From Malacoraja senta (taxonomy: Eukaryota): a DNA stretch of 64,000 nt. Of the stretch, positions 1-64,000 are shown one piece after another. A model generated the notes under the pieces. It was not told where the DNA came from. It made no database searches and was given only the letters and a program-made list of their open reading frames with translations. A program made the translations under genes and the position numbers. Within the stretch, counting starts at the first letter, position 1. Each line of letters begins with the position of its first letter. The stretch lies in the NCBI GenBank assembly GCA_038087875.1, contig CM075990.1, positions 3,598,001-3,662,000 on the forward strand, in the 5' to 3' direction.

Positions 1-580
1 CTGGAGAGAAGGAATGGGCGACGTTTCGGGTCGAGACCCTTCTTCAGACTGATGTCAGGGGAGGGGGCGGGACAGAGATAGAATGTAGGCGGAGACAGTA
101 AGACTGGTGGGTGAACTGGGAAGGGGGAGGGGATGGAGAGAGAAAGTAAGGGCTATCTGAAGTTAGAGAAGTCAATGTTCATACCGCTGGGGTGTAAACC
201 ACCCAAGCGAAATATGTGGTGCTGTTCCTCCAATTTGCGCCGGGCCTCACTCTGACGATGGAGGAGGCCCAGGACAGAAAGGTCAGATTGGGAATGGGAG
301 GGGGAGTTGAAGTGCTGAGCCACCGGGAGATCAGGTAGGTTAAGGCGGAGTGAGCGGAGGTGTTCAGCGAAACGATCGCCGAGCCTGCGCTTGGTCTCGC
401 CGATGTAGAGATGTCGACACCTGGAACAGCGGATACAGTAGATGAGGTTGGAGGAGGTGGAGGTGAACCTCTGCCTCACCTGGAAAGACTGTTTGGGTGC
501 TTTGGTGGAGTGGAGGAGGGAGGTAAAGGGACAGGTGTTGCATCTCCTGAGATTTATGGGGAAAGTACCAGAGGAGGCCA
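1..580 (-). mobile_element. Penelope-like element 3' fragment: GIY-YIG endonuclease end plus 3' region with hammerhead motif
   Basis: ORF 153-629(-) contains NLIYCIRCSRCRHLYIGETKRRLGDRFAEH...HFN...EEQHHIFRLG..P.GMN, the PLE GIY-YIG domain. Downstream on the minus strand is CTGAAGAAGGGTCTCGACCCGAAACGTC. Confidence 0.92.
20..50 (-). ncRNA. Minimal type I hammerhead ribozyme motif (PLE-associated)
   Basis: Minus strand reads agtCTGAAGA-a-GGGT-ctcg-ACCC-GAAA-CGTC: intact CUGANGA and GAAA core, stem II hairpin, very short palindromic stem III ending in GUC. Confidence 0.75.
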
Positions 581-2419
581 TCCTGAAGCCGCGGTCTCTG
601 GTAGGAAAGTGCCGATTTGGGCATTCCAAGTGTGTTCGACCGTCCCGACGTCGGAGTTTGGATCATCCCGACGAGAGGGCCTGTACATCCAGCCGTCCGT
701 AGCGATGACTACGGGACCTGACCACAGATGAACAAAGGAGGAGGGCTGACTGAATGTTGTTGCCTTCCACCACAGTGAAGAATGCTGTGGTGGATGTTTG
801 TGTTAAATTCTATTGTGTATTGTGTGTTCTTTTTTTAAGTGTATCGCTGCTGGCAAATTCATTTCACTGCACCTTCGGGTGGATGTGACCAATAACATTG
901 ACTTTCACTTTAACTTTGACTTTAATTGGATCGGTGTAAATTGTCCCTAGTGTGTGTAGGATGGTGTTAATGTGCGGGGATCGCTGGTCGGTGCAGACTC
1001 GGGGGGGCCAAAGGGCCTGTTTCCGCGCTGTATCCCTAGCCTAAACCAAACTAACGTCCAGGTATGCTTGCCAGGTGCATCTTTACTAAGACATTGGTGC
1101 AGGGGCAACAGGTAACATTCAGCTTTGCCCGGTGTCTGAAGAAGAGTCCCAACCCGAAACGTCACCTTAAAGGGTCTGAACAAGGGTTCCAAATTGAAAC
1201 ATCTCCTTTCCATGTCCTCCACAGATGCTGCATGACCGTTGAGCTACTCCAGCACTTTGTGTGTTTTTTTGTAAGCCAACATCTGCGGTTCCTTGTGTCA
1301 AAATTAATATGAGGGGAATAGAATAGGCATATGGATATTCAGGGCATGGAGGGATATGGATTATGTGCAGGTAGATATGAGATGGTCTTCGCATCATGTA
1401 CAGCACAGACATTGTGGGCCGAAGGGCCTGCTCTTGTGCTGTACTGTTCTATGTTCTATATTCTAAAAGATCCTACACCACACATTTTATTGTCCTTTTA
1501 CAGAACACACATCTTTCCCTCACCAAGGCATATTGGGCTGTAGTCCCGATCTCTCAATCTACCTCATTGAAGCCTTTGCACTTTTTTTCCCCTGCACTTT
1601 CTCTGTAGCTGTAACACTATATTCTAGTTTACAATGTTACCAAAGCCAATTAACCCAGGATATGGGTGGAAGGAAACAGGGGGGAGGGGAAAAAAGGGTG
1701 AAAAGGTGAGTTAATTTCCCTTTTAATCATTAATATATATTTTTTTGTGATTTAAATAATATCCCTTTTATCCCCCAATTTTACCCCTTCCCCCATCCCC
1801 TTCCACCTACATTCCTCCCTCTGGCTTTACATTTCACTCACCTGTATCCACCTATCGCTCACCAGGCTTTGCCCCACCCCTATCCCTATCCCTATCCCTA
1901 TCCCCCCCCCCCTACTACAATCAGTCTGAAGAAGGGCCCAGACTTAAAATGTTGCCCGTGCACTAGTTCAACGGGGCTTTATTTGCCACGTATGTAACTG
2001 CACAGTGAAATGCTTTTTGCATATATTACACATACGGGCGCCGCCATTTTTGCCGCCCAAAGTCCGGTCGGCCCGCGTGTTCGAGCAGTTCCCGCGGACC
2101 GACGTCCCTCTCCTCTCCTCGCCCGGTCTTCTTTGCATCTGCTGTTCCTTGGCACCTCCTGCAGCCGATCCTGAAGGCGCTGGAGGCATTACCACGGTTC
2201 ACCCTCCTACCAGCCCTTGCTCCTCGCGCCCCTCGTCTCCTGCCCCCTCCCGTCCATTCCCCCCACAGATGCTGCCTGACCTGTTGAGTTCCTCCAGCAC
2301 TTTGTGTTTTGTTCAAGGTGCCCCAGCATCTGCAGTTCCTCACATCTCCGCCAACCTTCACCTCTTCTCTAGTCTCTCTGGCCCACAGCTCCTCCTGGTG
2401 GCTGAGCTGAGGTCAGAAG

Positions 2420-2935
2420 ATAGTCACAAAATGCTGGCGTAACTCGGCGGGGCAGGCAGCATCTCTGGGGAGACGGAATGGGTGACGTTTCGGGTCGAGA
2501 CCCTTCTTCAGACTGAAAGTCACGGGAAAGGGAAAGGAGAGATATAGACGATGATGTAGAGAGGTATAGAACAATGAATGAAAGATATGCAAAAAAGTAA
2601 CGATGATAAAGGAAACAGGTCATTGTTAGCTGTTTGCTAGGTGAGAACGAGAAGCTGGTGTGACTTGGGTGGGGGAAGGATGGAGAGAGAATGAAAGCAG
2701 GGGTTACTTGGAGTTCAATATTCATACCACTGGGGTGTAAGCTGCCCAAGTGAAATATGAGGTGCTGTTCCTCCAATTTGCGTTTAGCCTCACTCTGACA
2801 ATGGAAGAGGCCCAGGACAGAAAGGTCAGCGTGGGAATAGGAAGGGGAATTAAAGTGTTTGGCAACCGGGGGATCAGGTAGGTCCAGGCGGACTGTGTGA
2901 AGTTATTCAGCGAAACGATCGCCAGTCTATGTTTG
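2420..2935 (-). mobile_element. Penelope-like element 3' fragment with intact hammerhead motif (2484-2514)
   Basis: ORF 2369-2776(-) starts EEQHLIFHLGSLHPSGMN (GIY-YIG C-terminus); gacgtttcgggtcgagacccttcttcagact at 2484-2514. Confidence 0.85.
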
Positions 2936-3229
2936 GCGGGACTATCAGAAAATGCTTTCACCTAGCGGAGAGAGAGAGAGAGAGAGAGAGAAAGAGTCCA
3001 ACCCAGACCTTTAGCTGTATGTTTTAGAGTCATACAGTCATACAGCATGGAACAGGCCCTTCGGCCCAATTTGCCCATGCTGACCATGCTGCCCCACCTA
3101 TACTGGAGGTAGACAAAAGCCGGAGTAACTCAGCGGGTCAGGCAGCATCTCTGGAGAAAAGGAATAGGCGACATTTCGGGTCAAGACCGTTCTTCAGACA
3201 GAGAGTCGGGGAAAGTGAAATGAGAGATA

Positions 3230-3838
3230 TAGAGTGATACAGTGTGGAAACAGGCCCTTTGCCACAACTCGCCCACACCGGTCAACACGTCCCCGGTACA
3301 GTAGTCCCACTTGCCTCCTCTTGGTCCATATCCCTCCAAACCTGCCCTATCAATGTACCGTTTAACTGTCTCTTAAATGATGGGATAGTCCCTGCCTCAA
3401 CTACCTCCTCTGGCAGTTTGTTCCATGCACCCACCACCATTTGTGTGAAAAAGTTACCCTTTGGATTCCTATTTAATCACTTCCCCTTCTCCTTGAACCT
3501 ATGTCCTCTGGTCCGTGATTGCCCTACTCTGGGCAAGAGAGAGTGTGCATCTACCCCATCTATTCCTCTCATAATTTTATACACCTCTATAAGATTTCCC
3601 CTCATCCTCCTGCGCTCCATGGAATAGAGACCCAGCCTGCTCAACCTCTCCCTATAGCTCACACCCTCTAGTCCTGGCAACATCCTCGTAAATCTTTTCT
3701 GAAGCCTTTTATGATGGACAATACCTTTCCTATAACATGGTGCCCAGAACTGAACACAATATTCCAAATGCGGTCTCACCGACGTCTTAAACAACTGTAA
3801 CATGACCTCCCAACTTCGATACTCAATACTCTGCCTGA
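3230..3838 (-). mobile_element. CR1/HER1-type LINE 3' fragment
   Basis: ORF 3477-3893(-) VRPHLEYCVQFWAP...RRRMRGNLIEVYKI...RTRGH. Its 3' end (gggcctgtttccacactgtatcactcta) resembles the SINE tail. Confidence 0.88.
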
Positions 3839-4047
3839 TGAGACATAGAAGAAATGAATGAAAGATATGTCCCACCTGTGTGCAATTGGCCATTATCCCT
3901 TTAAACTTTTCCTGTCCATGTACCTGTCGAAAATTGTCTTTTAAATGTTGTTATAGTACCAGCGCCAACTACCTCCACTGGCAGCTCGTTCCATACACCC
4001 ACCACCCTCTGTGTAGAAAACCTGCCTAACAGGCGAGAGGAGAGTAA

Positions 4048-4295
4048 AGGGCCTGTCACACTTTCACGACCTAATTCACGACCTCTGCCGAGTTTGCCCT
4101 TGACTCATACTCGCAGCACGGTCGTCACGAGGTCATAGGAGGTCGTAGGAGGTCGTAGGTAGGTCATAGGTAGGTCGTGATGCTAGTCGTAGGTACTCGT
4201 GGCATCAAGTAGGTCGGGGCGTTTTTCTAGCCTGATGAAAAATGTCCACGAGTAAAAAAGGTCGTGAATTAGGTCGTGAAAGTTGGACAGGCCCT
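4048..4295. mobile_element. PIF/Harbinger-type MITE
   Basis: Long TIRs agggcctgtcacactttcacgacctaattcacgacc / ggtcgtgaattaggtcgtgaaagttggacaggccct; TAA TSD at 4045-4047 and 4296-4298; internal ggtcgtagg repeats. Confidence 0.85.
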
Positions 4296-4439
4296 TAAGG
4301 GAGATAATCAGATGAAAAGGAGTGAAAGAGGGTGGAAATGCATGATTAAAGCAATAAATATTGACTAATGAACAGAAAGGTGTGAGCACGGATTAAAAGA
4401 AGAGGATTTTGGATGAAAAATATAGAAACGTGAATGCAG

Positions 4440-4850
4440 AAACGATACAAAACGATAGAACTTTTTTAATCCCAGGAGGGAAATTGATCATAAAAACACA
4501 AAATACATGAAATATTAAATTCAAGTGATGAGTGGAAAGGATTGGGGATGTGCAAAGATTGGGGAGGGGTAGTCAGTCGACCCCACGACAGTCTACCCCA
4601 CAACCTTGGATAGGTTGGGTGAGTGGGCAGATGCATGGCAGATGCAGTACAATGTGGATAAATGTGAGGTTATCCACTTTGGTGGCAAGAACAGGAAGCG
4701 GGATCTCCTGTGGCGTTCTGTGCTGTATCTTGGTGGAACCAGTCTGTTGCTGAAGGTGCTCCTCAGGTTGACCAGTGTGTCATGGAGGGGTGAGCTGTAT
4801 TGTCCAGGATGCTCCGCAGTTTGAGGAGTTTGGAGCATCCTCTCCTCCAG
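4440..4850 (-). mobile_element. Rex/Babar-like LINE 3' remnant carrying a ~93-bp internal CR1 piece (4605-4697)
   Basis: Minus translation ...SPLHDTLVNLRSTFSNRLVPPRYSTERHRRS. The inserted piece translates to DRLGEWADAWQMQYNVDKCEVIHFG (CR1 RT). Confidence 0.6.
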
Positions 4851-5020
4851 GTGTCTGAAGAAGAGTTTTGGCCCGAAACGTTGCCTATTTCCTTCGCTCC
4901 ATAGATGCTGCCTCACCTGCTGAGTTTCTCCAGCACTTTTGTCTACTCTCCTCCAAGATGCTGGTTTACAAAACTAAGACAGAGTGCTGGAGTAACTTAG
5001 CAGGTCGGAGCATCTCTGAA

Positions 5021-6913
5021 TATAATGGACGTGTGATAGCAGCTCATTTGGAAAGCAGTGACAGGATCGGTCAAAATCAACAAGGATTTACGAAGGGGAA
5101 ATCAATCTTGACTAATCTTCTGGAATTTTTTGAGGATGGAACAAGTAGAATGGATAAGGGAGAGCCAGTGGATGTGGTGTATCTGGACTTCCAAAAAACC
5201 TTTGACAAGGTCCAATGCAAGAGATTTGTGTGCAAAATGAAGCACATGTTATTGGGGGTAGGGTATTGACATGGATAGAGAACTGGTTGGCAGACAGGAA
5301 GCAAAGAGGAGAGATTAACGGGTCCTTTTCAGAATACCAGGCAGTGACTAGTGGGGTGCTGCAAGGCTCAGTGCTGGGATCCCAGTTATTTAAAATATAT
5401 ATTAACAATTTAGACAAGGGAATTAAATGTTACATCTCCAAGTTTGCGGATGACACAAAGCTGGGTGGCAGTGTGAGCTGCGAGGAGGATGCTATGAGGC
5501 TGCAGGGTGACTTGGATAGGTTGGGTGAGTGGGCAGATGCTTGGCAGATGCAGTATAATGTGGATAAATGTGAGGTTATCCACTTTGGTGACAAGAAAAG
5601 GAAGGCAGATTATTATCTGAATGGTGTCAGATTAGGAAAAGGGAAGGTGCAACGATACCTGGGTGTGCTTGTACATCAGTCACTGAAAGTAAGCATGCAG
5701 GTACAGCAGGCAGTGAAGAAAGCTAATGGCATGTTGGCCTTCATTGCGAGACGATTTGAGTTTAGGAGCAAGGAGGTCCTACTGCAGTTGTACACTTCTT
5801 CTTGCTTGTTTGAGGCAGCAGAGGTTATGTAACGGCCTCCAGGCTCTGTAGCCAGTTCAATGTGCTGTTGTCGAGGGCCGTGAGGTCTACCCATCCACCA
5901 GGGGGGCGGAGGACAACGCTGTCGACAATGACGTGCTGCTGCTGCGCTGTTTGCTGGTCGGCTCCACACACGCAGGCTGCTGATGGACGCAGCCCCCAGC
6001 GATGCATGTTGGCGTTGAACCGGCCGACCCCCGTGCGGAGCCGGTTCAGGGCGACCCACTCCTTGCGGGGCAGGTCCGAGCTGGGTGGGGCTGTGGTGTT
6101 CGGTGCAACAGTGAATTGAGGAGGTGGTGAAGTCTGTTCCCAGCTGGTTCTCCATGCTCCTAGTGTGTTGAAACCGGAGCCACAGAGGGTCGCAGCATGA
6201 CGGGAGAAGGGGCAATGAGATGACAGGCGTTGTCCACCTCCCCGTGGTGATCCCTGTCAACTGACCTCAGTCAGGGGAACGACAACAAACAGAGACAGCA
6301 ACATAAATAACAGCGAGCAGTTGTACAGGGCCCTGGTGAGACCACATCTGGAGTATTGTGTGCAGTTTTGGTCTCCTAATCTGAGGACGGACATTCTTGC
6401 TATTGAGGGAGTGCAGCGTAGGTTCACCAGGTTAATTCCCAGGATGGCGGGACTGACATATGATGAAAGAATAAGTCGACTGGGCTTGTATTCACTGGAA
6501 TTTAGAAGGATGAAAGGAGATCTTATAGAAACATATACAATTCTTAAGGGATTGGACAGGCTAGATGCAGGAAAAATGTTCCCCATGTTGCGGGAGTCCA
6601 GAACCAGGGGTCACAGTTTAAGAATAAGGGGTCGGCCATTTAGGACTGAGATGTGGAAAACCTTTTTCACCCAGAGAGTTGTGAATCTGTGGAATTCTCT
6701 GCCACAGAAGGCAGTGGAGGCAAATTCACTGAATGTTTTCAAGCGAGAGGTAGATTTAGCTCTTTGGGCTAATGGAATCAAGGGATATAGGGGGGAAAGC
6801 AGGAACGGGGTACTGATTTTGGATGATCAGCCATGATCATATTGAATGATGGGGCTGGCACGAAAGGGCGAATGGCCTACTCTTGCACCTATTTTCTATG
6901 TTCTATGTTCTAT
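5021..6913 (+). mobile_element. CR1 LINE, 5'-truncated, degenerate RT, split by an insertion at 5795-6316
   Basis: ORFs 4868-5269, 5215-5832 (GVLQGSVLG, SKFADDTK) and 6321-6836 (VRPHLEYCVQFW, RTRGH); 3' tail ttctatgttctatgttctatg. Confidence 0.93.
5795..6316 (-). mobile_element. Ingi/Vingi-like non-LTR retrotransposon 3' fragment
   Basis: 11-bp TSD gcagttgtaca (5784-5794, 6317-6327); (GAA)n tail. Minus translation QRLSSHCPF...LPRKEWVALNRLRTGVGRFNANMHRWGLRPSAACVCGADQQT..HV has the C-terminal zinc knuckle typical of the Ingi/Vingi group. Confidence 0.7.
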
Positions 6914-7160
6914 GACAGGTAAAGTTTCGGGTTGGGACCCTTCTTCAGAGTGGAAAATGTAGTCTCTCTCTGCAACGGGAAGCAGATAGATTGAGAAAGG
7001 GGCATAACAGTGGTAAATGGAGTTTAATGTGGGAAAGTGTGAGGTTTGCATCACGGCCTAATGCGGCAACTCGAATGTCCAGGAACAAAGAAGATTAAAA
7101 AGAATGGTTGAGACTGCTCGGTCCAGCAAGGGTACTGATTCCCCCCCATCAATGGGATCT

Positions 7161-7447
7161 TAGTTTTAGTTTAGTTTAGAGATACAGCACGGAAACAGGC
7201 CCTTCGGCCCACCGGGTCCGCGCCGACCAGCGATCCCCGCATATTAACACTATCCAACACCCACTAGGGACATTTTTTACATTTACCAAGCCTACAAACC
7301 TGTACGTCTTTGGAATGTGGGAGGAAACCAAAGATCTCGGAGAAAACCCACGCAGGTCACGGGGAGAAGGTACAGACTCCGTACAGTCGGCACCCGTAAT
7401 CGGGATCGAACCCGGGTCTCCAGCGCTGCATTCGCTGTAAGGCAGCT
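7161..7447 (-). mobile_element. HE1-like tRNA-derived V-SINE (5' end clipped)
   Basis: B-box ggttcgatccc, V-domain-like ctccccgtgacctgcgtgggttttctcc, tail gctgtatctctaaactaaac. Confidence 0.85.
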
Positions 7448-7506
7448 GTGCCTCCACGACTGCACTGTGACTTCTGTAGAAGACGCTGCCTCAAAATGGC
7501 CAAGCT

Positions 7507-7812
7507 GGTGGCGCAGCGGTATAGTTGCTGCCTTACAGCGAATGCAGCACCGGAGACCCGGGTTCGATCCCGACTACGGGTGCTGTCGGTACGGAGTTTG
7601 TACGTTCTCCCCGTGACCTGCGTAGGTTTTCTCCCAGATCTTCAATTTCCTCCCACACTCCAAAGACGTACAGGTTTGCAGGTTAATTTGCTTAGTGTAT
7701 GTGTCAAATTGTCCCTAGTGTGTGTAGGATAGTGTTAATGTGCGGGGATCGCTGGTCGGAGGGGACTCGGTGGGCTGAAGGTGTATCTCTAAACTGAACT
7801 AAACTAAACTAA
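7507..7812 (+). mobile_element. HE1-like V-SINE
   Basis: A-box ggtggcgcagcgg, B-box ggttcgatccc, V-domain, (aaact)n tail. Confidence 0.88.
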
Positions 7813-8598
7813 CTATCTTCAAAGACCCACAACACCCTGTCGATGCTCTCATTTCACTTCTACGATCAGGAAGAAGGTACAGTAGCTTGAAAACCATGAT
7901 CACCAGGTCCAGGTCTTGCATCAGGTTCCTGTACACAACACTACCCTCGGCTTTGAAACATCGACTGGCTTTGATTGTACTTAGGACTTCGGACGTTTGT
8001 TTTGCACTAGTATTGTGGTTATCAATTTATTGAATTTTTTGTTCATTATATATTATCGACGTGTATTATGGCTCGACCTGAAACGTCATCCATTCCTTCT
8101 GTCCAGAGATGCTGCCTGTCCTGCTGAGTTACTCCAGCATTTTGTGTCTATCTACGGTTTAAACCAGCATCTGCAGTTCCTTCCTACATATTATGTTTAC
8201 GGGCCTGTTAAGCTGCTACTATTAATCCTGGTCAGATTGGAGAGGCTAGGACTATAAAATAGGGTAAAAGCTTCAGGGCTGCTGGGAGATTTGGTCAATT
8301 TGGAAGTGCTCTCAGCAGAACTGGGACAAGCTGCAGAGAGGTTCCAATTTGTCTAGAGCCTAGATCCAAGCTGCAGGAAAAGAATAAGAACATCTGCAGA
8401 CCCTGTCAATTAGGTGCAAAATGCAAAAGGTGGATGGCTGCACACCAGACATACACCTTGTAAATAATTGTAAATAATGTTGCAGAGTTCGACTTTGCCG
8501 AGTGTTGATTGGATGAGGTATTGAGCCTTGTCTGGTTTTCTTGCAGATCAGGGTAAATGTTTCTAAGTTGACTTCCATGCGAAGCCCTGTTTGAATAC

Positions 8599-8798
8599 NN
8601 NNNNNNNNNNNNNNNNNNNNNNNNNNNNNNNNNNNNNNNNNNNNNNNNNNNNNNNNNNNNNNNNNNNNNNNNNNNNNNNNNNNNNNNNNNNNNNNNNNNN
8701 NNNNNNNNNNNNNNNNNNNNNNNNNNNNNNNNNNNNNNNNNNNNNNNNNNNNNNNNNNNNNNNNNNNNNNNNNNNNNNNNNNNNNNNNNNNNNNNNNN
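8599..8798. other. Assembly gap (200 N)
   Basis: Run of 200 n characters. Confidence 1.
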
Positions 8799-9370
8799 CT
8801 ATTAAAGGAGTATAAAAAAGGATTTTTTAACTTTTATCAAATTATTTCATAAGTTGAATAACCTTTATTAATTGAAGTAGACACAAAGTGCTGGAGTAAC
8901 TCAGCGGGTCAGCAGCATCTCAGGAGAAAAAGGATGGGTGACGTTTCGGGTCGGAACCCCTCTTCAGATTGAAAGTAGAGGTGGAAAGAACTGGAGGTGA
9001 TGAGAAGACATTAAAATGCTGACACATGGAACTGCAGATGTTGGTTTGCAAAAAAAAAGTGCTGGGGTAACGCAGCGGGCCAGGCAGCACCTCCGAAGGA
9101 CATGAATAGGTGATGTTTCGGGTCGGGAAATAGGTCACAAATCAGGGGTGATCAAAATAAACGTCTGCACTAATCTAACCCTCAGTTTGGTTGCCATCAC
9201 ATTGATGTGAGTTGTCGTGTGATAGAATCACACAGTACAAACACAGGCCATCAGCCCATCTCATCCATGCTGACCAAGATGCCCCATTCAGCTGGTCTCA
9301 TATTGTTGTGTTTGGCTCATAACCCTCTCAACCTATCCAATCCATGTGCCTGTCCAAATGCTGTTTTATT

Positions 9371-9683
9371 TTAGTTTAGTGATACAGCGATACAGAGATA
9401 CAGCGTAGAAACAGGCCCTTCGGCCACCCAGTCCGTGCCGACCAGTGATCCCCGCACACTAACACTATCCTACACACCTACAGGGACAATTTACAATTTT
9501 ACCAAGCCAATTAACTACAAACCTGGTACGTCTCCGGAGTGTGGGAGGAAACCGGAGCGCCCGGAGAAAACCCACGCAGGTCACGGGGAGAAGGTACAAA
9601 CTCCGCACAGACAAGACAGTACCCGTGGTCAGGATCGAACCCGGGTCTATGGCGCTGTGAGGCAGCACTCTACCGCTGTACAC
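9371..9683 (-). mobile_element. HE1-like V-SINE
   Basis: Same tRNA head, V-domain and LINE-like tail on the minus strand. Confidence 0.85.
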
Positions 9684-10151
9684 CAGGTTATCGTACCAAG
9701 GCTTAATTACTTTCTCTGGCTGCTATTCTAAGTTAAGTGCGTTCTTACTGAAATTCTTAACTAATTATTTTCTCAACAAAATGGCCAACAAAATAAGGAA
9801 AGAATTCATGCAGTTAATGATATTTATTGGCTGCAAGTCACAGATTAATTTGTAGGTACCTGACTGCTTAATGTACGTGGGTTAACGCAAACAGAGTTAC
9901 TTAGCAACCAAGTAACAGTTTAATAGAAGTATTTACCAAAGGAAAAAGTGAAGTTAAACGGGGAATTGAGTGTAATGTTGGTGTGGACTAATGATCATCA
10001 GGCATGGAGAGTGATGGCACTGAGATAGGCCCTTCACCCATTTGATCCGTGCTAACCTTCAGCCACCCATTTACTCCAATCCTACATAAGCACCATTTTT
10101 TTTCCTTCATACATTCTCCTCAACTCCTCTCAGATTCCATCACTCCATGAG

Positions 10152-10461
10152 CGGCTCGGTGGCGCAGCGGTAGAGTTGCTGCCTTACAGCGCCCAGAGAC
10201 GTGGGTTCGATCCTGACCACGGGTGCTGCTGTCTGTACGGAGTTTGAAGGTTCATCCCGTGACCGCTTGGGTTTCCCCCGGGTGCTCCGGTTTCATCCAT
10301 GCTCAAAGACGTGCAGCTTTGTCGCTAATTGCTTTGGTAAAAATTGTAAATTATCCCTGGAGTGTGGAGGATTGTGTTAGTGTGCAGGGATCGCTGGTCG
10401 GCACGACTCGGTGGGCCCAAGGGCCTGTTTCCGCCTGTATCTCCAAAGTCTAAAGTCTAAA
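10152..10461 (+). mobile_element. HE1-like V-SINE
   Basis: ggtggcgcagcggtagagttgctgcc...ggttcgatcc...gggcctgtttcc...aaagtctaaagtct. Confidence 0.85.
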
Positions 10462-10521
10462 CTGCACTTCAGTGAGCCAGCCAAGACGATGGGAGAGTGT
10501 GGAGATGTTGCTGCCTTTTGC

Positions 10522-13500
10522 ACAGATGTGACGGCCAGATGTGAAAACCAGATGTTAACACTGCAGAGTCTAGAATACATGCCAGGGTTTAGTTCATGAG
10601 TTCATAAGTCATATGAGCAGAAATAGGCCATTCAGCCCATCGGGTCCATTAAATCATGTGTAAGAAGGAACTGCAGATGCTGGTATAAGTCATAATTGTT
10701 CCTTCCTGCACAGAAGGTCTATCGTGCTCCATTGCTGAGGTAGGATTAGGGTTCAAGAACCTGATAGTTGTAGCACAAAAAATGACACAAAGTTCTGGAG
10801 TAAAGGGCCTGTCCCACTTGGCCGTCATTTACGCGACAGGCCGGTAGTGACTGACGCGCAACAGTCACGTGACGTTCGCGCGCGTCATCATGCGTCCGCA
10901 CAGCCGTCTGGAGTGCGTGACGTCATTTGAAGATAGGCACAAAATGCTGGAGTAACTCAGCGGGACCGGCATCATCTCTGGAGAGAAGGAATGGACGATA
11001 TTTCAGGTCGAGAATCTTCTTCAGCCTGAAGAAGGGTCCGACCCGAAACCTCCCCCATTGCTGAGTTACTCCTGCATTTTGTGTCTATCTCCAATCGTCT
11101 TGGCCTGGGAGTAGAAGCTGGGGGCCGATCCGGACCGCAACGGCCGTGAGCCCCAGGCCGAGCTCGGCGATCGCTTGCTTGTCTGCTTCTGCTGCTGTTG
11201 AAGGTGAGACGTTGCGCTGTGCCAGGGTCTTGGGCCTGTCCCACTTTGGCCGTCAGTTACGCGACAGGCCGGTGGCGCGCGAAGATTTTGTCCAGAACGA
11301 AATCCTGGAGCACAGCGCGATACTGCGCGCAACTCCACACTCCTCCACGCCACGCCATGCATCCGTCCCGCGCTACCCACACGCTACCCACACGCTACCC
11401 ACACGTTACCACATCGCGTATATGGCGCGCAAATGATGGCCAAGTGGGACAGGCCCTTAACTCAGCGTGTCAGGCAGCATCTGTGGACAACATGGGTAGG
11501 TGACGTTTCAGGTCATTCGGGACTCAAGCAGATATTCATGAGTCTGATGTTGTGGTGATTCAGGCTACAGTACCTCCTGTTCAACGGTAGCAGTGAGAAT
11601 GATAATAGATGAGAGTCAGATTAAGCTCTTAGGGCTGATGGAATCAAGGGATATGGGGAGAAAGCAGGAACTGATTTTGGATGATCAGCCATGATCATAT
11701 TGAATGGCGGTACTGGCTCGAAGGGCCGAATGGCCTACTCCTGACCTATTTTCTATATTTCTATGTTCCAATGCCGCCTTCTTGAGGCAGCTCCTCATGT
11801 CAATGCTTTCATTGGTGGGCAGTGCTGTGTCCTTGATAGATTGGGCGGAGTGCATTACTCTCTCCAGCCTCTTGTGTTCTGTGACTTGGAATTGCCACAC
11901 CAGATCACAACGCAGTCCGGGCACTTTCTACAGTGCATCTATACACATTTATTAGAGTCTTCAGTTATGTGCCAAATCTCTTTAGTTTAGTTTAGTTTAG
12001 TTTGGAGATACAGCGTTTTGGGCCGAACCCTTCTTCAGGTTTCGGCCCCGAAATGTTGCCTATTTCCTTCGCTCCATAGATGCTGCCTCACCCGCTGAGT
12101 TTCTCCAGCATTTTTGTAGGTTAATTGGCATGGTGTAAATGTAAAAATTGTCCCTACTGGGTGTGGGATGGTGTTGATGTGCGGGGATCGCTGGTCGGCG
12201 CGGACCCGGTGGGCCGAAGGGCCTGTTTCCGCGCTGTATCTCCAAACTAAACTAAACTAAAGAGATTTGGAACATAACTGAAGACTCTAATAAATGCGTA
12301 CAGATGCACTGTAGAAAGTGCCCGGACTGCGTTGTGATCTGGTGTGCCAATTCCAAGTCACGGAACACAAGAGGCTGCAGAGAGTAATGCACTCCGCCCA
12401 AATCTATCAAGGACACAGCACTGCCCACCAATGAAAGCATTGACATGAGGAGCTGCCTCAAGAAGACGGCATTGGAACATAGAAATATAGAAAATAGCTT
12501 CAGGAGTAGGCCATTCGGCCCTTCGAGCCAGTACCGCCATTCAATATGATCATGGCTGATCATCCAAAATCAGTTCCTGCTTCTCCCCATATCCCTTGAT
12601 TCCGTCAGCCCTAAGAGCTAAATCTGGACTCTCATCTATTAGCATTCTCACTGCTACCATTGAACAGGAGGTACAGTAGCCTGAATCACCACAACATCAG
12701 ACTCATGAATATCTGCTTGAGTCCCGAATGACCTGAAAACGTCACCTACCCATGTTGTCCACAGATGCTGCCTGACACGCTGAGTTAAGGGCCTGTCCCA
12801 CTTGGCCATCATTTGCGCACCATATACGTGACGTGGTAACGTGTGGGTAGCGTGTGGTAGCGTGTGGGTAGCGCGGGAAGGATGCATGGCGTGGCGTGGA
12901 GGAGTGTGGAGTTGCGCGCAGTATCGCGCTGTGCTCCAGGATTTCGTTCTGGACAAAATCTTCGCGCGCCACCGGCCTGTCGCGTAACTGACGGCCAAAG
13001 TGGGACAGGCCCAAGACCCTGGCACAGCGCAACGTCTCACCTTCAACAGCAGCAGAAGCAGACAAGCAAGCGATCGCCGAGCTCGGCCTGGGGCTCACGG
13101 CCGTTGCAGTCCAGATCGGCCCCCACTTCTACTCCCAGGCCAAGACGATTGGAGATAGACACAAAATGCAGGAGTAACTTAGCAATGGGGGAGGTTTCGG
13201 GTCGAGACCCTTCTTCAGGCTGAAGAAGATTCTCGACCCGAAATATTGTCCATTCCTTCTCCCCAGAGATGATGCCGGTCCCGCTGAGTTACTCCAGCAT
13301 TTTGTGTCTATCTTCAAATGACGTCACGCGCTCCAGACGGCTGTGCGGACGCATGATGACGCGCGCGAACGTCACGTGACTGTTGCGCGTCAGTCACTAC
13401 CGGCCTGTCGCGTAAATGACGGCCAAGTGGGACAGGCCCTTTACTCCAGAACTTTGTGTCATTTTTTGTGCTACAACTATCAGGTTCTTGAACCCTAATC

Positions 13501-13722
13501 CTACCTCAGCAATGGAGCACGATAGACCATCTGTGCAGGAAGGAACAATTATGACTTAAACCAGCATCTGCAGTTCCTTCTTACACATGATTTAATGGAC
13601 CCGATGGGCTGAACGGCCTATTTTTGCTCATATGACTTATGAACTCATGAACTAAACCCTGGCATGTATTCTAGACTCTGCAGTGTTAACATCTGGTTTT
13701 CACATCTGGCCGTCACATCTGT
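10522..13722. repeat. Large inverted duplication: arms 10522-12015 and 12232-13722, spacer ~216 bp
   Basis: acagatgtgacggccagatgtgaaaacc (10522) is the reverse complement of ggttttcacatctggccgtcacatctgt (ends 13722). Collinear throughout, including unique DNA and nested TEs. Mirrored ORF pairs (11146-11436 vs 12742-13098; 11198-11503 vs 12654-13046). Scattered substitutions and small indels separate the arms. Confidence 0.97.
10804..11457. mobile_element. PIF/Harbinger-type MITE inserted in a mini-Penelope; mirrored copy at 12788-13440
   Basis: TIR agggcctgtcccacttggcc / ggccaagtgggacaggccct. TAA TSD splits the PLE motif ctggag-taa-ctcagcg. Contains an internal PLE-derived palindrome at ~10930-11092. 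Confidence 0.88.
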
Positions 13723-13763
13723 CTACCTTCGATTTTCCAGCATCTATGCAGTTCCTTCTTAAA

Positions 13764-13950
13764 CAATTAACATACAAACCTGTACGTCTTTGGAGTGTGG
13801 GAGGAAAACCGAAGATCTCGGAGAAAACCCACGCAGGTCAAGGGGAGAACGTGCAAACTCCGCACAGACAGGACCCGTAGTCGGGATCGAGCCCGAGGCC
13901 TCCGGCTCTGCATTCGCTGTAAGGCAGCAACTCTACCGCTGCGCCAAGGT
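13764..13950 (-). mobile_element. 5' half of the V-SINE disrupted by the inverted duplication
   Basis: attaacatacaaacctgtacg...ctctaccgctgcgcc continues the SINE whose tail is at 11981-12015 and whose middle lies inverted at ~12116-12231. Confidence 0.85.
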
Positions 13951-14019
13951 TCTACGAAAGTGCAGGCACTGCTGCAGGGGAGAGGTTATACGAGATGTAA
14001 ATTCTCAGCAACTTGAAGC

Positions 14020-14570
14020 TGCAAAGTTCATAGGAGCAGAATTAGCCCATTCGGCCCATCATGTCTACCCCACCATTCACTCATTGCTGATCTATCTTTC
14101 CCTCTCAACCCCATTCTCCTGCCTTCTCCCCATAACCTTTGATGCTCGTACTACTTAAGAAGCAGTCAATCTCCGCTTTAAAAATATCAAATGACTTGGC
14201 CTCCACAGCAACTGGCAATGAATTCCACAAATTCACCACCCTCTGGCTAAAGAAATTCCTCCTCATCTCCTTTCGAAATTATACGTCCATCTATTCTGAG
14301 GCTGTGCCCTCTGGTCCTGGATTCTCCCACTAGTGGAAACATCCTCTCCACATCCATTCTATTCAGGCCTTTCACTTCTCGGTAAGTTTCAATGAGGTCC
14401 CCCCCCCCCCCCATATCCTTCTAACCTCCAGCGAGTACAGGCCCAGCGCCCACTCATTCCTGGGATCATTCTCGTAAACCTCCTCTGGACCCTCTCCAAC
14501 GCCAGCGCATCCTTCCTCAGATACGGGGCCCAAAACGCCTCACAATATTCCAAATGCGGTCTGACCAACA
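14020..14570 (-). mobile_element. CR1 LINE 3' fragment (degenerate)
   Basis: VRPHLEYCEAFWAPYLRKDALALERVQRRFTRMIPGM in ORF 14389-14634(-); CR1 3' UTR. Confidence 0.85.
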
Positions 14571-16094
14571 CCTCAGCAAAACAGGAATGGCTGGTGTGTG
14601 TTAGGGAGCCCAGAACCCAGAGTCTTTGCGTCAATGAATTCTGCTCTGCTCATCCTCTCTGGGACTGGTGCCACGAGGGGAAACGAGGTGAAAAATATTT
14701 CCTACCAACCTGTTGTAAAACCCAGCTGGGAGAATGTCAGAATGTGCTCCTTACTTTCCAAAACTCCACTTTAAAGTTGGCAAAATCTTTCCCCCCCCCA
14801 CCCTCACTTAGTATTCCAATGTAGTCTTCCTCTCTCTTAATCCTCGGAGTTTGGCAACTTCAGCCTCTGGTTTTAAATTCTGATCCTGCTGCCGTTTGAA
14901 GCTTCCAGTTGCCTGACTAATGCATGGACACAACACATAACTCTGTACCGGGCAGCGTTTTGCTGCTTGCTTCATAGCTTCATAAGTTCAAAGAGCAGAA
15001 ATAGGCCTATCAGGTCTAATCTGCCATTCTCCTGACTGCCCCCCATAACCCCATAACCCCATAACCCTATAACCCCTGACACCCGCACTAATCCTAGTCT
15101 GAAGAAGGGTCTCGACCTGAAATGTCACCCATTCCTTCTCTCCAGAGATGCTGCCTGTCCCGCAGTTACTCCAACATTTTGTGCCTGTCTTCGGTTTAAA
15201 CCAGCGTCTGCAGTTCCTTCCTACACGACAATCTATCAATCTCAGCCTTAAAAATATTCCTTGACTTGGCCTCCACAGCCTCTAACTGACACTTGTAGAT
15301 TGATCGATCGACTGACTGACTGACTGATTGTGATTGATTGATTGATTGATTGATTGCTGTTGTTCCACAGTTTTATTAATAAAATTGACAAATTCAGATG
15401 ATTCGCTGCATCTGCGGTAGAGTTGCTGCCTCACAGCGCCAGAGACCCGCGTTCAATCCTGACTACGGGTGCTGTCCGCGCGGAGTTTGCATGTTCCCCC
15501 TGAGACCGAGTGGGTTCTCTCCGGGTGCTCCGGTTTCCTCCCACACTCCAAAGACGTGTAAATTGCCCCCAGTGTGCGGGTGATCGGTGGTCGACGTGGA
15601 CACGGTGGACCGATTCCACACTGTATCTGTAAAACTGAAATCAAACTCACACAATTCCCATCAGTGGATCTCACACACCCAATGGTCCCATAAGGGAGAG
15701 GCAATCCGAACACGTTCCCTACAGCTGTGCTCGCGATTCTCAATGAGAGTGGGCTTTATAGAGCTCCGCAGTCGGGGAAACAGATGATTCCAATCATTTT
15801 CTTGGCAGCTTCCAAGTCTGTGGCTTGGTTCCCTTCCAACATGCTCTAACTTGTAATATGACACAGAGCCCTCAGTCCTCGCCTGCCCCTCCCACAACAG
15901 TATCTGCAAGCTCCTCTCTGCCCCCAAACTGCCCCCCCACCATTGAAGAGGGGCACGGCAAAGTGGTCCTGAGGTTAAAAAAAAACACAGACGTGTTATT
16001 GAATGGTCATGGAGTCGGAGAGAGATACAGTCCGGAAACGGGCCCCAGGGTCCAGCAACTCCACACCAGCCATCAATGACAAAAGGATTGTGAG

Positions 16095-16432
16095 AGGATC
16101 ATGAGAGGAATAGATCGGGTAGACGCTCAGAGACTCTTGTCCAGGGTAGGGCAATCGAGGAACAGAGGACAAAGGTTTAAGGTGAAGGGGAAAAGATTTA
16201 AATGGAATCTGAGAGGTAACTTTTTCATACAAAGGGTGGTGGGTGAATGGAACGAGCTGCCAGAGGAGGTAGTTGAGGCTGGGACTATCCTAACAGGCAT
16301 GGATAGGACATGTTTGGAGGGATATGGACTAACAGTGGGCAGGTGGATTTAGTGTAGCTGGGACATTGTTGGCCAGTGTGAGCAAGTTGGGCCTCAGGGC
16401 CAGTTTCCATGCTGTATCACTATGACTCTATG
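16095..16432 (+). mobile_element. CR1/HER1-type LINE 3' end
   Basis: MRGIDRVDAQ...GNFFIQRVVGEWNELP; tail gctgtatcactatgactctatg. Confidence 0.85.
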
Positions 16433-16499
16433 AATCTAATTATCACACAAAAGAAGATGAAAAGCCTTGTTGAGAGGCATGGTTTAAGTTATTGACCAA

Positions 16500-16682
16500 C
16501 TATGTTATTTATTAATTAATTCATATTTATTAATATTAATTATTATTAATAACATTTAATTAGTAGTAATTATTTTAAATATTAATAATTTTTAATCTGT
16601 ATTAATTATTTGAAATATTAATCATTTTAATTAACATTTAATTAATTGGTGTAATTAAGATGATTAATTAAATAGATTAATT
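16500..16682. repeat. Extremely AT-rich low-complexity tract
   Basis: Almost only A/T, with many ttaattaa/attaat words. Confidence 0.9.
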
Positions 16683-16688
16683 GCCCAA

Positions 16689-16811
16689 CTAGACATATTC
16701 AGCAGAACTATTGCTCAGATGTTTGTGAACGTCTTGGAAGAATCTCCAATTTAATTCTGTTCCATTTCTGTTCCAGACTAAAATTCGAACGTAATCCCTG
16801 GAGTGAATAAT
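16689..16811 (-). CDS. Candidate terminal coding exon of an unidentified host gene (IIHSRDYVRILVWNRNGTELNWRFFQDVHKHLSNSSAEYV*)
   Basis: Non-repetitive DNA; acceptor ctcctttcttgtcgaccattttataccAG; 40 open codons then TAG; AATAAA downstream in the AT tract; phase-compatible with candidate exon 23509-23574. Confidence 0.3.
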   Translation of the reverse strand: MIHSRDYVRILVWNRNGTELNWRFFQDVHKHLSNSSAEYV

Positions 16812-17104
16812 CTGGTATAAAATGGTCGACAAGAAAGGAGAGGTTTAGCTTAACGTTGAGCCTTTCCTGATCTAAATTCATACTAACGCACTTTAGAAAC
16901 AAGGGCTTTTTAGAGGCTTGGCAAGTAAGTGCAAGCAGAAAGATTTTAATGATCTTTTAGAGCCTTCAATTGAGAGCTAAATATTGTCTAGAACACTCAG
17001 ATATTCTCCTGGCTTTCTCCTCTAATGTTAACAAAGCTTTAGGGTCTGAGGAAGGGTCTCGACCAGAAACGCCACCTATCCCTTTTCTCCAGTGATGCTG
17101 CCGG

Positions 17105-17823
17105 TCTCCATCCAAGACCGCAAGGAATCGCAACGAATTGTGGACGCAGCCCAGACCATCGCACTATGGCGGGGTGAATCAAAGAGATCTTTATTGCTGA
17201 AGTAAAGAGAACAACACACATGCGAATGGGGGAAGGCTGACCCGGGGCTCAATACTTATACTAGGGCACACCCCTAAACCTCGTGACAACTCCTTCCCGC
17301 CATTACCCAGTCACGTGACCCTACCCCCCCCGACTGCCGAAGGTTCGCATAGTAAGTGGCCTAACCACCGGGTGGCGCCACAGCACAAATCAACCTCCCT
17401 TCTATTGACTCCATCTACACCTCACGCTGCCTCGGCAAGGCCACCAACATAATCAAGGACCAGTCTCACCCCGGCCACTCCCTTTTCTCCCCACTCCCAT
17501 CAGCCAAAACGTATAGAAGTGTGAAAACGCACACCTCCAGATTCAGAGACAGTTTCTTCCCAGCTGTTATCTGGCAAGTGAATCATCCTACCACAACCAG
17601 AGAGCAGTGCTGAACTACTATCTACCTTTTTGGTGACCCTCGGACTATCCTTGATCGGACTTTTCTGGCTTTATCTTACACTAAACGTTATTCTTTTATC
17701 ATGTATCTACACTGTAAATGGCTCAATGGTAAACATGTATTGTCTTTCCGCTGACTGAATAGCACGCAACAAAAGCTTTTTACTGTACCTCGTTACACGT
17801 GACAATAAACTAAACTGAACTGA
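17105..17823 (+). mobile_element. Rex/Babar-like LINE 3' fragment containing a solo LTR
   Basis: Translates ...IIKDQSHPGHSLFSPLPSAKTYRSVKTHTSRFRDSFFPAVI; 3' end gtgacaataaactaaactgaactga. Confidence 0.8.
17165..17382 (-). mobile_element. Solo LTR (218 bp)
   Basis: Ends t(a)tggcg...cgccaca (TG..CA with short inverted ends); 4-bp TSD gcac (17161-17164, 17383-17386); TATA-like and AATAAA on the minus strand. Confidence 0.8.
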
Positions 17824-18152
17824 CCCGTCAAGTTAATCCAGCACCTTGTGTCTTTTATTGTAAACTAGCATCCTTGGTTACTAGTTGCTTGTGTCTACTC
17901 AATGTTTCCAATTGTCAAGTTCATTTTGGGTCCCGTGTGTTCCCACAAACCAACCCAACCTACCATGTTGGACTTTGTCAAAGGCCTTGCCAATATCCAC
18001 GTGGACATCACCTACCGCACTACCTTCATCAATTTTCGTGGTCCCCTCTTCAAATTTAAAAGACTTAATGTCCAATGCACAAAACCATGCTCAGCCCCAT
18101 GTCCAATGCACAAAGACCATAATCAGCCCTTCTCTTTCCAAATGCAAGTATT

Positions 18153-18484
18153 TTTAGTTTAGTTGAGTTAAGTTATGTTAAGTTTAGTTTAGTTTAGTTT
18201 AGATGCAGCACAGAAAAGCGGCCCACCAAGTCCGCGCCGACCAGCAATCCCCACACCCTTACACTATCCTACACACATGAGGGACAATTTACAATTTTCT
18301 CAAAGCCAATTAACCTACAAACCTGTACGTCTTTGGAGTGTGGGAGGAAACCGGAGCACCTGGAGAAATCCCACGCAGGTCGCGGGGAGAATGTACAAAC
18401 TCCATACAGACAGCACCCGTAGTCAGGATCGAACCCGGGTCTCTGGCGCTGTGAGGCAGCAACTCTACCGGTGTGCCACTGTGC
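18153..18484 (-). mobile_element. HE1-like V-SINE
   Basis: Full head, V-domain and (aaact)n tail on the minus strand. Confidence 0.85.
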
Positions 18485-18986
18485 CTCCTGTAAATGTAGA
18501 TCCTGTCCTTCAAAATCCCCTCCAATACTCCACCCAGCGTTGACGTTAGGCTCACAAGAGTGTAGTTCCCAGGCTTTTCTCTGCAGCCTTTCTTAAACAG
18601 AGGCACAGCATTAATCACCTTAGAGAACAATGCCGCCCAAAATCCCTTCAGCCAGAAATATCGTCTCCAAGAAGAGGGGATCAGTTGGAAACTTCCGATC
18701 CAATGTTACCAGCTTCCGTTAATTGAGTCTGAACAAATACTTTGGATGGTGTTGTTTTTATAATGTGTCCCAAGGCATTCAGTGCATCGCGTTTTATATT
18801 AACTTTGGGATGATTTGCAAGCACCGCTGTTTGATCTTTGTCTAATGAGCTGCCCCGTGGCTTTGCCGCAGCAGTAAAAGCAGGGTTTGGATTCTGAATC
18901 CAACTTGCTGAACAGACTTAGTAAATTGAAATTCTCGAGGGATTGAAAACTTCTCACTCACTTGGACTTTGAGAGCAACCGTATAC

Positions 18987-19990
18987 TAACTTACTTACTT
19001 TTTATTACACACTCAAGGTCCAGATAAAATACATTACATCAAATAAATTGCATACAAAGGCACAATAAATTACATACAAAAGTACAATACATGGTTTAAG
19101 ATCAAGAATTTAAAAAATCAGTATCCTACAATGAGACAACTGTACCACAGCTGGGATTGGGAGTGTGTAATGCTAAACCTTATGTTTGATAAGGCCAAGA
19201 TGATTTCATTTTCAGAGTCATTAATCCAGCAAATAAATATATACATAAGATTTCTTAAGACAGTTTGTAAAGTATTGATCCCTGCAGCCACAAACATTTC
19301 ACTTGCACTACACCATCTAGGTCTCTTAAGTAATATTCTCATGCCATTATTATAAGCAACTTTAAGTCTCTGTAAATGTCTACCTTCGATTTTTCCAGCA
19401 TCTGCAGTTCTTTCTTAAACATTAAGTTTCTGCAAGCTTGCTTTTCTGTAGTTTGACCACAGGTGTGCAGTATAGAGTGGTGTACAATATGCTCTAAACA
19501 GAGACATCTTCACTCCATCTGAACACGCACTAAACTTGCGTAAGGGAATGTTTGCTTGTGGATACATCATACGCCATCCTCATCATCTGTCATTTGTTCT
19601 GTAATAAAATGTCCAAGATATTTTACCTTATTACAGACGCTAAGATTATTGTCAGACAATTTAAAATCAGGAAATGTTAGACATTATTCCTTTTTGGTTC
19701 TACAGATCATAACAGCACTCTTACCAGCATGATATTTGATATCATGTTCCACACCATACACAGAACATATAGTAAGTCAAGTCAAGTCAACTTTAAGGAG
19801 CTGCTGGAGACCAGTGCTAGATGGACTAAGGACCACAGGATTATCTGCATACATAATATGGTTCACTAAGGTATTACCAATCATGGACCCAGTATTACAG
19901 GCTTTCAATTGCTTGGACAGATCATCAATATAGAGATTTAAAAGAACTGAAAGCGTATGTTACATATGTAACATAATTTCCAGAATTAAG
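18987..19990 (-). mobile_element. Degenerate non-LTR retrotransposon 3' part, clade distinct from CR1 (unresolved)
   Basis: Minus strand HIMYADNPVV (decayed YADD) near 19840 and VAYNNGMRILLKRPRWCSASEMFV; 3' aataaaaag(taag)n tail; interrupted by a PLE stub at ~19377-19421. Confidence 0.7.
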
Positions 19991-20016
19991 TAAAAGCATC
20001 AGTGGAACTAGTGCGT

Positions 20017-20718
20017 CACGGTGGCGCAGCGGTAGAGTTGCTGCCTCACAGCGCCAGAGACCCAGGTTCGATCCTGAACTCCGCTGCTCTCTGTACAGAG
20101 TTTGTACATTATCCGCATGACCTGCGGGGGTTTTCTCCGGGTGCTCCGGTTTCCTCCCGCACTCCAAAGACGTGCTGCTTTGTAGGGCAATTGGCTTCTG
20201 TAACTGTGCGGGTGATCGTTGGTCGGCGCGGACTCGGTGGGCCGAAGGGCCTGTTTCCAGGCTGTATTTCTAAACTAAGTACAGTCAAGAGCATTTTATT
20301 GTCATATGTACCAAAAACGGACCAATGAAATTCTTACTAGCAGCAGCAAAACAGGTGGGTAAACACATTACTCACAGATATTACAATAAACATAAGAATC
20401 TTCAATGAATTTAAAATAAACTGTATTAGTGCAAAATAAGGGTGGCACAGCAGTGGAGTTGCTGCTTTACAGTGCCAGAGACCCAGGTTCGATCCTGACC
20501 ACGGGCGCTGGCTGTGCGGTGTTTGTACGTTCTCCCCGTGACCATGTGGGTTTTCTCCGAGATCTTTGGTTCCCTCCCAAACTCCAAAGACGTACAGGTT
20601 TGTAGGTTAATTGGCTTGGTATAAATGTAAATTGTCCCTACTGTGTGTAGGATAGTGTTAGTGTGCGGGGATCGCTGGTCGGTGTGCCTGTTTCTGCGCT
20701 GTATCTCTAAACTAAACG
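20017..20718 (+). mobile_element. Two HE1-like V-SINEs (~20017-20278 and ~20440-20718)
   Basis: Each has A/B boxes, V-domain and a gctgta..tctaaactaa tail. Confidence 0.85.
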
Positions 20719-20749
20719 AAGTAACTGCACAAGTTATTACACCATGTAA

Positions 20750-21815
20750 TAATAAAGGCCTCACCTTTGCTCCCCTCCGCCCCAACCTCCACGAGTTCCG
20801 GGTCCGCCACGACATAGAGCTCTTCTTCCGTCGCCTCCACCTCCGTGCCTTTGTCTATGGGAAGGAGTCCTCACCACCCAGTGATGACCCCTTCTTCCGT
20901 CTCCACCAGACCCCCCTCCCCTTGGACTTCCCCGGATGTTCCTTTACCTTCTTTAGACCTTTTCATTTCCAACTGCCGACAAGGGTAGATGCCGTGGTAG
21001 TCTGGCGCGCTGACCTCTACCGGACTGAGGCCACGTGACAACTCTCAGACACCTCCTCCTACTTATCAAATGACAATAGGAGTAGGCCATTCGGCCCTTC
21101 GAGCCAGCACCGCCATTCAATATGATCATGGCTGATCATCCCCAATCAGTACCCTGTTCCTGCCTTCTCCCCATATCCCCTGACTCCGCTATCTTTAAGA
21201 GCCCTATCTAGCTCTCCCTTGAAAGTATCCAGAGAATCGGCCTCCACTGCCCTCTGAGGAAGAGAATTCCACAGACTCACAACTCTGTGTGAAAAAGCGT
21301 TTCCTCATCTCATAAGCTCACCCCTTATTCTTGAACAGTGGCCCCTGGTTCTGGACTCCCCCAACATCAGGAATCCTTGGACCAAGACCCCACAGACGAG
21401 CGCCAGACCTTAATATCACACACTATTTCTAATTTCATTACTTCCGGCTCTCTGCCCTCTAAAGCCTCCAACCTTATCGTTCCCCAGCCCCGCACGGCCC
21501 GATTTTATCTTCTCCCCAAAATCCGCAAACAGAATTGTCCCGGCAGACCCATTGTTTCTGCTTCTTCATGTGCCACTGAATTAATTTCCACATACTTCCA
21601 CTCCATCCTATCCCCACTGGTCCAATCCTTCCCTACCTACGTCCAAGACACCTCACATGCTCTTCATCTCTTCAATGACCTGTTTTCCAGGCCTCCAATA
21701 CCTCATCTTTACTAAAAGAGTCTGAAGAAGGGTCTCGACCCAAAACGTCACCCATTCCTTCTCTCCAGAGATGCTGCCTGTCCCGCTGAGTTACTCCAGC
21801 ATTTTGTGTCTACAC
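20750..21815 (+). mobile_element. Penelope-like element RT remnants, interrupted by a CR1 3' fragment (~21068-21373, minus), followed by a hammerhead-bearing module
   Basis: KGLTFAPLRPNLHEFRVRHDIELFFRRLHLRAF and PRTARFYLLPKIRKQNCPGRPIVS (PLE RT); gtctgaagaagggtctcgacccaaaacgtc at ~21720. Confidence 0.85.
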
Positions 21816-22767
21816 ACCATTTAGAGTTCTGTTAGAAGAACGTTCATTCACTCTAAATATCAAACAATGATTTATGCACAGCTGTGGCACCTGTTAGTGA
21901 TTAGGACAATCCAAAAGTGAATAACTAAGAACTAAATCATTTATCAAAGCATTGATATTTCTGGAATATTTATGAATGGAGCAAGTTATTGAATAATCAT
22001 TAAGAAATGATTTAGTTCACGAGACAATTTGATGTTAAATGTCAATTGCTTCGGGTTGAGACTAGGCAGCATCTCCGCAGAACATGGATCGGGTTTTTAA
22101 ATTTGACCGAGATTTTCGAAGAGGGGACCACAAAGATTGATGAAGGTAGCGCGGTACATGTTGTCTAAGTGGACTTTAGCAAGGCCCTTGACATGATGCC
22201 ACATGGAGTCTGAAGAAGGGTCTTGACCTGAAACATCACCCATTCCTTCTCTCCAGAAACGCTGCCTGCCCCGCTGAGTTACTCCAGCATTTTGTGTCTA
22301 TCTTTGGTGTAAACCAGTACCTGCAGTTCCTTCCCACACATGATAGGTTGGGTTGTTTGGTGAGACCACCCGGGATCCAGGGTGAGTCTGACAATTGGAA
22401 ACATTAAGTAGTAACAAGGAACTGCAGATGCTAGTTTACAAAAAAAAGACACAAAGTGCTGGAGTAACTCAGTGGGTCGGGCAACATCTCTGGAGAATAC
22501 GGATGGGTGGTGTTTTAGGGTAGTGACCCTTCTTCAAAGTCGACCTGAAACGTCACCAATCCATGTCCTCCAGAGATCCTTTCTGACCCGCTGAGTTATT
22601 CCAGCACTTTGTGTCTTTTCTTGTAAACCGGCACCTGCAGTTCCTTGCATCCACTGATTCCCTACTCATCAAGCTGGCATGGATTTTCTTTTACCCTGTG
22701 CAGGTAGATAAGGTTTTGGTTATTTGAAAGTTGAAAAGATATGCCTCTTACTTTACATTGCATACAG

Positions 22768-23090
22768 GGGCAGCACAGTGGCTCAGCGGTAGAGTTGCTG
22801 CCTTACAGCCCTTACAGCGCCAGAGATCCAGGTTCGTTCCCGACAATGGCTGCTGTCTGTAAGGAGTTTTATGTTCTCCCCGTGACCTGCATGGGTTTTC
22901 TCCGAGATCTTCGGTTTCCTCACACATTGCTTTGACGTACAGGCTTGTAGGTTAATTGGCTTGGTGTGAATATAAAATTGTCCCTGCTGTGTGTAGGATA
23001 GTGGTAATGTGCGGGGATCGCTGGTCGGTGCGGACTCGGTGGGCTGAAGGGCCTGTTTCTGCGCTGTATCTCTAAACTAAACTAAACTAA
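22768..23090 (+). mobile_element. HE1-like V-SINE
   Basis: Head, V-domain and (aaact)n tail. Confidence 0.85.
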
Positions 23091-23091
23091 T

Positions 23092-23433
23092 TACTGTCCC
23101 CATCCTTCTCTCTCTGTCTCTGCCCCCTCTCTCTCTGTCCTCTCTCTCTACCCCCCTCCCCCTCTCTCTAAACCCTCCCCCCCTCTCTAGACGCGCCTGC
23201 GAGTTGGGGGCTATGCGTCAGTGGATAGGGCGGGGATGGGGTAAAAGGAGCGAATGAATAATATTAACATAATATCAAGGGGGGTGGTTAGTGTGTGTGG
23301 GGGGGGGGGTTATTAGTGTGTGTGTGTGGGGGGGGCAGGGTGGTCAGTGTGTGTGTGACGTCGCAGGCGCCCCCCCACCCCCCCGCAACTGTGCATTGAG
23401 GGGACGGGACCCAACGGGTCCCACTTGGTCTAG
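23092..23433 (+). mobile_element. Non-autonomous Helitron-like element, 3' terminus (5' limit uncertain)
   Basis: GC hairpin GGGACCC-aac-GGGTCCC (23406-23422), then 7 nt, then CTAG followed by T: the canonical Helitron 3' end. Confidence 0.7.
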
Positions 23434-23508
23434 TTTCTTACAAAATACCCACATATCAAAATTACCATTGCAGACAAACCTGGGCAGGGAAGCCATTGGA
23501 GACATTAC

Positions 23509-23574
23509 CTCATCATTAGACAAAGCAAATCTGTCAAGAAGCCTCACAAAATGAATGGTCTTGTTATTAACACA
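23509..23574 (-). CDS. Candidate 66-nt internal coding exon (CVNNKTIHFVRLLDRFALSNDE)
   Basis: Acceptor tatatttccttccAG and donor GAG|GTAATG; open in phase 0; lies in non-repetitive DNA. Confidence 0.35.
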
Positions 23575-24148
23575 CTGGAAGGAAATATACAAGGCCGAGT
23601 CCAAAGTGATGGTCATTCTTTCTCACCAGTGAATGAATAACGAAATGAAAAATCGTTAAAACGTTAATAATTTAGGATATAATTAGTCCTTTTAAGGTTA
23701 TGGATTCAGCCAAGAACACTGTAATTCTGCAGATGAAAGTTGTTTTACACGCAGTGCTAACCATCCTTATGGGCATTAGAGGGAGATCTCTCTAGGTGGG
23801 TCATCTGTCAATGGTTCATGTACTTGTATGTATGTTTCGTTGTTCAACCACATGAAGTCATCTCTCGCTCCGTGCCAGCACTCCCCTGTGGCTGTATGAG
23901 TGCTTGTTTTATTCTGGTGTGACCTTCTTAATGTCTGAGGGTGGATTTGACCAAGACAGGAAATCCCTCCCTGAATATCTGCTTTTCCTTGAACACAATT
24001 ACTTCATACGAGGGACATGTTTTTGTGAAGAACAGCTCAGGACCTGGCAAGAACAAATTTTTGTGTAAGGAAAGAACTACAGGTGCTGGTTTAAATCGAA
24101 GATAGACACAAAATGCTGGAGTAACTCAGCGGGACATTCTTGCCATAG

Positions 24149-24927
24149 AGGTGGCAAAAACAGGAAAGTAGACTATTATCTAAATGGTGGCCGATTAGGA
24201 AAAGGGGAGATGCAACGAGACCTGGGTGTCATGGTACACCAGTCATTGAAAGTAGGCATGCAGGTGCAGCAGGCAGTGAAGAAAGTGAATGGTATGTTAG
24301 CATTCATAGCAAAAGGATTTGAGTATAGGAGCAGGGAGGATCTACTGCAGTTGTACAGGGTCTTGGTGAGACCACACCTGGAGTATTGCGTACAGTTTTG
24401 GTCTCCAAATCTGAGGAAAGACATTTTTGCCATAGAGGGAGTACAGAGAAGGTTCACCAGACTGATTCCTGGGATGTCAGGACTTTCATATGAAGAAAGA
24501 CTCGGCTTGTACTCGCTAGAATTTAGAAGATTGAGGGGGGATCTTATAGAAACTTACGAAATTCTTAAGGGGTTTGACAGGCTAGATGCAGGAAGATTGT
24601 TCCCGATGTTGGGGAAGTCCAGAACAAGGGGTCACAGTTCAAGGATAAGGGGGAAGTCTTTTAGGATCGAGATGAGAAAAACATTTTTCACACAGAGAGT
24701 GGTGAATCTCTGGAATTCTCTGCCACAGAAGGTAGTTGAGGCCAGTTCATTGGCTATATTTAAGAGGGAGTTAGATGTGGCCCTTGTGGCTAAAGGGATC
24801 AGGGGGTATGGAGAGAAGGCAGGTACAGGATACTGAGTTGGATGATCAGCCATGATCATATTGAATGGCGGTGCAGGCTCGAAGGGCCAAATGGCCTACT
24901 CCTGCACCTATTTTCTTTGTTTCTATG
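24149..24927 (+). mobile_element. CR1 LINE 3' fragment
   Basis: ORF 24210-24836 QRDLGVMVH...VRPHLEYCVQFWSP...RTRGH...GYGEKAG; CR1 3' UTR. Confidence 0.93.
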
Positions 24928-25090
24928 GGACAGGCAGCATCTCTGGAGAAAAGGAATGGGTGACATTTCAGGTCGAGACTCAAGAAGGGTCTCGACCCGA
25001 AATGTCACCCATTCCTTCTCTCCAGCAGTTTGTGTCTAAGAACAAATTGTTGTTCTTTATTTTCACTCAAACTTTCTAAAACACTTCTAG

Positions 25091-25902
25091 GTAGACAAAA
25101 ATGCTGGAGAAACTCAGCGGGTGAGGCAGCATCCATGGAGCGAAGGAAATAGGCAACGTTGCGGGTCGAAACCTGAAGAAGGGTTTCGACCCGAAACGTT
25201 GCCTATTTCCTTCGCTCCATAGATGCTGCCTCACCCGCTGAGTTTCTTCTTTTTTTTTAAAATATTTTATTTTATTAGAAGTGAGTACAGTCATATGGTA
25301 CCAAAGTGCCTAATATATATTTGCATAATACATTTTATGTACATCTTCTTCTTATTATTATTTTTTTATTATAATAAAGAAATATAAGAAAAAGAAATTA
25401 GATAATAAAGAATAGAAAAACGTGAGATATATAGTGTGTGAAAAAGGAAAAAAAAGAGAATGAAAGAAGAAAGTTGAAGAAAAGAAAGTAGGAAAAAGAG
25501 AATAAAAAATACAAATAAAAAGAAATAAGGAGATCATTATTTATAATCTTGACCATCCCCCACCCAGTCCTCAAACAATTAGTTTCTACAATTATGTTGC
25601 ACCATATGATTCCAAAAAGACGACAATGGAGACCAACTCGTTAAGAATTGGTCTGATTTTTCTATTAGGAGGAATCACATTTCTTAAAGATGTACGGTAT
25701 CCAACATGCTTGCGATCCACATTTTATGCGTTGGTATTGGTGTATTTTTCCAAAATTTAAGTATTAGTTTTGTTGCTATTATTAAACCATAATTAAAAAA
25801 TAAATGTTGTGATAAGTTCAATTTATTCCCATCTTCCATTATTTCCCGCTGAGTTTCTCCAGCATTGTTGTCTACCTTTGATTTTCCAGCATCTGCAGTT
25901 CC
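25091..25902. mobile_element. Palindromic mini-Penelope insertion, later split by an L1 fragment
   Basis: 17-bp TSD ttctaaaacacttctag (25074-25090, 25903-25919); inverted arms around the hammerhead ctgaagaagggtttcgacccgaaacgtt (25173-25200). Confidence 0.85.
25248..25844 (-). mobile_element. L1-type LINE 3' fragment
   Basis: 14-bp TSD cccgctgagtttct (25234-25247, 25845-25858); poly(A) tail seen as a T-run; homologous to the ORF2 C-terminus at 27023-27235. Confidence 0.8.
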
Positions 25903-26651
25903 TTCTAAAACACTTCTAGTTTCGTTTCTCGGTTAGTTTAGAGATGCAGCGCTGAAACAGGCCCTTCGGCCCACCGAGTCTGCACCGACCAGTGATCCCC
26001 GCACACTAGCGCTATCCTACACACATTAGGGGCAATATAACATATTATACCAAGCCAATGGGAGGAAACCAGAGATCTCAGTGTAAACCCATGCTGTAAG
26101 GTTGTCCCAAGCACAGGGCCACGAATCCTTGAGTATTTGGGTACAAAATATCAAATATGTACAGTTCAATGGTTCGTCGTTGCTTTATTGCCACTTGTGC
26201 CAAGTGAAAACGCTCTGTGAAATTATTTTCTTACAAACAGTCCAGTAGATTATTGTCATATCATCCTCGATTAGCAAATTGTACAGAAATAGTCCACTGA
26301 GCCCGCCTGCGAGAGGCCCCATGTATTGGCGCCAATTTCCAAGTCCAGTCCATGTTCCAGTTGCTATGAGCGGTGCTCGATCTAGGCGAGCCCCAGGCTG
26401 CTGCAGGGCCTCCAGCTGTCACCTTCCTTGGTCCCTCAGTAACCAACGTCCTCACCTTTGTGCCCTGCTTCTTGCAAGTGATTAGAAAAGGTGGTAATAG
26501 AAAATAGAACATAGAAATATAGCGACATGGAAAATAGGTGCAGGAGTAGGCCATTCGGCCTTTCGTGCCAGCGCCACCATTCAATATGATCATGGCTAAT
26601 CAACCAAAATCAGTACCCCGTTCCTGCTTTCTCCCCATATCCCTTGATTCT

Positions 26652-27263
26652 TTTTTTTTTTTTTTAATTATTTTTATTAGAAGTACGGTAAATTACAGTA
26701 ATACACAACACATATATCTTAATACATTTTTTGTACCGCTTCATTTTTTTGAGCTTTAAGAGAAAGATAGAAGTAAGAAAAGTAAAGAAAGTGCGCAAGA
26801 GTCGTGAAGTGCAAGAGAGTGTTGTGAAAAGAAAGCCCCTTAGAAAAGAAGTTAGAGAAGGAAGTAAAGTAAGAAACTAGATCCTAGAAAAGAAAGAAAA
26901 AGAAAGTAGGAACAATCGCAGAAAGGGAACCACCAACCAAGTCTGTTTTTATTGTTTTACCTCCCATTACCAGGTCCTGATACCATTCTTTATTTATTTA
27001 TTTTTTAAATTACTATTGCACCTCATGCTTGTAATAGGTCCAGAAACGTAGACCACGTCTTTTGGAATTGGTCTGCTTTACCTGCTAAGAGGAATCTCAT
27101 CTCTTCCAGATATAATGTTTCCAACATATTTGATGTCCACATTTTTATTGTTGGTGTGGGCGCATTTTTCCAGAATTTAAGTATGAGCTTTTTTCCCATT
27201 ATTAGCCCGTAATTGAATAAGTTCTTCTGATACACGTTTAATTCAGGGATACCTTCCGATATA
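26652..27263 (-). mobile_element. L1-type LINE 3' fragment inserted in a CR1 3' end (~26498-27380)
   Basis: 13-bp TSD atcccttgattct (26639-26651, 27264-27276); poly(A); ORF KKLILKFWKNAPTPTIKMW...LEEMRF...FQKTWSTF resembles fish L1 ORF2 C-termini. Confidence 0.8.
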
Positions 27264-27547
27264 ATCCCTTGATTCTGTTAGCCCCAAGAGCTATATCCAA
27301 CTCTCTCTTGAAAACATCCAGTGAATTGGCCTCCACTGTCTTCTGTGGCAGAGAATTCCACAGATTCACATCTCTCTGGTTGAAGATCAGCACGGCACAG
27401 GGATGTGCCCCTGTGGTCCACAATGCCTGCGCTGACCATGATGCCAAGACCTTCACGTATCTGCCTACACACAAGCCAAATCCCTCCATTCCCATTCATC
27501 AGCTCATGAGTTAATTAGTCAAAGGAGCAGAAATAGGCCATTCTGCC

Positions 27548-30500
27548 TGTAATGAGTTGAGTCAAACACATATCAAGATACAACACATGTTTATTAAAGC
27601 TACTAACAGCATCGGTCTGCAGGACATTACAGTTCCTAGCAGCTACTCACACTGAATGGAGTAGGCAAGCTCTTGGTAATATGAATCGCATATTAGGCGG
27701 AGCAAATACTAACAAGCTCTGAGGAAATAACCAATCTACATATTTCCTTGTAGAAACAAAAGAAAGCATCGGTACATAGGAACATGGCGGCTAAGTGATA
27801 TAGGTAGCGGAACTTTAATAACGCATATGGGGAAGTTTGTATAGTTACACAAAATCGCCGTATCTACTGGGTGGCCTGCTAATCCGTCCGGCATGTGTGC
27901 GATACAAATCCGCCTCACCTCCTTTCACCGGAGAAGATACCGGGGAGAGAATGGGGGATGTGCCCGGAGTCCCGTCGGGGAGGGGAGGTGGTGAGATAGA
28001 CGAGCTGGGCGCCGAACGTCACAGGGAGGCCGCTGTGGAAATGGTCTCTGATAGTGGAGCAGCAGGACCGGTAGTGGGAGGGTATACAAAACGCAAGACA
28101 TCTGGATATGGAGTCGCAGGACGCGGTTCCTTCACTGGAAGGAGATGTTGACGGTTGCGTCTGTAAATGGCTCTGTCCGCTTCAACCAGATAAGAGGGCG
28201 TTTCTTTGGCAGGGCCGTAGATGTGACCCAGACGGCCATAGCCCTTGTTGGTCTGGAGACGAACCACCTGTCCACTGGTGAGAGGTTTACTGGATTTGTT
28301 GAAAAAACATTTCTGTGTATCGCGTTTGAATTGTAGTTGTTTCTGGACCGCAGGCGGAGAACGAACATGTGGCTGCAAAAGCTGCTGGGACACAGGCAGG
28401 GGAGCATGGGTTTGGCGAGACATTAGTCATTGGGCTGGGGAGACTAGTATGGGATCCCTTGCAATGTTCCCTTAAGTTGAGCAAGTCAAGGTTTACGTCC
28501 GATTTAGCAAGGTAAGAACGCTCCATTAGTTGTTTTGCGCTTCGGACAGCGCGTTCGGCGAGTCCGTTGGACTGCGGGAACTCAGGGCTGCTGGTAATAT
28601 GTCGGAAGTCCCATAGTTTTGCAAAGTTTTTGAAAGACTGGCTGGTAAACTGTCTGCCATTGTCGGACAGAAGACGTGCAGGGGAGAAGTGACGCTGCAA
28701 CTTCTCAATAACTACTTCAGATGTAATGGTTTGGAGTAAATTGATGTCAATCCAGCCCGAATAAGAGTCGACAAGTACCAGATAGTGTTTCCCATGCCAT
28801 CCGAATATATCGGTGGCTAACGTAGACCACGGGAGAGGAAGAACCGGGTGCGGCAGTAAGGGCTGTTTCTGCTGGTGTGGCATCAGGCTTTTGCAGATGG
28901 CGCAGACTTCGGTTTTGTCGTATATGTACTTGGTCATACCACGCCAGTAAAACATGCTTTGTGCCCGTTGTAAGGTTGCCTCCACGCCAGGGTGGCCCCT
29001 GTGGACGGTGTCGAAGTACTTGTCCTGGAGGACAGCTGGGACAACTGCCTTGTGGCCCTTGACTATAATCCCATCCTGTAACACCAGTTCGTCGCGAACC
29101 AGGAAGTATGGGCGGATCGCGAGCGGGGTGTTGTGTTGTTTACCCGGACAGCCACGCCGGATGACTGCGGACAGCAATTGTAAAGTCTCGTCAGCAGCCG
29201 TGTGTTCTGCTAGGCTGCTCAATCAATCAGTAGGAACATACGATACCTTCATTACTGAGAACTGGTCCTGTTCAGAGAGTTGTTGTTCGTTGGTTTTGCG
29301 TGATAGCGTGTCAGTTATGTGCATGTCCTTGCCTTTCTTATAGACCATGTTGAAATCAAACCGCTGCAGCTGCATCAAAATTCGCTGTAGTCGTGCTGGG
29401 GCAGCGTGGATGGGTTTATTCAAAATGGTGGTCAGTTTCTATAGTCACAGACTTCCCCAAAATAAAGTCCGTGAATTTTGTGCAGGCGAAAACCAATGCG
29501 AGCAATTCTTTTTCGATCTCGGCGCAACGTTGTTCCGTGTCAGTTAGTGTGCGAGAGGCGTAAGAAACAGGCTTGCAGTCGCCCTTGGCAGCGGTCTGCA
29601 GGCAAGCAGCGCCAAGTCCGTACTGGGACGCATCGCAGGTGAGCGTTACCGGTAACTCCAAAGCAAAGTTCCTCCTAATTTGAGGAAGGACATTCTTGCT
29701 ATTGAGGGAGTGCAGCGTAGGTTTACAAGGTTACTTCCCGGGATGGCAGGACTGTCATATGCTGAGAGAATGGAGCAGCTGGGCTTGTACACTCTGGAGT
29801 TTAGAAGGATGAGAGGGTATCTCATTGAAACATATAAGATTGTTAAGGGCTTGGACACACTAGAGGCAGGAAATATATTCCCGATGTTGGGGGAGTCCAG
29901 AACCAGGGGCCACAGTTTAGGAATAAGGGAGTAAGCCATTAGAGCGGAGATGAGGAAACACTTTTTCTCACAGAGAGTGGTGAGTTTGTGGAATTCTCTG
30001 CCTCAGAGGGCGGTGGAGGCAGGTTCTCTGGATGCTTTCAAGGAGAGCTAGATAATAGGCGAGAGTAGGTGCGCTGGCCAGCTGCAACTTGAGAGTGTCA
30101 AAAGCTCTTTGGTGCTGCGGATACCAGGACCATGCAGCGTCCTTGTGTGTTAGTTCTCGCAAGGGGGCAGATACGTCGCTGAGGTTGGGAATAAATTTTC
30201 CCTGGTAATTGACCATTCCGAGGAACCTTTGTAGACTCTCAACATCAGTAGGAACCGGCATTTCGGTGGTAGCTGCAGTTTTTGATGGGTCTGGTCTGAG
30301 ACCATCACTTGCGAAAACATGTCCGACGTAGGTAACATCTGGGAGTCGAAACTTGCACTTCAGGGGATTGAGTTTGAGCTGAATGTATTTGGCACTTTCT
30401 ATACTTTCTTCAGATTGGCATCATGTTCAGCCAGGTCGTGTCCGTAGACGAGACTGTCATCAACAATGATGGCGCATGGATACTCAGCAAACAATTGTTC

Positions 30501-32537
30501 CATCGTGCACTGGAAAACTTCGCTGGCGGAGTTGATGCCAAAGGGCATTCTCAGAAATTTGTAACGGCCGAAGGGGGTGCTAAGATTGGATGAATCTGGG
30601 TCCAGTGGAATCTGTCAAAGCGAGCTTTTGCCATCCAGAATGGAGAATACTGATACGTTGCCTATTTGAGCAGCAACTTCCTCTACTGTTCGCGTTTGAT
30701 AGCAGTGTTAAGATCTCTGGGGTTTATGCAGTTACGGATCTTCTCCTTGTTTTTATTTTGTTGCGACCACCATGGTGGAAACCCAGTCAGATGGGTCGGT
30801 AACTTCAGCGATAACACCCATGGAGACCATCCGCTTGATTTCATTGTGAACTCTATCACCCATGGCATGTGGAACACTATGTGGTGCTCGGACCACAGGA
30901 GTGACGTTGGGATCAACGACAATGTGGTATTTGAGGGTCAACTTGCCAAGTTCGTCGTTAAACAGTTCTTTGTATTGAGAGAGTACTTGCTGAGTGGGTC
31001 CGTCAGCGAGAAAGAGTTGATGGACAGCGCGGCCAAGGTATACCAGGCCTAGATTGTGGAATGCATTGATACCGAGCAAAGTCTCTGAATCCCCCTTGAT
31101 GATATAAAACTTTAGGGTATGGGGCTGCGAGTCTATGGTGCATTTTAAATGAGTTTGTCCAAGTGGGTGTAGAAAATCTCCCCCGTGGCCGAGGCCTTTT
31201 CAATACGTTCAGCATCACGAATTGTTTTTAACTCTGATAACGAGATGACGTTGCATTTCGCGCCCGTATCAACCTTAGCAATCAATGGTCTATTATTCAC
31301 AAACATGGTTACCTCAGGATCAAGTTGCTCATTAGATGAAGGGAGGAGAGAGTGGATGGCTGAGCTGGAATCTGTACTTTCAGAGAGCTGAGCGGGGGAT
31401 GGCAAGTCAGGCTCTTGGAATTCGTTATCAGCAAGCTCATGTTGTAACAGGTGCAGGCTTGTCCTTGGAGCTGGTTCAGTCACACGGGAACGGCAGCATC
31501 TAGCAAAGTGGTTTAATTTCTTGCAGACGTTACAGGCTTTACCATAAGCAACACAGAACTGTCGACCCTTAGCATGAAATTAGTTGCAATTTTGACATCG
31601 AACAGCAGACTGGGAATGGCTGTTATGAGAGGAGGTGTCTGTAAGATTGACACCATACTGCGAATGCTGGCCGGAGGTCACAGACTTAGTGTGAGAAGAT
31701 GTGATCTCAGCAATCCGGCAGGCATGCTCGGCTTGATTAAGGGTTAGGTCAGTGTTACGGAGCAGTTCATCCCTTAACTTGCTATCAAGCATACCTCCAA
31801 CAATTCTGTCACAGATGAGTTCATCACACTGATCACGAAACTGGCAGTGTGCAGCCATGTGTTTTAAGTCGCTGATAAAACGTTCAACCGCTTCATCAAT
31901 CTGCTGCATACGAGCATAAAACTTGGTAATTCAATAATGTAGTTCGAGGGCAGGTCACACAACTGTCTGAACTATGCACGTAAGATGGCAGGGTCATCAA
32001 TCGTCTCAGCAGGCACTAGGACCTGTCCATTGGCATCTAAAATTGCAGGCTCAAATGTGAAATTGTCGGCACGATTCATTGCCTCTGGGCCCGCTAAGTT
32101 GAGTAATACAGAAGCACGCACATCAGGAGGGTCGTTGCAATGAACGATGCGAACATAGTGAGTGTAGTCGCGCTCGAAAAGACCCCAGCGTTCAGTAATG
32201 TCAGAGTCAAAGATCAGAGGACTAGGACAGTGAGACGAGTTTGCCATAATAGAGAGAACCGGCACATAAACAAATAAAAAAAAATAAAACCTGATAAACG
32301 TGAACGGAGTAGGTAGGACTCACTCTCTGACACCATGTAATGAGTTGAGTCAAACACGTATCTAGATACAACACATGTTATAATCTACTTATAGCATCGA
32401 TCTGCAGGACATTATAGTTCCTAGCAGCTACTCATACTGAATGGCGTAGGCAAGTTCTTGTTAATATAAAATGCATATTAGGCAGAGCAACTCCTAACAA
32501 GCACTACAATTGGAGAGTTGGAAATAACCAATCTACA
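27548..32537 (-). mobile_element. Full-length degenerate Gypsy LTR retrotransposon (Mag-like)
   Basis: LTRs 27548-27740 and 32336-32537 (TG...CA); 5-bp TSD ctgcc; PBS TGGTGTCAGA (tRNA-Leu-like) next to the 5' LTR. Domains in Gypsy order: gag with two Cys knuckles, protease KVDTGAKCN, RT IVDD, RNase H TCDASQYGLG, integrase HRGH..CAIC / SDNGRQF / SNGLAERAV. Many stops and frameshifts. Confidence 0.95.
29670..30052 (+). mobile_element. Internal CR1 fragment inserted in Gypsy pol
   Basis: RKDILAIEGVQRRFTRL...RTRGHSL; no CR1 3' UTR or tail; splits Gypsy PTLAYY / ELPVTLTCDAS. Confidence 0.88.
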
Positions 32538-33214
32538 CTGCCCATCGAGTGTGCTCTGCCATTCAATCATGGCTGCTCAATCGTACCCTCTCAAACCCCT
32601 TCTCCTGCCTTCTCCCCATAACCTTGGACAACCATACGCATCGAGAAATTGTCAATCTTCACTTCAAAAATACCCAATCATAAAAATATAAATTGTACCT
32701 AGTGTGTGCAGGATGTAGTGTTAATGTACGGGGATCACTGGTCAGCGCGGACTCAGTGGGCCGAAGGGCCTGTTTCCACGATGTATCTCTAAACTAAACG
32801 AAACTAAAAGCTCATATAGGAACCAAGAATATTTACAAATGCCTAGTCCCACTCATGTTGCTGCTGAATTGGAATTTTAAAAGATTTTTTAGACTTTTAC
32901 ACTGTGGAAACAGGCCCATCAGCCCACCGAGTCCATGCCGACCAGCGATCCCCATGCACTAACACTATCCGACACACCAGGGCCAATTTACAATGTTTAC
33001 CAAAGGCAATTACTCAACAACCCTGCACGTCTTTGGAGTGTGGGAGGAAACTGGCGCTATCTCAGCGATACCAATGGGCTGACTTTCAATGATCCAACTT
33101 TATGCAAATTCACGTAAATATTTTTAAAGCGTTTTTCAAACTAGTAATAACCATAACAAAATGTTTCATGTTACTCATTAATGGCTGGATGCAATATATT
33201 TTTTAACAATACTG

Positions 33215-33520
33215 GCAGCGTGGTGGAACAGCGGTAGAGTTGCTGCCTTACAGCACCAGAGACCTGGGTTTGATCCTGACTATGGGTGCTGTCTGTACGG
33301 AATTTGTACATTCAATCCTGTGACCACGTGGGTTTTCTCCGGGTGCTCCTGTTTCCTCCCACACTCCAAAGACATACAGGTTTGTAGGTTGATTGGCTTT
33401 GGTAAAATTGTAAATGATCCATGCTGTGAAGGATAGTGCTAGTGTACGGGGTGATTGCTGGTCGGCATGGACTCGGTGGGCCAAAGGGCCTGTTTCCATG
33501 GTGTATCTCTAAAGTCTAAA
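33215..33520 (+). mobile_element. HE1-like V-SINE
   Basis: Head, V-domain and aaagtct tail. Confidence 0.82.
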
Positions 33521-34078
33521 GTGTAAATATATATATTCCATTATATATTGATGAGTTGCATTGTAGGAGGTCAAATATATAGTCAATGGCTAAATCTTTA
33601 ATAGCATTGATGTAGAGGGATCTTGGAGTCCAAGTCCATAGCTCTCTGAAAGTGACAACACAAGTAGATGGAATTGTAAAGAAGGCATATGGTATGCTTG
33701 CCTTCCTTGGTTGGGGAATTGTGTTTAAGAGTAAGGAAGTCATGTCTCAGCTTTATAGGATTTGGTCATGCTGCATTTAGTGTATTGTGTGCTATTCTGG
33801 TCATAAGTGATAGGAGCAGAATTAGGCCATTCGGCCCACCAGTTCTACTCTGCCATTCAATCATGGCTGATCTATCGCTCCCTCCTAACCCCATTCTCCT
33901 GCCTTCTCCCCATAACCCCTGACACCCGGACTAATCAAGAATCTATCCATCTCTGCCTTAAAAATATCCATTGACTTGGCCTCCACGGCCTTCTGTGGCA
34001 AAGAATTCCACAGATTCACCACCCTCGGACGAAAGAAATTCTCGCTGGTCACCTCATTACAGGATGAATATGGAGTGG

Positions 34079-36482
34079 ATAGAAACATAGAAACATAGAA
34101 AGTAGGTGCGAGAGTAGACCACCAGGCCCATCGAGCCCGCACCGCCATTCGCTCATGGCTGAACACCAAACAGACACCCTTACCCACAAACAGTAGACAC
34201 AAGACACAGAACACAAGACACTACCCTCCCCTTTATATCGCTATCACCCCTCTCCACCCCAAGAACCGCGTGATCTCCTGGGGGAGGCAAAAAAACGGAT
34301 AAAAACCCAGGTCCAATTCGGGAAAAAAATCCGGGAAATTCCTCTCCGACCCCAATCCAGGCGATCGACACTTGTCCAGGAGATCACTCAGGTCTTACTA
34401 TACTAACCATACCTAGGTCCATATCCCTGCCCTCTCCCCGTAGCCCCTTATCCCCTTGGCAGCTAAAAAAACATCTATTTTAGACTTAAATATATTTAAT
34501 GTTTCTGCTTCCACTGCTCCCTGGGGCAGTGAATTCCATAAATTAACCACCCTCTGGGTGAAGAAGTTCTTCCTCATCTCAGTTTTAAAAGAGCCCCCTC
34601 TTATTCTACAACTATGTCCCCTAGTTCTAGTTTCCCCGATCATTGGGAACATCCTCGGTGCATCCACCCGATCAAGGCCCCTCACGATCTTATATGTTTC
34701 AATGAGATCGCCTCTCATTCTTCTAAACTCCAAAGAGTAGAGTTCCAGCCTACTTAACCTTTCCTCATATGTCAATCCCCTCATTGCAGGAATTAATCTT
34801 GTAAACCTTCGCTGCACTGCCTCCAGGGCCAGTACATCCTTTCTTAAGTATGGACCCCAGAACTGTACACAGTATTCCAAATGTGGTGTCACTAATACTG
34901 TGTACAGCTGCAGCAAGACCTCCGTGTTTTTATACTCAATCCCCCTAGCAATAAAGGCCAAAACTCCATTGGCCTTCCTGATTGCTTGCTGCACCTGCAT
35001 ACTAACTTTTAGTGATTCATGTACTACTACCCCTAGATCCCTTTGCGTTGCATTACAACGCAGCTCCACCTCATTTAGAAAATAACTTGCCCTATCATTT
35101 TTTTTCCCAAAGTGAATGACTTCACATTTATTAGTATTAAATTTCATCTGCCAAGTTGTTGCCCACTCACCTAGCTTATCTATATCCTTTTGCAGACTCT
35201 TCCTATCCTCCTCATCCCCTACTTTTCCTCCCATTTTTGTATCGTCCGCAAATTTTGATATATTACACTTGGTTCCCTCCTCCAAATCATTTATATAAAT
35301 TGTGAACAACTGGGGTCCCAGCACCGACCCTTGCGGAACCCCGCTAGTTACCGGTTGCCATCCCGAGTATGAACCATTTATCCCCACTCTCTGCTTCCTA
35401 TTTGTTAGCCAATCCTCTACCCATGCTAATATATTAACCCCAATCCCATAATTTTTTATTTTTAGCAATAGTCTCTTATGTGGCACCTTGTCAAAAGCCT
35501 TTTGGAAGTCCAAGTATACCACATCCACCGGTTCCCCTTTATCCACCCGGGTTGTTACTTCCTCAAAGAATTCGAGCAGATTCGTTAAACAGGACTTCCC
35601 CTTCACAAAACCATGCTGGTTCTGTCCGATGAAGTCATGTTTATCCAAGTGCCCCGTTAGTGTTTCTTTAATAATTGTCTCTAACATTTTACCCACCACC
35701 GATGTTAGACTAACCGGTCTATAGTTACCCGCCTTCTGTTTACTTCCTTTTTTAAATATAGGTGTTACATTGGCCATTTTCCAATCCACTGGAACCGTTC
35801 CTGCCTCCAGGGAGTTTTGGAAAATTATCACCAATGCATCCACAATCCCCACCGCTATCTCCCTCAAGACCCTTGGATGTAATCCATCAGGCCCAGGGGA
35901 TTTATCCTCCTTCAGTCTCATTAATTTCCCTAATACCACCTCCTTGGTGATCTTAATAGTATTTAGCTCCTCCATTCCTACCGCCCCCTGTTTATCCAGC
36001 GTTGGAATATTTTTTGTGTCTTCTATGGTGAAGACTGATACAAAATACTCGTTTAATGCCTTTGCCATTTCCATGTTCCCCACCAACAACTCTCCAGTCT
36101 CACCCTCCAATGGACCAACGTTCACCTTAGCCACCCTTTTTCTTTTTATATAGCTATAAAAACTCTTACTATTAGTTTTTATGTTGTTCGCTAAATTCCT
36201 TTCATAGTCTATTTTCCCCGTCTTAATTAATCTCTTAGTTATTTTTTGCTGACCTTTAAATGCTTCCCAATCCTCTACCCTCCCACTATCTCTAGCTACC
36301 TTATATGCCCTTGCCTTCAGCCGAATACTATCCTTTATAGTTTTACTGAGCCATGGCTGACTGTTCTTTCCCTTACCCCTTTTTTTCTTCATAGGAATAA
36401 ATTTTTCTTGAAGGTTATACAGTAGATCCTTAAACGTACACCACTGCTCATGTACCGTCTTATTCTTGAGTCTGCTATCCCA
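34079..36482 (-). mobile_element. Young 5'-truncated CR1 LINE
   Basis: (ttctatgt)n tail at ~34079-34103; ~330-nt 3' UTR; open frame extends to ~36482. Confidence 0.93.
34413..36392 (-). CDS. CR1 ORF2 reverse transcriptase portion (659 aa, no endonuclease domain)
   Basis: KSPGPDG, NYRPVSLTS, YLDFQKAFDKV, GVPQGSVLGP and SKFADDTK motifs with no stops or frameshifts. Confidence 0.95.
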   Translation of the reverse strand: MKKKRGKGKNSQPWLSKTIKDSIRLKARAYKVARDSGRVEDWEAFKGQQKITKRLIKTGKIDYERNLANNIKTNSKSFYSYIKRKRVAKVNVGPLEGETGELLVGNMEMAKALNEYFVSVFTIEDTKNIPTLDKQGAVGMEELNTIKITKEVVLGKLMRLKEDKSPGPDGLHPRVLREIAVGIVDALVIIFQNSLEAGTVPVDWKMANVTPIFKKGSKQKAGNYRPVSLTSVVGKMLETIIKETLTGHLDKHDFIGQNQHGFVKGKSCLTNLLEFFEEVTTRVDKGEPVDVVYLDFQKAFDKVPHKRLLLKIKNYGIGVNILAWVEDWLTNRKQRVGINGSYSGWQPVTSGVPQGSVLGPQLFTIYINDLEEGTKCNISKFADDTKMGGKVGDEEDRKSLQKDIDKLGEWATTWQMKFNTNKCEVIHFGKKNDRASYFLNEVELRCNATQRDLGVVVHESLKVSMQVQQAIRKANGVLAFIARGIEYKNTEVLLQLYTVLVTPHLEYCVQFWGPYLRKDVLALEAVQRRFTRLIPAMRGLTYEERLSRLELYSLEFRRMRGDLIETYKIVRGLDRVDAPRMFPMIGETRTRGHSCRIRGGSFKTEMRKNFFTQRVVNLWNSLPQGAVEAETLNIFKSKIDVFLAAKGIRGYGERAGIWT

Positions 36483-37904
36483 GGATGCAGAGGATCTTTA
36501 CCAGAATGCTGCCTGCATTAGTGGGTATTAGCTACAAGGAGAAGTTCGACTAACTTGGATTGGTTTCTATGGAGCTATAGAGTCATCGAGTTCGACAACG
36601 TGGAAATAGGCCCTTTGGTCCAACTTGCCCACACCGACCGACATGCCCCATCTACACTATTCTCACAGGTCTCGGGATCGGAACTCTAACACAACACAGG
36701 GCTGCCTGAACTTCCTTATTCGTGAGAGAGATTAATTGGGTTTCACCCGCAGCAGGTAAATAATGGAGCCGGATCCACAATTTCCGAACCGGGTGGATTA
36801 GGAACCATGTGTTTCTTTACCCTGGCTGGGGATTAACCGCCTTCAGACTGTCGTTCTTCGAGTGCGGCAAGCCGACTTGGCCAGCTCTCTCCGTTCCTTT
36901 ATGAACTGCCGCAGGGGTTATTTGGGGGGATGTGAATGTGTCGGGGTTTTTTTGTTGGTGCGGGAACTTTTTATTAGACTGTGTAAATAGAACATCAGCC
37001 AAGTTTCCAAAACGATTAACAACTGGCTGCCAGTAAATTATTCCACAAAGAATCTTCAAGGAAAGTTGGTGTGGAAAGTTGCTAAAAATACAGGCTCTCT
37101 CTGTCACTGAACAGGTGTGAGCTTTGGAGGTGATTGGTGAGGATTCTACTAGCAAGGCACATTGAGTCCATTGAGTCACCAGTGTAGGAAGCAGTTCTTA
37201 ATATGATTCAGTTAGGCTGAGGCCTGTTTCCACTCTGACTCTATGACTCTATGAAGAGCAACTTTTTTACACAAAGGCTGGGAGGTATTTGGAACGAGCT
37301 GCCGGAGTAGGTGGTTGAGGCAGGAACTATCACAATGTTTAAGCAACATTTGAATCGGTACATGGATAGGACAGGTTTAGAGGTACATGGGCCAAACGCA
37401 CATGGGTGGGACTAGTGTTGGTTGGCGTGGGAAAGTTGGGCCGAAGAGCCTGTTTCCACGCTGTGTATCTAAGTTACTGACCGGTATTGAGCGCGGTGAA
37501 AGAAGATGTGCCAGCGAGTTCAGTTGGTGCACGCCACCCCGCCCAAGTCTGGCGTCATCTCAGCCGCACTGGGCACCACGGTCTGGAGAAGCTGGGGGTG
37601 TTCTCCTAGAGTCATTGAGTCGTACAGAGGCCGTGGTGGCGGATGCCTCCCAGGAGGCCGCAAAGAAGCTGAGCGACGGAGCCCGCGGCCGGTCCCAGCA
37701 TCGACGGCCCCCCATGGCTGGGGCCTGGGTTAAAGGAGCCCGCGGCCAGAGGCTGGGTTGGTGCCACGGAGGCATCAGGAGGGGACCCGGCGGCAGTCGT
37801 CGAGGAGTCCGGGTCGGCGATCGTCGAGGTCGGCGGTCGATGATGGCGCTGGCGGTCGAGGACGGCCCACGTGGGAGAGGGAGGACAAGCTGCCGTGGAA
37901 CAAA

Positions 37905-38735
37905 GGTGGAATTGGTGTGGAAACAGGCCCTTCAACCCAACGCCCACACTGACCAAGATGCCCCATCTACATCAGTCCCACCTGCCTGTGTTTGGCCATA
38001 TCCTTCTAAACTGACTATGTACCTGTCCAAATGTCTTTTAAATGTTGCAATAGTACCTGCCTAAACTACCTCCTCTGGCAGCTCGTTCCATACACCCTCA
38101 ACTCTCTGTGTGAAGAGATTGCCCCTCAGGTTCCGATGAAATCTTTCCCCTCTCGCCTTAAACCTATGCCCTTGATTCCCCTACACTGGGTAAAAGACTG
38201 TGCATTTACCATCACTATTCCCCTCATGATTTTTATACACCTCTATAAGATCCCCTCTAATCTTCCTGCGCTTCTAAGAATAAAGTCCTAGCCTGCTTAA
38301 CGTCTTCCTGTAGCTCAGGCCCTCGAGTCCTGGCAACATCCTTGTAAATCTTCTATGCACCCTTTCGAGCTTAGAAACACCTTCCCAAGAACAGGAAGGC
38401 AGACAAAAATGCTGGAGGAACTCAGCGGGTGAGGCAGCGTCTGTGGAGAGAAGGAATAGGCGACGTTTCGGGCCCAAGAACAGGGTGACCAAAACTGAAC
38501 ACAATACTCCAAATGTGGCCTCACCAACGTCTGGTACAACTGCAACATAACATCTCAACTTTTATACTCAGTACTCTGACTGATGAAGGTCAATGTCCCA
38601 AAAGGTTTTGTGACTACCCTATCTATCTGTGGCATCACTTTTAAGGTACTATGTACCTGAACTCCTAGATCCCTCTGCTCTACAATGCTCGCCAAAGTCT
38701 TGCCATTTACTGTGAAGGTCCTGCCCTGGTTTGAC
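37905..38735 (-). mobile_element. Degenerate CR1 LINE 3' fragment with a PLE stub inserted (~38394-38476)
   Basis: LVRPHLEYCVQFWSP and ERVHRRFTRMLPGLEGLSY in overlapping ORFs. Confidence 0.82.
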
Positions 38736-38852
38736 TACTTCTTGGTGCGAAGAAAGTTGAGAGGAGTTTTAATGGCGGTACATAAGACCATAATTGGTTT
38801 AGGTAGTATAAATGGATGGAATAGCAATTGGTTCAAAGATTACGGGATATAG

Positions 38853-39156
38853 GATGGCACGGTGGCTCAGCAGTAGAGTTGCTGCCTTGCAGTGCAAGAG
38901 ACCCGGGTTCGATCCCAACTGCGGGTGCTGCCTGTTTGGAGTTTGTACATTCTCCCCGCGACCACGTGGGTTTTCCCCGAGATATCCGGTTTCTTCCCAC
39001 ACTCCGAAAACGTATAGATTTGGCTCGGGTAAAAATGGACAATTGTCCCTAGTGCGTACCATAACGCGACTGAATGTGGTGATCGCTGGTCGGCGTGGAC
39101 TCGGTGGGCGGAAAAAGGGCCTGTTTCCATGCTGTATCTCTAAACTAAACTAAACT
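38853..39156 (+). mobile_element. HE1-like V-SINE
   Basis: Head, V-domain and (aaact)n tail. Confidence 0.85.
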
Positions 39157-39703
39157 AGAAAGACATGTAGATGGGGAGAGGCAGCAGAATGGGAGGGGAC
39201 ATCAAGGTAGATCAGTTGAACCAAACAGACAGTTTCTGGGCTGGAAATAAAGTGGATGCGTGTCTCTGTCAACTGTTCCAGTAAGTTCCAGTGACATCAT
39301 CTGCTTCCAAGTGCTTCCTTGCTATCGTTTTTATACTTCTCTCCAAATTCATGTTACTGGGCTAAATCAGGACGGTGTTTTCTTTTAAATAACTTTCTGC
39401 ATGTGCGCAGACAGGGCACTTCTTCCCATATATCTTTCCAGGGCATCTGCGTGCTTTTATTCTTTAAAGCAGTGCCAAGAGCTTCAGAGGCCTTTAATGC
39501 ACCACGCTTCTGGTTCTGTTTACTGAGGGTTCACCAGCTTCCCTGTTTGCAGTCAATGTAACGTTCACAATAGATGTTCTCAAACCAGCTGGCAGCAAGG
39601 GAGAGCTTCTTCCCGGGCAGCCTGTTACGTTGATAAACCTGTTACAGTACTTAAGCAAGAGGGTATAAAACACGATGAGCTCAAACTGTTTACAACTCAG
39701 TGT

Positions 39704-40355
39704 TTAGTTTAGGTTAGTTTAGAGATGCAGCGCGGAAACCGACCCTTCGGCCCACCGAGTCCGCACCGCCCCGCACATTAACACACTAGGGACAATTTTA
39801 CATTTATACCAAGCCAATTAACCTGCAAACCTGTATGTATTTGGAGTGTGGGAAGAAACCGAATATCTTGGAGAAAACCCATGAGGTCACGGGGAGAACG
39901 TACAAACTCCGTACAGACAGCACCCGTAGTCAGGATCGAACCCGGGTCTCTGGTGCTGCAAGCGCTGTAAGGCAGCAACTCTACCGCTGCGCCACCATGC
40001 CGGCCCATGGTATGAATTTCTCAAGCTTCAAGTAACCCTGCACTTCCCCTCTCTCCATCCCTCCCCCACCCAAGTCGCACCAGGTTCCCATTCTCAACTA
40101 GCAAACAACCTAACAATGGCCTGTTTCCTTTATCATCGTTACTTTTTTGCATATCTTTCAGTCATTTGTTCTATATCTCTCAACATCACTGTCTATATCT
40201 CTCATTTCCCTTTCCCCTGACTAGTCAGAAGAAAGGTCTCGACCTGAAACATCACCCATTCTTTCTCTCCAGAGATGTTGCCTGTCCCGCTGAGTTACTC
40301 CAGCATTTTGCATCTATCTTCAGTTTAAACCAGCATCTGTAGTTCCTTCTTACTC
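39704..40355. mobile_element. V-SINE (~39704-40001, minus) followed by a Penelope 3' region (~40010-40355, plus)
   Basis: SINE motifs; ggtatgaatttctcaagcttcaagtaa (GIY-YIG end) followed by a PLE 3' region with a decayed hammerhead at ~40223-40255. Confidence 0.8.
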
Positions 40356-40771
40356 ACCGTTTTTTAAAGTTTAGTTTAGTTTAAAGATACAGCGCGGAAA
40401 CAGGCCTCTCGGCCCACCGATTCTGCACTGACCAGCGATCACCCATATGCTAGCACTATTTTACTCCGGAGTCACGTGAGTGACTACATGAAGAACCCGT
40501 CCAGCACGCATCCGCGACATTAGCGTTCATGCAGTGCAACAGCGACGAACGGGAGTACAGGCGCTCCCGCTACAAGTTTAAAAAGCGGACCATCAGGTAA
40601 GTACTTACTCTGAGGTCATAATTAGGAAGCTTTGCTCTGCTTTGTGAATTCCAGGTGAAACTGGAAAAATGAGCAAAGCACGGCAAGGGAAAAAGACCGC
40701 CCCCCCGTTCGACTCTAACAGAACGGGAGTGTCCCATCAGTGGGGGGCGAGAGGCGGCACCTGGACCGCAC

Positions 40772-41926
40772 ATGCGGCGGTCCACACTCAATGAGACCGA
40801 GCCGAGCCCAGTACCGCTAGCGCAGCCTGACCAACAGCAGCGGGCTGGAGGTAAATCAAGACAAAAAACTGACCGGCCGGTTATATCTGACTCTGATGAG
40901 GAGGCTCCGCCTGAGAGCGGAAGAGGTAGCCGCCTGGGCCGCATGGAAAGGCTCATGGAGCAAATGCTCCAGCGAGACTTGCTTCGGGAGCTGGAGCAGT
41001 CTCGCCAAGGGAATTCAGGCACTCCCACATCAGTGCTTTACAATGCACTGGCCATCGCTTCCCCCTCTGCCGAAGGCAGCGTTGGCGACCAGGGCTGGGC
41101 TGGTCAGGAACAGGGGTCATTGGCCGAAGATATCAGGAGTACGCTTGGGGTACAGGACCAGGAAGAGCTGCTGGGTGTGGTGAATCGCTACGTGACTACA
41201 CCACGAGCAGGGCGGCCGTTGCAGCCAAAACTGGCGGCCAGCATTAACCACCTGTCCCTCAAACCCCTACAAGAACAGGTAGTCAATGAGGCACTAGAAC
41301 TCTACTCGCCTCCGGAGAACTGCAGTTCGCTCAATGTACCGGCCGTTAACAGCCAAATCTGGGGGTATGTTGGACAGAGTATCCGGAACCAGGAGCTAAA
41401 ATTACAACGTATCCTCAAGCTCCTGACGACAGGGATAACATCCTATGCTCGTTCCGTGGATGGGGTGGATATGACCACCAACCAGCAAGACACTCTGGCT
41501 CTGCTGTGCAACACTCAATATGAGATCAACAACCTCCGCAAGGAGATAATAAGACCTGCCCTCAATCCCAAATATGCAGAACTGTGTAAAACACCGGCCT
41601 CAGAGCCACAGATCCTGTTATTCGGTAAGGACTTGTCAAAACAAGTAAAAGACCTGGTGGAAGAGGCCAAAGCATTTGGCCTCATGAGGGCAGGCCCCGG
41701 AACGAGCAGACCCACACAACCCAGACGGCAGTACCCCACCGCGTCCACCAGTCGACGTCAAACTTATGGGACTGGTGAAAGCTCGGGGTCCGCATACCAT
41801 CCCCGAAAGCCTTTTTTAGACCAGGGCTCAGAGCGGGCCCCATGGAAAATGCGCCACCCCCAACCAGCAGTACATCCAGCGGTACAACGACGGATGAAGA
41901 AACTGAAGAAAGGAACACTCCCATAA
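40772..41926 (+). CDS. DIRS ORF1 (gag-like, 384 aa)
   Basis: Uninterrupted ORF at the ORF1 position (PENCSSLNVPAVNSQIW...LRKEIIRPALN...LFGKDL); frameshifted homologue in copy B. Confidence 0.8.
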   Translation: MRRSTLNETEPSPVPLAQPDQQQRAGGKSRQKTDRPVISDSDEEAPPESGRGSRLGRMERLMEQMLQRDLLRELEQSRQGNSGTPTSVLYNALAIASPSAEGSVGDQGWAGQEQGSLAEDIRSTLGVQDQEELLGVVNRYVTTPRAGRPLQPKLAASINHLSLKPLQEQVVNEALELYSPPENCSSLNVPAVNSQIWGYVGQSIRNQELKLQRILKLLTTGITSYARSVDGVDMTTNQQDTLALLCNTQYEINNLRKEIIRPALNPKYAELCKTPASEPQILLFGKDLSKQVKDLVEEAKAFGLMRAGPGTSRPTQPRRQYPTASTSRRQTYGTGESSGSAYHPRKPFLDQGSERAPWKMRHPQPAVHPAVQRRMKKLKKGTLP

Positions 41927-42131
41927 CTATGGAGGTAGGTGGGTCTGGTTCCTACCAGCATATAAAAAGTGGGGGAACTGTACTAACAGGTTGGAGATTA
42001 CACCTGTTCATTGAAGCATGGAGGTCTGTCACGAATGATAGTTATATACTTAACAGTATTCATGGATATAAAATAGAGTTCATTCAAGAAAACATGCCAC
42101 CAGTTCAGCACATACCCCAAAGGGTCTTTAA

Positions 42132-42712
42132 AGGCCTGTCTCACGAGTCTGCGGTCATTGGCAGCGAAACAGGAAGAATCTACCGCTCCTGGGCCGCCAT
42201 AGACCGCGCACTCGGTCAAACGCACAATTCCGGGGCCGTGCGGCGTTGTTCCCAACACCGCACAGTGCTAAAATAAAACCAACACTGTTCAAAAATATGT
42301 CCCTACCGCACAGCCTCCGCCAGTGAGGCACGAGTGCGGCACGGCCACCGCCACAGCCGCCGCCAGTGTGGCACGAGCGCCGTGCGTAGAACTTGCACCG
42401 CCACAGCCTCCGCCAGTGAGGCACGACCGCCGGCACTGCCGCCGCCACAGTCACCGCTACAACGCTGCGATCAGCACGGCCGCCGCCACAGCCCCGCAGA
42501 TCCAAAATGATGTCATCGCAGTCGGCCCGCCCTTTTTTTTTAACTTACCGCAAGCACGTGGGACCAGCCGTATTTAAATCACTCGGCCCCCACGCAGCAT
42601 CCGTGGCGCTCCCGTGGCATAGGCTCGGCGCTCTCGCCGTTGCCGTGTGGTCCCCTCTACAGGCGAAGCCGTGCTTCACCGCCGATGACCGCAACACCGT
42701 GAGACAGAGCCT
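42132..42712. mobile_element. GC-rich PIF/Harbinger-type MITE in DIRS pol; duplicate at 44513-45093
   Basis: TIR aggcctgtctcacg / cgtgagacagagcct; TAA TSD; empty site visible in DIRS copy B at ~54460-54487. Confidence 0.88.
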
Positions 42713-44292
42713 TAACCCTCTCAGTCAAAGAAAAACTAGAGGGTCAAGCAGAACTGGTGAGGTTACTTACAAAGGGTATCATTGAGAAATCCAAACATGA
42801 ACTTTTGGAATTTCTCAAATATATTTACCAAAAACAAAAAAGATGGTGGATGTCGCATCATCATTGACTTAACCTCACTAAATACCTTTGTTAAGTATGT
42901 ATATTTCAAAATGGAAACATTTGTAACTGCCAAACAACTGATTTCCAAAGGATACTTTATGGCAAGCATTGATTTAAAAGATGCCTACTATTCAGTACCC
43001 ATTCACAAGGGTCATCGCAGATACCTGAAAATTTAGCTGGATGGGGCAACTATGGCAGTATAAAGTATTGCCTAATGGGTTGACATCAGCCTTAGACTAT
43101 TTACCAAGATATTAAAACCAGCCTTGGCAACATTAAGAAAACAAAGACATATTGTCATGGCATATCTTGATGATATTCTAATAGTAAGCAAAACCATGGA
43201 GTTGGCTAAATCAACTGTATTAGCTACCAAACAATTGTTTGAAACCCTGGGATTTGTCATACATCCAGATAAATCTAAGTTGACGCCATCCACAACTATG
43301 GACTATCTGGGATTCACAATTAACTCAGTCCACATGTCTGTAACGTTGCCAAAAGATAAAGCAACAGAATTGGCACAGACGTGTAACAATTTAATGGTTA
43401 GCAATCGACCAACCATCCGACAAGTGGCAAGAGTAATTGGCAAAATGGTAGCAGCATTTCCAGCTACACAATTTGGACCCCTGCACTATCAAAACCTACA
43501 AAGGGCAAAAGTACAGGCGTTAAAACGACATACAGGTCACTTTGACCGAACCATGAAATTACCCATTGAAGCTATATCAGAGTTACAGTGGTGGATAGAG
43601 CACATTTGGCATAGTTCAAGCCCTATCATCATCAATAACCCAACATTAACTATACAAACAGATGCCAGTGCTCAAGCCTGGGGAGCAACTAATACCATAT
43701 CCAGCACAGGTGGTAGATGGACTAACCTAGAATCATCTTTACTACAAACACTGGGCATAAATTATTTGGAAATGTTGGGTGCGTTTTATGGTTTAAAAGC
43801 ATATTCCACGAATATGCACCATCTGCATGTTCGTTTACAAATTGATAATACCACGGTGGTGGCCTATATTAACCATATGGACGGAATAAAATCGATATCG
43901 TGACAATTTTGTCAACAAAATCTGGCAATGGTGTGTCGATAGACATATTTGGCTATCAGCAACTTACCTACCAGGTAAGCTAAATACAGTGGCAGACACC
44001 AGGTCATGCAAATTCAATGATAACATCGAATGGATGTTAAATCCCTGAGCTTTTGCTAAAATTACAAAGCAATATGGCACACCAGATATCGATCTCTTTG
44101 CATCCAGACTAAATCACCAGGTACCAATGTATGTCGCTTGGGAACCAGACCCTGAGGCAGCAGCGATAGATGCATTCGCGCTGAACTGGGGAAACTATTT
44201 ATTTTATGCTTTCCCCCCCTTCTGCCTCATCAGTAGGGTACTACGCAAAATACAGATGGACTCTGCTTCAGGTATTTTGATAGTACCCGACT
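42713..44292 (+). pseudogene. DIRS ORF2 remnant: RT, RNase H and Dam-like methyltransferase domain
   Basis: ORFs 42782-43036, 43124-43903 and 44127- (DIDLFASRLNH...DAFALNW...YAFPPF); stops and frameshifts. Confidence 0.88.
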
Positions 44293-45388
44293 GGAACACT
44301 CCCATAACTATGGAGGTAGGTGGGTCTGGTTCCTACCAGCATATAAAAAGTGGGGGAACTGTACTAACAGGTTGGAGATTACACCTGTTCATTGAAGCAT
44401 GGAGGTCTGTCACGAATGATAGTTATATACTTAACAGTATTCATGGATATAAAATAGAGTTCATTCAAGAAAACATGCCACCAGTTCAGCACATACCCCA
44501 AAGGGTCTTTAAAAGCCTGTCTCACGAGTCTGCGGTCATTGGCGGCGAAACAGGAAGAATCTACCGCTCCTGGGCCGCCATAGACCGCGCACTCGGTCAA
44601 ACGCACAATTCCGGGGCCGTGCGGCGTTGTTCCCAACACCGCACAGTGCTAAAATAAAACCAACACTGTTCAAAAATATGTCCCTACCGCACAGCCTCCG
44701 CCAGTGAGGCACGAGTGCGGCACGGCCACCGCCACAGCCGCCGCCAGTGTGGCACGAGCGCCGTGCGTAGAACTTGCACCGCCACAGCCTCCGCCAGTGA
44801 GGCACGACCGCCGGCACAGCCGCCGCCACAGTCACCGCTACAACGCTGCGATCAGCACGGCCGCCGCCACAGCCCCGCAGATCCAAAATGATGTCATCGC
44901 AGTCGGCCCGCCCTTTTTTTTTAACTTACCGCAAGCACGTGGGACCAGCCGTATTTAAATCACTCGGCCCCCACGCAGCATCCGTGGCGCTCCCGTGGCA
45001 TAGGCTCGGCGCTCTCGCCGTTGCCGTGTGGTCCCCTCTACAGGCGAAGCCGTGCTTCACCGCCGATGACCGCAACACCGTGAGACAGAGCCTTAACCCT
45101 CTCAGTCAAAGAAAAACTAGAGGGTCAAGCAGAACTGGTGAGGTTACTTACAAAGGGTATCATTGAGAAATCCAAACATGAACTTTTGGAATTTCTCAAA
45201 TATATTTACCAAAAACAAAAAAGATGGTGGATGTCGCATCATCATTGACTTAACCTCACTAAATACCTTTGTTAAGTATGTACATTTCAAAATGGAAACA
45301 TTTGTAACTGCCAAACAACTGATTTCCAAAGGATACTTTATGGCAAGCATTGATTTAAAAGATGCCTACTATACAGTACCCATTCACA
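44293..45388 (+). repeat. Near-identical direct copy of 41912-43007
   Basis: Constant offset of 2381 bp; duplicated ORF translations; only a handful of substitutions. Confidence 0.96.
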
Positions 45389-47394
45389 GCCATGGTTCCC
45401 AGTGGTCCTCGACATGGTCATCGAAACTCCTATGACCTTTCCCAGTAGCCCAGACCTATTGACTCACCCGGTATCAGGCATAAGTCATCCATGCCATGAC
45501 AGAATTGACCACAAACAGATTCATGGTTGATTACGATAACATACTTCCTCCCTTGAATGACTCCGAAGTAAAATAGTAAGATTAAACGAGAACTTACCAG
45601 TTTGAAGTTTGATCTGTATTTTATGAGGAGTTACGATGAGGGATTACGTGCCCTCCGCTCCCACCCTCAATTATAGAGATCAACTGGTATCTTAGTTCTC
45701 CTTTTCTTTACTATGTTTATTTCAATTATTGTGTTTCCTGCTCAAGACTGAATCCCAGTTGCATACCATTCACTAGTTCACACTCTTGAACTGTGATGGT
45801 GGTGAAGTTCACAGTCTATGCCTGCCTTCCCTGAGCACAGGAAGTGCTTCACATATTCCAGGGCCGTATCATGTGCTGTTAGTTGTGGCACCTGGATGTG
45901 AGCAAGTGATTTGTGGCATTTGCCTGATGCTTGCAGTGACGACACTTGCAAAAAATGTACTTTGCTGGCAGCAAGCCAAGTCTGCATATGGCCTGGTGTT
46001 AAACAAATACTCTCTTTCCTTCCCTGCTCCTTCCTATAGCTGTCCAACCCCCCCTTCTCTACACCTCTTAAGCACAGCAATAGCAACATTTAAAAAACAG
46101 TTGGACGTTGTTAATGTGCGGGGATCGCTGGTCGGTGCAGACTCGGTGGGCCGAAGGACCCGTTTCCATGCTGTATCTCTAAACTAAACTAAACTATACT
46201 AAAGGTATATTGTTTAGAAAGGTTTAGAGGGATATGGGCCAAACGCAGGCAGGTGGGGCTAGCTTAGTCTGAATGGAAGTGTTGGGCCAAAGGGCCTGCT
46301 TCTTTGCTGTATGGTCCTATGACCCTATGAGCATTATAATGGTAAGGCCCAAGTGCAGTGTGGACAACATATGTTCATTAGTTCATAAGTCATCGGGGAA
46401 GAATTAGGCCATTCAGCCCACCGAGTCTACTCGGCCATTCAATCATGGCTGATCTATCTTTCCCTGTCAACTTGCCGTTACACTGTAATTGCTGCCATAT
46501 GTAACTGATGCTAAGACTCCATTTTATCTTTTGAATTGAATCTCAGATGGGGCTTTGGCTTTCAACGTAGAACATAGAACAGTGCAGCGAGTCAGGCAGC
46601 ATCTCTGGAGAAAAATGGATGGGTGACATTTCGGGTCAGAGCCATTCTTCAAACCTCAGAACGCCTTCTTGATGTTCTTGACATCCAGAGAATGTCTGAA
46701 GTTGCCTTCTTCAGATGTCTGAAGAAAGGTCCCGACACAAAATGTCACCCATTCTGTTTTCTCTAGAGATGCTGCCCCACCCGCAGAGTTACTCCAGCAC
46801 TTTGTATCTACATGAACCAGCATCTGCAGTTCTTTGTTTCTGATGCTCTACAATGCTGAGAACTATATTCTGCAATCTGGAACTTCTGCTTTGTTTTCTT
46901 TCATACTCATAGAGTCATACAGAATGGAAACAGGCCCTTCGGCCCAACTTGCCCATGCTGACATCTACACTAGTCCCACCTGCCTGCATTTGGCCCATAT
47001 CCCCCTAAACCTATCCTATCCATGTACCTGTCCATAAGTTTTTTAAACGTTCTGATAGCACCTGCCTCAACTACCTCTTCTAGCAGCTCATTCCATATAT
47101 CTACCACCCTTTGGGTAAACAAATCACCCCTCAGGTTCCAATTAAATCTCCCCCCCCCCACCTTAAACCAACTCAGGGTAAAACACATGTGCATTTACTA
47201 TATCCATCCTCTCATGATCTTGTTAAACTAATCTCATCTCCTAAACATGATCTATATCCTCTTAAAAGCCTCTTAAATGCCGCCATTGTGTCTGCCTCCA
47301 CCACCTATTTGGCAGCAAGTTCCAGGCCCCCACCACACTTTGTGTAAAGAAAATTGGCCCACACATCCCCTTTAAAACGTAAAGCCATAGGAGG

Positions 47395-47826
47395 AGCAGG
47401 AGTAGGCCATTCGGCCCTTCGAGCCAGCACCGCCATTCAATATGATCATGGCTGATCATCCAAAATCAATACCCCGTTCCTGCTTTCTCCCCATATCCCT
47501 TGATTCCGTTAGCCCTAAGAGCTAAATCTAACTCTCTCTTGAAAACATCCAGTGAATTGGCCTCCACTGCCTTCTGTGGCAGAGAATTCCACAGATTCAC
47601 AACTCTTTGGGTGAAAAAGTTTTTCCTCATCTCAGTCCTAAATGGCCTACCCCTTGTTCTTAAATTGTGACCCCCGGTTCTGGACTCCCCCAACATCGGG
47701 AACATTTTTCCTGCATCTAGCCTGTCCAATCCCTTAAGAATTTTATATGTTTCTATAAGATGCCCTCTCATCCTTCTAAATTCCAGTGAATACAAGCCCA
47801 GTTGATCCATTCTTTCATCATATGTC
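47395..47826 (-). mobile_element. CR1 LINE 3' fragment
   Basis: ORF 47466-47810(-) LGLYSLEFRRMRG...GYGEKAGTGY. Confidence 0.9.
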
Positions 47827-48261
47827 CTGTTCTGCTGATTAATATTTAACTCTAAACCACCGTGTTCAGAGCGATTTGCTCATTATCGCGTTGTGGTCTG
47901 TGTGACCTTGTTTTGTACAAATTAGCTGCTGCATTTCCCAGGCAATAATAGAGGTCATGCAGCAAAATGTTCACAGATGTCCTAAGACCACGAAGGGACT
48001 ATCCCTGGTATCAACCGCCACGTCCGTTCGTAAAGCGCCTTTAATGCTTTGTTTGTTTTGCTTAGTTTAGAGATAGGCCGGTCTGTTTCCACGCTGTATC
48101 TCTGTAGGCCCCGAGAGGGACAGCGCCGAAACAGGCCCTTCGGCCTACCAGGCCCGCGCCGACCAGCGATCCCCGCACATTAACACCATCCTACATGCAC
48201 ACTAGGGACAATTTACACTTATACCAGCCAATTAATCTGAACTTTGCCCCTCTCACCTTAA

Positions 48262-48358
48262 AGGGCCTGTCCCACTTAGGCGATTTTCGCCGGACTGCCG
48301 GCGACTGTCAAGTTGCCAGCAGTCGCCTGAAAATACGGGAACGGGACTGTCAGAGTGG

Positions 48359-48440
<82 letters not shown>

Positions 48441-49573
48441 TCGCAAAGGTGGGGGCCTGGGAAAGCGGGGGCAGCGCTGTCTGAAATCACACGGTACAAA
48501 GCCAAGGTGATACAGACACACACTGCAATGAACAGGAAGGCTAAAGGGCCTGTCCCACTTGCATGCGATTGCATGCATTTGGCGCGACCAAACGAAAGCG
48601 GAGTTCACGCAAAGTTCACGCTAAGTACGCGCTAAGTACGTGCTAAGTATGCGCTAAGTTCGCACTAAGTGCGCGCGTGACGTCATTTGCGTTATACTTA
48701 GCAATCAGCTGGGCAGGAGGCGGGCCGACTGAATTTGGGCATTGCACAGCGTCGGGCAGTGACATTATCGCGCAACGCCACGCGCTAGGCGTACGCCGTC
48801 AAGACGCTGCGTACGCCGTCAAGACGCTGCGTAATACCACAATGCACCTGCCACGCTGTCAGATTTTCGGAGCCCCGCGCAATGTCGGGACCAGCCCCGC
48901 ACAACTACGCGCTTCTAAGTGGGACCGGCCCCGCGCAGCCATACGGTGCCCGTACGCCTCAAACGACCACGAGGTCGTGTAATTTGCGAGCCAAGGTCAC
49001 GTGTGGGACAGGCCCTTAAGACAGCAAGCAGTGTATGGTAAGTTCTTTAAAAGAGGGGGGGGAGGGGAGATGGGGGAGATGGGGGAAGAAGGGGGGAGAA
49101 GGAGTGGAGACACTTTTAAGAAGCCAGACAACTTTTAATAAGCCAGGGATTCACAGCTGTGAAGTTCGGCGGACATTTAACATTACCGGTCGGTTCTCTT
49201 TGGTTCTGAAAACTCGTGCTTACTTTTTTTTCCCCCAATGAGCCAATGAAAATGACCGGTCAGCAAAGGCGATTAACTAAAACTACCTACGACTATCTCG
49301 ACTACCTATAACTACATGGCGACCCCACTACAACTGCACCTACGACTACAGGATTATCGATTTTCTCCATGGCGACCAATTTTTGGTCACAGAAAATTTT
49401 TCAACGTTGAAAAATTTGCGACGACCATACTGAGGCCACAACTAGTTCCCAGAATGCGGGAACTCCTCGCGACCATGAAGGAGACTTACCAGAGACTACC
49501 AGCGAACATGTGGCGATCATGTGGCAGAGTCTCCTGCACTCGCCTAAAAAGTCGCCTAAGTAGGACAGGCCCT
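48262..49573. mobile_element. PIF/Harbinger-type non-autonomous element with a second one nested (48545-49016) and a (CA)n tract (~48360-48440)
   Basis: Outer TIR agggcctgtcccacttaggcga / tcgcctaagtaggacaggccct; inner TIR agggcctgtcccac / gtgggacaggccct; both flanked by TAA TSDs. Confidence 0.88.
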
Positions 49574-49872
49574 TAAAGCCATGCCCTCTAGACATGTCCA
49601 CCCTGCAAGAATGGTTCTGACTTTCTGCCTTATTGATGTCTCTCATAATGCTTCTATTAGGCCTCCCCTCCACGTCCGGTGTTCCAGAAAAAACAATCCA
49701 CGTCTGTCCAACCTCTCCAGATGGCGAATACCCTCTAATCTGGGCATCATCTCGGCAATCCTCTCCTGTAGCATTTCCAAAGCCTCAACAACTTTCCAGT
49801 AATGGGGCGATCAGAGCTTCACGCAATACTCCAAATGCAGCCGAACCATGACTCAGTAGAGCTACTGCCTCA

Positions 49873-50203
49873 AAGCCCTGTCCCACGGTACGAGTTCATT
49901 CCAAGAGCTCTCCCGAGTAAAAAAAAAAATCAAACTCGTGGTAAGCACAGAGAATGAACGTAGCGAGTACTTCAGAGCTCGGGGACGTCACTAGGCGGCT
50001 TGTAACGCTAACGGCAGGTACTCAGGAATACTCGCTAACGGCAGGTAAGCACGGGAAGACTCGTGAGGATTTTTCAACATGTTGAAAAATGTCCACGAGA
50101 GCCCCAAATACCGACGAGTGGCCATTACCATAAATCTCTGAGTTCGAATCAGGGCAAACTCGAGAGAGCTCTTGGAATGAACTTATACCGTGGGACACGG
50201 CTA
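49873..50203. mobile_element. PIF/Harbinger-type MITE inserted in a V-SINE head (SINE ~49850-50480)
   Basis: TIR aagccctgtcccacggtacgagttcattccaagagctctc; tca/tta TSD; removing it restores gctgcctta-cagcgcc. Confidence 0.85.
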
Positions 50204-51420
50204 TTACAGCGCCAGAGTCCCAGGTTCGATCCTGACTACGGGGGCTGTCTGTACGGAGTTTGTACGTTCTCCCCGTGACCTGCGTGGGTTTTCTACGAGA
50301 TCTTCGGTTTCCTCCCACACTCCAAAGACGTACAGGTTTGTAGGTTAATTGGCTTGGTATGAATGTAACATTTTCCCAAGGATATAGGATAGTGTAAGTG
50401 TGCAGGGATCACTGGTCAGTGCGAACTCGGTGGGCCAAAGGCACTATTTTCGCGCTGTGTTTCTAAACTAAACTAAACTATAAGGTACACAAAAATGCTG
50501 GAGAAACTCAGCGGGTGCAGCAGCATCTATGGAGCGAAGGAAATAAGCAACTTTCGGGCCGAAACCCTTCTTCAGACTGATGGGGGGCCTGATGGGATAA
50601 ACTAAACTATATCTGCATAGAAACATAGAAACATAGAAAATAGGTGCAGGAGTAGGCCATTCGGCCCTTTGAGTCTGCACCGCCATTCAATATGATCATG
50701 GCTGATCATCCAACTCAGTATCCTGTACCTCCCTTCTCTCCATACCCCCTGATCCCTTTAGCCACAAGGGCCACATCTAACTCCCTCTTAAATATAGCCA
50801 ATGAACTGGCCTCAACTACCCTCTGTGGCAGAGAGTTCCAGAGATTCACCACTCTCTGTGTGAAAAGTGTTTTTCTCATCTCGGTCCTAAAGGATTTCCC
50901 CTTTATCCTTAAACTGTGACCCCTTGTCCTGGACTTCCCCAACATTGGGAACAATCTTCCTGCATCTAGCCTGTCCAACCCCTTAAGAATTTTGTAAGTT
51001 TCCATAAGATCCCCCCTCAATCTTCTAAATTCTAGCGAGTACAAGCCGAGTCTATCCAGTCTTTCTTCATATGAAAGTCCTGACATCCCAGGAATCAGTC
51101 TGGTGAACCTTCTCTGTACTCCCTCTATGGCAAGAATGTCTTTCCTCAGATTTGGAGACCAAAACTGTACGCAATACTCCAGGTGTGGTCACACCAAGAC
51201 CCTGTACAACTGCAGTAGAACCTCCCTGCTCCTATACTCAAATCCTTTTGCTATGAATGCTAACATACCATTCGCTTTCTTCACTGCCTGCTGCACCTGC
51301 ATGCCTACTTTCAATGACTGGTGTACCATGACACCCAGGTTTCGTTGCATCTCCCCTTTTCCTAATCGGCCACCATTTAGATAATAGTCTACTTTCCTGT
51401 TTTTGCCACCAAAGTGGATA

Positions 51421-52177
51421 ATAGTAAGATTAAACGAGAACTTACCAGTTTGAAGTTTGATCTGTATTTTATGAGGAGTTACGATGAGGGATTACGTGAA
51501 GACCCCGTCCAGCACGCATGCGCGACATTCTTCAAAGCAGCGGTGTAGAATCACAGGAAACACAATAATTGAAATAAACATAGTAAAGAAAAGGAGAACT
51601 AAGATACCTGTTGATCTATATATTTGAGGGTGGGAGCGGAGGGCACGTAATCCCTCATCGTAACTCCTCATAAAATACAGATCAAACTTCAAACTGGTAA
51701 GTTCTCGTTTAATCTTACTATTTTACTTCGGAGTCACGTGAGTGACTACGTGAAGATTTTAAAGCTCTGTGATTTCAAACCGTGTAACAGTTCATACTTC
51801 ACTCGCTGCTGAAGTCATTCAAGGGAGGAAGTATGTTATCGTAATCAACCATAATCTGTTTGTAAACAATAATGGTATCTATTAAACAATAACAAAAGAC
51901 AAAATGCTCCCCTGGGCTTAAATTATATATTTTTGCAGATTTTAAAACTCTTTCTGCAAATAACACAGGTTCTGCTAGCGGCTTGTGGTAGAACGTTTGG
52001 AACACTTTCTCCATGTTCATTCTTTTAGCCGCCGATGTGGATGCTGCCCTGGTGGAGTGAGATGTATATACATCAGTATCTACTCCAGCAGCTCCCAGTA
52101 CCTGCTTGAGCCATCTCGAGATGGTTTGGCTCGACACCCAACCATGAGGTTTCTTGTGGCTGACCCATAAGGCGTTT

Positions 52178-52208
<31 letters not shown>

Positions 52209-55200
52209 TTTCCCCCCCCCCTTTCTCCCTCGAGAATCTCTTGTTGTGTTGATGTAAGTGAATAAGTGAGTCATGACACACAACCGTAGGTCAGGTGGGT
52301 ATGCCCGGAAATCCATAACTAGGACTCAAGTTCCTGGCTTGCTCTGCTTTAGCAGCTCCTGAATGGTGAATGAGACCCAGTCTGGTGTTATAACCATGTT
52401 GTCCAGTCGCAGTAAGTGGAGGGACTGGACTCTTTGTGCTGAGACTAGTAGCATCAGCATGACCGTTTTCAGGGTTAGCTTTTCCAGGGTGAGAGACCTG
52501 GCTGGGGACCATCCCCTTAGGTATGTCAGGACCACACTGACATCCCAGATTTGTGTATACCTAGGTCTAAGAGGGTTGGAGTTGACGATACTCCTCATGA
52601 GTTTGATCACCAGCGGGTGAGACCCTATGGCCTGTTGTCCTGGCACCTGTTTTAAGTAGGCTGACAGCGCACGTCTGGCAGTATTGATGGCGCTGTAGCT
52701 CAATCCTTCATTATGGTGAAGGCCCCCCAGGAACTCCAGTACATTGGTTATGGTTGCAGATGAGTACGTTGTCCCAGTAGTCGAGCAGTATCTTTCCCAC
52801 TTCCTGATGCTCGATAGGTATTGTTTCCTGGTGGACATACGGTGTCATCATGTTGATGGTCCTGTCAGACAATCCCAGTCCCAGCAGTGGCCTTTTGATA
52901 ATCTGCAACCCAGTAGGTTAATTCTGTCATGGCATGGATGACTTATGCCTGATACAGGGTGCGTCAATAGGTCTGGGCTACTGGGAAAGGTCATAGGAGT
53001 TTCGATGACCATGTCGAGGACCACTGGGAACCATGGCTGTGTAGGCCAGTTGGTACTATCAAAATACCTGAAGCAGAGTCCATCTGTATTTTGCGTAGTA
53101 CCCTACAGATTAAGGCAGAAGGGGAAAAAGCATAGAAGAAATCTGTCCCCCAGTTCAGCGCGAATGCATCTATCGCTGCTGCCTCAGGGTGTGGTTCCCA
53201 AGGGACATACATTGGTACGTGGTGATTTAGTCTGGATGCAAAGAGATCGATATCTGGTGTGCCATATTGGTTTGTAATTTTAGCAAAAGCTCTAGGATTT
53301 AACATCCATTCGGTGTTTATCATTGAATTTGCGTGACCTGGCACTGTATTTAGCTTACCTGGTAGGTAAGTTGCTGATAGCCAAATATGTCTACAGACCC
53401 AACATTACCAGATTGTGTTGACCCAATTGTCACATGATATCGATTTTATTCCGGTCATATGGTTAATATAGGCCACCACCGTGATATTATCAATTTGTAA
53501 ATGAACATGCAAGTTGTGCATATTCCTAGAATCTGTTTGTATAGTTAACGTTGGGTTATTGATGATGATAGGGCTGGAACTCTGCCAAATGTGTTATATC
53601 CACCATTGTAACTCTGATATTGCTTCAATGGGTAGTTTCATGGATCTGTCAAAGTGACCTGCATGTCGTTTCAACGCCTGTACTTTTGCCCTCTGTAGGT
53701 GCTGATAGTGCAGGAGTCCAAATTGTGTAGCTGAAAATGCTGCTACCATTTTGCCAATTACTCTTGCCACTTGTCGGATGGTTGGTCGATTGCTTACCAT
53801 TAAATTGTTGCACATCTGTGCCAATTCTGCTGCTTTACCTTTTGGCAACGTTACAGACATGTGGATTGAGTTAATTGTGAATCCCAGATAGTCCATAGTT
53901 GTGGATGGCGTCAACTTAGATTTATCTGGATGTATGACAAACCCAGGGTTTCAAACAATTGTTTGGTAGCTAATACAGCTGATTTAGCCAACTCCATGGT
54001 TTTGCCAACTATTAGGATATCATCAAGATACGCCATGACAATATGTCTTTGTTTCGTTAATGTTGCCAAGGCTGGTTTTAATATCTTGGTAAATAGTCTA
54101 AGGCTGATGTCAACCCATTAGGCAACACTTTATACTGCCATAGTTGCCCCATCCAGGTAAATTTTCAGGTATCTGCGATGACCCTTGTGAATGGGTACTG
54201 AATAGTAGGCATCTTTTAAATCAATGCTTGCCATAAAGTATCCTTTCGAAATCAGTTGTTTAGCAGTTACAAATGTTTCCATTTTGAAATGTACATACTT
54301 AACAAAGGTGAGGTTAAGTCAATGATGATGCGACATCCACCATCTTTTTTGCTTTTGGTAAATATATTTGAGACAAATTCCAAAGGATCATGTTTGGATT
54401 TCTCAATGACACCCTTTGTAAGTAACCTCCCCAGTTCTGCTTGAGCCTCTAGTTCTCTTTGACTGAGAGGGTAAAGACCCTTTGGGGTACGTGCTGAACT
54501 GGTGGCATGTTTTCTTGAATGAACTCTATTTTGTATCCCCGAATTCGTGAGACACCTCCTGTTAGTACAGACCTCCTGTTAGTACAGTTCCCCATTTACA
54601 TGCTGGTAGGAACCAGACCCACCTACCTCCATAGTTATGGTAGTGTTCCTTTCTTCCCTTTATTCATCCGTCGTTATACTGCTGGATGTACTGCTGATGT
54701 ACTGCTGATTGGGGGTGGCGCATTTTCCATGGGGTCCGCTCTGGGCCCTGGCCTAAAAAGGCTTTCGGGGATAGTATGCGGACCCCGAGCTTTCACCAGT
54801 TACCTAAATTTGACCTTGACTGGTGGACGCGGTGGGGTACTGCCGTCTGGTTTTTTGTGTGGGTCTGCTCGTTCCGGGGCCTGCCCTCATGAGGCCAAAT
54901 GCTTTGGACTCTTCCTCCAGGTCTTTCACTTGTCCTTCCAAATAACAGGATCTGCGGCTCTGAGGCCGGTGTTTTACACAGTCCTGCAAACCTGGGATTG
55001 AGGGCAGGTCTTATTCTCTCCTTGCGGAGGTTATTTATCTCATATTGGGTGTAGCACAGCAGAGCCAGAGTGTCTTGCTGGTTTGTGGTCATATCCACCC
55101 CATCCACGGAACGAGCATAGGCTGTTATCCCTGTCGTCAGGAGCTTGAGGATTGGTTCCGGATACTCTGTCCCACCCCCCAGATTTGGCTGTTAACAGCC

Positions 55201-56077
55201 GGTACATTGAGCGAACTGCAGTTTTCCAGCTCTAGTGCCTCATTAAGTACCTGTCTTGTAGGGGTTTGAGGGACAGGTGGTTGATGCTGGCCGCCAGTTT
55301 TGGCTCCAATGGCCGCCCTGCTCGTGGTGATACCACGTAGCGAATCACCACACCCAGCAGCTCTTCCTGATCCTGTACCCCAAGCGTACTCCCGACATCT
55401 TCAGCCAATGACCCCTGTTCCTGACCAGCCCAGCCCTGGTCGCCAACGCTGCCCTGCTTTGAGGGGAAAGCGATGGCCAGTGCATTGTAGAGCACTGCTG
55501 TGGGAGTGCCTGATCCCCCTGGCGAGACTGCTCTAGCTCCTGAAGTAAGTCTCGCTGGAGCAGTTGCTCCATGAGCCTTTCCATTCGGCTCAGGCGGCTA
55601 GCTCTGCCGCTCTAAGGCGGACCCTCCTCATTGGAGTCAGACATAATCGGCCGGTTTAAAAAAAAAAAATGTTTTTAACTTTTCCTCCAGCCCGCTGCCG
55701 CTCATCAGGCTGCGCTAGCGGGACTGGGCTCGGCTCGGTCTCGATGAGGGTGGACCGCCGCATATGCGGTCCAGGTGCCGCCTCTCGCCCCCCACTGATG
55801 GAACACTCCCGTTCTGTTGGAGTCGAACGGGGGGCGGTTTTCTCCTTTGCCGTGCTGCTCCTGTTCCCAGTTCCTCTGGAATAGAGAGCAGAGCACAGCT
55901 TGCGGATTACGACCTCAGTGTAAGACTTACCTGATGGTCCGCTGTTTAGTTTTCACCGACGTGTAGCGGGAGCGCCTGTACTCCCGGTCGTCGCTGTTGC
56001 ACTGCGTGAACGCTAATGTCGCGCATGCGTGCTGGACGGGGTCTTCACGTAGTCACTCACGTGACTCCAAAGTAAAA
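51421..56077 (-). mobile_element. DIRS1-type retrotransposon copy B, structurally complete but degenerate
   Basis: 37-bp perfect inverted core (~51494-51530 / ~56015-56051); ICR at ~51644-51755 complementary to both termini; gag, RT/RH, methyltransferase-like (52991-53344) and tyrosine recombinase remnants; no TSD. Confidence 0.95.
51945..52900 (-). pseudogene. DIRS tyrosine recombinase remnant
   Basis: STRKQY...SYSAINTARRALS...WDVSVVL...SAQRVQSL (catalytic R) and TSHSTRAASTS (H-x-x-R box); frameshifted. Confidence 0.88.
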
Positions 56078-56919
56078 CCTCACATTTATCCACATTATAC
56101 TGCATCTGCCATGCATTTGCCCACTCACCCAGCCTATCCAAGTCACCTTGCAGCCTCCTAGCATCCTCCTCACAGCTAACACTGCCCCCCAGCTTTGTGT
56201 CACCCGCAAACTTGGAGATGTTGCATTCAATTCCCTCGTCCAGATCATTAATATAAATGTAAATAGCTGGGGTCCCAGCACTGAGCCTTGCGGTACCCCA
56301 CTAGTCACTGCCTGCCATTCTGAAAAGGACCCGTTTACTCCTACTCTTTGCTTCCTGTCTGCCAGCCAGTTCTCTATCCACATCAATACTGAACCCCCAA
56401 TACCGTGTGCTTTAAGTTTGTATACTAATCTCTTATGTGGGACCTTGTCGAAAGCCCTTCTGAAAGTCCAGATATAACACATCCACTGGTTCTCCCTTAT
56501 CCACTCTACTAGTTACATCCTCGAAAAATTCTATAAGATTCGTCAGACATGATTTACCTTTCGTAAATCCATGCTGACTTTGTCCAAAGATTTCACCACT
56601 TTCCAAATGTGCTGCTATCCCATCTTTAATAACTGACTCTAGCAGCTTCCCCACTACCGATGTTAGACTAACTGGTCTGTAATTCCCCGTTTTCTCTCTC
56701 CCTCCCTTTTTTAAAAAGTGGGGTTACATTAGCTACCCTCCAATCCTCAGGAACTACTCCAGAATCTAAGGGAGTTTTGAAAAATTATCACTAATGCATC
56801 CACTATTTCTGGGGCTACTTCCTTAAGTACTCTGGGATGCATATATCAGGGTGTATCATGACTTTCTGGTTCTTATATTTAATGCCCCAACCAATGAAGG
56901 CAAGTATGCATTGACTGAG

Positions 56920-57760
56920 CTGATATTCACTGGAATTTATAAGGATGAGAGGGGATCTTATAGAGATATATAAATGTCTCAAGAGACTGGACAGGCTAGA
57001 TATAAGAAAAAAATTCCCAATGTTGGGAGAGTCCGGAACCTGGGATCACAGTTTACGAATAAGGGATAGGCCATTTAGGACTGAGATGGGGAAAAACATT
57101 TTCACCCAGAAAGTTGTGAATCTGTGGAATTCTTTGCCACAGAAGGCAGTGGAGGACAATTCACTGGATATATTCAAGAGTGAGTTAAAGCCCTGTCCCA
57201 CGGTACGAGTGCATTCCAAGAGCTCTCCCGGGTTTAAAAAAAATCAAACTCGTGGTAAGCACGGAGAATGAACGTAGCGGGTACGTCGGAGCTCGGGGAC
57301 GTCTCTTAGCGGCTCGTAACGCTAACGGCAGGTACTCGGGAAGACTCACTAACGGCAGGTAAGCACGGGAAGACTCGTGAAGATTTTTCAACATGTTGAA
57401 AAATGTCCACGAGAGCCCCGAGTACCGACGAGTGGCCATTACCGTAAATCTCCGAGTTCGAATCAGGGCAAACTCTTGGAAAGAACTTGTACCGTGGGAC
57501 AGGGCTTTTAGATATAGTTCTTAGGGCTAACGGATTCAAGGAATATGAGCAGAAAGCAGGTACGGGGTACTGATTTTGGATGATCAGCCATGATCATATT
57601 GAATGGCGGTGATAGACACAAAAAGCTGGAGTAACTCAGCAGGACAGGCAGCACCTCTGGAGAGAAGGAATGGGTGACGTTTCAGGACGAGACCCTTCTT
57701 CAGGTGCTGGTTTGAAGGGCCGAATGACCTACTCCTGCACCTATTATCTATGTTTCTATG
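56920..57760 (+). mobile_element. CR1 3' fragment carrying a MITE (57188-57507) and a PLE stub (~57612-57702)
   Basis: RGDLIEIYK...VVNLWNSLPQ; MITE TIR aagccctgtcccacggtac with TTA TSD, same family as 49873-50203; PLE stub flanked by ggtg. Confidence 0.87.
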
Positions 57761-58169
57761 CCATATTAGACTGGGCACATCTACCTCAATCTTCACATGA
57801 AACCATACCCTGGGCATCTAGTAGGGCAAGACTTGGCACTCCAACACATGAGGAACAAACTGCTTGGCTTCTTCCAAATGGTGCCAGCCTGAAGCATTTT
57901 CAAAGCAGACTGCAGCCAAACTTTCTGCTTTTTTCTTTATTTGTGTCAATTAAAAGCAGCCGAGATGTAATCAATGTGGTTCCGTGAAAGCTGCCAACTT
58001 GTATTTTGTTGGCTTTTTTCAATCGGGGAATTCCTTCTTGCAGAAAATCAGCCTGTACTTTCCATAGAAAAACCTCGGTAGACACAACACAAGAACTTAA
58101 GAATTAGGAGAGGTTGTCCAAGTTAGTCCCAGGACTGATCAGACATTCATCGAGATCCAGGTTGATCCG

Positions 58170-58617
58170 GGCAGCATGGTGGTGCAGTGGTAGAGTTGCT
58201 GCCTTACAGCGCAATAGACCCCAGATCGATCCCGACTACGGGTGCTGTCTGTACGGAGTTTGTACGTTCTCCCCGTGACCTGCGTGGCTTTTCTCCGGGT
58301 ACAGGATTGTAGGTCAATTGTAAAAAAGTTGCCCCTCAGGTTCCGATTAAGTCTTTCCCCTCTCACCTTAAACCTATGTCCTCTGGTTCTTGATTCCCTT
58401 CCTCTGGATAAAAGACTTTGGGCATCTACCCTATCTATTCCTCTCTTGATCTTATACACCTCTTTAACTTCACCCCTCACCTCGATAACGACCCACTTCT
58501 GTAAATTGTCCCCTAGTGTGCAGAATGATGCTAGTATATGGGGTGATCGCTGGTCGGCACGAACTTGGTGGGCAGAAGGGCCTGTTTCCACGCTGTATCT
58601 CTAAAGTCTAAAGTCTA
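58170..58617 (+). mobile_element. V-SINE with an internal antisense CR1 fragment (~58320-58465)
   Basis: SINE head and tail are separated by sequence translating (-) to YKIKRGIDRVDAQ...RTRGHRFKV...GNFF. Confidence 0.8.
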
Positions 58618-58736
58618 AGGTAAATATACGTCAGCTCCATTTACCCCTATTAGGTTTAGGTTTATTACAGTCATGTATATTGAGGTACAGTGAAAAGCTT
58701 TGTATTGCATGCCATCCAAACAGTTCAAATATACCA

Positions 58737-58918
58737 GGTAGACAAAAGTGCTGGAGAAACTCAGCGGGTGCAGCAGCATCTATGGAGCGAAGGAAATAGG
58801 CAACGTTTCGGGCCGAAACGTTGCCTATTTCCTTCGCTCCATAGATGCTGCTGCACCCGCTGAGTTTCTCCAGCACTTTTGTCTCCCTTCGATTTTCCAG
58901 CATCTGCAGTTCCTTCTT
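58737..58918. mobile_element. Palindromic mini-Penelope insertion
   Basis: 75-bp arms (58737-58811, 58813-58887), one mismatch, 1-nt centre; 19-bp TSD aaacagttcaaatatacca (58718-58736, 58919-58937). Confidence 0.9.
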
Positions 58919-59454
58919 AAACAGTTCAAATATACCATATCTACATACAAACAAGTTAAAGTCAAGTACAATAGAGACGACACGATACAACTTTATTCAT
59001 CTCCGGAGGGAACTTGGTCTGCCGACAGTCACAACACACAACAAGGTACTCGAAAACTCAAATTAAAAGTGAAAACAAAATGAAAAAGACAAGTTGTCTG
59101 GCTGCTGTGTGCACAGCGCCTTCACTGGAACACATGAACAAACAAACACAGGCTTACCCCCTGGGCAGAGGATTCTAAACTAGAGTGCCCCCCACACCAG
59201 ACCAGGTCCCCCTTTCTTCTCCCACCGTCCCTCACGCCGGGTCCATTGCCGCTGAGGCTCCACCACCGTCAAGGAGACGCTGCCGCCGCCGCGACCCCCA
59301 TCGCCGCCACCAAGGCTCTCCCCGCCACCGCCGCTCCTTCAGCCCAGACAGGCCTTGCCACCCGGCTTCTCCGGCGAGTCGGGCCCACCAGGGCGCGTTC
59401 CGGTCGTCGGCGCGGTTATTCGGCGGGTGGATCGGGCCGCGCAGCTCCCGGGAC

Positions 59455-59990
59455 AAGACGTTAGTAAGGCCACAGTTGAAATATATTGCATTCAGTTTTG
59501 GTCACCCTGTAATTGGAAAGATGTTGTCAAGCTGGAAACGGTGCTGAAAAGATTTACGAGGATGTTGCCTGGACTCGAGGGCCTAAGCTACAGGGAGAGG
59601 TTGAGCTGGCTGGGACTTTATTTTCTAGGACAGGAGGCTGAGGGGTGAAGTTATCGAGGTGGACAAGATCATGAGAGGAATAGATTGGTTAAATTCAGTC
59701 TTTTACCCAGAGTAGGGGAATCAAGAACCAGAGGTCAGAGGTTGAAGGTGAGGGGGGAAAGATTTAATGGGAACCCGAGGGCCACCTTTTTACACAAAGG
59801 CTGGTGGGTGCATGGAATGAGCTGCAGGAGGAGGTAGTTGAGCAACATCTGAAAAACATTTGGTCAGGTACATGGATGGGATAGGTTTAGAGGGATATGG
59901 ACCAAACGCAGGCAGGTGGGACCAGCGTAGATGGGGCATCTTGGTTAGTGTGGGCAAAGGGCCCGTTTCCATGCTGAGTAACTCCATGAC
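59455..59990 (+). mobile_element. Degenerate CR1/HER1-type 3' fragment
   Basis: YCIQFWSP..KDVVKLE...RFTRMLPGLEGLSY; LINE 3' UTR. Confidence 0.82.
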
Positions 59991-60569
59991 AATGAGACAT
60001 GGCCCCAGCATAGGTCCTAGCTACGCCTGTGTTCCCTTGGGCTACATGGAACATTCCTTGTCCCTCACCTTCTCCTGACACTTCCATCCAGCTGGCACTT
60101 GGTAGAGTGTGGGGATGTGCATTGTGTGTGATGGGACCTGTTCCTGGAACAGAGCCGGGACCATCAGCATGAACTGGTGGTCGGCGTGGACCTGGTCGAC
60201 CAAAGAACCTGTTTACATGCCGTATCTCTAAAACTAAAGGTAAAAATTAATAACTACCTAAATCCAAACTATTTCATCTGACCCTATATTTGAGCTCAAG
60301 ATGTGGGCAAGGTGTGATCTGAAGCTGGACATGTGCCAGAAGAGATACAGGTTTGGTGTACTGATCACACACCGTTGAGTTTGATGGCACACGGGGGGAG
60401 ATAATTCACTTAGTTCCATTGCACCCTCTCATTCTGGACGCCCCGATCAAGGCTGGCATCTGGAGAACAGGCCACTCATGTCAGCAGCTGAAGTTTATAT
60501 CAGGACACACAAACACTGCAGGACAGAATACATTGGCTCATGATGCCTTCAACTTGTTCTTGCACATGC

Positions 60570-60606
60570 ATCACACATGGACACACACACACACACAAAC
60601 ACGCGT

Positions 60607-60680
<74 letters not shown>

Positions 60681-61578
60681 ACAAACACACACACAAGCAC
60701 ACACATACACCCACACAAACACACATGCACGCACACACACTCACACACAAACACACGCGCACACACAAACACGCGCGCACACACACACAAACACGCGCGC
60801 ACACACACAAACACACGCACATGCGCACGCACACTCACACAAAAACACACAAGTACACACAAACACGCGCGAACCCACACACACAAACACACGCACACAA
60901 ACACAAACATGCGCACACAAACACACGCTTGCACACACACGCACATATACACACTCATGTGCACACACGCGCGCGCGCACACACACAAACACGCACACAC
61001 AAACACACAAGGACACACATGCACACACACAAGCACACGCTTGCACACACAAATACACACATGCACACACAAACACATGCGCAGACACGCACACACATAC
61101 ACAAACACACGCGCGCACACAAACATACGTGCGCACACAAACACACGCACCGCCAACACACACACACGCGAGCACACAAACACGCACACACATGCACTCA
61201 CACACACAAACACATGTGCATACACACACAGACACACATACAGGTGCACAGACACACATATACATATACCCACACAAATAGATACGCACACATACATATA
61301 CACACAAAGATACAAACACATACACACTCAGATACACACACACACATATACACATGCACACAGATACACACACACACACATATACACACACGGATACACA
61401 CACACACACACATACACACACACAGATACACACACACACATACACACACACAGATACACACACACAGATACACACACACAGATACACACACACAGATACA
61501 CAAAACACAAATACACACACACAGATACACACACAGATACACACACACATACACACACACAGATACACACACAGATAT

Positions 61579-61609
<31 letters not shown>

Positions 61610-61855
61610 CACACACACAGATACACACACACACAGATACACACACACACACATACATACACACACAAAGATACACACACAGATACACACACAGAGATAC
61701 ACACACACACACATACATACACACACAAAGATACACACACAGATACATACACACAGAAACACAGAAACACACACACAGATACACATACACACATACACAC
61801 ACACAGATACACACACACAGATACACACAGACAGATACACACACAGATACACAGA
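60570..61855. repeat. Compound CA-derived microsatellite
   Basis: Pure (CA)n, then cacacaaa/cacgcg variants, then (CA)n-GATA units. Confidence 0.97.
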
Positions 61856-61952
61856 GTGAATCCACTGTTTTCTTTCCTTCCCCGCTGTGGTCCCGGGACT
61901 TGGCTCGGACCAGTTTGCGATGAAGCAGAGTGTAAATGCACTGCGTTCACAC

Positions 61953-62000
61953 CTGTGATGTTGTGCAGATCAGGTTTGACTACAGATACCCAAAGAAGAG
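61953..62000 (-). CDS. Candidate 48-nt exon (LLWVSVVKPDLHNIT)
   Basis: Acceptor ctttctttatttcAG, donor CAG|GTGTGA; open only in phase 1; unique DNA. Confidence 0.2.
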
Positions 62001-62374
62001 CTGAAATAAAGAAAGCTTGTATTTTGCACGCTTGCACAGTGGTCAGGATCCGACCACTGTCTGATGTCCCACCCACTTTAATGGAATATACGACCACATC
62101 AATAGTGGTTTCTTTTCCCTTGCTCCAGAGGGAACTGTTCCTCTCTGCTCCCTCTCAAATCGTGCCGCAAAATACTTTAGTGAGTTTAGAAGTGGTTTAA
62201 AATACTCTACTGAAAATCTTTTGTGTCTGTCTTCAGTTTAAACCAGCATCTGTAATTCTTTCCCACAGACTTTCTGTGTGTTTCATCAGTTATGGAAGTC
62301 TATGATGAAAAATGGGGTTGGGGGATGAACTGAAGTTCCACTTCCCACCGTTAACTGGGAATTAAACAAAAGGA

Positions 62375-63330
62375 AACACGTTCCCGATGTTGGGGGAGTC
62401 CAGAACCAGGGGGTCACAGTTTAAGAATAAGGGGTAGGCCATTTAGGACTGAGATAAGGAAAAACGTTTTCACCCAGAGAGTTGTGAATCTGTGGAATTC
62501 TCTGCCACAGAAGGCAGTGGAGGCCAGTTCACTGGGTGTTTTCAAGAGAGGGTTAGAGTTAGGGCTAACGGAATCAAGGGATATGGGGAGAAAGCAGGAA
62601 CGGGGTACTGATTTTGGGATGATCAGCCATGATCATATTGAATGGCGGTGCTGACTCAAAGGGCCGAATTGCTTACTCCTGCCCCTATTTTCTATATTTC
62701 TACAATGCAATCGATCATTAATCACACACAGCAGGGCTTTTAAAATATACAAAAAATGATCCAAGATAGAGTGGGTATGAGTAGGAAGGAACTGCAGATG
62801 CTGGTTTAAACGGAAGATAGTCTCCAAAATGCTGGAGTAACTCAGCGGGACAGGCAGCATCTCTGGAGAGCAGGAATGGATGACATTCCGGGTCGAGATC
62901 CTTCTTCAGATGACTGTTTGAAGGCACTGGGCCTGTACTCGTGAAGTTTAGAAGGATGACCTCATTGAAATTTACCAAACAGTGAAAGGCCTGGTTAGAG
63001 GTGGATGTGGAGAGAATGTGTCCACTAGTGGGAGAGTCTAGGACTAGAGGTCTTAGTCTCAGAATTAAAGAATGTTCCCTTTGGGGAGGAATTTCTTTAG
63101 TCAGAGGGTGGTGAATCTGTGGAATTCATGGCCACAGAAGGCTGTGGAGGCCATGTCCAATGGAATTTTTTAAGGCAGAGATTGACAGATTCTTGATTAA
63201 TACGGATGTCAGGGCTTATGGGGAGAAGGCAGGAGAATGGGATTGAGAGGGAAAGATGGAACAGCCATGATAATGGTGTAGACTTGATGGGCTGAATTAC
63301 CTAATTCTGCTGCTATCACTTATGAACTTA
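62375..63330 (+). mobile_element. Two CR1 3' fragments separated by a PLE module (~62780-62910)
   Basis: ttcccgatgttgggggagtccagaacc...CR1 UTR; second, older copy at ~62920-63330. Confidence 0.8.
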
Positions 63331-63962
63331 TCTCCATCAGTTTGTTTCTGAGTTGGGACAAACCCATAACCTAATTTCCATGCTAATGTGCTACTAGAAT
63401 TGAACCCAGGCCTCTGGTGCTGTGGTGCAGCGGGTTGTAAGCTGCCCAAGCTAGATATGAGGTGCTGTTCCTCCAATTTGCATGTGGCCCCACTCTGACA
63501 GTGGAGGAGGCCCAGGACAGAATGAAAATCACAGCTGCAATCATGGTCTAAGGCACAAAGGTCGAAGGTAGCCGGGCGAGGAGAGGGACGACGGTTCAAT
63601 GGACGATCCGAACAGAGCGACGGCTGGAGGCCCTGCAGCAGCCTGGGGCTCGCCTTGATCGGGACCCGCTCCAGGAGACCCAGCGCACGGGCAGGACTGG
63701 ACTTTGGGAAATGGCCCCAAAACTTGCCGACTCTTGCACACGGTCTCAGTGGAATATTGTGTTGGGAGAAACTGCAGATGCTAGTTTACACTGAAAATAG
63801 CCACAATACGCTGGAGTAACTCTGCGGGAGTATCTCTGGAGAGAAGGAATAGGAAGTATCTCCGGAGAAAAGGAATAGGCGACATTTCGCGTCGAAACCC
63901 TTCTTCATATTGAGAGTCGGGGAGAGAGAAACAAGAGGTATGAAAAGGTACAAAGAACAGGT

Positions 63963-64000
63963 AGGCACAGTGGTGCAGTGGTGGAGTTGCTGCCTCACAG
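63963..64000 (+). mobile_element. V-SINE 5' head running off the window
   Basis: ggcacagtggtgcagtggtggagttgctgcctcacag. Confidence 0.7.

What the first reader, a model, noticed from the sequence alone, without database searches (positions are those of the whole stretch)
20..50. Hammerhead ribozyme motif in the Penelope repeat, dispersed through the window in many copies
Seen: CTGAAGA-stem II-GAAAC-GTC is intact at 20-50(-) and 2484-2514(-). A second subfamily ends GAAACGTT (25173-25200 +). Decayed copies lie at ~1135, 1923, 3170, 4855, 8940, 15098, 17045, 21720, 22208, 40223, 46718, 50550, 57676, 62882 and 63880. Established: Penelope-like elements carry minimal type I hammerheads with palindromic stem III, thought to cleave as dimers. 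Inference: most copies here have no ORF and look like a ~100-150-nt non-autonomous, ribozyme-bearing module mobilised in trans.
Basis: partly seen in the sequence, partly recalled or inferred. Interest (0 to 1): 0.7.

Follow-up and report, generated by a model that had tools for sequence, protein, structure and literature searches.

The report
Penelope-type hammerhead end-stubs in cartilaginous fish
The repeated motif is a real minimal hammerhead-ribozyme sequence from the end repeat of a Penelope-like jumping gene, an already described pairing; the one less ordinary point is that most short copies begin at the same few bases just before the ribozyme, as if copied up to the start of the element's RNA.

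Summary
All 18 named copies are real (46 profile hits; 7 exact cores, 0 in 100 shuffles). The motif is the minimal type I hammerhead in the pseudo-LTR of a Neptune-type Penelope-like element in shark/ray DNA, about 105 nt behind a GIY-YIG gene: a described kind, also noted by this scan on another genome (e1-7788996). Stems covary across invertebrate relatives but not among the window's copies, which decay neutrally; stem I has only 2 bp; cleavage is untested. The short copies are not random stubs: 17 of 31 independent 5' ends fall within 5 nt just upstream of the core, 3' ends sit at two sites about 36 nt apart (the known tail), and none clearly starts at the cleavage site. Solo, long and head-to-head forms mix within at least three subfamilies, so they look like run-off products of uncleaved RNA that starts at an initiator-like TCAGT, not a separate SINE or retrozyme. 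A 3.2-kb palindrome folded back at that edge carries 1.6 kb of ORF-less DNA and one tail: the best sign of mobilisation in trans. The RNA start is inferred, not shown.

The parts
20..47 (-). Minimal type I hammerhead core, copy A: CUGAAGA, extra A, 4-bp stem II with tetraloop, GAAA, palindromic CG, GUC; predicted cut between 20 and 19; 2-bp stem I (48-49 with 18-19)
   Evidence: numbering from established hammerhead consensus
1..50 (-). Module of copy A from +1 (A of AGTCTGAAG, position 50), cut off by the window edge
51..152 (-). Pyrimidine-rich 3' UTR / upstream pseudo-LTR ending in the initiator-like TC|AGT
   Evidence: sequence; promoter role inferred
153..722 (-). C-terminal part of the Penelope-like ORF: Cys linker (first Cys mutated here) and GIY-YIG endonuclease
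   Evidence: (PF01541, E 3e-4, below cut-off)
1134..1301 (+). Head-to-tail pair: stub +2..+34, then a module +2..tail (subfamily III)
1923..2344 (+). Long copy (upstream retained) +1..+37, probably continued at 2249 (+33..tail) after a 0.3-kb insertion
   Evidence: collinear only
2417..2514 (-). Module of copy B, +1..+98, intact core at 2484-2511, no tail
2515..2923 (-). 3' UTR and GIY-YIG end upstream of copy B
3107..3236 (-). Copy with about 36 nt of upstream sequence, decayed core
4853..4946 (+). Solo module, subfamily II (GUU), +2..+94, 10-bp target duplication, 3 extra nt (GGT) at the 5' junction
4956..6949 (-). Solo module starting +3 at 6949, probably continued at 5029 after a 1.9-kb insertion
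   Evidence: collinear only
8072..8189 (+). Solo module starting in the stem II loop (+16), with tail, 7-bp target duplication plus one G
8875..9128 (-). Two tandem copies: +15..tail (9128-9020) and a copy with about 35 nt upstream (9005-8875)
10522..13766 (.). 3.2-kb palindrome (arms 98% identical) centred on a subfamily II head-to-head module (12013-12116); right arm = module +13..+90, 1.6 kb of ORF-less repeat DNA, tail (13720-13766); left arm stops where the tail begins
13153..13314 (.). Head-to-head pair folded back at +4 with one spacer base (duplicated at 10930-11090 by the palindrome)
15096..15226 (+). Solo module +1..+133 with tail
17044..17877 (+). Solo module from +2, probably continued at 17820 after a 0.7-kb insertion
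   Evidence: collinear only
20751..21718 (+). N-terminal half of the Penelope-like ORF (interrupted, ending near RT motif A) joined through 4 extra nt to a module at +1
21719..21812 (+). Module +1..+94, no tail
22207..22339 (+). Solo module +1..+133 with tail, 6-bp target duplication plus one G
22410..22652 (.). Head-to-head pair (subfamily III), arms starting at +5 and +17, both with tail
24062..25025 (.). Head-to-head pair (subfamily I), junction +3/+14; minus arm split by a 0.8-kb insertion
25089..25912 (.). Head-to-head pair (subfamily II), junction +4/+13 at 25173; plus arm split by a 0.6-kb insertion with a 14-bp duplication, tail at 25870-25912
38396..38474 (-). Solo module from about +19 to +98, 12-bp target duplication
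40004..40356 (+). Copy with 220 nt upstream, mutated core, full tail
46585..46842 (.). Divergent pair: minus copy from +2 (46654) and plus copy from +2 (46717) with tail
50481..50590 (-). Subfamily II copy with about 12 nt upstream, in a (TTTAG)n tract
57611..57703 (-). Solo module +4..+96
58738..58923 (.). Head-to-head pair centred on the GTTTCG/CGAAAC hairpin (+14), tail on one arm only, 19-bp target duplication
62777..62910 (-). Solo module +3..+135 with tail
63758..63941 (-). Copy with about 30 nt upstream, internal 26-nt duplication, tail

Best explanation
The motif is the minimal type I hammerhead of the pseudo-LTR of an endonuclease-bearing, Neptune-type Penelope-like retrotransposon (identity of the motif about 0.95). 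The short copies are run-off products. RNA made from the pseudo-LTR promoter starts at or next to the A of TCAGT, 3 nt before the catalytic core (inferred). The element's RT, supplied in cis or trans, starts internally about 97 or 134 nt downstream (by analogy with Frangieh 2024), copies the uncleaved ribozyme, and runs off the RNA 5' end. The short cDNA is then joined to the target (solo copy with a target duplication), folds back on itself (head-to-head pair, tail on one arm), or jumps to another RNA (tandems, ORF chimera). Any locus that still yields such an RNA, ORF-less ones included, can be copied, as the 3.2-kb palindrome suggests; after insertion the copies decay neutrally. The ribozyme, if active, works only in master RNAs as a dimer or with protein help, and cutting is not needed to make the copies. 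Shown: anatomy, end distributions, duplications, family mixing. Inferred: RNA start, RT start sites, fold-back, activity.
For: 5' ends: 17 of 31 independent events at +1..+5, expected about 1 under uniform truncation (17 of 36 before merging split copies). Across four runs of related fish, loose ends pile at +2 and +1 with unrelated flanks (agreement 0.31-0.35; six such rows among the 24 shown of 3102). 3' ends: 10 of 36 at +94..98 and 16 of 36 at +124..140, matching the 30-40-nt tail and the two RT starts of PMC11167929. Target duplications of 6 bp or more in 5 of 16 single units against 6% of 240 mismatched pairs. Solo, long and head-to-head forms interleave. Core not more conserved than flanks in 9 subfamily I copies (4/90 vs 12/261 non-CpG changes). 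The 3.2-kb palindrome folds back at +4 and has the tail on one arm only. The pseudo-LTR of Drosophila Penelope can drive transcription of downstream DNA (PMC2377424, Discussion). Same architecture behind the GIY-YIG end in 12 of 42 related loci, 4 of 139 control windows, with compensatory changes.
Against: No RNA start or end peak in the one raw RNA run (poly(A), another species label, about 6% read). The cap-G signature is weak: G at -1 in 5 of 12 solos, p=0.13; plurality G in 4 of 6 loose-end rows. TCAGT is not seen before the core in the invertebrate relatives, and in D. virilis the start lies about 120 nt upstream of the ribozyme with an intron between (PMC2377424, PMC4209133). RT start data come from a Poseidon element, this one is Neptune-type by motif only. 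The tree has 2 well-supported branches of 23. Six further 5' ends lie at +14..+19 (five) or +84, and two subfamily II pairs share one junction (12038, 25173), which could mean a palindromic master that replicates as a unit. No full-length element was seen.
Confidence: 0.5

Rival explanations
1. Same element and same by-product status, but the fixed 5' edge is set at the DNA or protein level, not by the RNA start: the endonuclease nicks the new cDNA or pseudo-LTR at this site, or protein bound to the folded hammerhead stops RT or licenses second-strand priming there.
For: The edge coincides with the 5' strand of stem I; an earlier unchecked note reports stubs beginning at the hammerhead in three families of another genome (e1-7788996). 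Anolis protein binds this RNA region, activates its ribozyme and cuts pseudo-LTR DNA (PMC11167929). No RNA start peak.
Against: Extra G at both junctions near +1 that have a resolved duplication of 6 bp or more (4853, 22207) and an initiator-like sequence exactly at +1 in this family; 8 of 31 events read through the edge for 12 to over 600 nt.
Confidence: 0.25
2. An independent non-autonomous, SINE-like family with its own master copies and an internal promoter (initiator at +1, ACGT at +27..30 acting as a downstream element), mobilised in trans: the strong form of the first reader's reading.
For: Defined ends, target duplications, module depth about 18 times that just upstream and 8 times the GIY-YIG peak in raw reads; the ORF-less 3.2-kb unit; a repeated head-to-head junction; D. 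virilis Penelope has a downstream element with an ACGT core (PMC2377424, passage).
Against: Solos do not cluster in the tree, share the module sequence with long copies of each subfamily, and lose the TC before +1 and often +1 to +3; no selection on copies.
Confidence: 0.15
3. The edge is a 3' splice site (pyrimidine tract, CAG|T) and solos come from spliced RNA, as the D. virilis intron ends at helix I.
For: Pyrimidine-rich sequence and CAG lie just upstream in most long copies; precedent in PMC4209133.
Against: Solos share no upstream exon; loose ends at +1/+2 have agreement 0.31-0.35; no skipping joint into +3 among the 15 joints shown of 1121.
Confidence: 0.05
4. A retrozyme: tandem repeats cut by the ribozyme into monomers that circularise and are re-inserted.
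For: Head-to-tail joints exist in related genomes (8-11 contigs per joint and run) and two joints in the table of inserted letters lie at the cleavage site; Li et al. 2026 report retrozymes in one chondrichthyan.
Against: No tandem array of the module in the window; no clear 5' end at +32 among 31 events; copies span the cleavage site intact; stem I is 2 bp, not about 6.
Confidence: 0.03
5. Ordinary random 5' truncation of long copies.
For: 8 of 31 events extend upstream by varied lengths; 5' truncation is the rule for these elements (PMC8557442).
Against: 17 of 27 ends in a 5-nt window of a 125-nt range, P about 1e-15 after correcting for window choice.
Confidence: 0.02

Closest known systems
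Minimal hammerheads (min-HHR) in pseudo-LTRs of metazoan Penelope-like elements (Cervera and de la Pena 2014, PMC4209133; Lunse et al. 2017, not held, recalled)
   Same: Core, extra base between 9 and 10.1, G10.1-C11.1, palindromic 15.2-16.2, place behind the GIY-YIG gene, mostly single dispersed copies, pairs on opposite strands.
   Different: Helix I is 2 bp (as in the D. virilis variant) instead of 4-5; helix II is 4 bp; one subfamily has GUU; cartilaginous fish are not named in the text I read; the paper calls single motifs 'probably related to truncated PLEs' without mapping their ends.
Poseidon element of Anolis carolinensis (Frangieh et al. 2024, PMC11167929)
   Same: Two 3' end points 30-40 nt apart about 100-135 nt past the start of the ribozyme; uncleaved RNA as template; no reads ending at the cleavage site.
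   Different: Different clade; there the ORF starts in stem II, here no ORF start was located; the paper does not describe a fixed 5' edge or short run-off copies in the text I read.
Pseudo-LTR structures of Adineta vaga Penelope elements (Arkhipova et al. 2013, PMC3846280)
   Same: Solo pseudo-LTRs, head-to-head palindromes ascribed to self-priming, tail on one end, host DNA carried in trans between pseudo-LTRs, initiator-like sequence in the repeat.
   Different: There solos are few and ascribed to recombination or deletion; here they are about 1 per 2 kb, several have target duplications, and the fold-back point is the ribozyme's 5' edge.
Non-LTR retrozymes (Cervera and de la Pena 2020, PMC7229834; Li et al. 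2026, 10.64898/2026.07.22.740005)
   Same: Non-coding, type I hammerhead, derived from or related to Penelope-like pseudo-LTRs.
   Different: Retrozymes are tandem arrays cut into monomers that circularise; these copies are dispersed, carry the minimal motif and are not bounded by the cleavage site.

Membership tests
Minimal type I hammerhead of Penelope-like elements | Core CUGANGA ... GAAA ... UH | tested here: met
   7 exact matches, 0 in 100 shuffles
Minimal type I hammerhead of Penelope-like elements | Extra base between 9 and 10.1; G10.1-C11.1; palindromic 15.2-16.2 | tested here: met
   A, G-C and CG in copies 20 and 2484; G10.1-C11.1 in 13 of 13 rows of A4
Minimal type I hammerhead of Penelope-like elements | Helix II hairpin | tested here: met
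   4 bp plus tetraloop; 84% of cells paired over the whole structure against at most 49% when slid
Minimal type I hammerhead of Penelope-like elements | Helix I (4-5 bp typical, 2 bp in the D. virilis variant) | tested here: inconclusive
   2 bp only in window copies; 3 bp or more in 17 of 24 core matches in relatives
Minimal type I hammerhead of Penelope-like elements | Covariation in stems | tested here: inconclusive
   None above shuffles among 21 window copies; 0 of 500 shuffles reach the score for 3 window copies plus 10 relatives picked by me from 24 matches
Minimal type I hammerhead of Penelope-like elements | Located in the pseudo-LTR behind the GIY-YIG ORF | tested here: met
   About 105 nt after the stop in copy A; 12 of 42 related loci, 4 of 139 control windows
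Minimal type I hammerhead of Penelope-like elements | Self-cleavage as a dimer or with protein | not testable with these tools
   No RNA end peak in one poly(A) run; active fold is about 3 kcal/mol above the minimum for the monomer
Rfam hammerhead families | Covariance-model match | tested here: not met
   No hit at gathering score in the window or at E<=10 in 1-5100
Endonuclease-bearing Penelope-like element, Neptune/Nematis type | RT plus C-terminal GIY-YIG | tested here: met
   GIY-YIG ends at 153-722 and 2681-2923; N-terminal RT piece at 20751-21718; never on one intact ORF in the window
Endonuclease-bearing Penelope-like element, Neptune/Nematis type | CX2-5CxxC linker before the endonuclease (PMC8557442) | tested here: met
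   Present in 11 of 11 homologues checked; first Cys mutated in the window copy
Endonuclease-bearing Penelope-like element, Neptune/Nematis type | Placement in an RT tree with named clade members | not tested
   No reference set at hand
Endonuclease-bearing Penelope-like element, Neptune/Nematis type | Optional 30-40-nt tail, inverted pseudo-LTRs, target duplications | tested here: met
Non-LTR retrozyme | Tandem array of ribozyme-bearing units | tested here: not met
   No such array among 39 tandem-repeat rows; only isolated pairs
Non-LTR retrozyme | Units bounded by the cleavage site; circular RNA | tested here: not met
   No clear 5' end at +32 in 31 events; circular RNA itself could not be tested
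Independent SINE-like family | Own lineage apart from the autonomous partner | tested here: inconclusive
   Solo label not clustered (236 of 500 shuffles as low), but the 26-row tree is weakly resolved
Independent SINE-like family | Internal promoter retained in copies | not testable with these tools
   No Rfam match to a tRNA, 5S or 7SL head; solos lack the bases before +1

The most novel reading that the evidence does not exclude
Penelope-like elements make a 'strong-stop'-like product as their main output: transcription starts at the 5' edge of the hammerhead, RT starts 97 or 134 nt downstream, and the run-off cDNA is inserted alone, folded back or template-jumped. The 134-nt module would then be the whole cis-acting unit, enough to move kilobases of host DNA in trans (3.2-kb palindrome), and one geometry would explain solo pseudo-LTRs, head-to-head inversions, the one-sided tail and most dispersed minimal hammerheads in animal genomes.
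Probability: 0.4. Interest if true: 0.55.

Novelty: new member of a known kind. Interest (0 to 1): 0.33.

Why it matters
The ribozyme-element pairing is known, so the motif alone is ordinary. How Penelope-like elements form their pseudo-LTRs, inversions and tails, and what their hammerhead does, are open questions (PMC11167929, PMC8557442). A family with tens of copies per 64 kb, sharp ends and resolved junctions is a good natural record: a genome-wide end map plus one CAGE or RACE experiment would test whether the ribozyme edge is the RNA start and whether cutting plays any part. It also warns that large counts of 'genomic hammerheads' in such genomes are mostly dead by-products.

Tried and rejected
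Own genome: none is held, so all end counts are from the window plus one read lay. Rfam: no hammerhead match. DNA motif scans of metagenome and viral contigs: 0 matches each. Run search: no RNA holder listed; one raw RNA run came in by study. RNA lay: no place where many molecules begin or end; a poly(A), fragmented library from another species label cannot show a 100-135-nt RNA or a start, so this is inconclusive. Folding: none of 10 copies folds better than shuffles (z -0.94 to +0.98), and predicted minima pair the core with other parts of the module; the consensus fold of 14 copies has 4 pairs and no compensatory change. Bacterial promoter scan is not applicable and found nothing. A second hammerhead cut at NUC just before +1 was considered and rejected by inspection: no matching stem I or III arm. 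A possible inhibitory pairing of upstream UGAC/CGAC with the cleavage site is concordant in 4 of 5 long copies but is equally explained by CpG decay; not used. My first count of 5' ends (17 of 36) treated five split copies as separate; two have junction duplications, three are collinear only, so the count lies between 17 of 31 and 17 of 34. No target duplication was found at the outer ends of the 3.2-kb palindrome. Lunse et al. 2017 is not held. Searches for a printed account of this family or of a fixed 5' edge listed none, judged from titles and abstract starts; Repbase and Dfam could not be searched and probably hold these repeats.

Full report
Setting. The window is animal DNA rich in retroelements. 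The GIY-YIG ORF at 153-662(-) is closest to uncharacterised proteins of whale shark, devil ray and stingray (59-64% identity), so the host is very likely a shark, ray or skate. No genome is held for it.

Observation. The pattern CTGANGA-N12-14-GAAACGTH occurs 7 times, against 0 in each of 100 shuffles, including 20-47(-), 2484-2511(-) and 25173-25200(+). All 15 listed decayed copies are present. A profile built from 13 copies finds 46 hits, about 6.6% of the window. Below, +1 is the A of AGTCTGAAG; the core starts at +4 and the predicted cut lies after +31.

The ribozyme motif. Read as RNA it has the core CUGAAGA, one extra A, a 4-bp stem II closed by G10.1-C11.1 with a variable tetraloop, GAAA, a self-complementary CG in place of stem III, and GUC (GUU in subfamily II). 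These are the marks that Cervera and de la Pena list for minimal hammerheads of animal Penelope-like elements (PMC4209133; parts 1-2 of 4 read, figures and supplements not seen). Stem I is only 2 bp here, like their D. virilis variant. Only the copies at 20 and 2484 keep all parts. Rfam has no match. Among 21 window copies, 84% of cells pair, against at most 49% when the partners are slid, but covariation equals the shuffles; in 9 subfamily I copies the core changes as often as its surroundings (4 of 90 against 12 of 261 non-CpG cells). So the copies decay neutrally. In 80 loci encoding related proteins the same core lies within 350 nt behind the endonuclease end in 12 of 42 loci with room, against 4 of 139 control windows. 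Of 24 core-only matches in these loci, 19 have a stem II and 17 a stem I of 3 bp or more. An alignment of 3 window copies with 10 of these 24, which I chose as distinct and mostly stem-bearing, shows two-sided changes in 8 of 10 pairs, and no shuffle of 500 reaches its covariation score; the choice of rows inflates this. The fold is therefore real at family level; whether the fish version still cuts is open. Folding predicts that the core pairs with other parts of the module instead, in line with the Anolis ribozyme, which cuts only with protein (PMC11167929; parts 1-2 of 4 read).

The element. Copy A lies about 105 nt behind the stop of a GIY-YIG ORF; copy B follows another endonuclease end; an N-terminal RT piece lies at 20751-21718. 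All 11 homologues checked have the CX2-5CxxC linker, which marks the Neptune and Nematis clades (PMC8557442, passages). The clade call rests on that motif; no tree with named members was made.

The short copies have sharp ends. 3' ends fall at +94..98 (10 of 36) and +124..140 (16 of 36). This is the optional 30-40-nt tail, which Frangieh et al. tie to two internal RT start sites. 5' ends: of 31 independent events, 17 lie at +1..+5, 8 extend upstream by 12 to over 600 nt, and 6 lie further in. I counted the palindrome-duplicated copies once, left out partner arms of head-to-head pairs and merged five split copies (two with junction duplications, three collinear only); unmerged, the count is 17 of 36. 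Uniform truncation would give about 1. None clearly starts at +32, the cleavage product. Reads and contigs of four runs from related fish, laid on 2230-2960, show the same edge: loose ends at +2 and +1 with unrelated flanks (agreement 0.31-0.35, six rows among the 24 shown of 3102), depth in raw reads about 18 times higher on the module than just upstream and 8 times the GIY-YIG peak, and the tail as the loose end beyond +98. Part of the drop is due to other subfamilies with a different upstream sequence (rows at 2516). Target duplications of 6 bp or more flank 5 of 16 single units, against 6% of mismatched pairs (one of the five lies in a microsatellite), and one head-to-head pair has 19 bp. 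These are insertions, not deletion remnants.

Not a separate lineage, as far as the window shows. A tree of 26 copies gives three to four subfamilies; long, solo and head-to-head forms are mixed (solo label 8 changes, shuffled mean 8.5), though only 2 of 23 branches are well supported.

Junctions. In five head-to-head units one arm starts at +3..+5 and the other at +4 or +13..+17; a sixth is centred on the hairpin GTTTCG/CGAAAC. This fits a cDNA that ends at the edge and primes on itself, as proposed for rotifer elements (PMC3846280, passages). At 21719 a module is joined at +1 to the N-terminal ORF half through 4 extra bases, as after a template jump. The clearest case is 10522-13766: arms 98% identical, centred on a subfamily II pair joined at +4/+13; the right arm is module +13..+90, 1.6 kb of repeat DNA with no Penelope-like ORF match, then the subfamily II tail; the left arm stops exactly where the tail starts. 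The simplest reading is one event: an ORF-less RNA beginning at the module's 5' edge was copied from the tail end, folded back, and resolved with the tail on one side. This supports mobilisation in trans. No target duplication was found, and a DNA-level duplication or assembly effect is not excluded, though 2% divergence and the exact stop argue against it.

Mechanism. I think it most likely (0.5) that the edge is the RNA 5' end. Long copies have a pyrimidine-rich run ending in TCAGT, which matches the polymerase II initiator consensus with A as +1 (recalled). The Drosophila pseudo-LTR can drive transcription of downstream DNA (PMC2377424; passages and Discussion). Capped templates leave an untemplated G (PMC4859970, passages); here G follows the duplication at 4853, 8072 and 22207, but G at -1 overall is 5 of 12 (p=0.13), and G is the plurality letter in 4 of 6 loose-end rows: suggestive only. 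The raw RNA run shows no start or end peak, which a poly(A) library cannot be expected to show. The main rival (0.25) is an edge set by the endonuclease or by protein bound to the ribozyme. A self-propagating SINE-like family (0.15), a splice acceptor (0.05), a retrozyme (0.03) and random truncation (0.02) fit less well.

Comparison and novelty. It works like the pseudo-LTR-plus-tail unit of known Penelope-like elements and is a member of their minimal hammerheads on every sequence feature tested except the short stem I. It is not a retrozyme as defined in PMC7229834 (passages) or Li et al. 2026 (10.64898/2026.07.22.740005; parts 1-3 of 5, supplements closed; one chondrichthyan is in their set, and its supplement may list this family). 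Dispersed single motifs, opposite-strand pairs, tails and host-DNA capture are all in print. I found no printed map of a fixed 5' edge at the ribozyme (searches, judged from listings; subscription papers, Lunse et al. 2017 and repeat databases were not available). This scan has noted hammerhead-initial, often palindromic stubs on another genome (e1-7788996, unchecked). Verdict: new member of a known kind, interest 0.33; the run-off model would deserve about 0.55 if confirmed.

Noticed in passing
window 10522-13766: 3.2-kb palindrome with 98% identical arms, centred on a head-to-head module and ending in a tail on one side; the only adjacent long inverted repeat in the window.
   Followed up: yes
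window 20751-21718 (+): N-terminal half of a Penelope-like ORF, interrupted by about 0.3 kb of another repeat, fused to a module at +1.
   Followed up: partly
window 12038 and 25173: Two independent subfamily II head-to-head pairs share the same +4/+13 junction; either a preferred fold-back or a palindromic master copied as a unit.
   Followed up: partly
runs X1, X6, X15 laid on window 2230-2960: Recurrent joints: a 38-nt tandem of the core with one extra base at the junction (10, 7 and 1 contigs), head-to-tail modules, a fold-back from +1 to +47, and single entries joined at the predicted cleavage site.
   Followed up: no
window 34413-36497 (-): 693-aa open stretch with an RVT_1 domain, apparently a young LINE (CR1-like by recall); many decayed relatives across the window.
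   Followed up: no
window 40673-44657 (+) and 52326-54476 (-): DIRS-like pieces by recall: gag-like ORF, RT, tyrosine-recombinase-associated SAM-like domain, with an internal duplication (41779-42276, 44049-44657).
   Followed up: no
window 28287-30420 (-): LTR-retrotransposon pol fragments with integrase domains.
   Followed up: no
window 20020-20280 and 20440-20720 (+): Copies of an abundant short repeat ending in (CTAAA)n, resembling the shark and ray HE1 SINE (name recalled, not tested).
   Followed up: no
window 1640-1960: Purine-rich then pyrimidine-rich run upstream of the copy at 1923, like a decayed inverted upstream repeat; gave only sub-threshold miRNA-type Rfam hits and no 25-nt inverted repeat.
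   Followed up: partly
L005:269 and L005:3421: Full-length-like relative with the hammerhead at both ends, 3152 nt apart, an AUAU palindrome in stem III and a 936-codon open stretch starting about 60 nt after the first core.
   Followed up: partly
window 60581-61853: 1.27-kb AC-rich microsatellite that produces the long His/Thr and Val/Cys pseudo-ORFs.
   Followed up: no

What the first reader, a model, noticed from the sequence alone, without database searches (positions are those of the whole stretch)
10522..13950. 1.5-kb inverted duplication embedded inside a single split Penelope-derived element: apparent RT jump onto genomic DNA and back
Seen: the order is flank A (10522-12015, ending in a SINE tail), PLE 5' part (12016-~12117, ending ccagcatttttgt), inverted copy of [SINE middle + flank A] (~12116-13722), PLE 3' part (ctaccttcgattttccagc...cttaaaca, 13723-~13764), then the rest of the SINE. 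The two PLE parts rejoin as ...ttttgt|ctacc..., matching related copies at 25860-25912 and 58870-58923. Both switch points share TGT microhomology. The inverted copy ends at aattaacctaca, essentially the insertion site (aattaacataca at 13764). Inference: cDNA primed at the nick, jumped to genomic DNA ~1.6 kb upstream, copied it up to the nick, then resumed on the RNA. This would be a PLE-driven way to make local foldback duplications of host DNA.
Basis: partly seen in the sequence, partly recalled or inferred. Interest (0 to 1): 0.85.

Follow-up and report, generated by a model that had tools for sequence, protein, structure and literature searches.

The report
Penelope insertion with folded-back flank duplication
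A real 1.5-kb mirror-image duplication of host DNA sits inside a Penelope-like retrotransposon insertion that carries a 15-bp target-site duplication; it likely arose when one end of the insertion break folded back and copied its own flank, an outcome reported for human L1 elements and rare in this genome.

Summary
The duplication is real: arms 10522-12015 and 12232-13722 are 97.2% identical, 13 of 29 substitutions are CpG transitions, and contigs of a near-identical run show about double depth on the arms. The element is Penelope-like. Ordinary copies of this family are TSD + inverted arm + forward arm with tail + TSD; the inverted arm ends at position 77-85 in 32 of 39. The junction at 12117 is that usual second-end junction, and the 13723-13765 piece is the usual tail. 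Best reading (0.55): the left end folded back through the element's hairpin, copied about 1.6 kb, was joined to the tail-bearing end, then lost about 180 bp at the palindrome centre. One miniature analogue exists (L300, 66 bp); none of kilobase size among 224 tail sites. Similar outcomes are published for L1. New variant of a known kind; interest 0.4.

The parts
10522..12015 (+). Left arm (flank A): host DNA, about 59% covered by repeats, ending in the 3' tail of a minus-strand SINE
12014..12015 (.). Junction J1, 2-nt microhomology; likely scar of the central deletion (or the fold-back point in the rival model)
   Evidence: role inferred
12016..12038 (-). Inverted stub of the PLE pLTR (positions 15 to -10; hammerhead-core part)
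   Evidence: the same centre junction occurs at 19 other places
12039..12117 (+). PLE pLTR arm, positions 1-78 (numbering on window 58805-58922)
12113..12127 (-). Inverted copy of the 15-bp target-site duplication; first 5 nt shared with the PLE arm (junction J3)
12128..12231 (-). SINE middle, present once, inverted relative to its original place
12232..13722 (-). Right arm: inverted copy of flank A; last 3 nt shared with the PLE tail (junction J4)
13723..13765 (+). PLE tail, positions 79-118, with a private 2-nt insertion
13764..13778 (+). Right copy of the target-site duplication (1 mismatch to the left copy)
13779..13946 (-). Remainder (5' part) of the interrupted SINE

Best explanation
A Penelope-like element inserted into a SINE with a 15-bp target-site duplication, and the left break end, likely carrying a second cDNA, is inferred to have folded back through the element's own hairpin and copied about 1.6 kb of its upstream DNA before being joined to the tail-bearing right end. 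Steps: (1) staggered cut, shown by the TSD; (2) two cDNAs, one on each end, started at about position 118 and about position 78, inferred from the family anatomy and from in vitro work on a related PLE; (3) snap-back at the hammerhead stem and DNA-templated synthesis through the arm, the TSD, the SINE middle and flank A, inferred; (4) joining to the tail by 3 shared bases, junction shown, process inferred; (5) the resulting near-perfect palindrome lost about 180 bp from the left side of its centre, leaving the 216-bp spacer, inferred. Steps 3-4 most likely happened during integration (about two thirds of this confidence) or else soon after, at a break in the finished head-to-head insert. The polymerase (RT or host) is not identified.
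For: TSD of 15 bp against a family mode of 14 (range 10-19 in 39 copies). J3 is a standard TSD/arm junction: arm ends at 77-85 in 32 of 39. Tail-only copies beside an inverted arm are common in targeted searches (36 rows) and their inverted arm often ends at position -10 to -13, as the stub here does. Of 19 other places with this exact centre junction, 13 have the tail on the same side as here, 6 on the other (two of the 6 are duplicates, L312 and L318 scored by eye). Local templated fillers occur at these junctions: 13 of 77 fillers match their own flank over 15 nt or more, against a shuffle mean of 1.8 and maximum of 6 in 200; inverted-upstream 6 against 0.4 (about half of the 13 are PLE- or repeat-derived on inspection). 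L232 shows a forward arm extended about 30 bp past the inverted arm into flank and then joined to a tail. PMC11167929: an anole PLE cuts and extends both strands and starts RT at two sites bounding the tail. bioRxiv 2024.12.14.628481 section 9: L1 break ends give inverted duplications with the TSD kept. PMC10766186: long palindromes are unstable and gain spacers secondarily.
Against: The intermediate palindrome and the deletion are not observed. No clean short overshoot (arm followed by inverted TSD) was found in any tail site tested, whereas the other geometry was (L300, L291, L256). L232 has no identified TSD and its arms are only 81% alike. In 3 of 31 full copies the two arms carry different subfamily variants, and some forward arms are longer than the inverted arm (L115), so snap-back is not the only route in this family. 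No kilobase-scale second case in 224 tail sites.
Confidence: 0.55

Rival explanations
1. Fold-back of the second cDNA end straight onto the flank at 12015 (2-nt homology, loop of about 230 nt), copying of 1.49 kb, joining to the tail; the spacer was later inverted by recombination between the arms, or the old top strand was flipped during repair. Same core idea as the best explanation, different fold point.
For: L300 is exactly this product in miniature: 15-bp TSD, inverted arm, 66-bp inverted copy of the upstream flank (52 nt exact), tail, TSD. L291 and L256 are shorter cases (20 and 16 nt). With the spacer turned round the locus reads as an intact left flank plus TSD plus inverted arm.
Against: Needs an extra inversion and an extra 25-nt forward piece that the second cDNA cannot supply (seen in L259, but uncommon); needs the minority centre orientation (6 of 19). 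Derived changes do not single out one arm as a fresh copy.
Confidence: 0.2
2. The element inserted normally; later a replication fork met its 78-bp hairpin and switched templates twice (at 12015 and at the hairpin base), giving the present orientation in one step. The element would be the trigger, its RT not involved.
For: Two switches suffice; J4 lies at the hairpin base; full head-to-head copies are the usual class (36 of 39); the T-run at positions 72-78 has taken later insertions in L179 and L187.
Against: Needs the minority centre orientation; the switch at 12015 is about 120 bp from the hairpin; element and TSD show 3 substitutions in about 160 bp, close to the 1% per copy of the arms, so little time separates insertion and duplication (weak); no similar event at about 200 other hairpins.
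Confidence: 0.13
3. One reading: one cDNA jumped from RNA to genomic DNA 1.6 kb upstream, copied it to the nick and resumed on the same RNA.
For: Exact collinearity of the two element pieces with microhomology at both switches. One L1 case of co-inserted local transcript is reported in PMC10191854.
Against: The copy runs 8-15 bp past the priming site, so it needs a sister chromatid as template; both breakpoints coincide with positions that ordinary copies use; the inverted stub and the loss of the SINE middle are unexplained.
Confidence: 0.05
4. Assembly artefact (read fold-back at the hairpin, or two haplotypes assembled head to head).
For: This assembly does contain such an artefact centred on a PLE hairpin at C14:3405178-3417324. 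Six of 9 arm gaps are in homopolymers. No junction-spanning read was seen, and X15 may be the source sample.
Against: Natural mutation spectrum on both arms, no gap, asymmetric spacer, coherent TSD, about double depth on the arms and a contig matching right-arm alleles without substitution in X15.
Confidence: 0.04

Closest known systems
L1-induced inversion or inverted duplication at the reciprocal break end (bioRxiv 10.1101/2024.12.14.628481, Fig. 4; passages and section 9 read, figures not held)
   Same: Retrotransposon insertion with TSD kept, local inverted copy of upstream DNA on the reciprocal end, 2-3 nt homologies, sizes up to kilobases.
   Different: L1 with poly(A) in tumours and cultured cells; here a PLE in an inherited genome, with element sequence at both the centre and the outer junction and a lost SINE middle.
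Short foldback inversion upstream of somatic L1 insertions and twin priming (PMC10191854; passages read)
   Same: Inverted duplication 5' of the target site, alone (3 cases, 0.3%) or with twin priming (1 case).
   Different: 52-220 bp there, 1.49 kb here; twin priming itself (Ostertag and Kazazian 2001) seen only as a cited title.
PLE head-to-head insertions with 30-40 bp tail (PMC8557442, PMC3846280, passages; PMC11167929, parts 1-2 of 4)
   Same: Inverted 5'-truncated arm, tail at one end, short TSD, two RT start sites, both strands cut in vitro; host DNA captured between pLTRs in Adineta.
   Different: The passages read describe capture of distant host DNA, not an inverted copy of the insertion's own flank.
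Fold-back templated inverted duplications at double-strand breaks in yeast (PMC11724301; abstract and outline only) and secondary rearrangement of palindromes, ODIRA (PMC10766186; passages)
   Same: Microhomology-primed fold-back synthesis followed by end joining; palindrome centres widened later.
   Different: Mostly 5-34 bp in yeast and not linked to a retroelement; ODIRA gives triplications.

Membership tests
EN+ Penelope-like element | pLTR follows an ORF with RT and C-terminal GIY-YIG endonuclease | tested here: met
   In L030 the same pLTR (96% to the reference copy) lies about 150 bp behind an ORF with GIY-YIG (PF01541, E 1.9e-4, 22.1 bits, just under the 22.6 cut-off); an upstream frame holds a YIDD motif but had no Pfam match. 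The finding's own copy has no ORF.
EN+ Penelope-like element | Inverted truncated arm plus 30-40 bp tail at one end | tested here: met
   39 of 90 unselected tail sites have TSD + inverted arm; arm ends about 35 nt short of the tail end in 32 of 39.
EN+ Penelope-like element | Minimal hammerhead motif in the pLTR | tested here: inconclusive
   Core-like boxes flanking a stem are visible by eye and fit the description in PMC4209133; Rfam found no hammerhead in 9000-16000; cleavage untested.
Neptune/Nematis clade | CX2-5CxxC linker before GIY-YIG, and RT phylogeny | tested here: inconclusive
   A CX4CxxC motif is present in the L030 ORF (criterion from PMC8557442); no tree was built.
TPRT insertion with reciprocal-end fold-back duplication (L1 type) | TSD preserved between primary and reciprocal breakpoints | tested here: met
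   15-bp overlap of the SINE halves.
TPRT insertion with reciprocal-end fold-back duplication (L1 type) | Inverted copy comes from the reciprocal (upstream) side, with short microhomology | tested here: met
TPRT insertion with reciprocal-end fold-back duplication (L1 type) | Duplication and insertion arose in one event | tested here: inconclusive
   Similar divergence of element and arms; relatives X1 and X3 show single depth on the arm, but whether they hold the element could not be read.
   It extends 8-15 bp past it.
Read fold-back artefact | Error-type differences between arms, contig gap, single read depth | tested here: not met

The most novel reading that the evidence does not exclude
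Penelope-like elements in this genome integrate by priming a cDNA on each end of a staggered cut and often close the gap by hairpin snap-back; when the snap-back overshoots it copies kilobases of host flank, so PLEs are a recurrent, inherited source of local inverted duplications, with this locus and L300 as the large and small ends of one size range.
Probability: 0.3. Interest if true: 0.65.

Novelty: new variant of a known kind. Interest (0 to 1): 0.4.

Why it matters
How PLEs make their head-to-head arms and tail is unresolved; this family gives thousands of genomic products (6754 exact tail matches) that fit two-ended priming, and the locus shows that such an insertion can come with a kilobase duplication of host DNA in the germ line. 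The outcome itself is published for L1, it is rare here (no second kilobase case in 224 tail sites), and the duplicated DNA is repeat-rich with no gene found, so the biological effect of this instance is probably small.

Tried and rejected
Second apparent case at C14:3697728-3698609 is a long inverted arm running into the PLE ORF, not flank. 12-kb palindrome at C14:3405178-3417324: artefact. Fillers in L179 and L187 are later repeat insertions; L132, L278, L266/L328 matches are PLE-internal. Screen of 220 loci (1.25 Mb) for inverted repeats of 100 bp or more: 57 candidates, 3 with unique sequence, none with a PLE at an end. 462 kb around the window: only the finding and the artefact. Search for an inverted TSD after a forward arm: no convincing hit. 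With a TSD required, fillers matching the flank over 11 nt were only modestly above shuffles (7 of 40; inverted-upstream 3 against 1.2). Laying contigs was swamped by repeats; no junction-spanning contig, and empty versus filled site in relatives could not be read; 5 of 21 runs were laid. Polarising arm differences gave no asymmetry. Arm concordance (24 of 31 against 11.6 shuffled) cannot separate snap-back from two RNAs of one source. Rfam: nothing. Pfam on 12 of 58 window ORFs: only mobile-element domains. Literature searches for a PLE-linked flank duplication returned no such report in their listings; the library lacks most subscription papers and the L1 preprint's supplements were not open. 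Earlier findings of the scan: none.

Full report
Observation. Self-comparison confirms inverted arms at 10522-12015 and 12232-13722, 97.2% identical, 216 bp apart. They differ by 29 substitutions, 13 of them CpG transitions, and 9 gaps. The outer 279 bp has only these two full matches in the 1.94-Gb genome. Element positions below are numbered on the natural copy at window 58805-58922 (1-118).

Is it real? The assembly contains a fold-back artefact 200 kb away, a 12-kb palindrome centred on a PLE hairpin that abuts a gap, has a 100% direct duplicate, and differs by 47 gaps (44 homopolymer) and 1 CpG transition. The finding has the opposite spectrum, and derived changes fall on both arms (11 left, 15 right, 16 columns unpolarised). 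In run X15, which is nearly identical to the window and may be its source, contigs on the arm have depth 64.2 and 63.7, single-copy contigs about 30-35, and the contig across the left boundary 51.1, as expected for a mix. X1 (53.5 against 46.9) and X3 (15-24 against 21), about 95% identical, look single-copy; X2 is ambiguous. No junction-spanning contig was seen.

The element. The same pLTR follows a GIY-YIG ORF in L030, so it is Penelope-like. An exact 35-nt tail occurs 6754 times. Of 90 distinct unselected tail sites from the first 28 Mb of C1, 39 have TSD + inverted arm, 22 a TSD-like match without an arm, 29 no TSD call. TSDs are 10-19 bp, mode 14; the inverted arm ends at position 77-85 in 32 of 39; 36 have a long forward arm, 2 only the tail. 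Targeted patterns recovered many more tail-only copies beside an inverted arm. This fits PMC11167929 (parts 1-2 of 4 read): an anole PLE cuts and extends both strands and starts RT at two sites that bound the tail. Head-to-head arms and tails are described in PMC8557442 and PMC3846280 (passages).

Anatomy of the locus. The two SINE halves overlap by 15 bp on intact copies (48 of 112 pairings): 12113-12127 and 13764-13778 are a TSD. The SINE looks tRNA-derived; the name V-SINE/HE1 is recalled, not tested. Junctions: J1 at 12015 (2 nt shared), flank to an inverted stub (positions 15 to -10); J2 at 12038, stub to forward arm 1-78; J3 at 12113-12117 (5 nt), arm to inverted TSD; J4 at 13720-13722 (3 nt), inverted flank to tail 79-118; J5, tail to TSD (2 nt). 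J2, J3 and J5 are ordinary junctions of this family; only J1 and J4 are special. The J2 junction occurs at 19 other places, 13 with the tail on the same side as here and 6 on the other.

Why the jump-and-return model fails. After a staggered cut the TSD exists on the left end only as a top-strand overhang, which cannot template a copy of the same sense. The inverted tract includes 8-15 bp of it. The neat rejoin at 78/79 follows from the two positions ordinary copies already use.

Mechanism. Best reading (0.55): the left end, extended by a second cDNA from about 78 to -10, snapped back, copied the arm, TSD, SINE middle and flank A, and was joined to a tail-only right end; the long palindrome then lost about 180 bp on the left of its centre. 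This uses only canonical cDNA ends and gives the observed orientation. Against it, no clean short overshoot was found; L232 is a partial analogue (about 30 bp of flank copied past the arms, no TSD, arms 81% alike). First rival (0.2): fold-back directly onto the flank, as in L300, where TSD, inverted arm, a 66-bp inverted flank copy, tail and TSD follow each other, plus a later spacer inversion. Both share the core claim that the reciprocal end folded back (0.75 together). Second rival (0.13): post-insertion template switching at the hairpin. Local templated fillers are real at these junctions (13 of 77 against a shuffle mean of 1.8), though about half of the 13 are element- or repeat-derived, and a stricter set with TSD required gave a weaker excess.

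Frequency. No second kilobase case in 224 distinct tail sites, 220 loci screened for inverted repeats or 462 kb of contiguous sequence. Many of these sites had only 1.5 kb of flank, so long duplications could be missed there.

Known counterparts. The L1 preprint 10.1101/2024.12.14.628481 (passages and section 9; figures and supplements not seen) reports inversions and inverted duplications at the reciprocal end with the TSD kept, and argues for end joining rather than template switching in one case. PMC10191854 (passages) reports 52-220 bp fold-backs in 0.3% of somatic L1 insertions. PMC11724301 (abstract) describes fold-back inverted duplications at yeast breaks; PMC10766186 (passages) covers secondary widening of palindrome centres; the centre-break papers were seen only as cited titles. 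Searches listed no report of this outcome for a PLE.

Verdict. A real, inherited inverted duplication coupled to a PLE insertion, best explained by fold-back synthesis at the reciprocal end. New variant of a known kind; interest 0.4.

Noticed in passing
G000:C14:3402519-3426350 (L006-L008): Assembly artefact: 12-kb palindrome centred on a PLE head-to-head hairpin, next to a 200-N gap, with a 100% identical 8.8-kb direct duplicate. PLE hairpins appear to seed fold-back errors in this assembly.
   Followed up: yes
L300 (G000:C12:6758377-6761409, minus strand): Miniature analogue: TSD, inverted arm, 66-bp inverted copy of upstream flank, 20 nt matching DNA 448 bp downstream, tail, TSD.
   Followed up: yes
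L050, L090, L259, L320: Independent insertions of the same PLE family at or next to the same position of the same SINE family as in the finding; a recurrent target site.
   Followed up: partly
L052, L061, L066, L070, L073, L075: Centres of head-to-head copies expanded into arrays of a 34-bp unit built from the hammerhead stem, up to about ten copies.
   Followed up: no
L179, L187; window 25248-25844: Later insertions inside the forward arm, two of them in the T-run at positions 72-78.
   Followed up: partly
L232 + strand, about 500-860 bp upstream of the tail: Old 370-bp palindrome (81% arms) next to a composite PLE insertion.
   Followed up: partly
window 41912-43007 and 44293-45388; inverted matches near 52916-54476: 1096-bp direct duplication at 99.5% identity with related inverted copies; probably a young repeat.
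   Followed up: no
G000:C14:3739704-3766262: Tandem duplication of about 12 kb at 99.4% identity with unevenly spread, CpG-rich differences; recent duplication or two haplotypes.
   Followed up: no
window 34413-36497 (-), 28287-29222 (-), 52326-52844 (-): 694-aa RT frame, an integrase frame and a weak SAM-like integrase match; only mobile-element domains among 12 ORFs scanned.
   Followed up: partly
window 8599-8798: 200-N scaffold gap 1.7 kb left of the finding.
   Followed up: no
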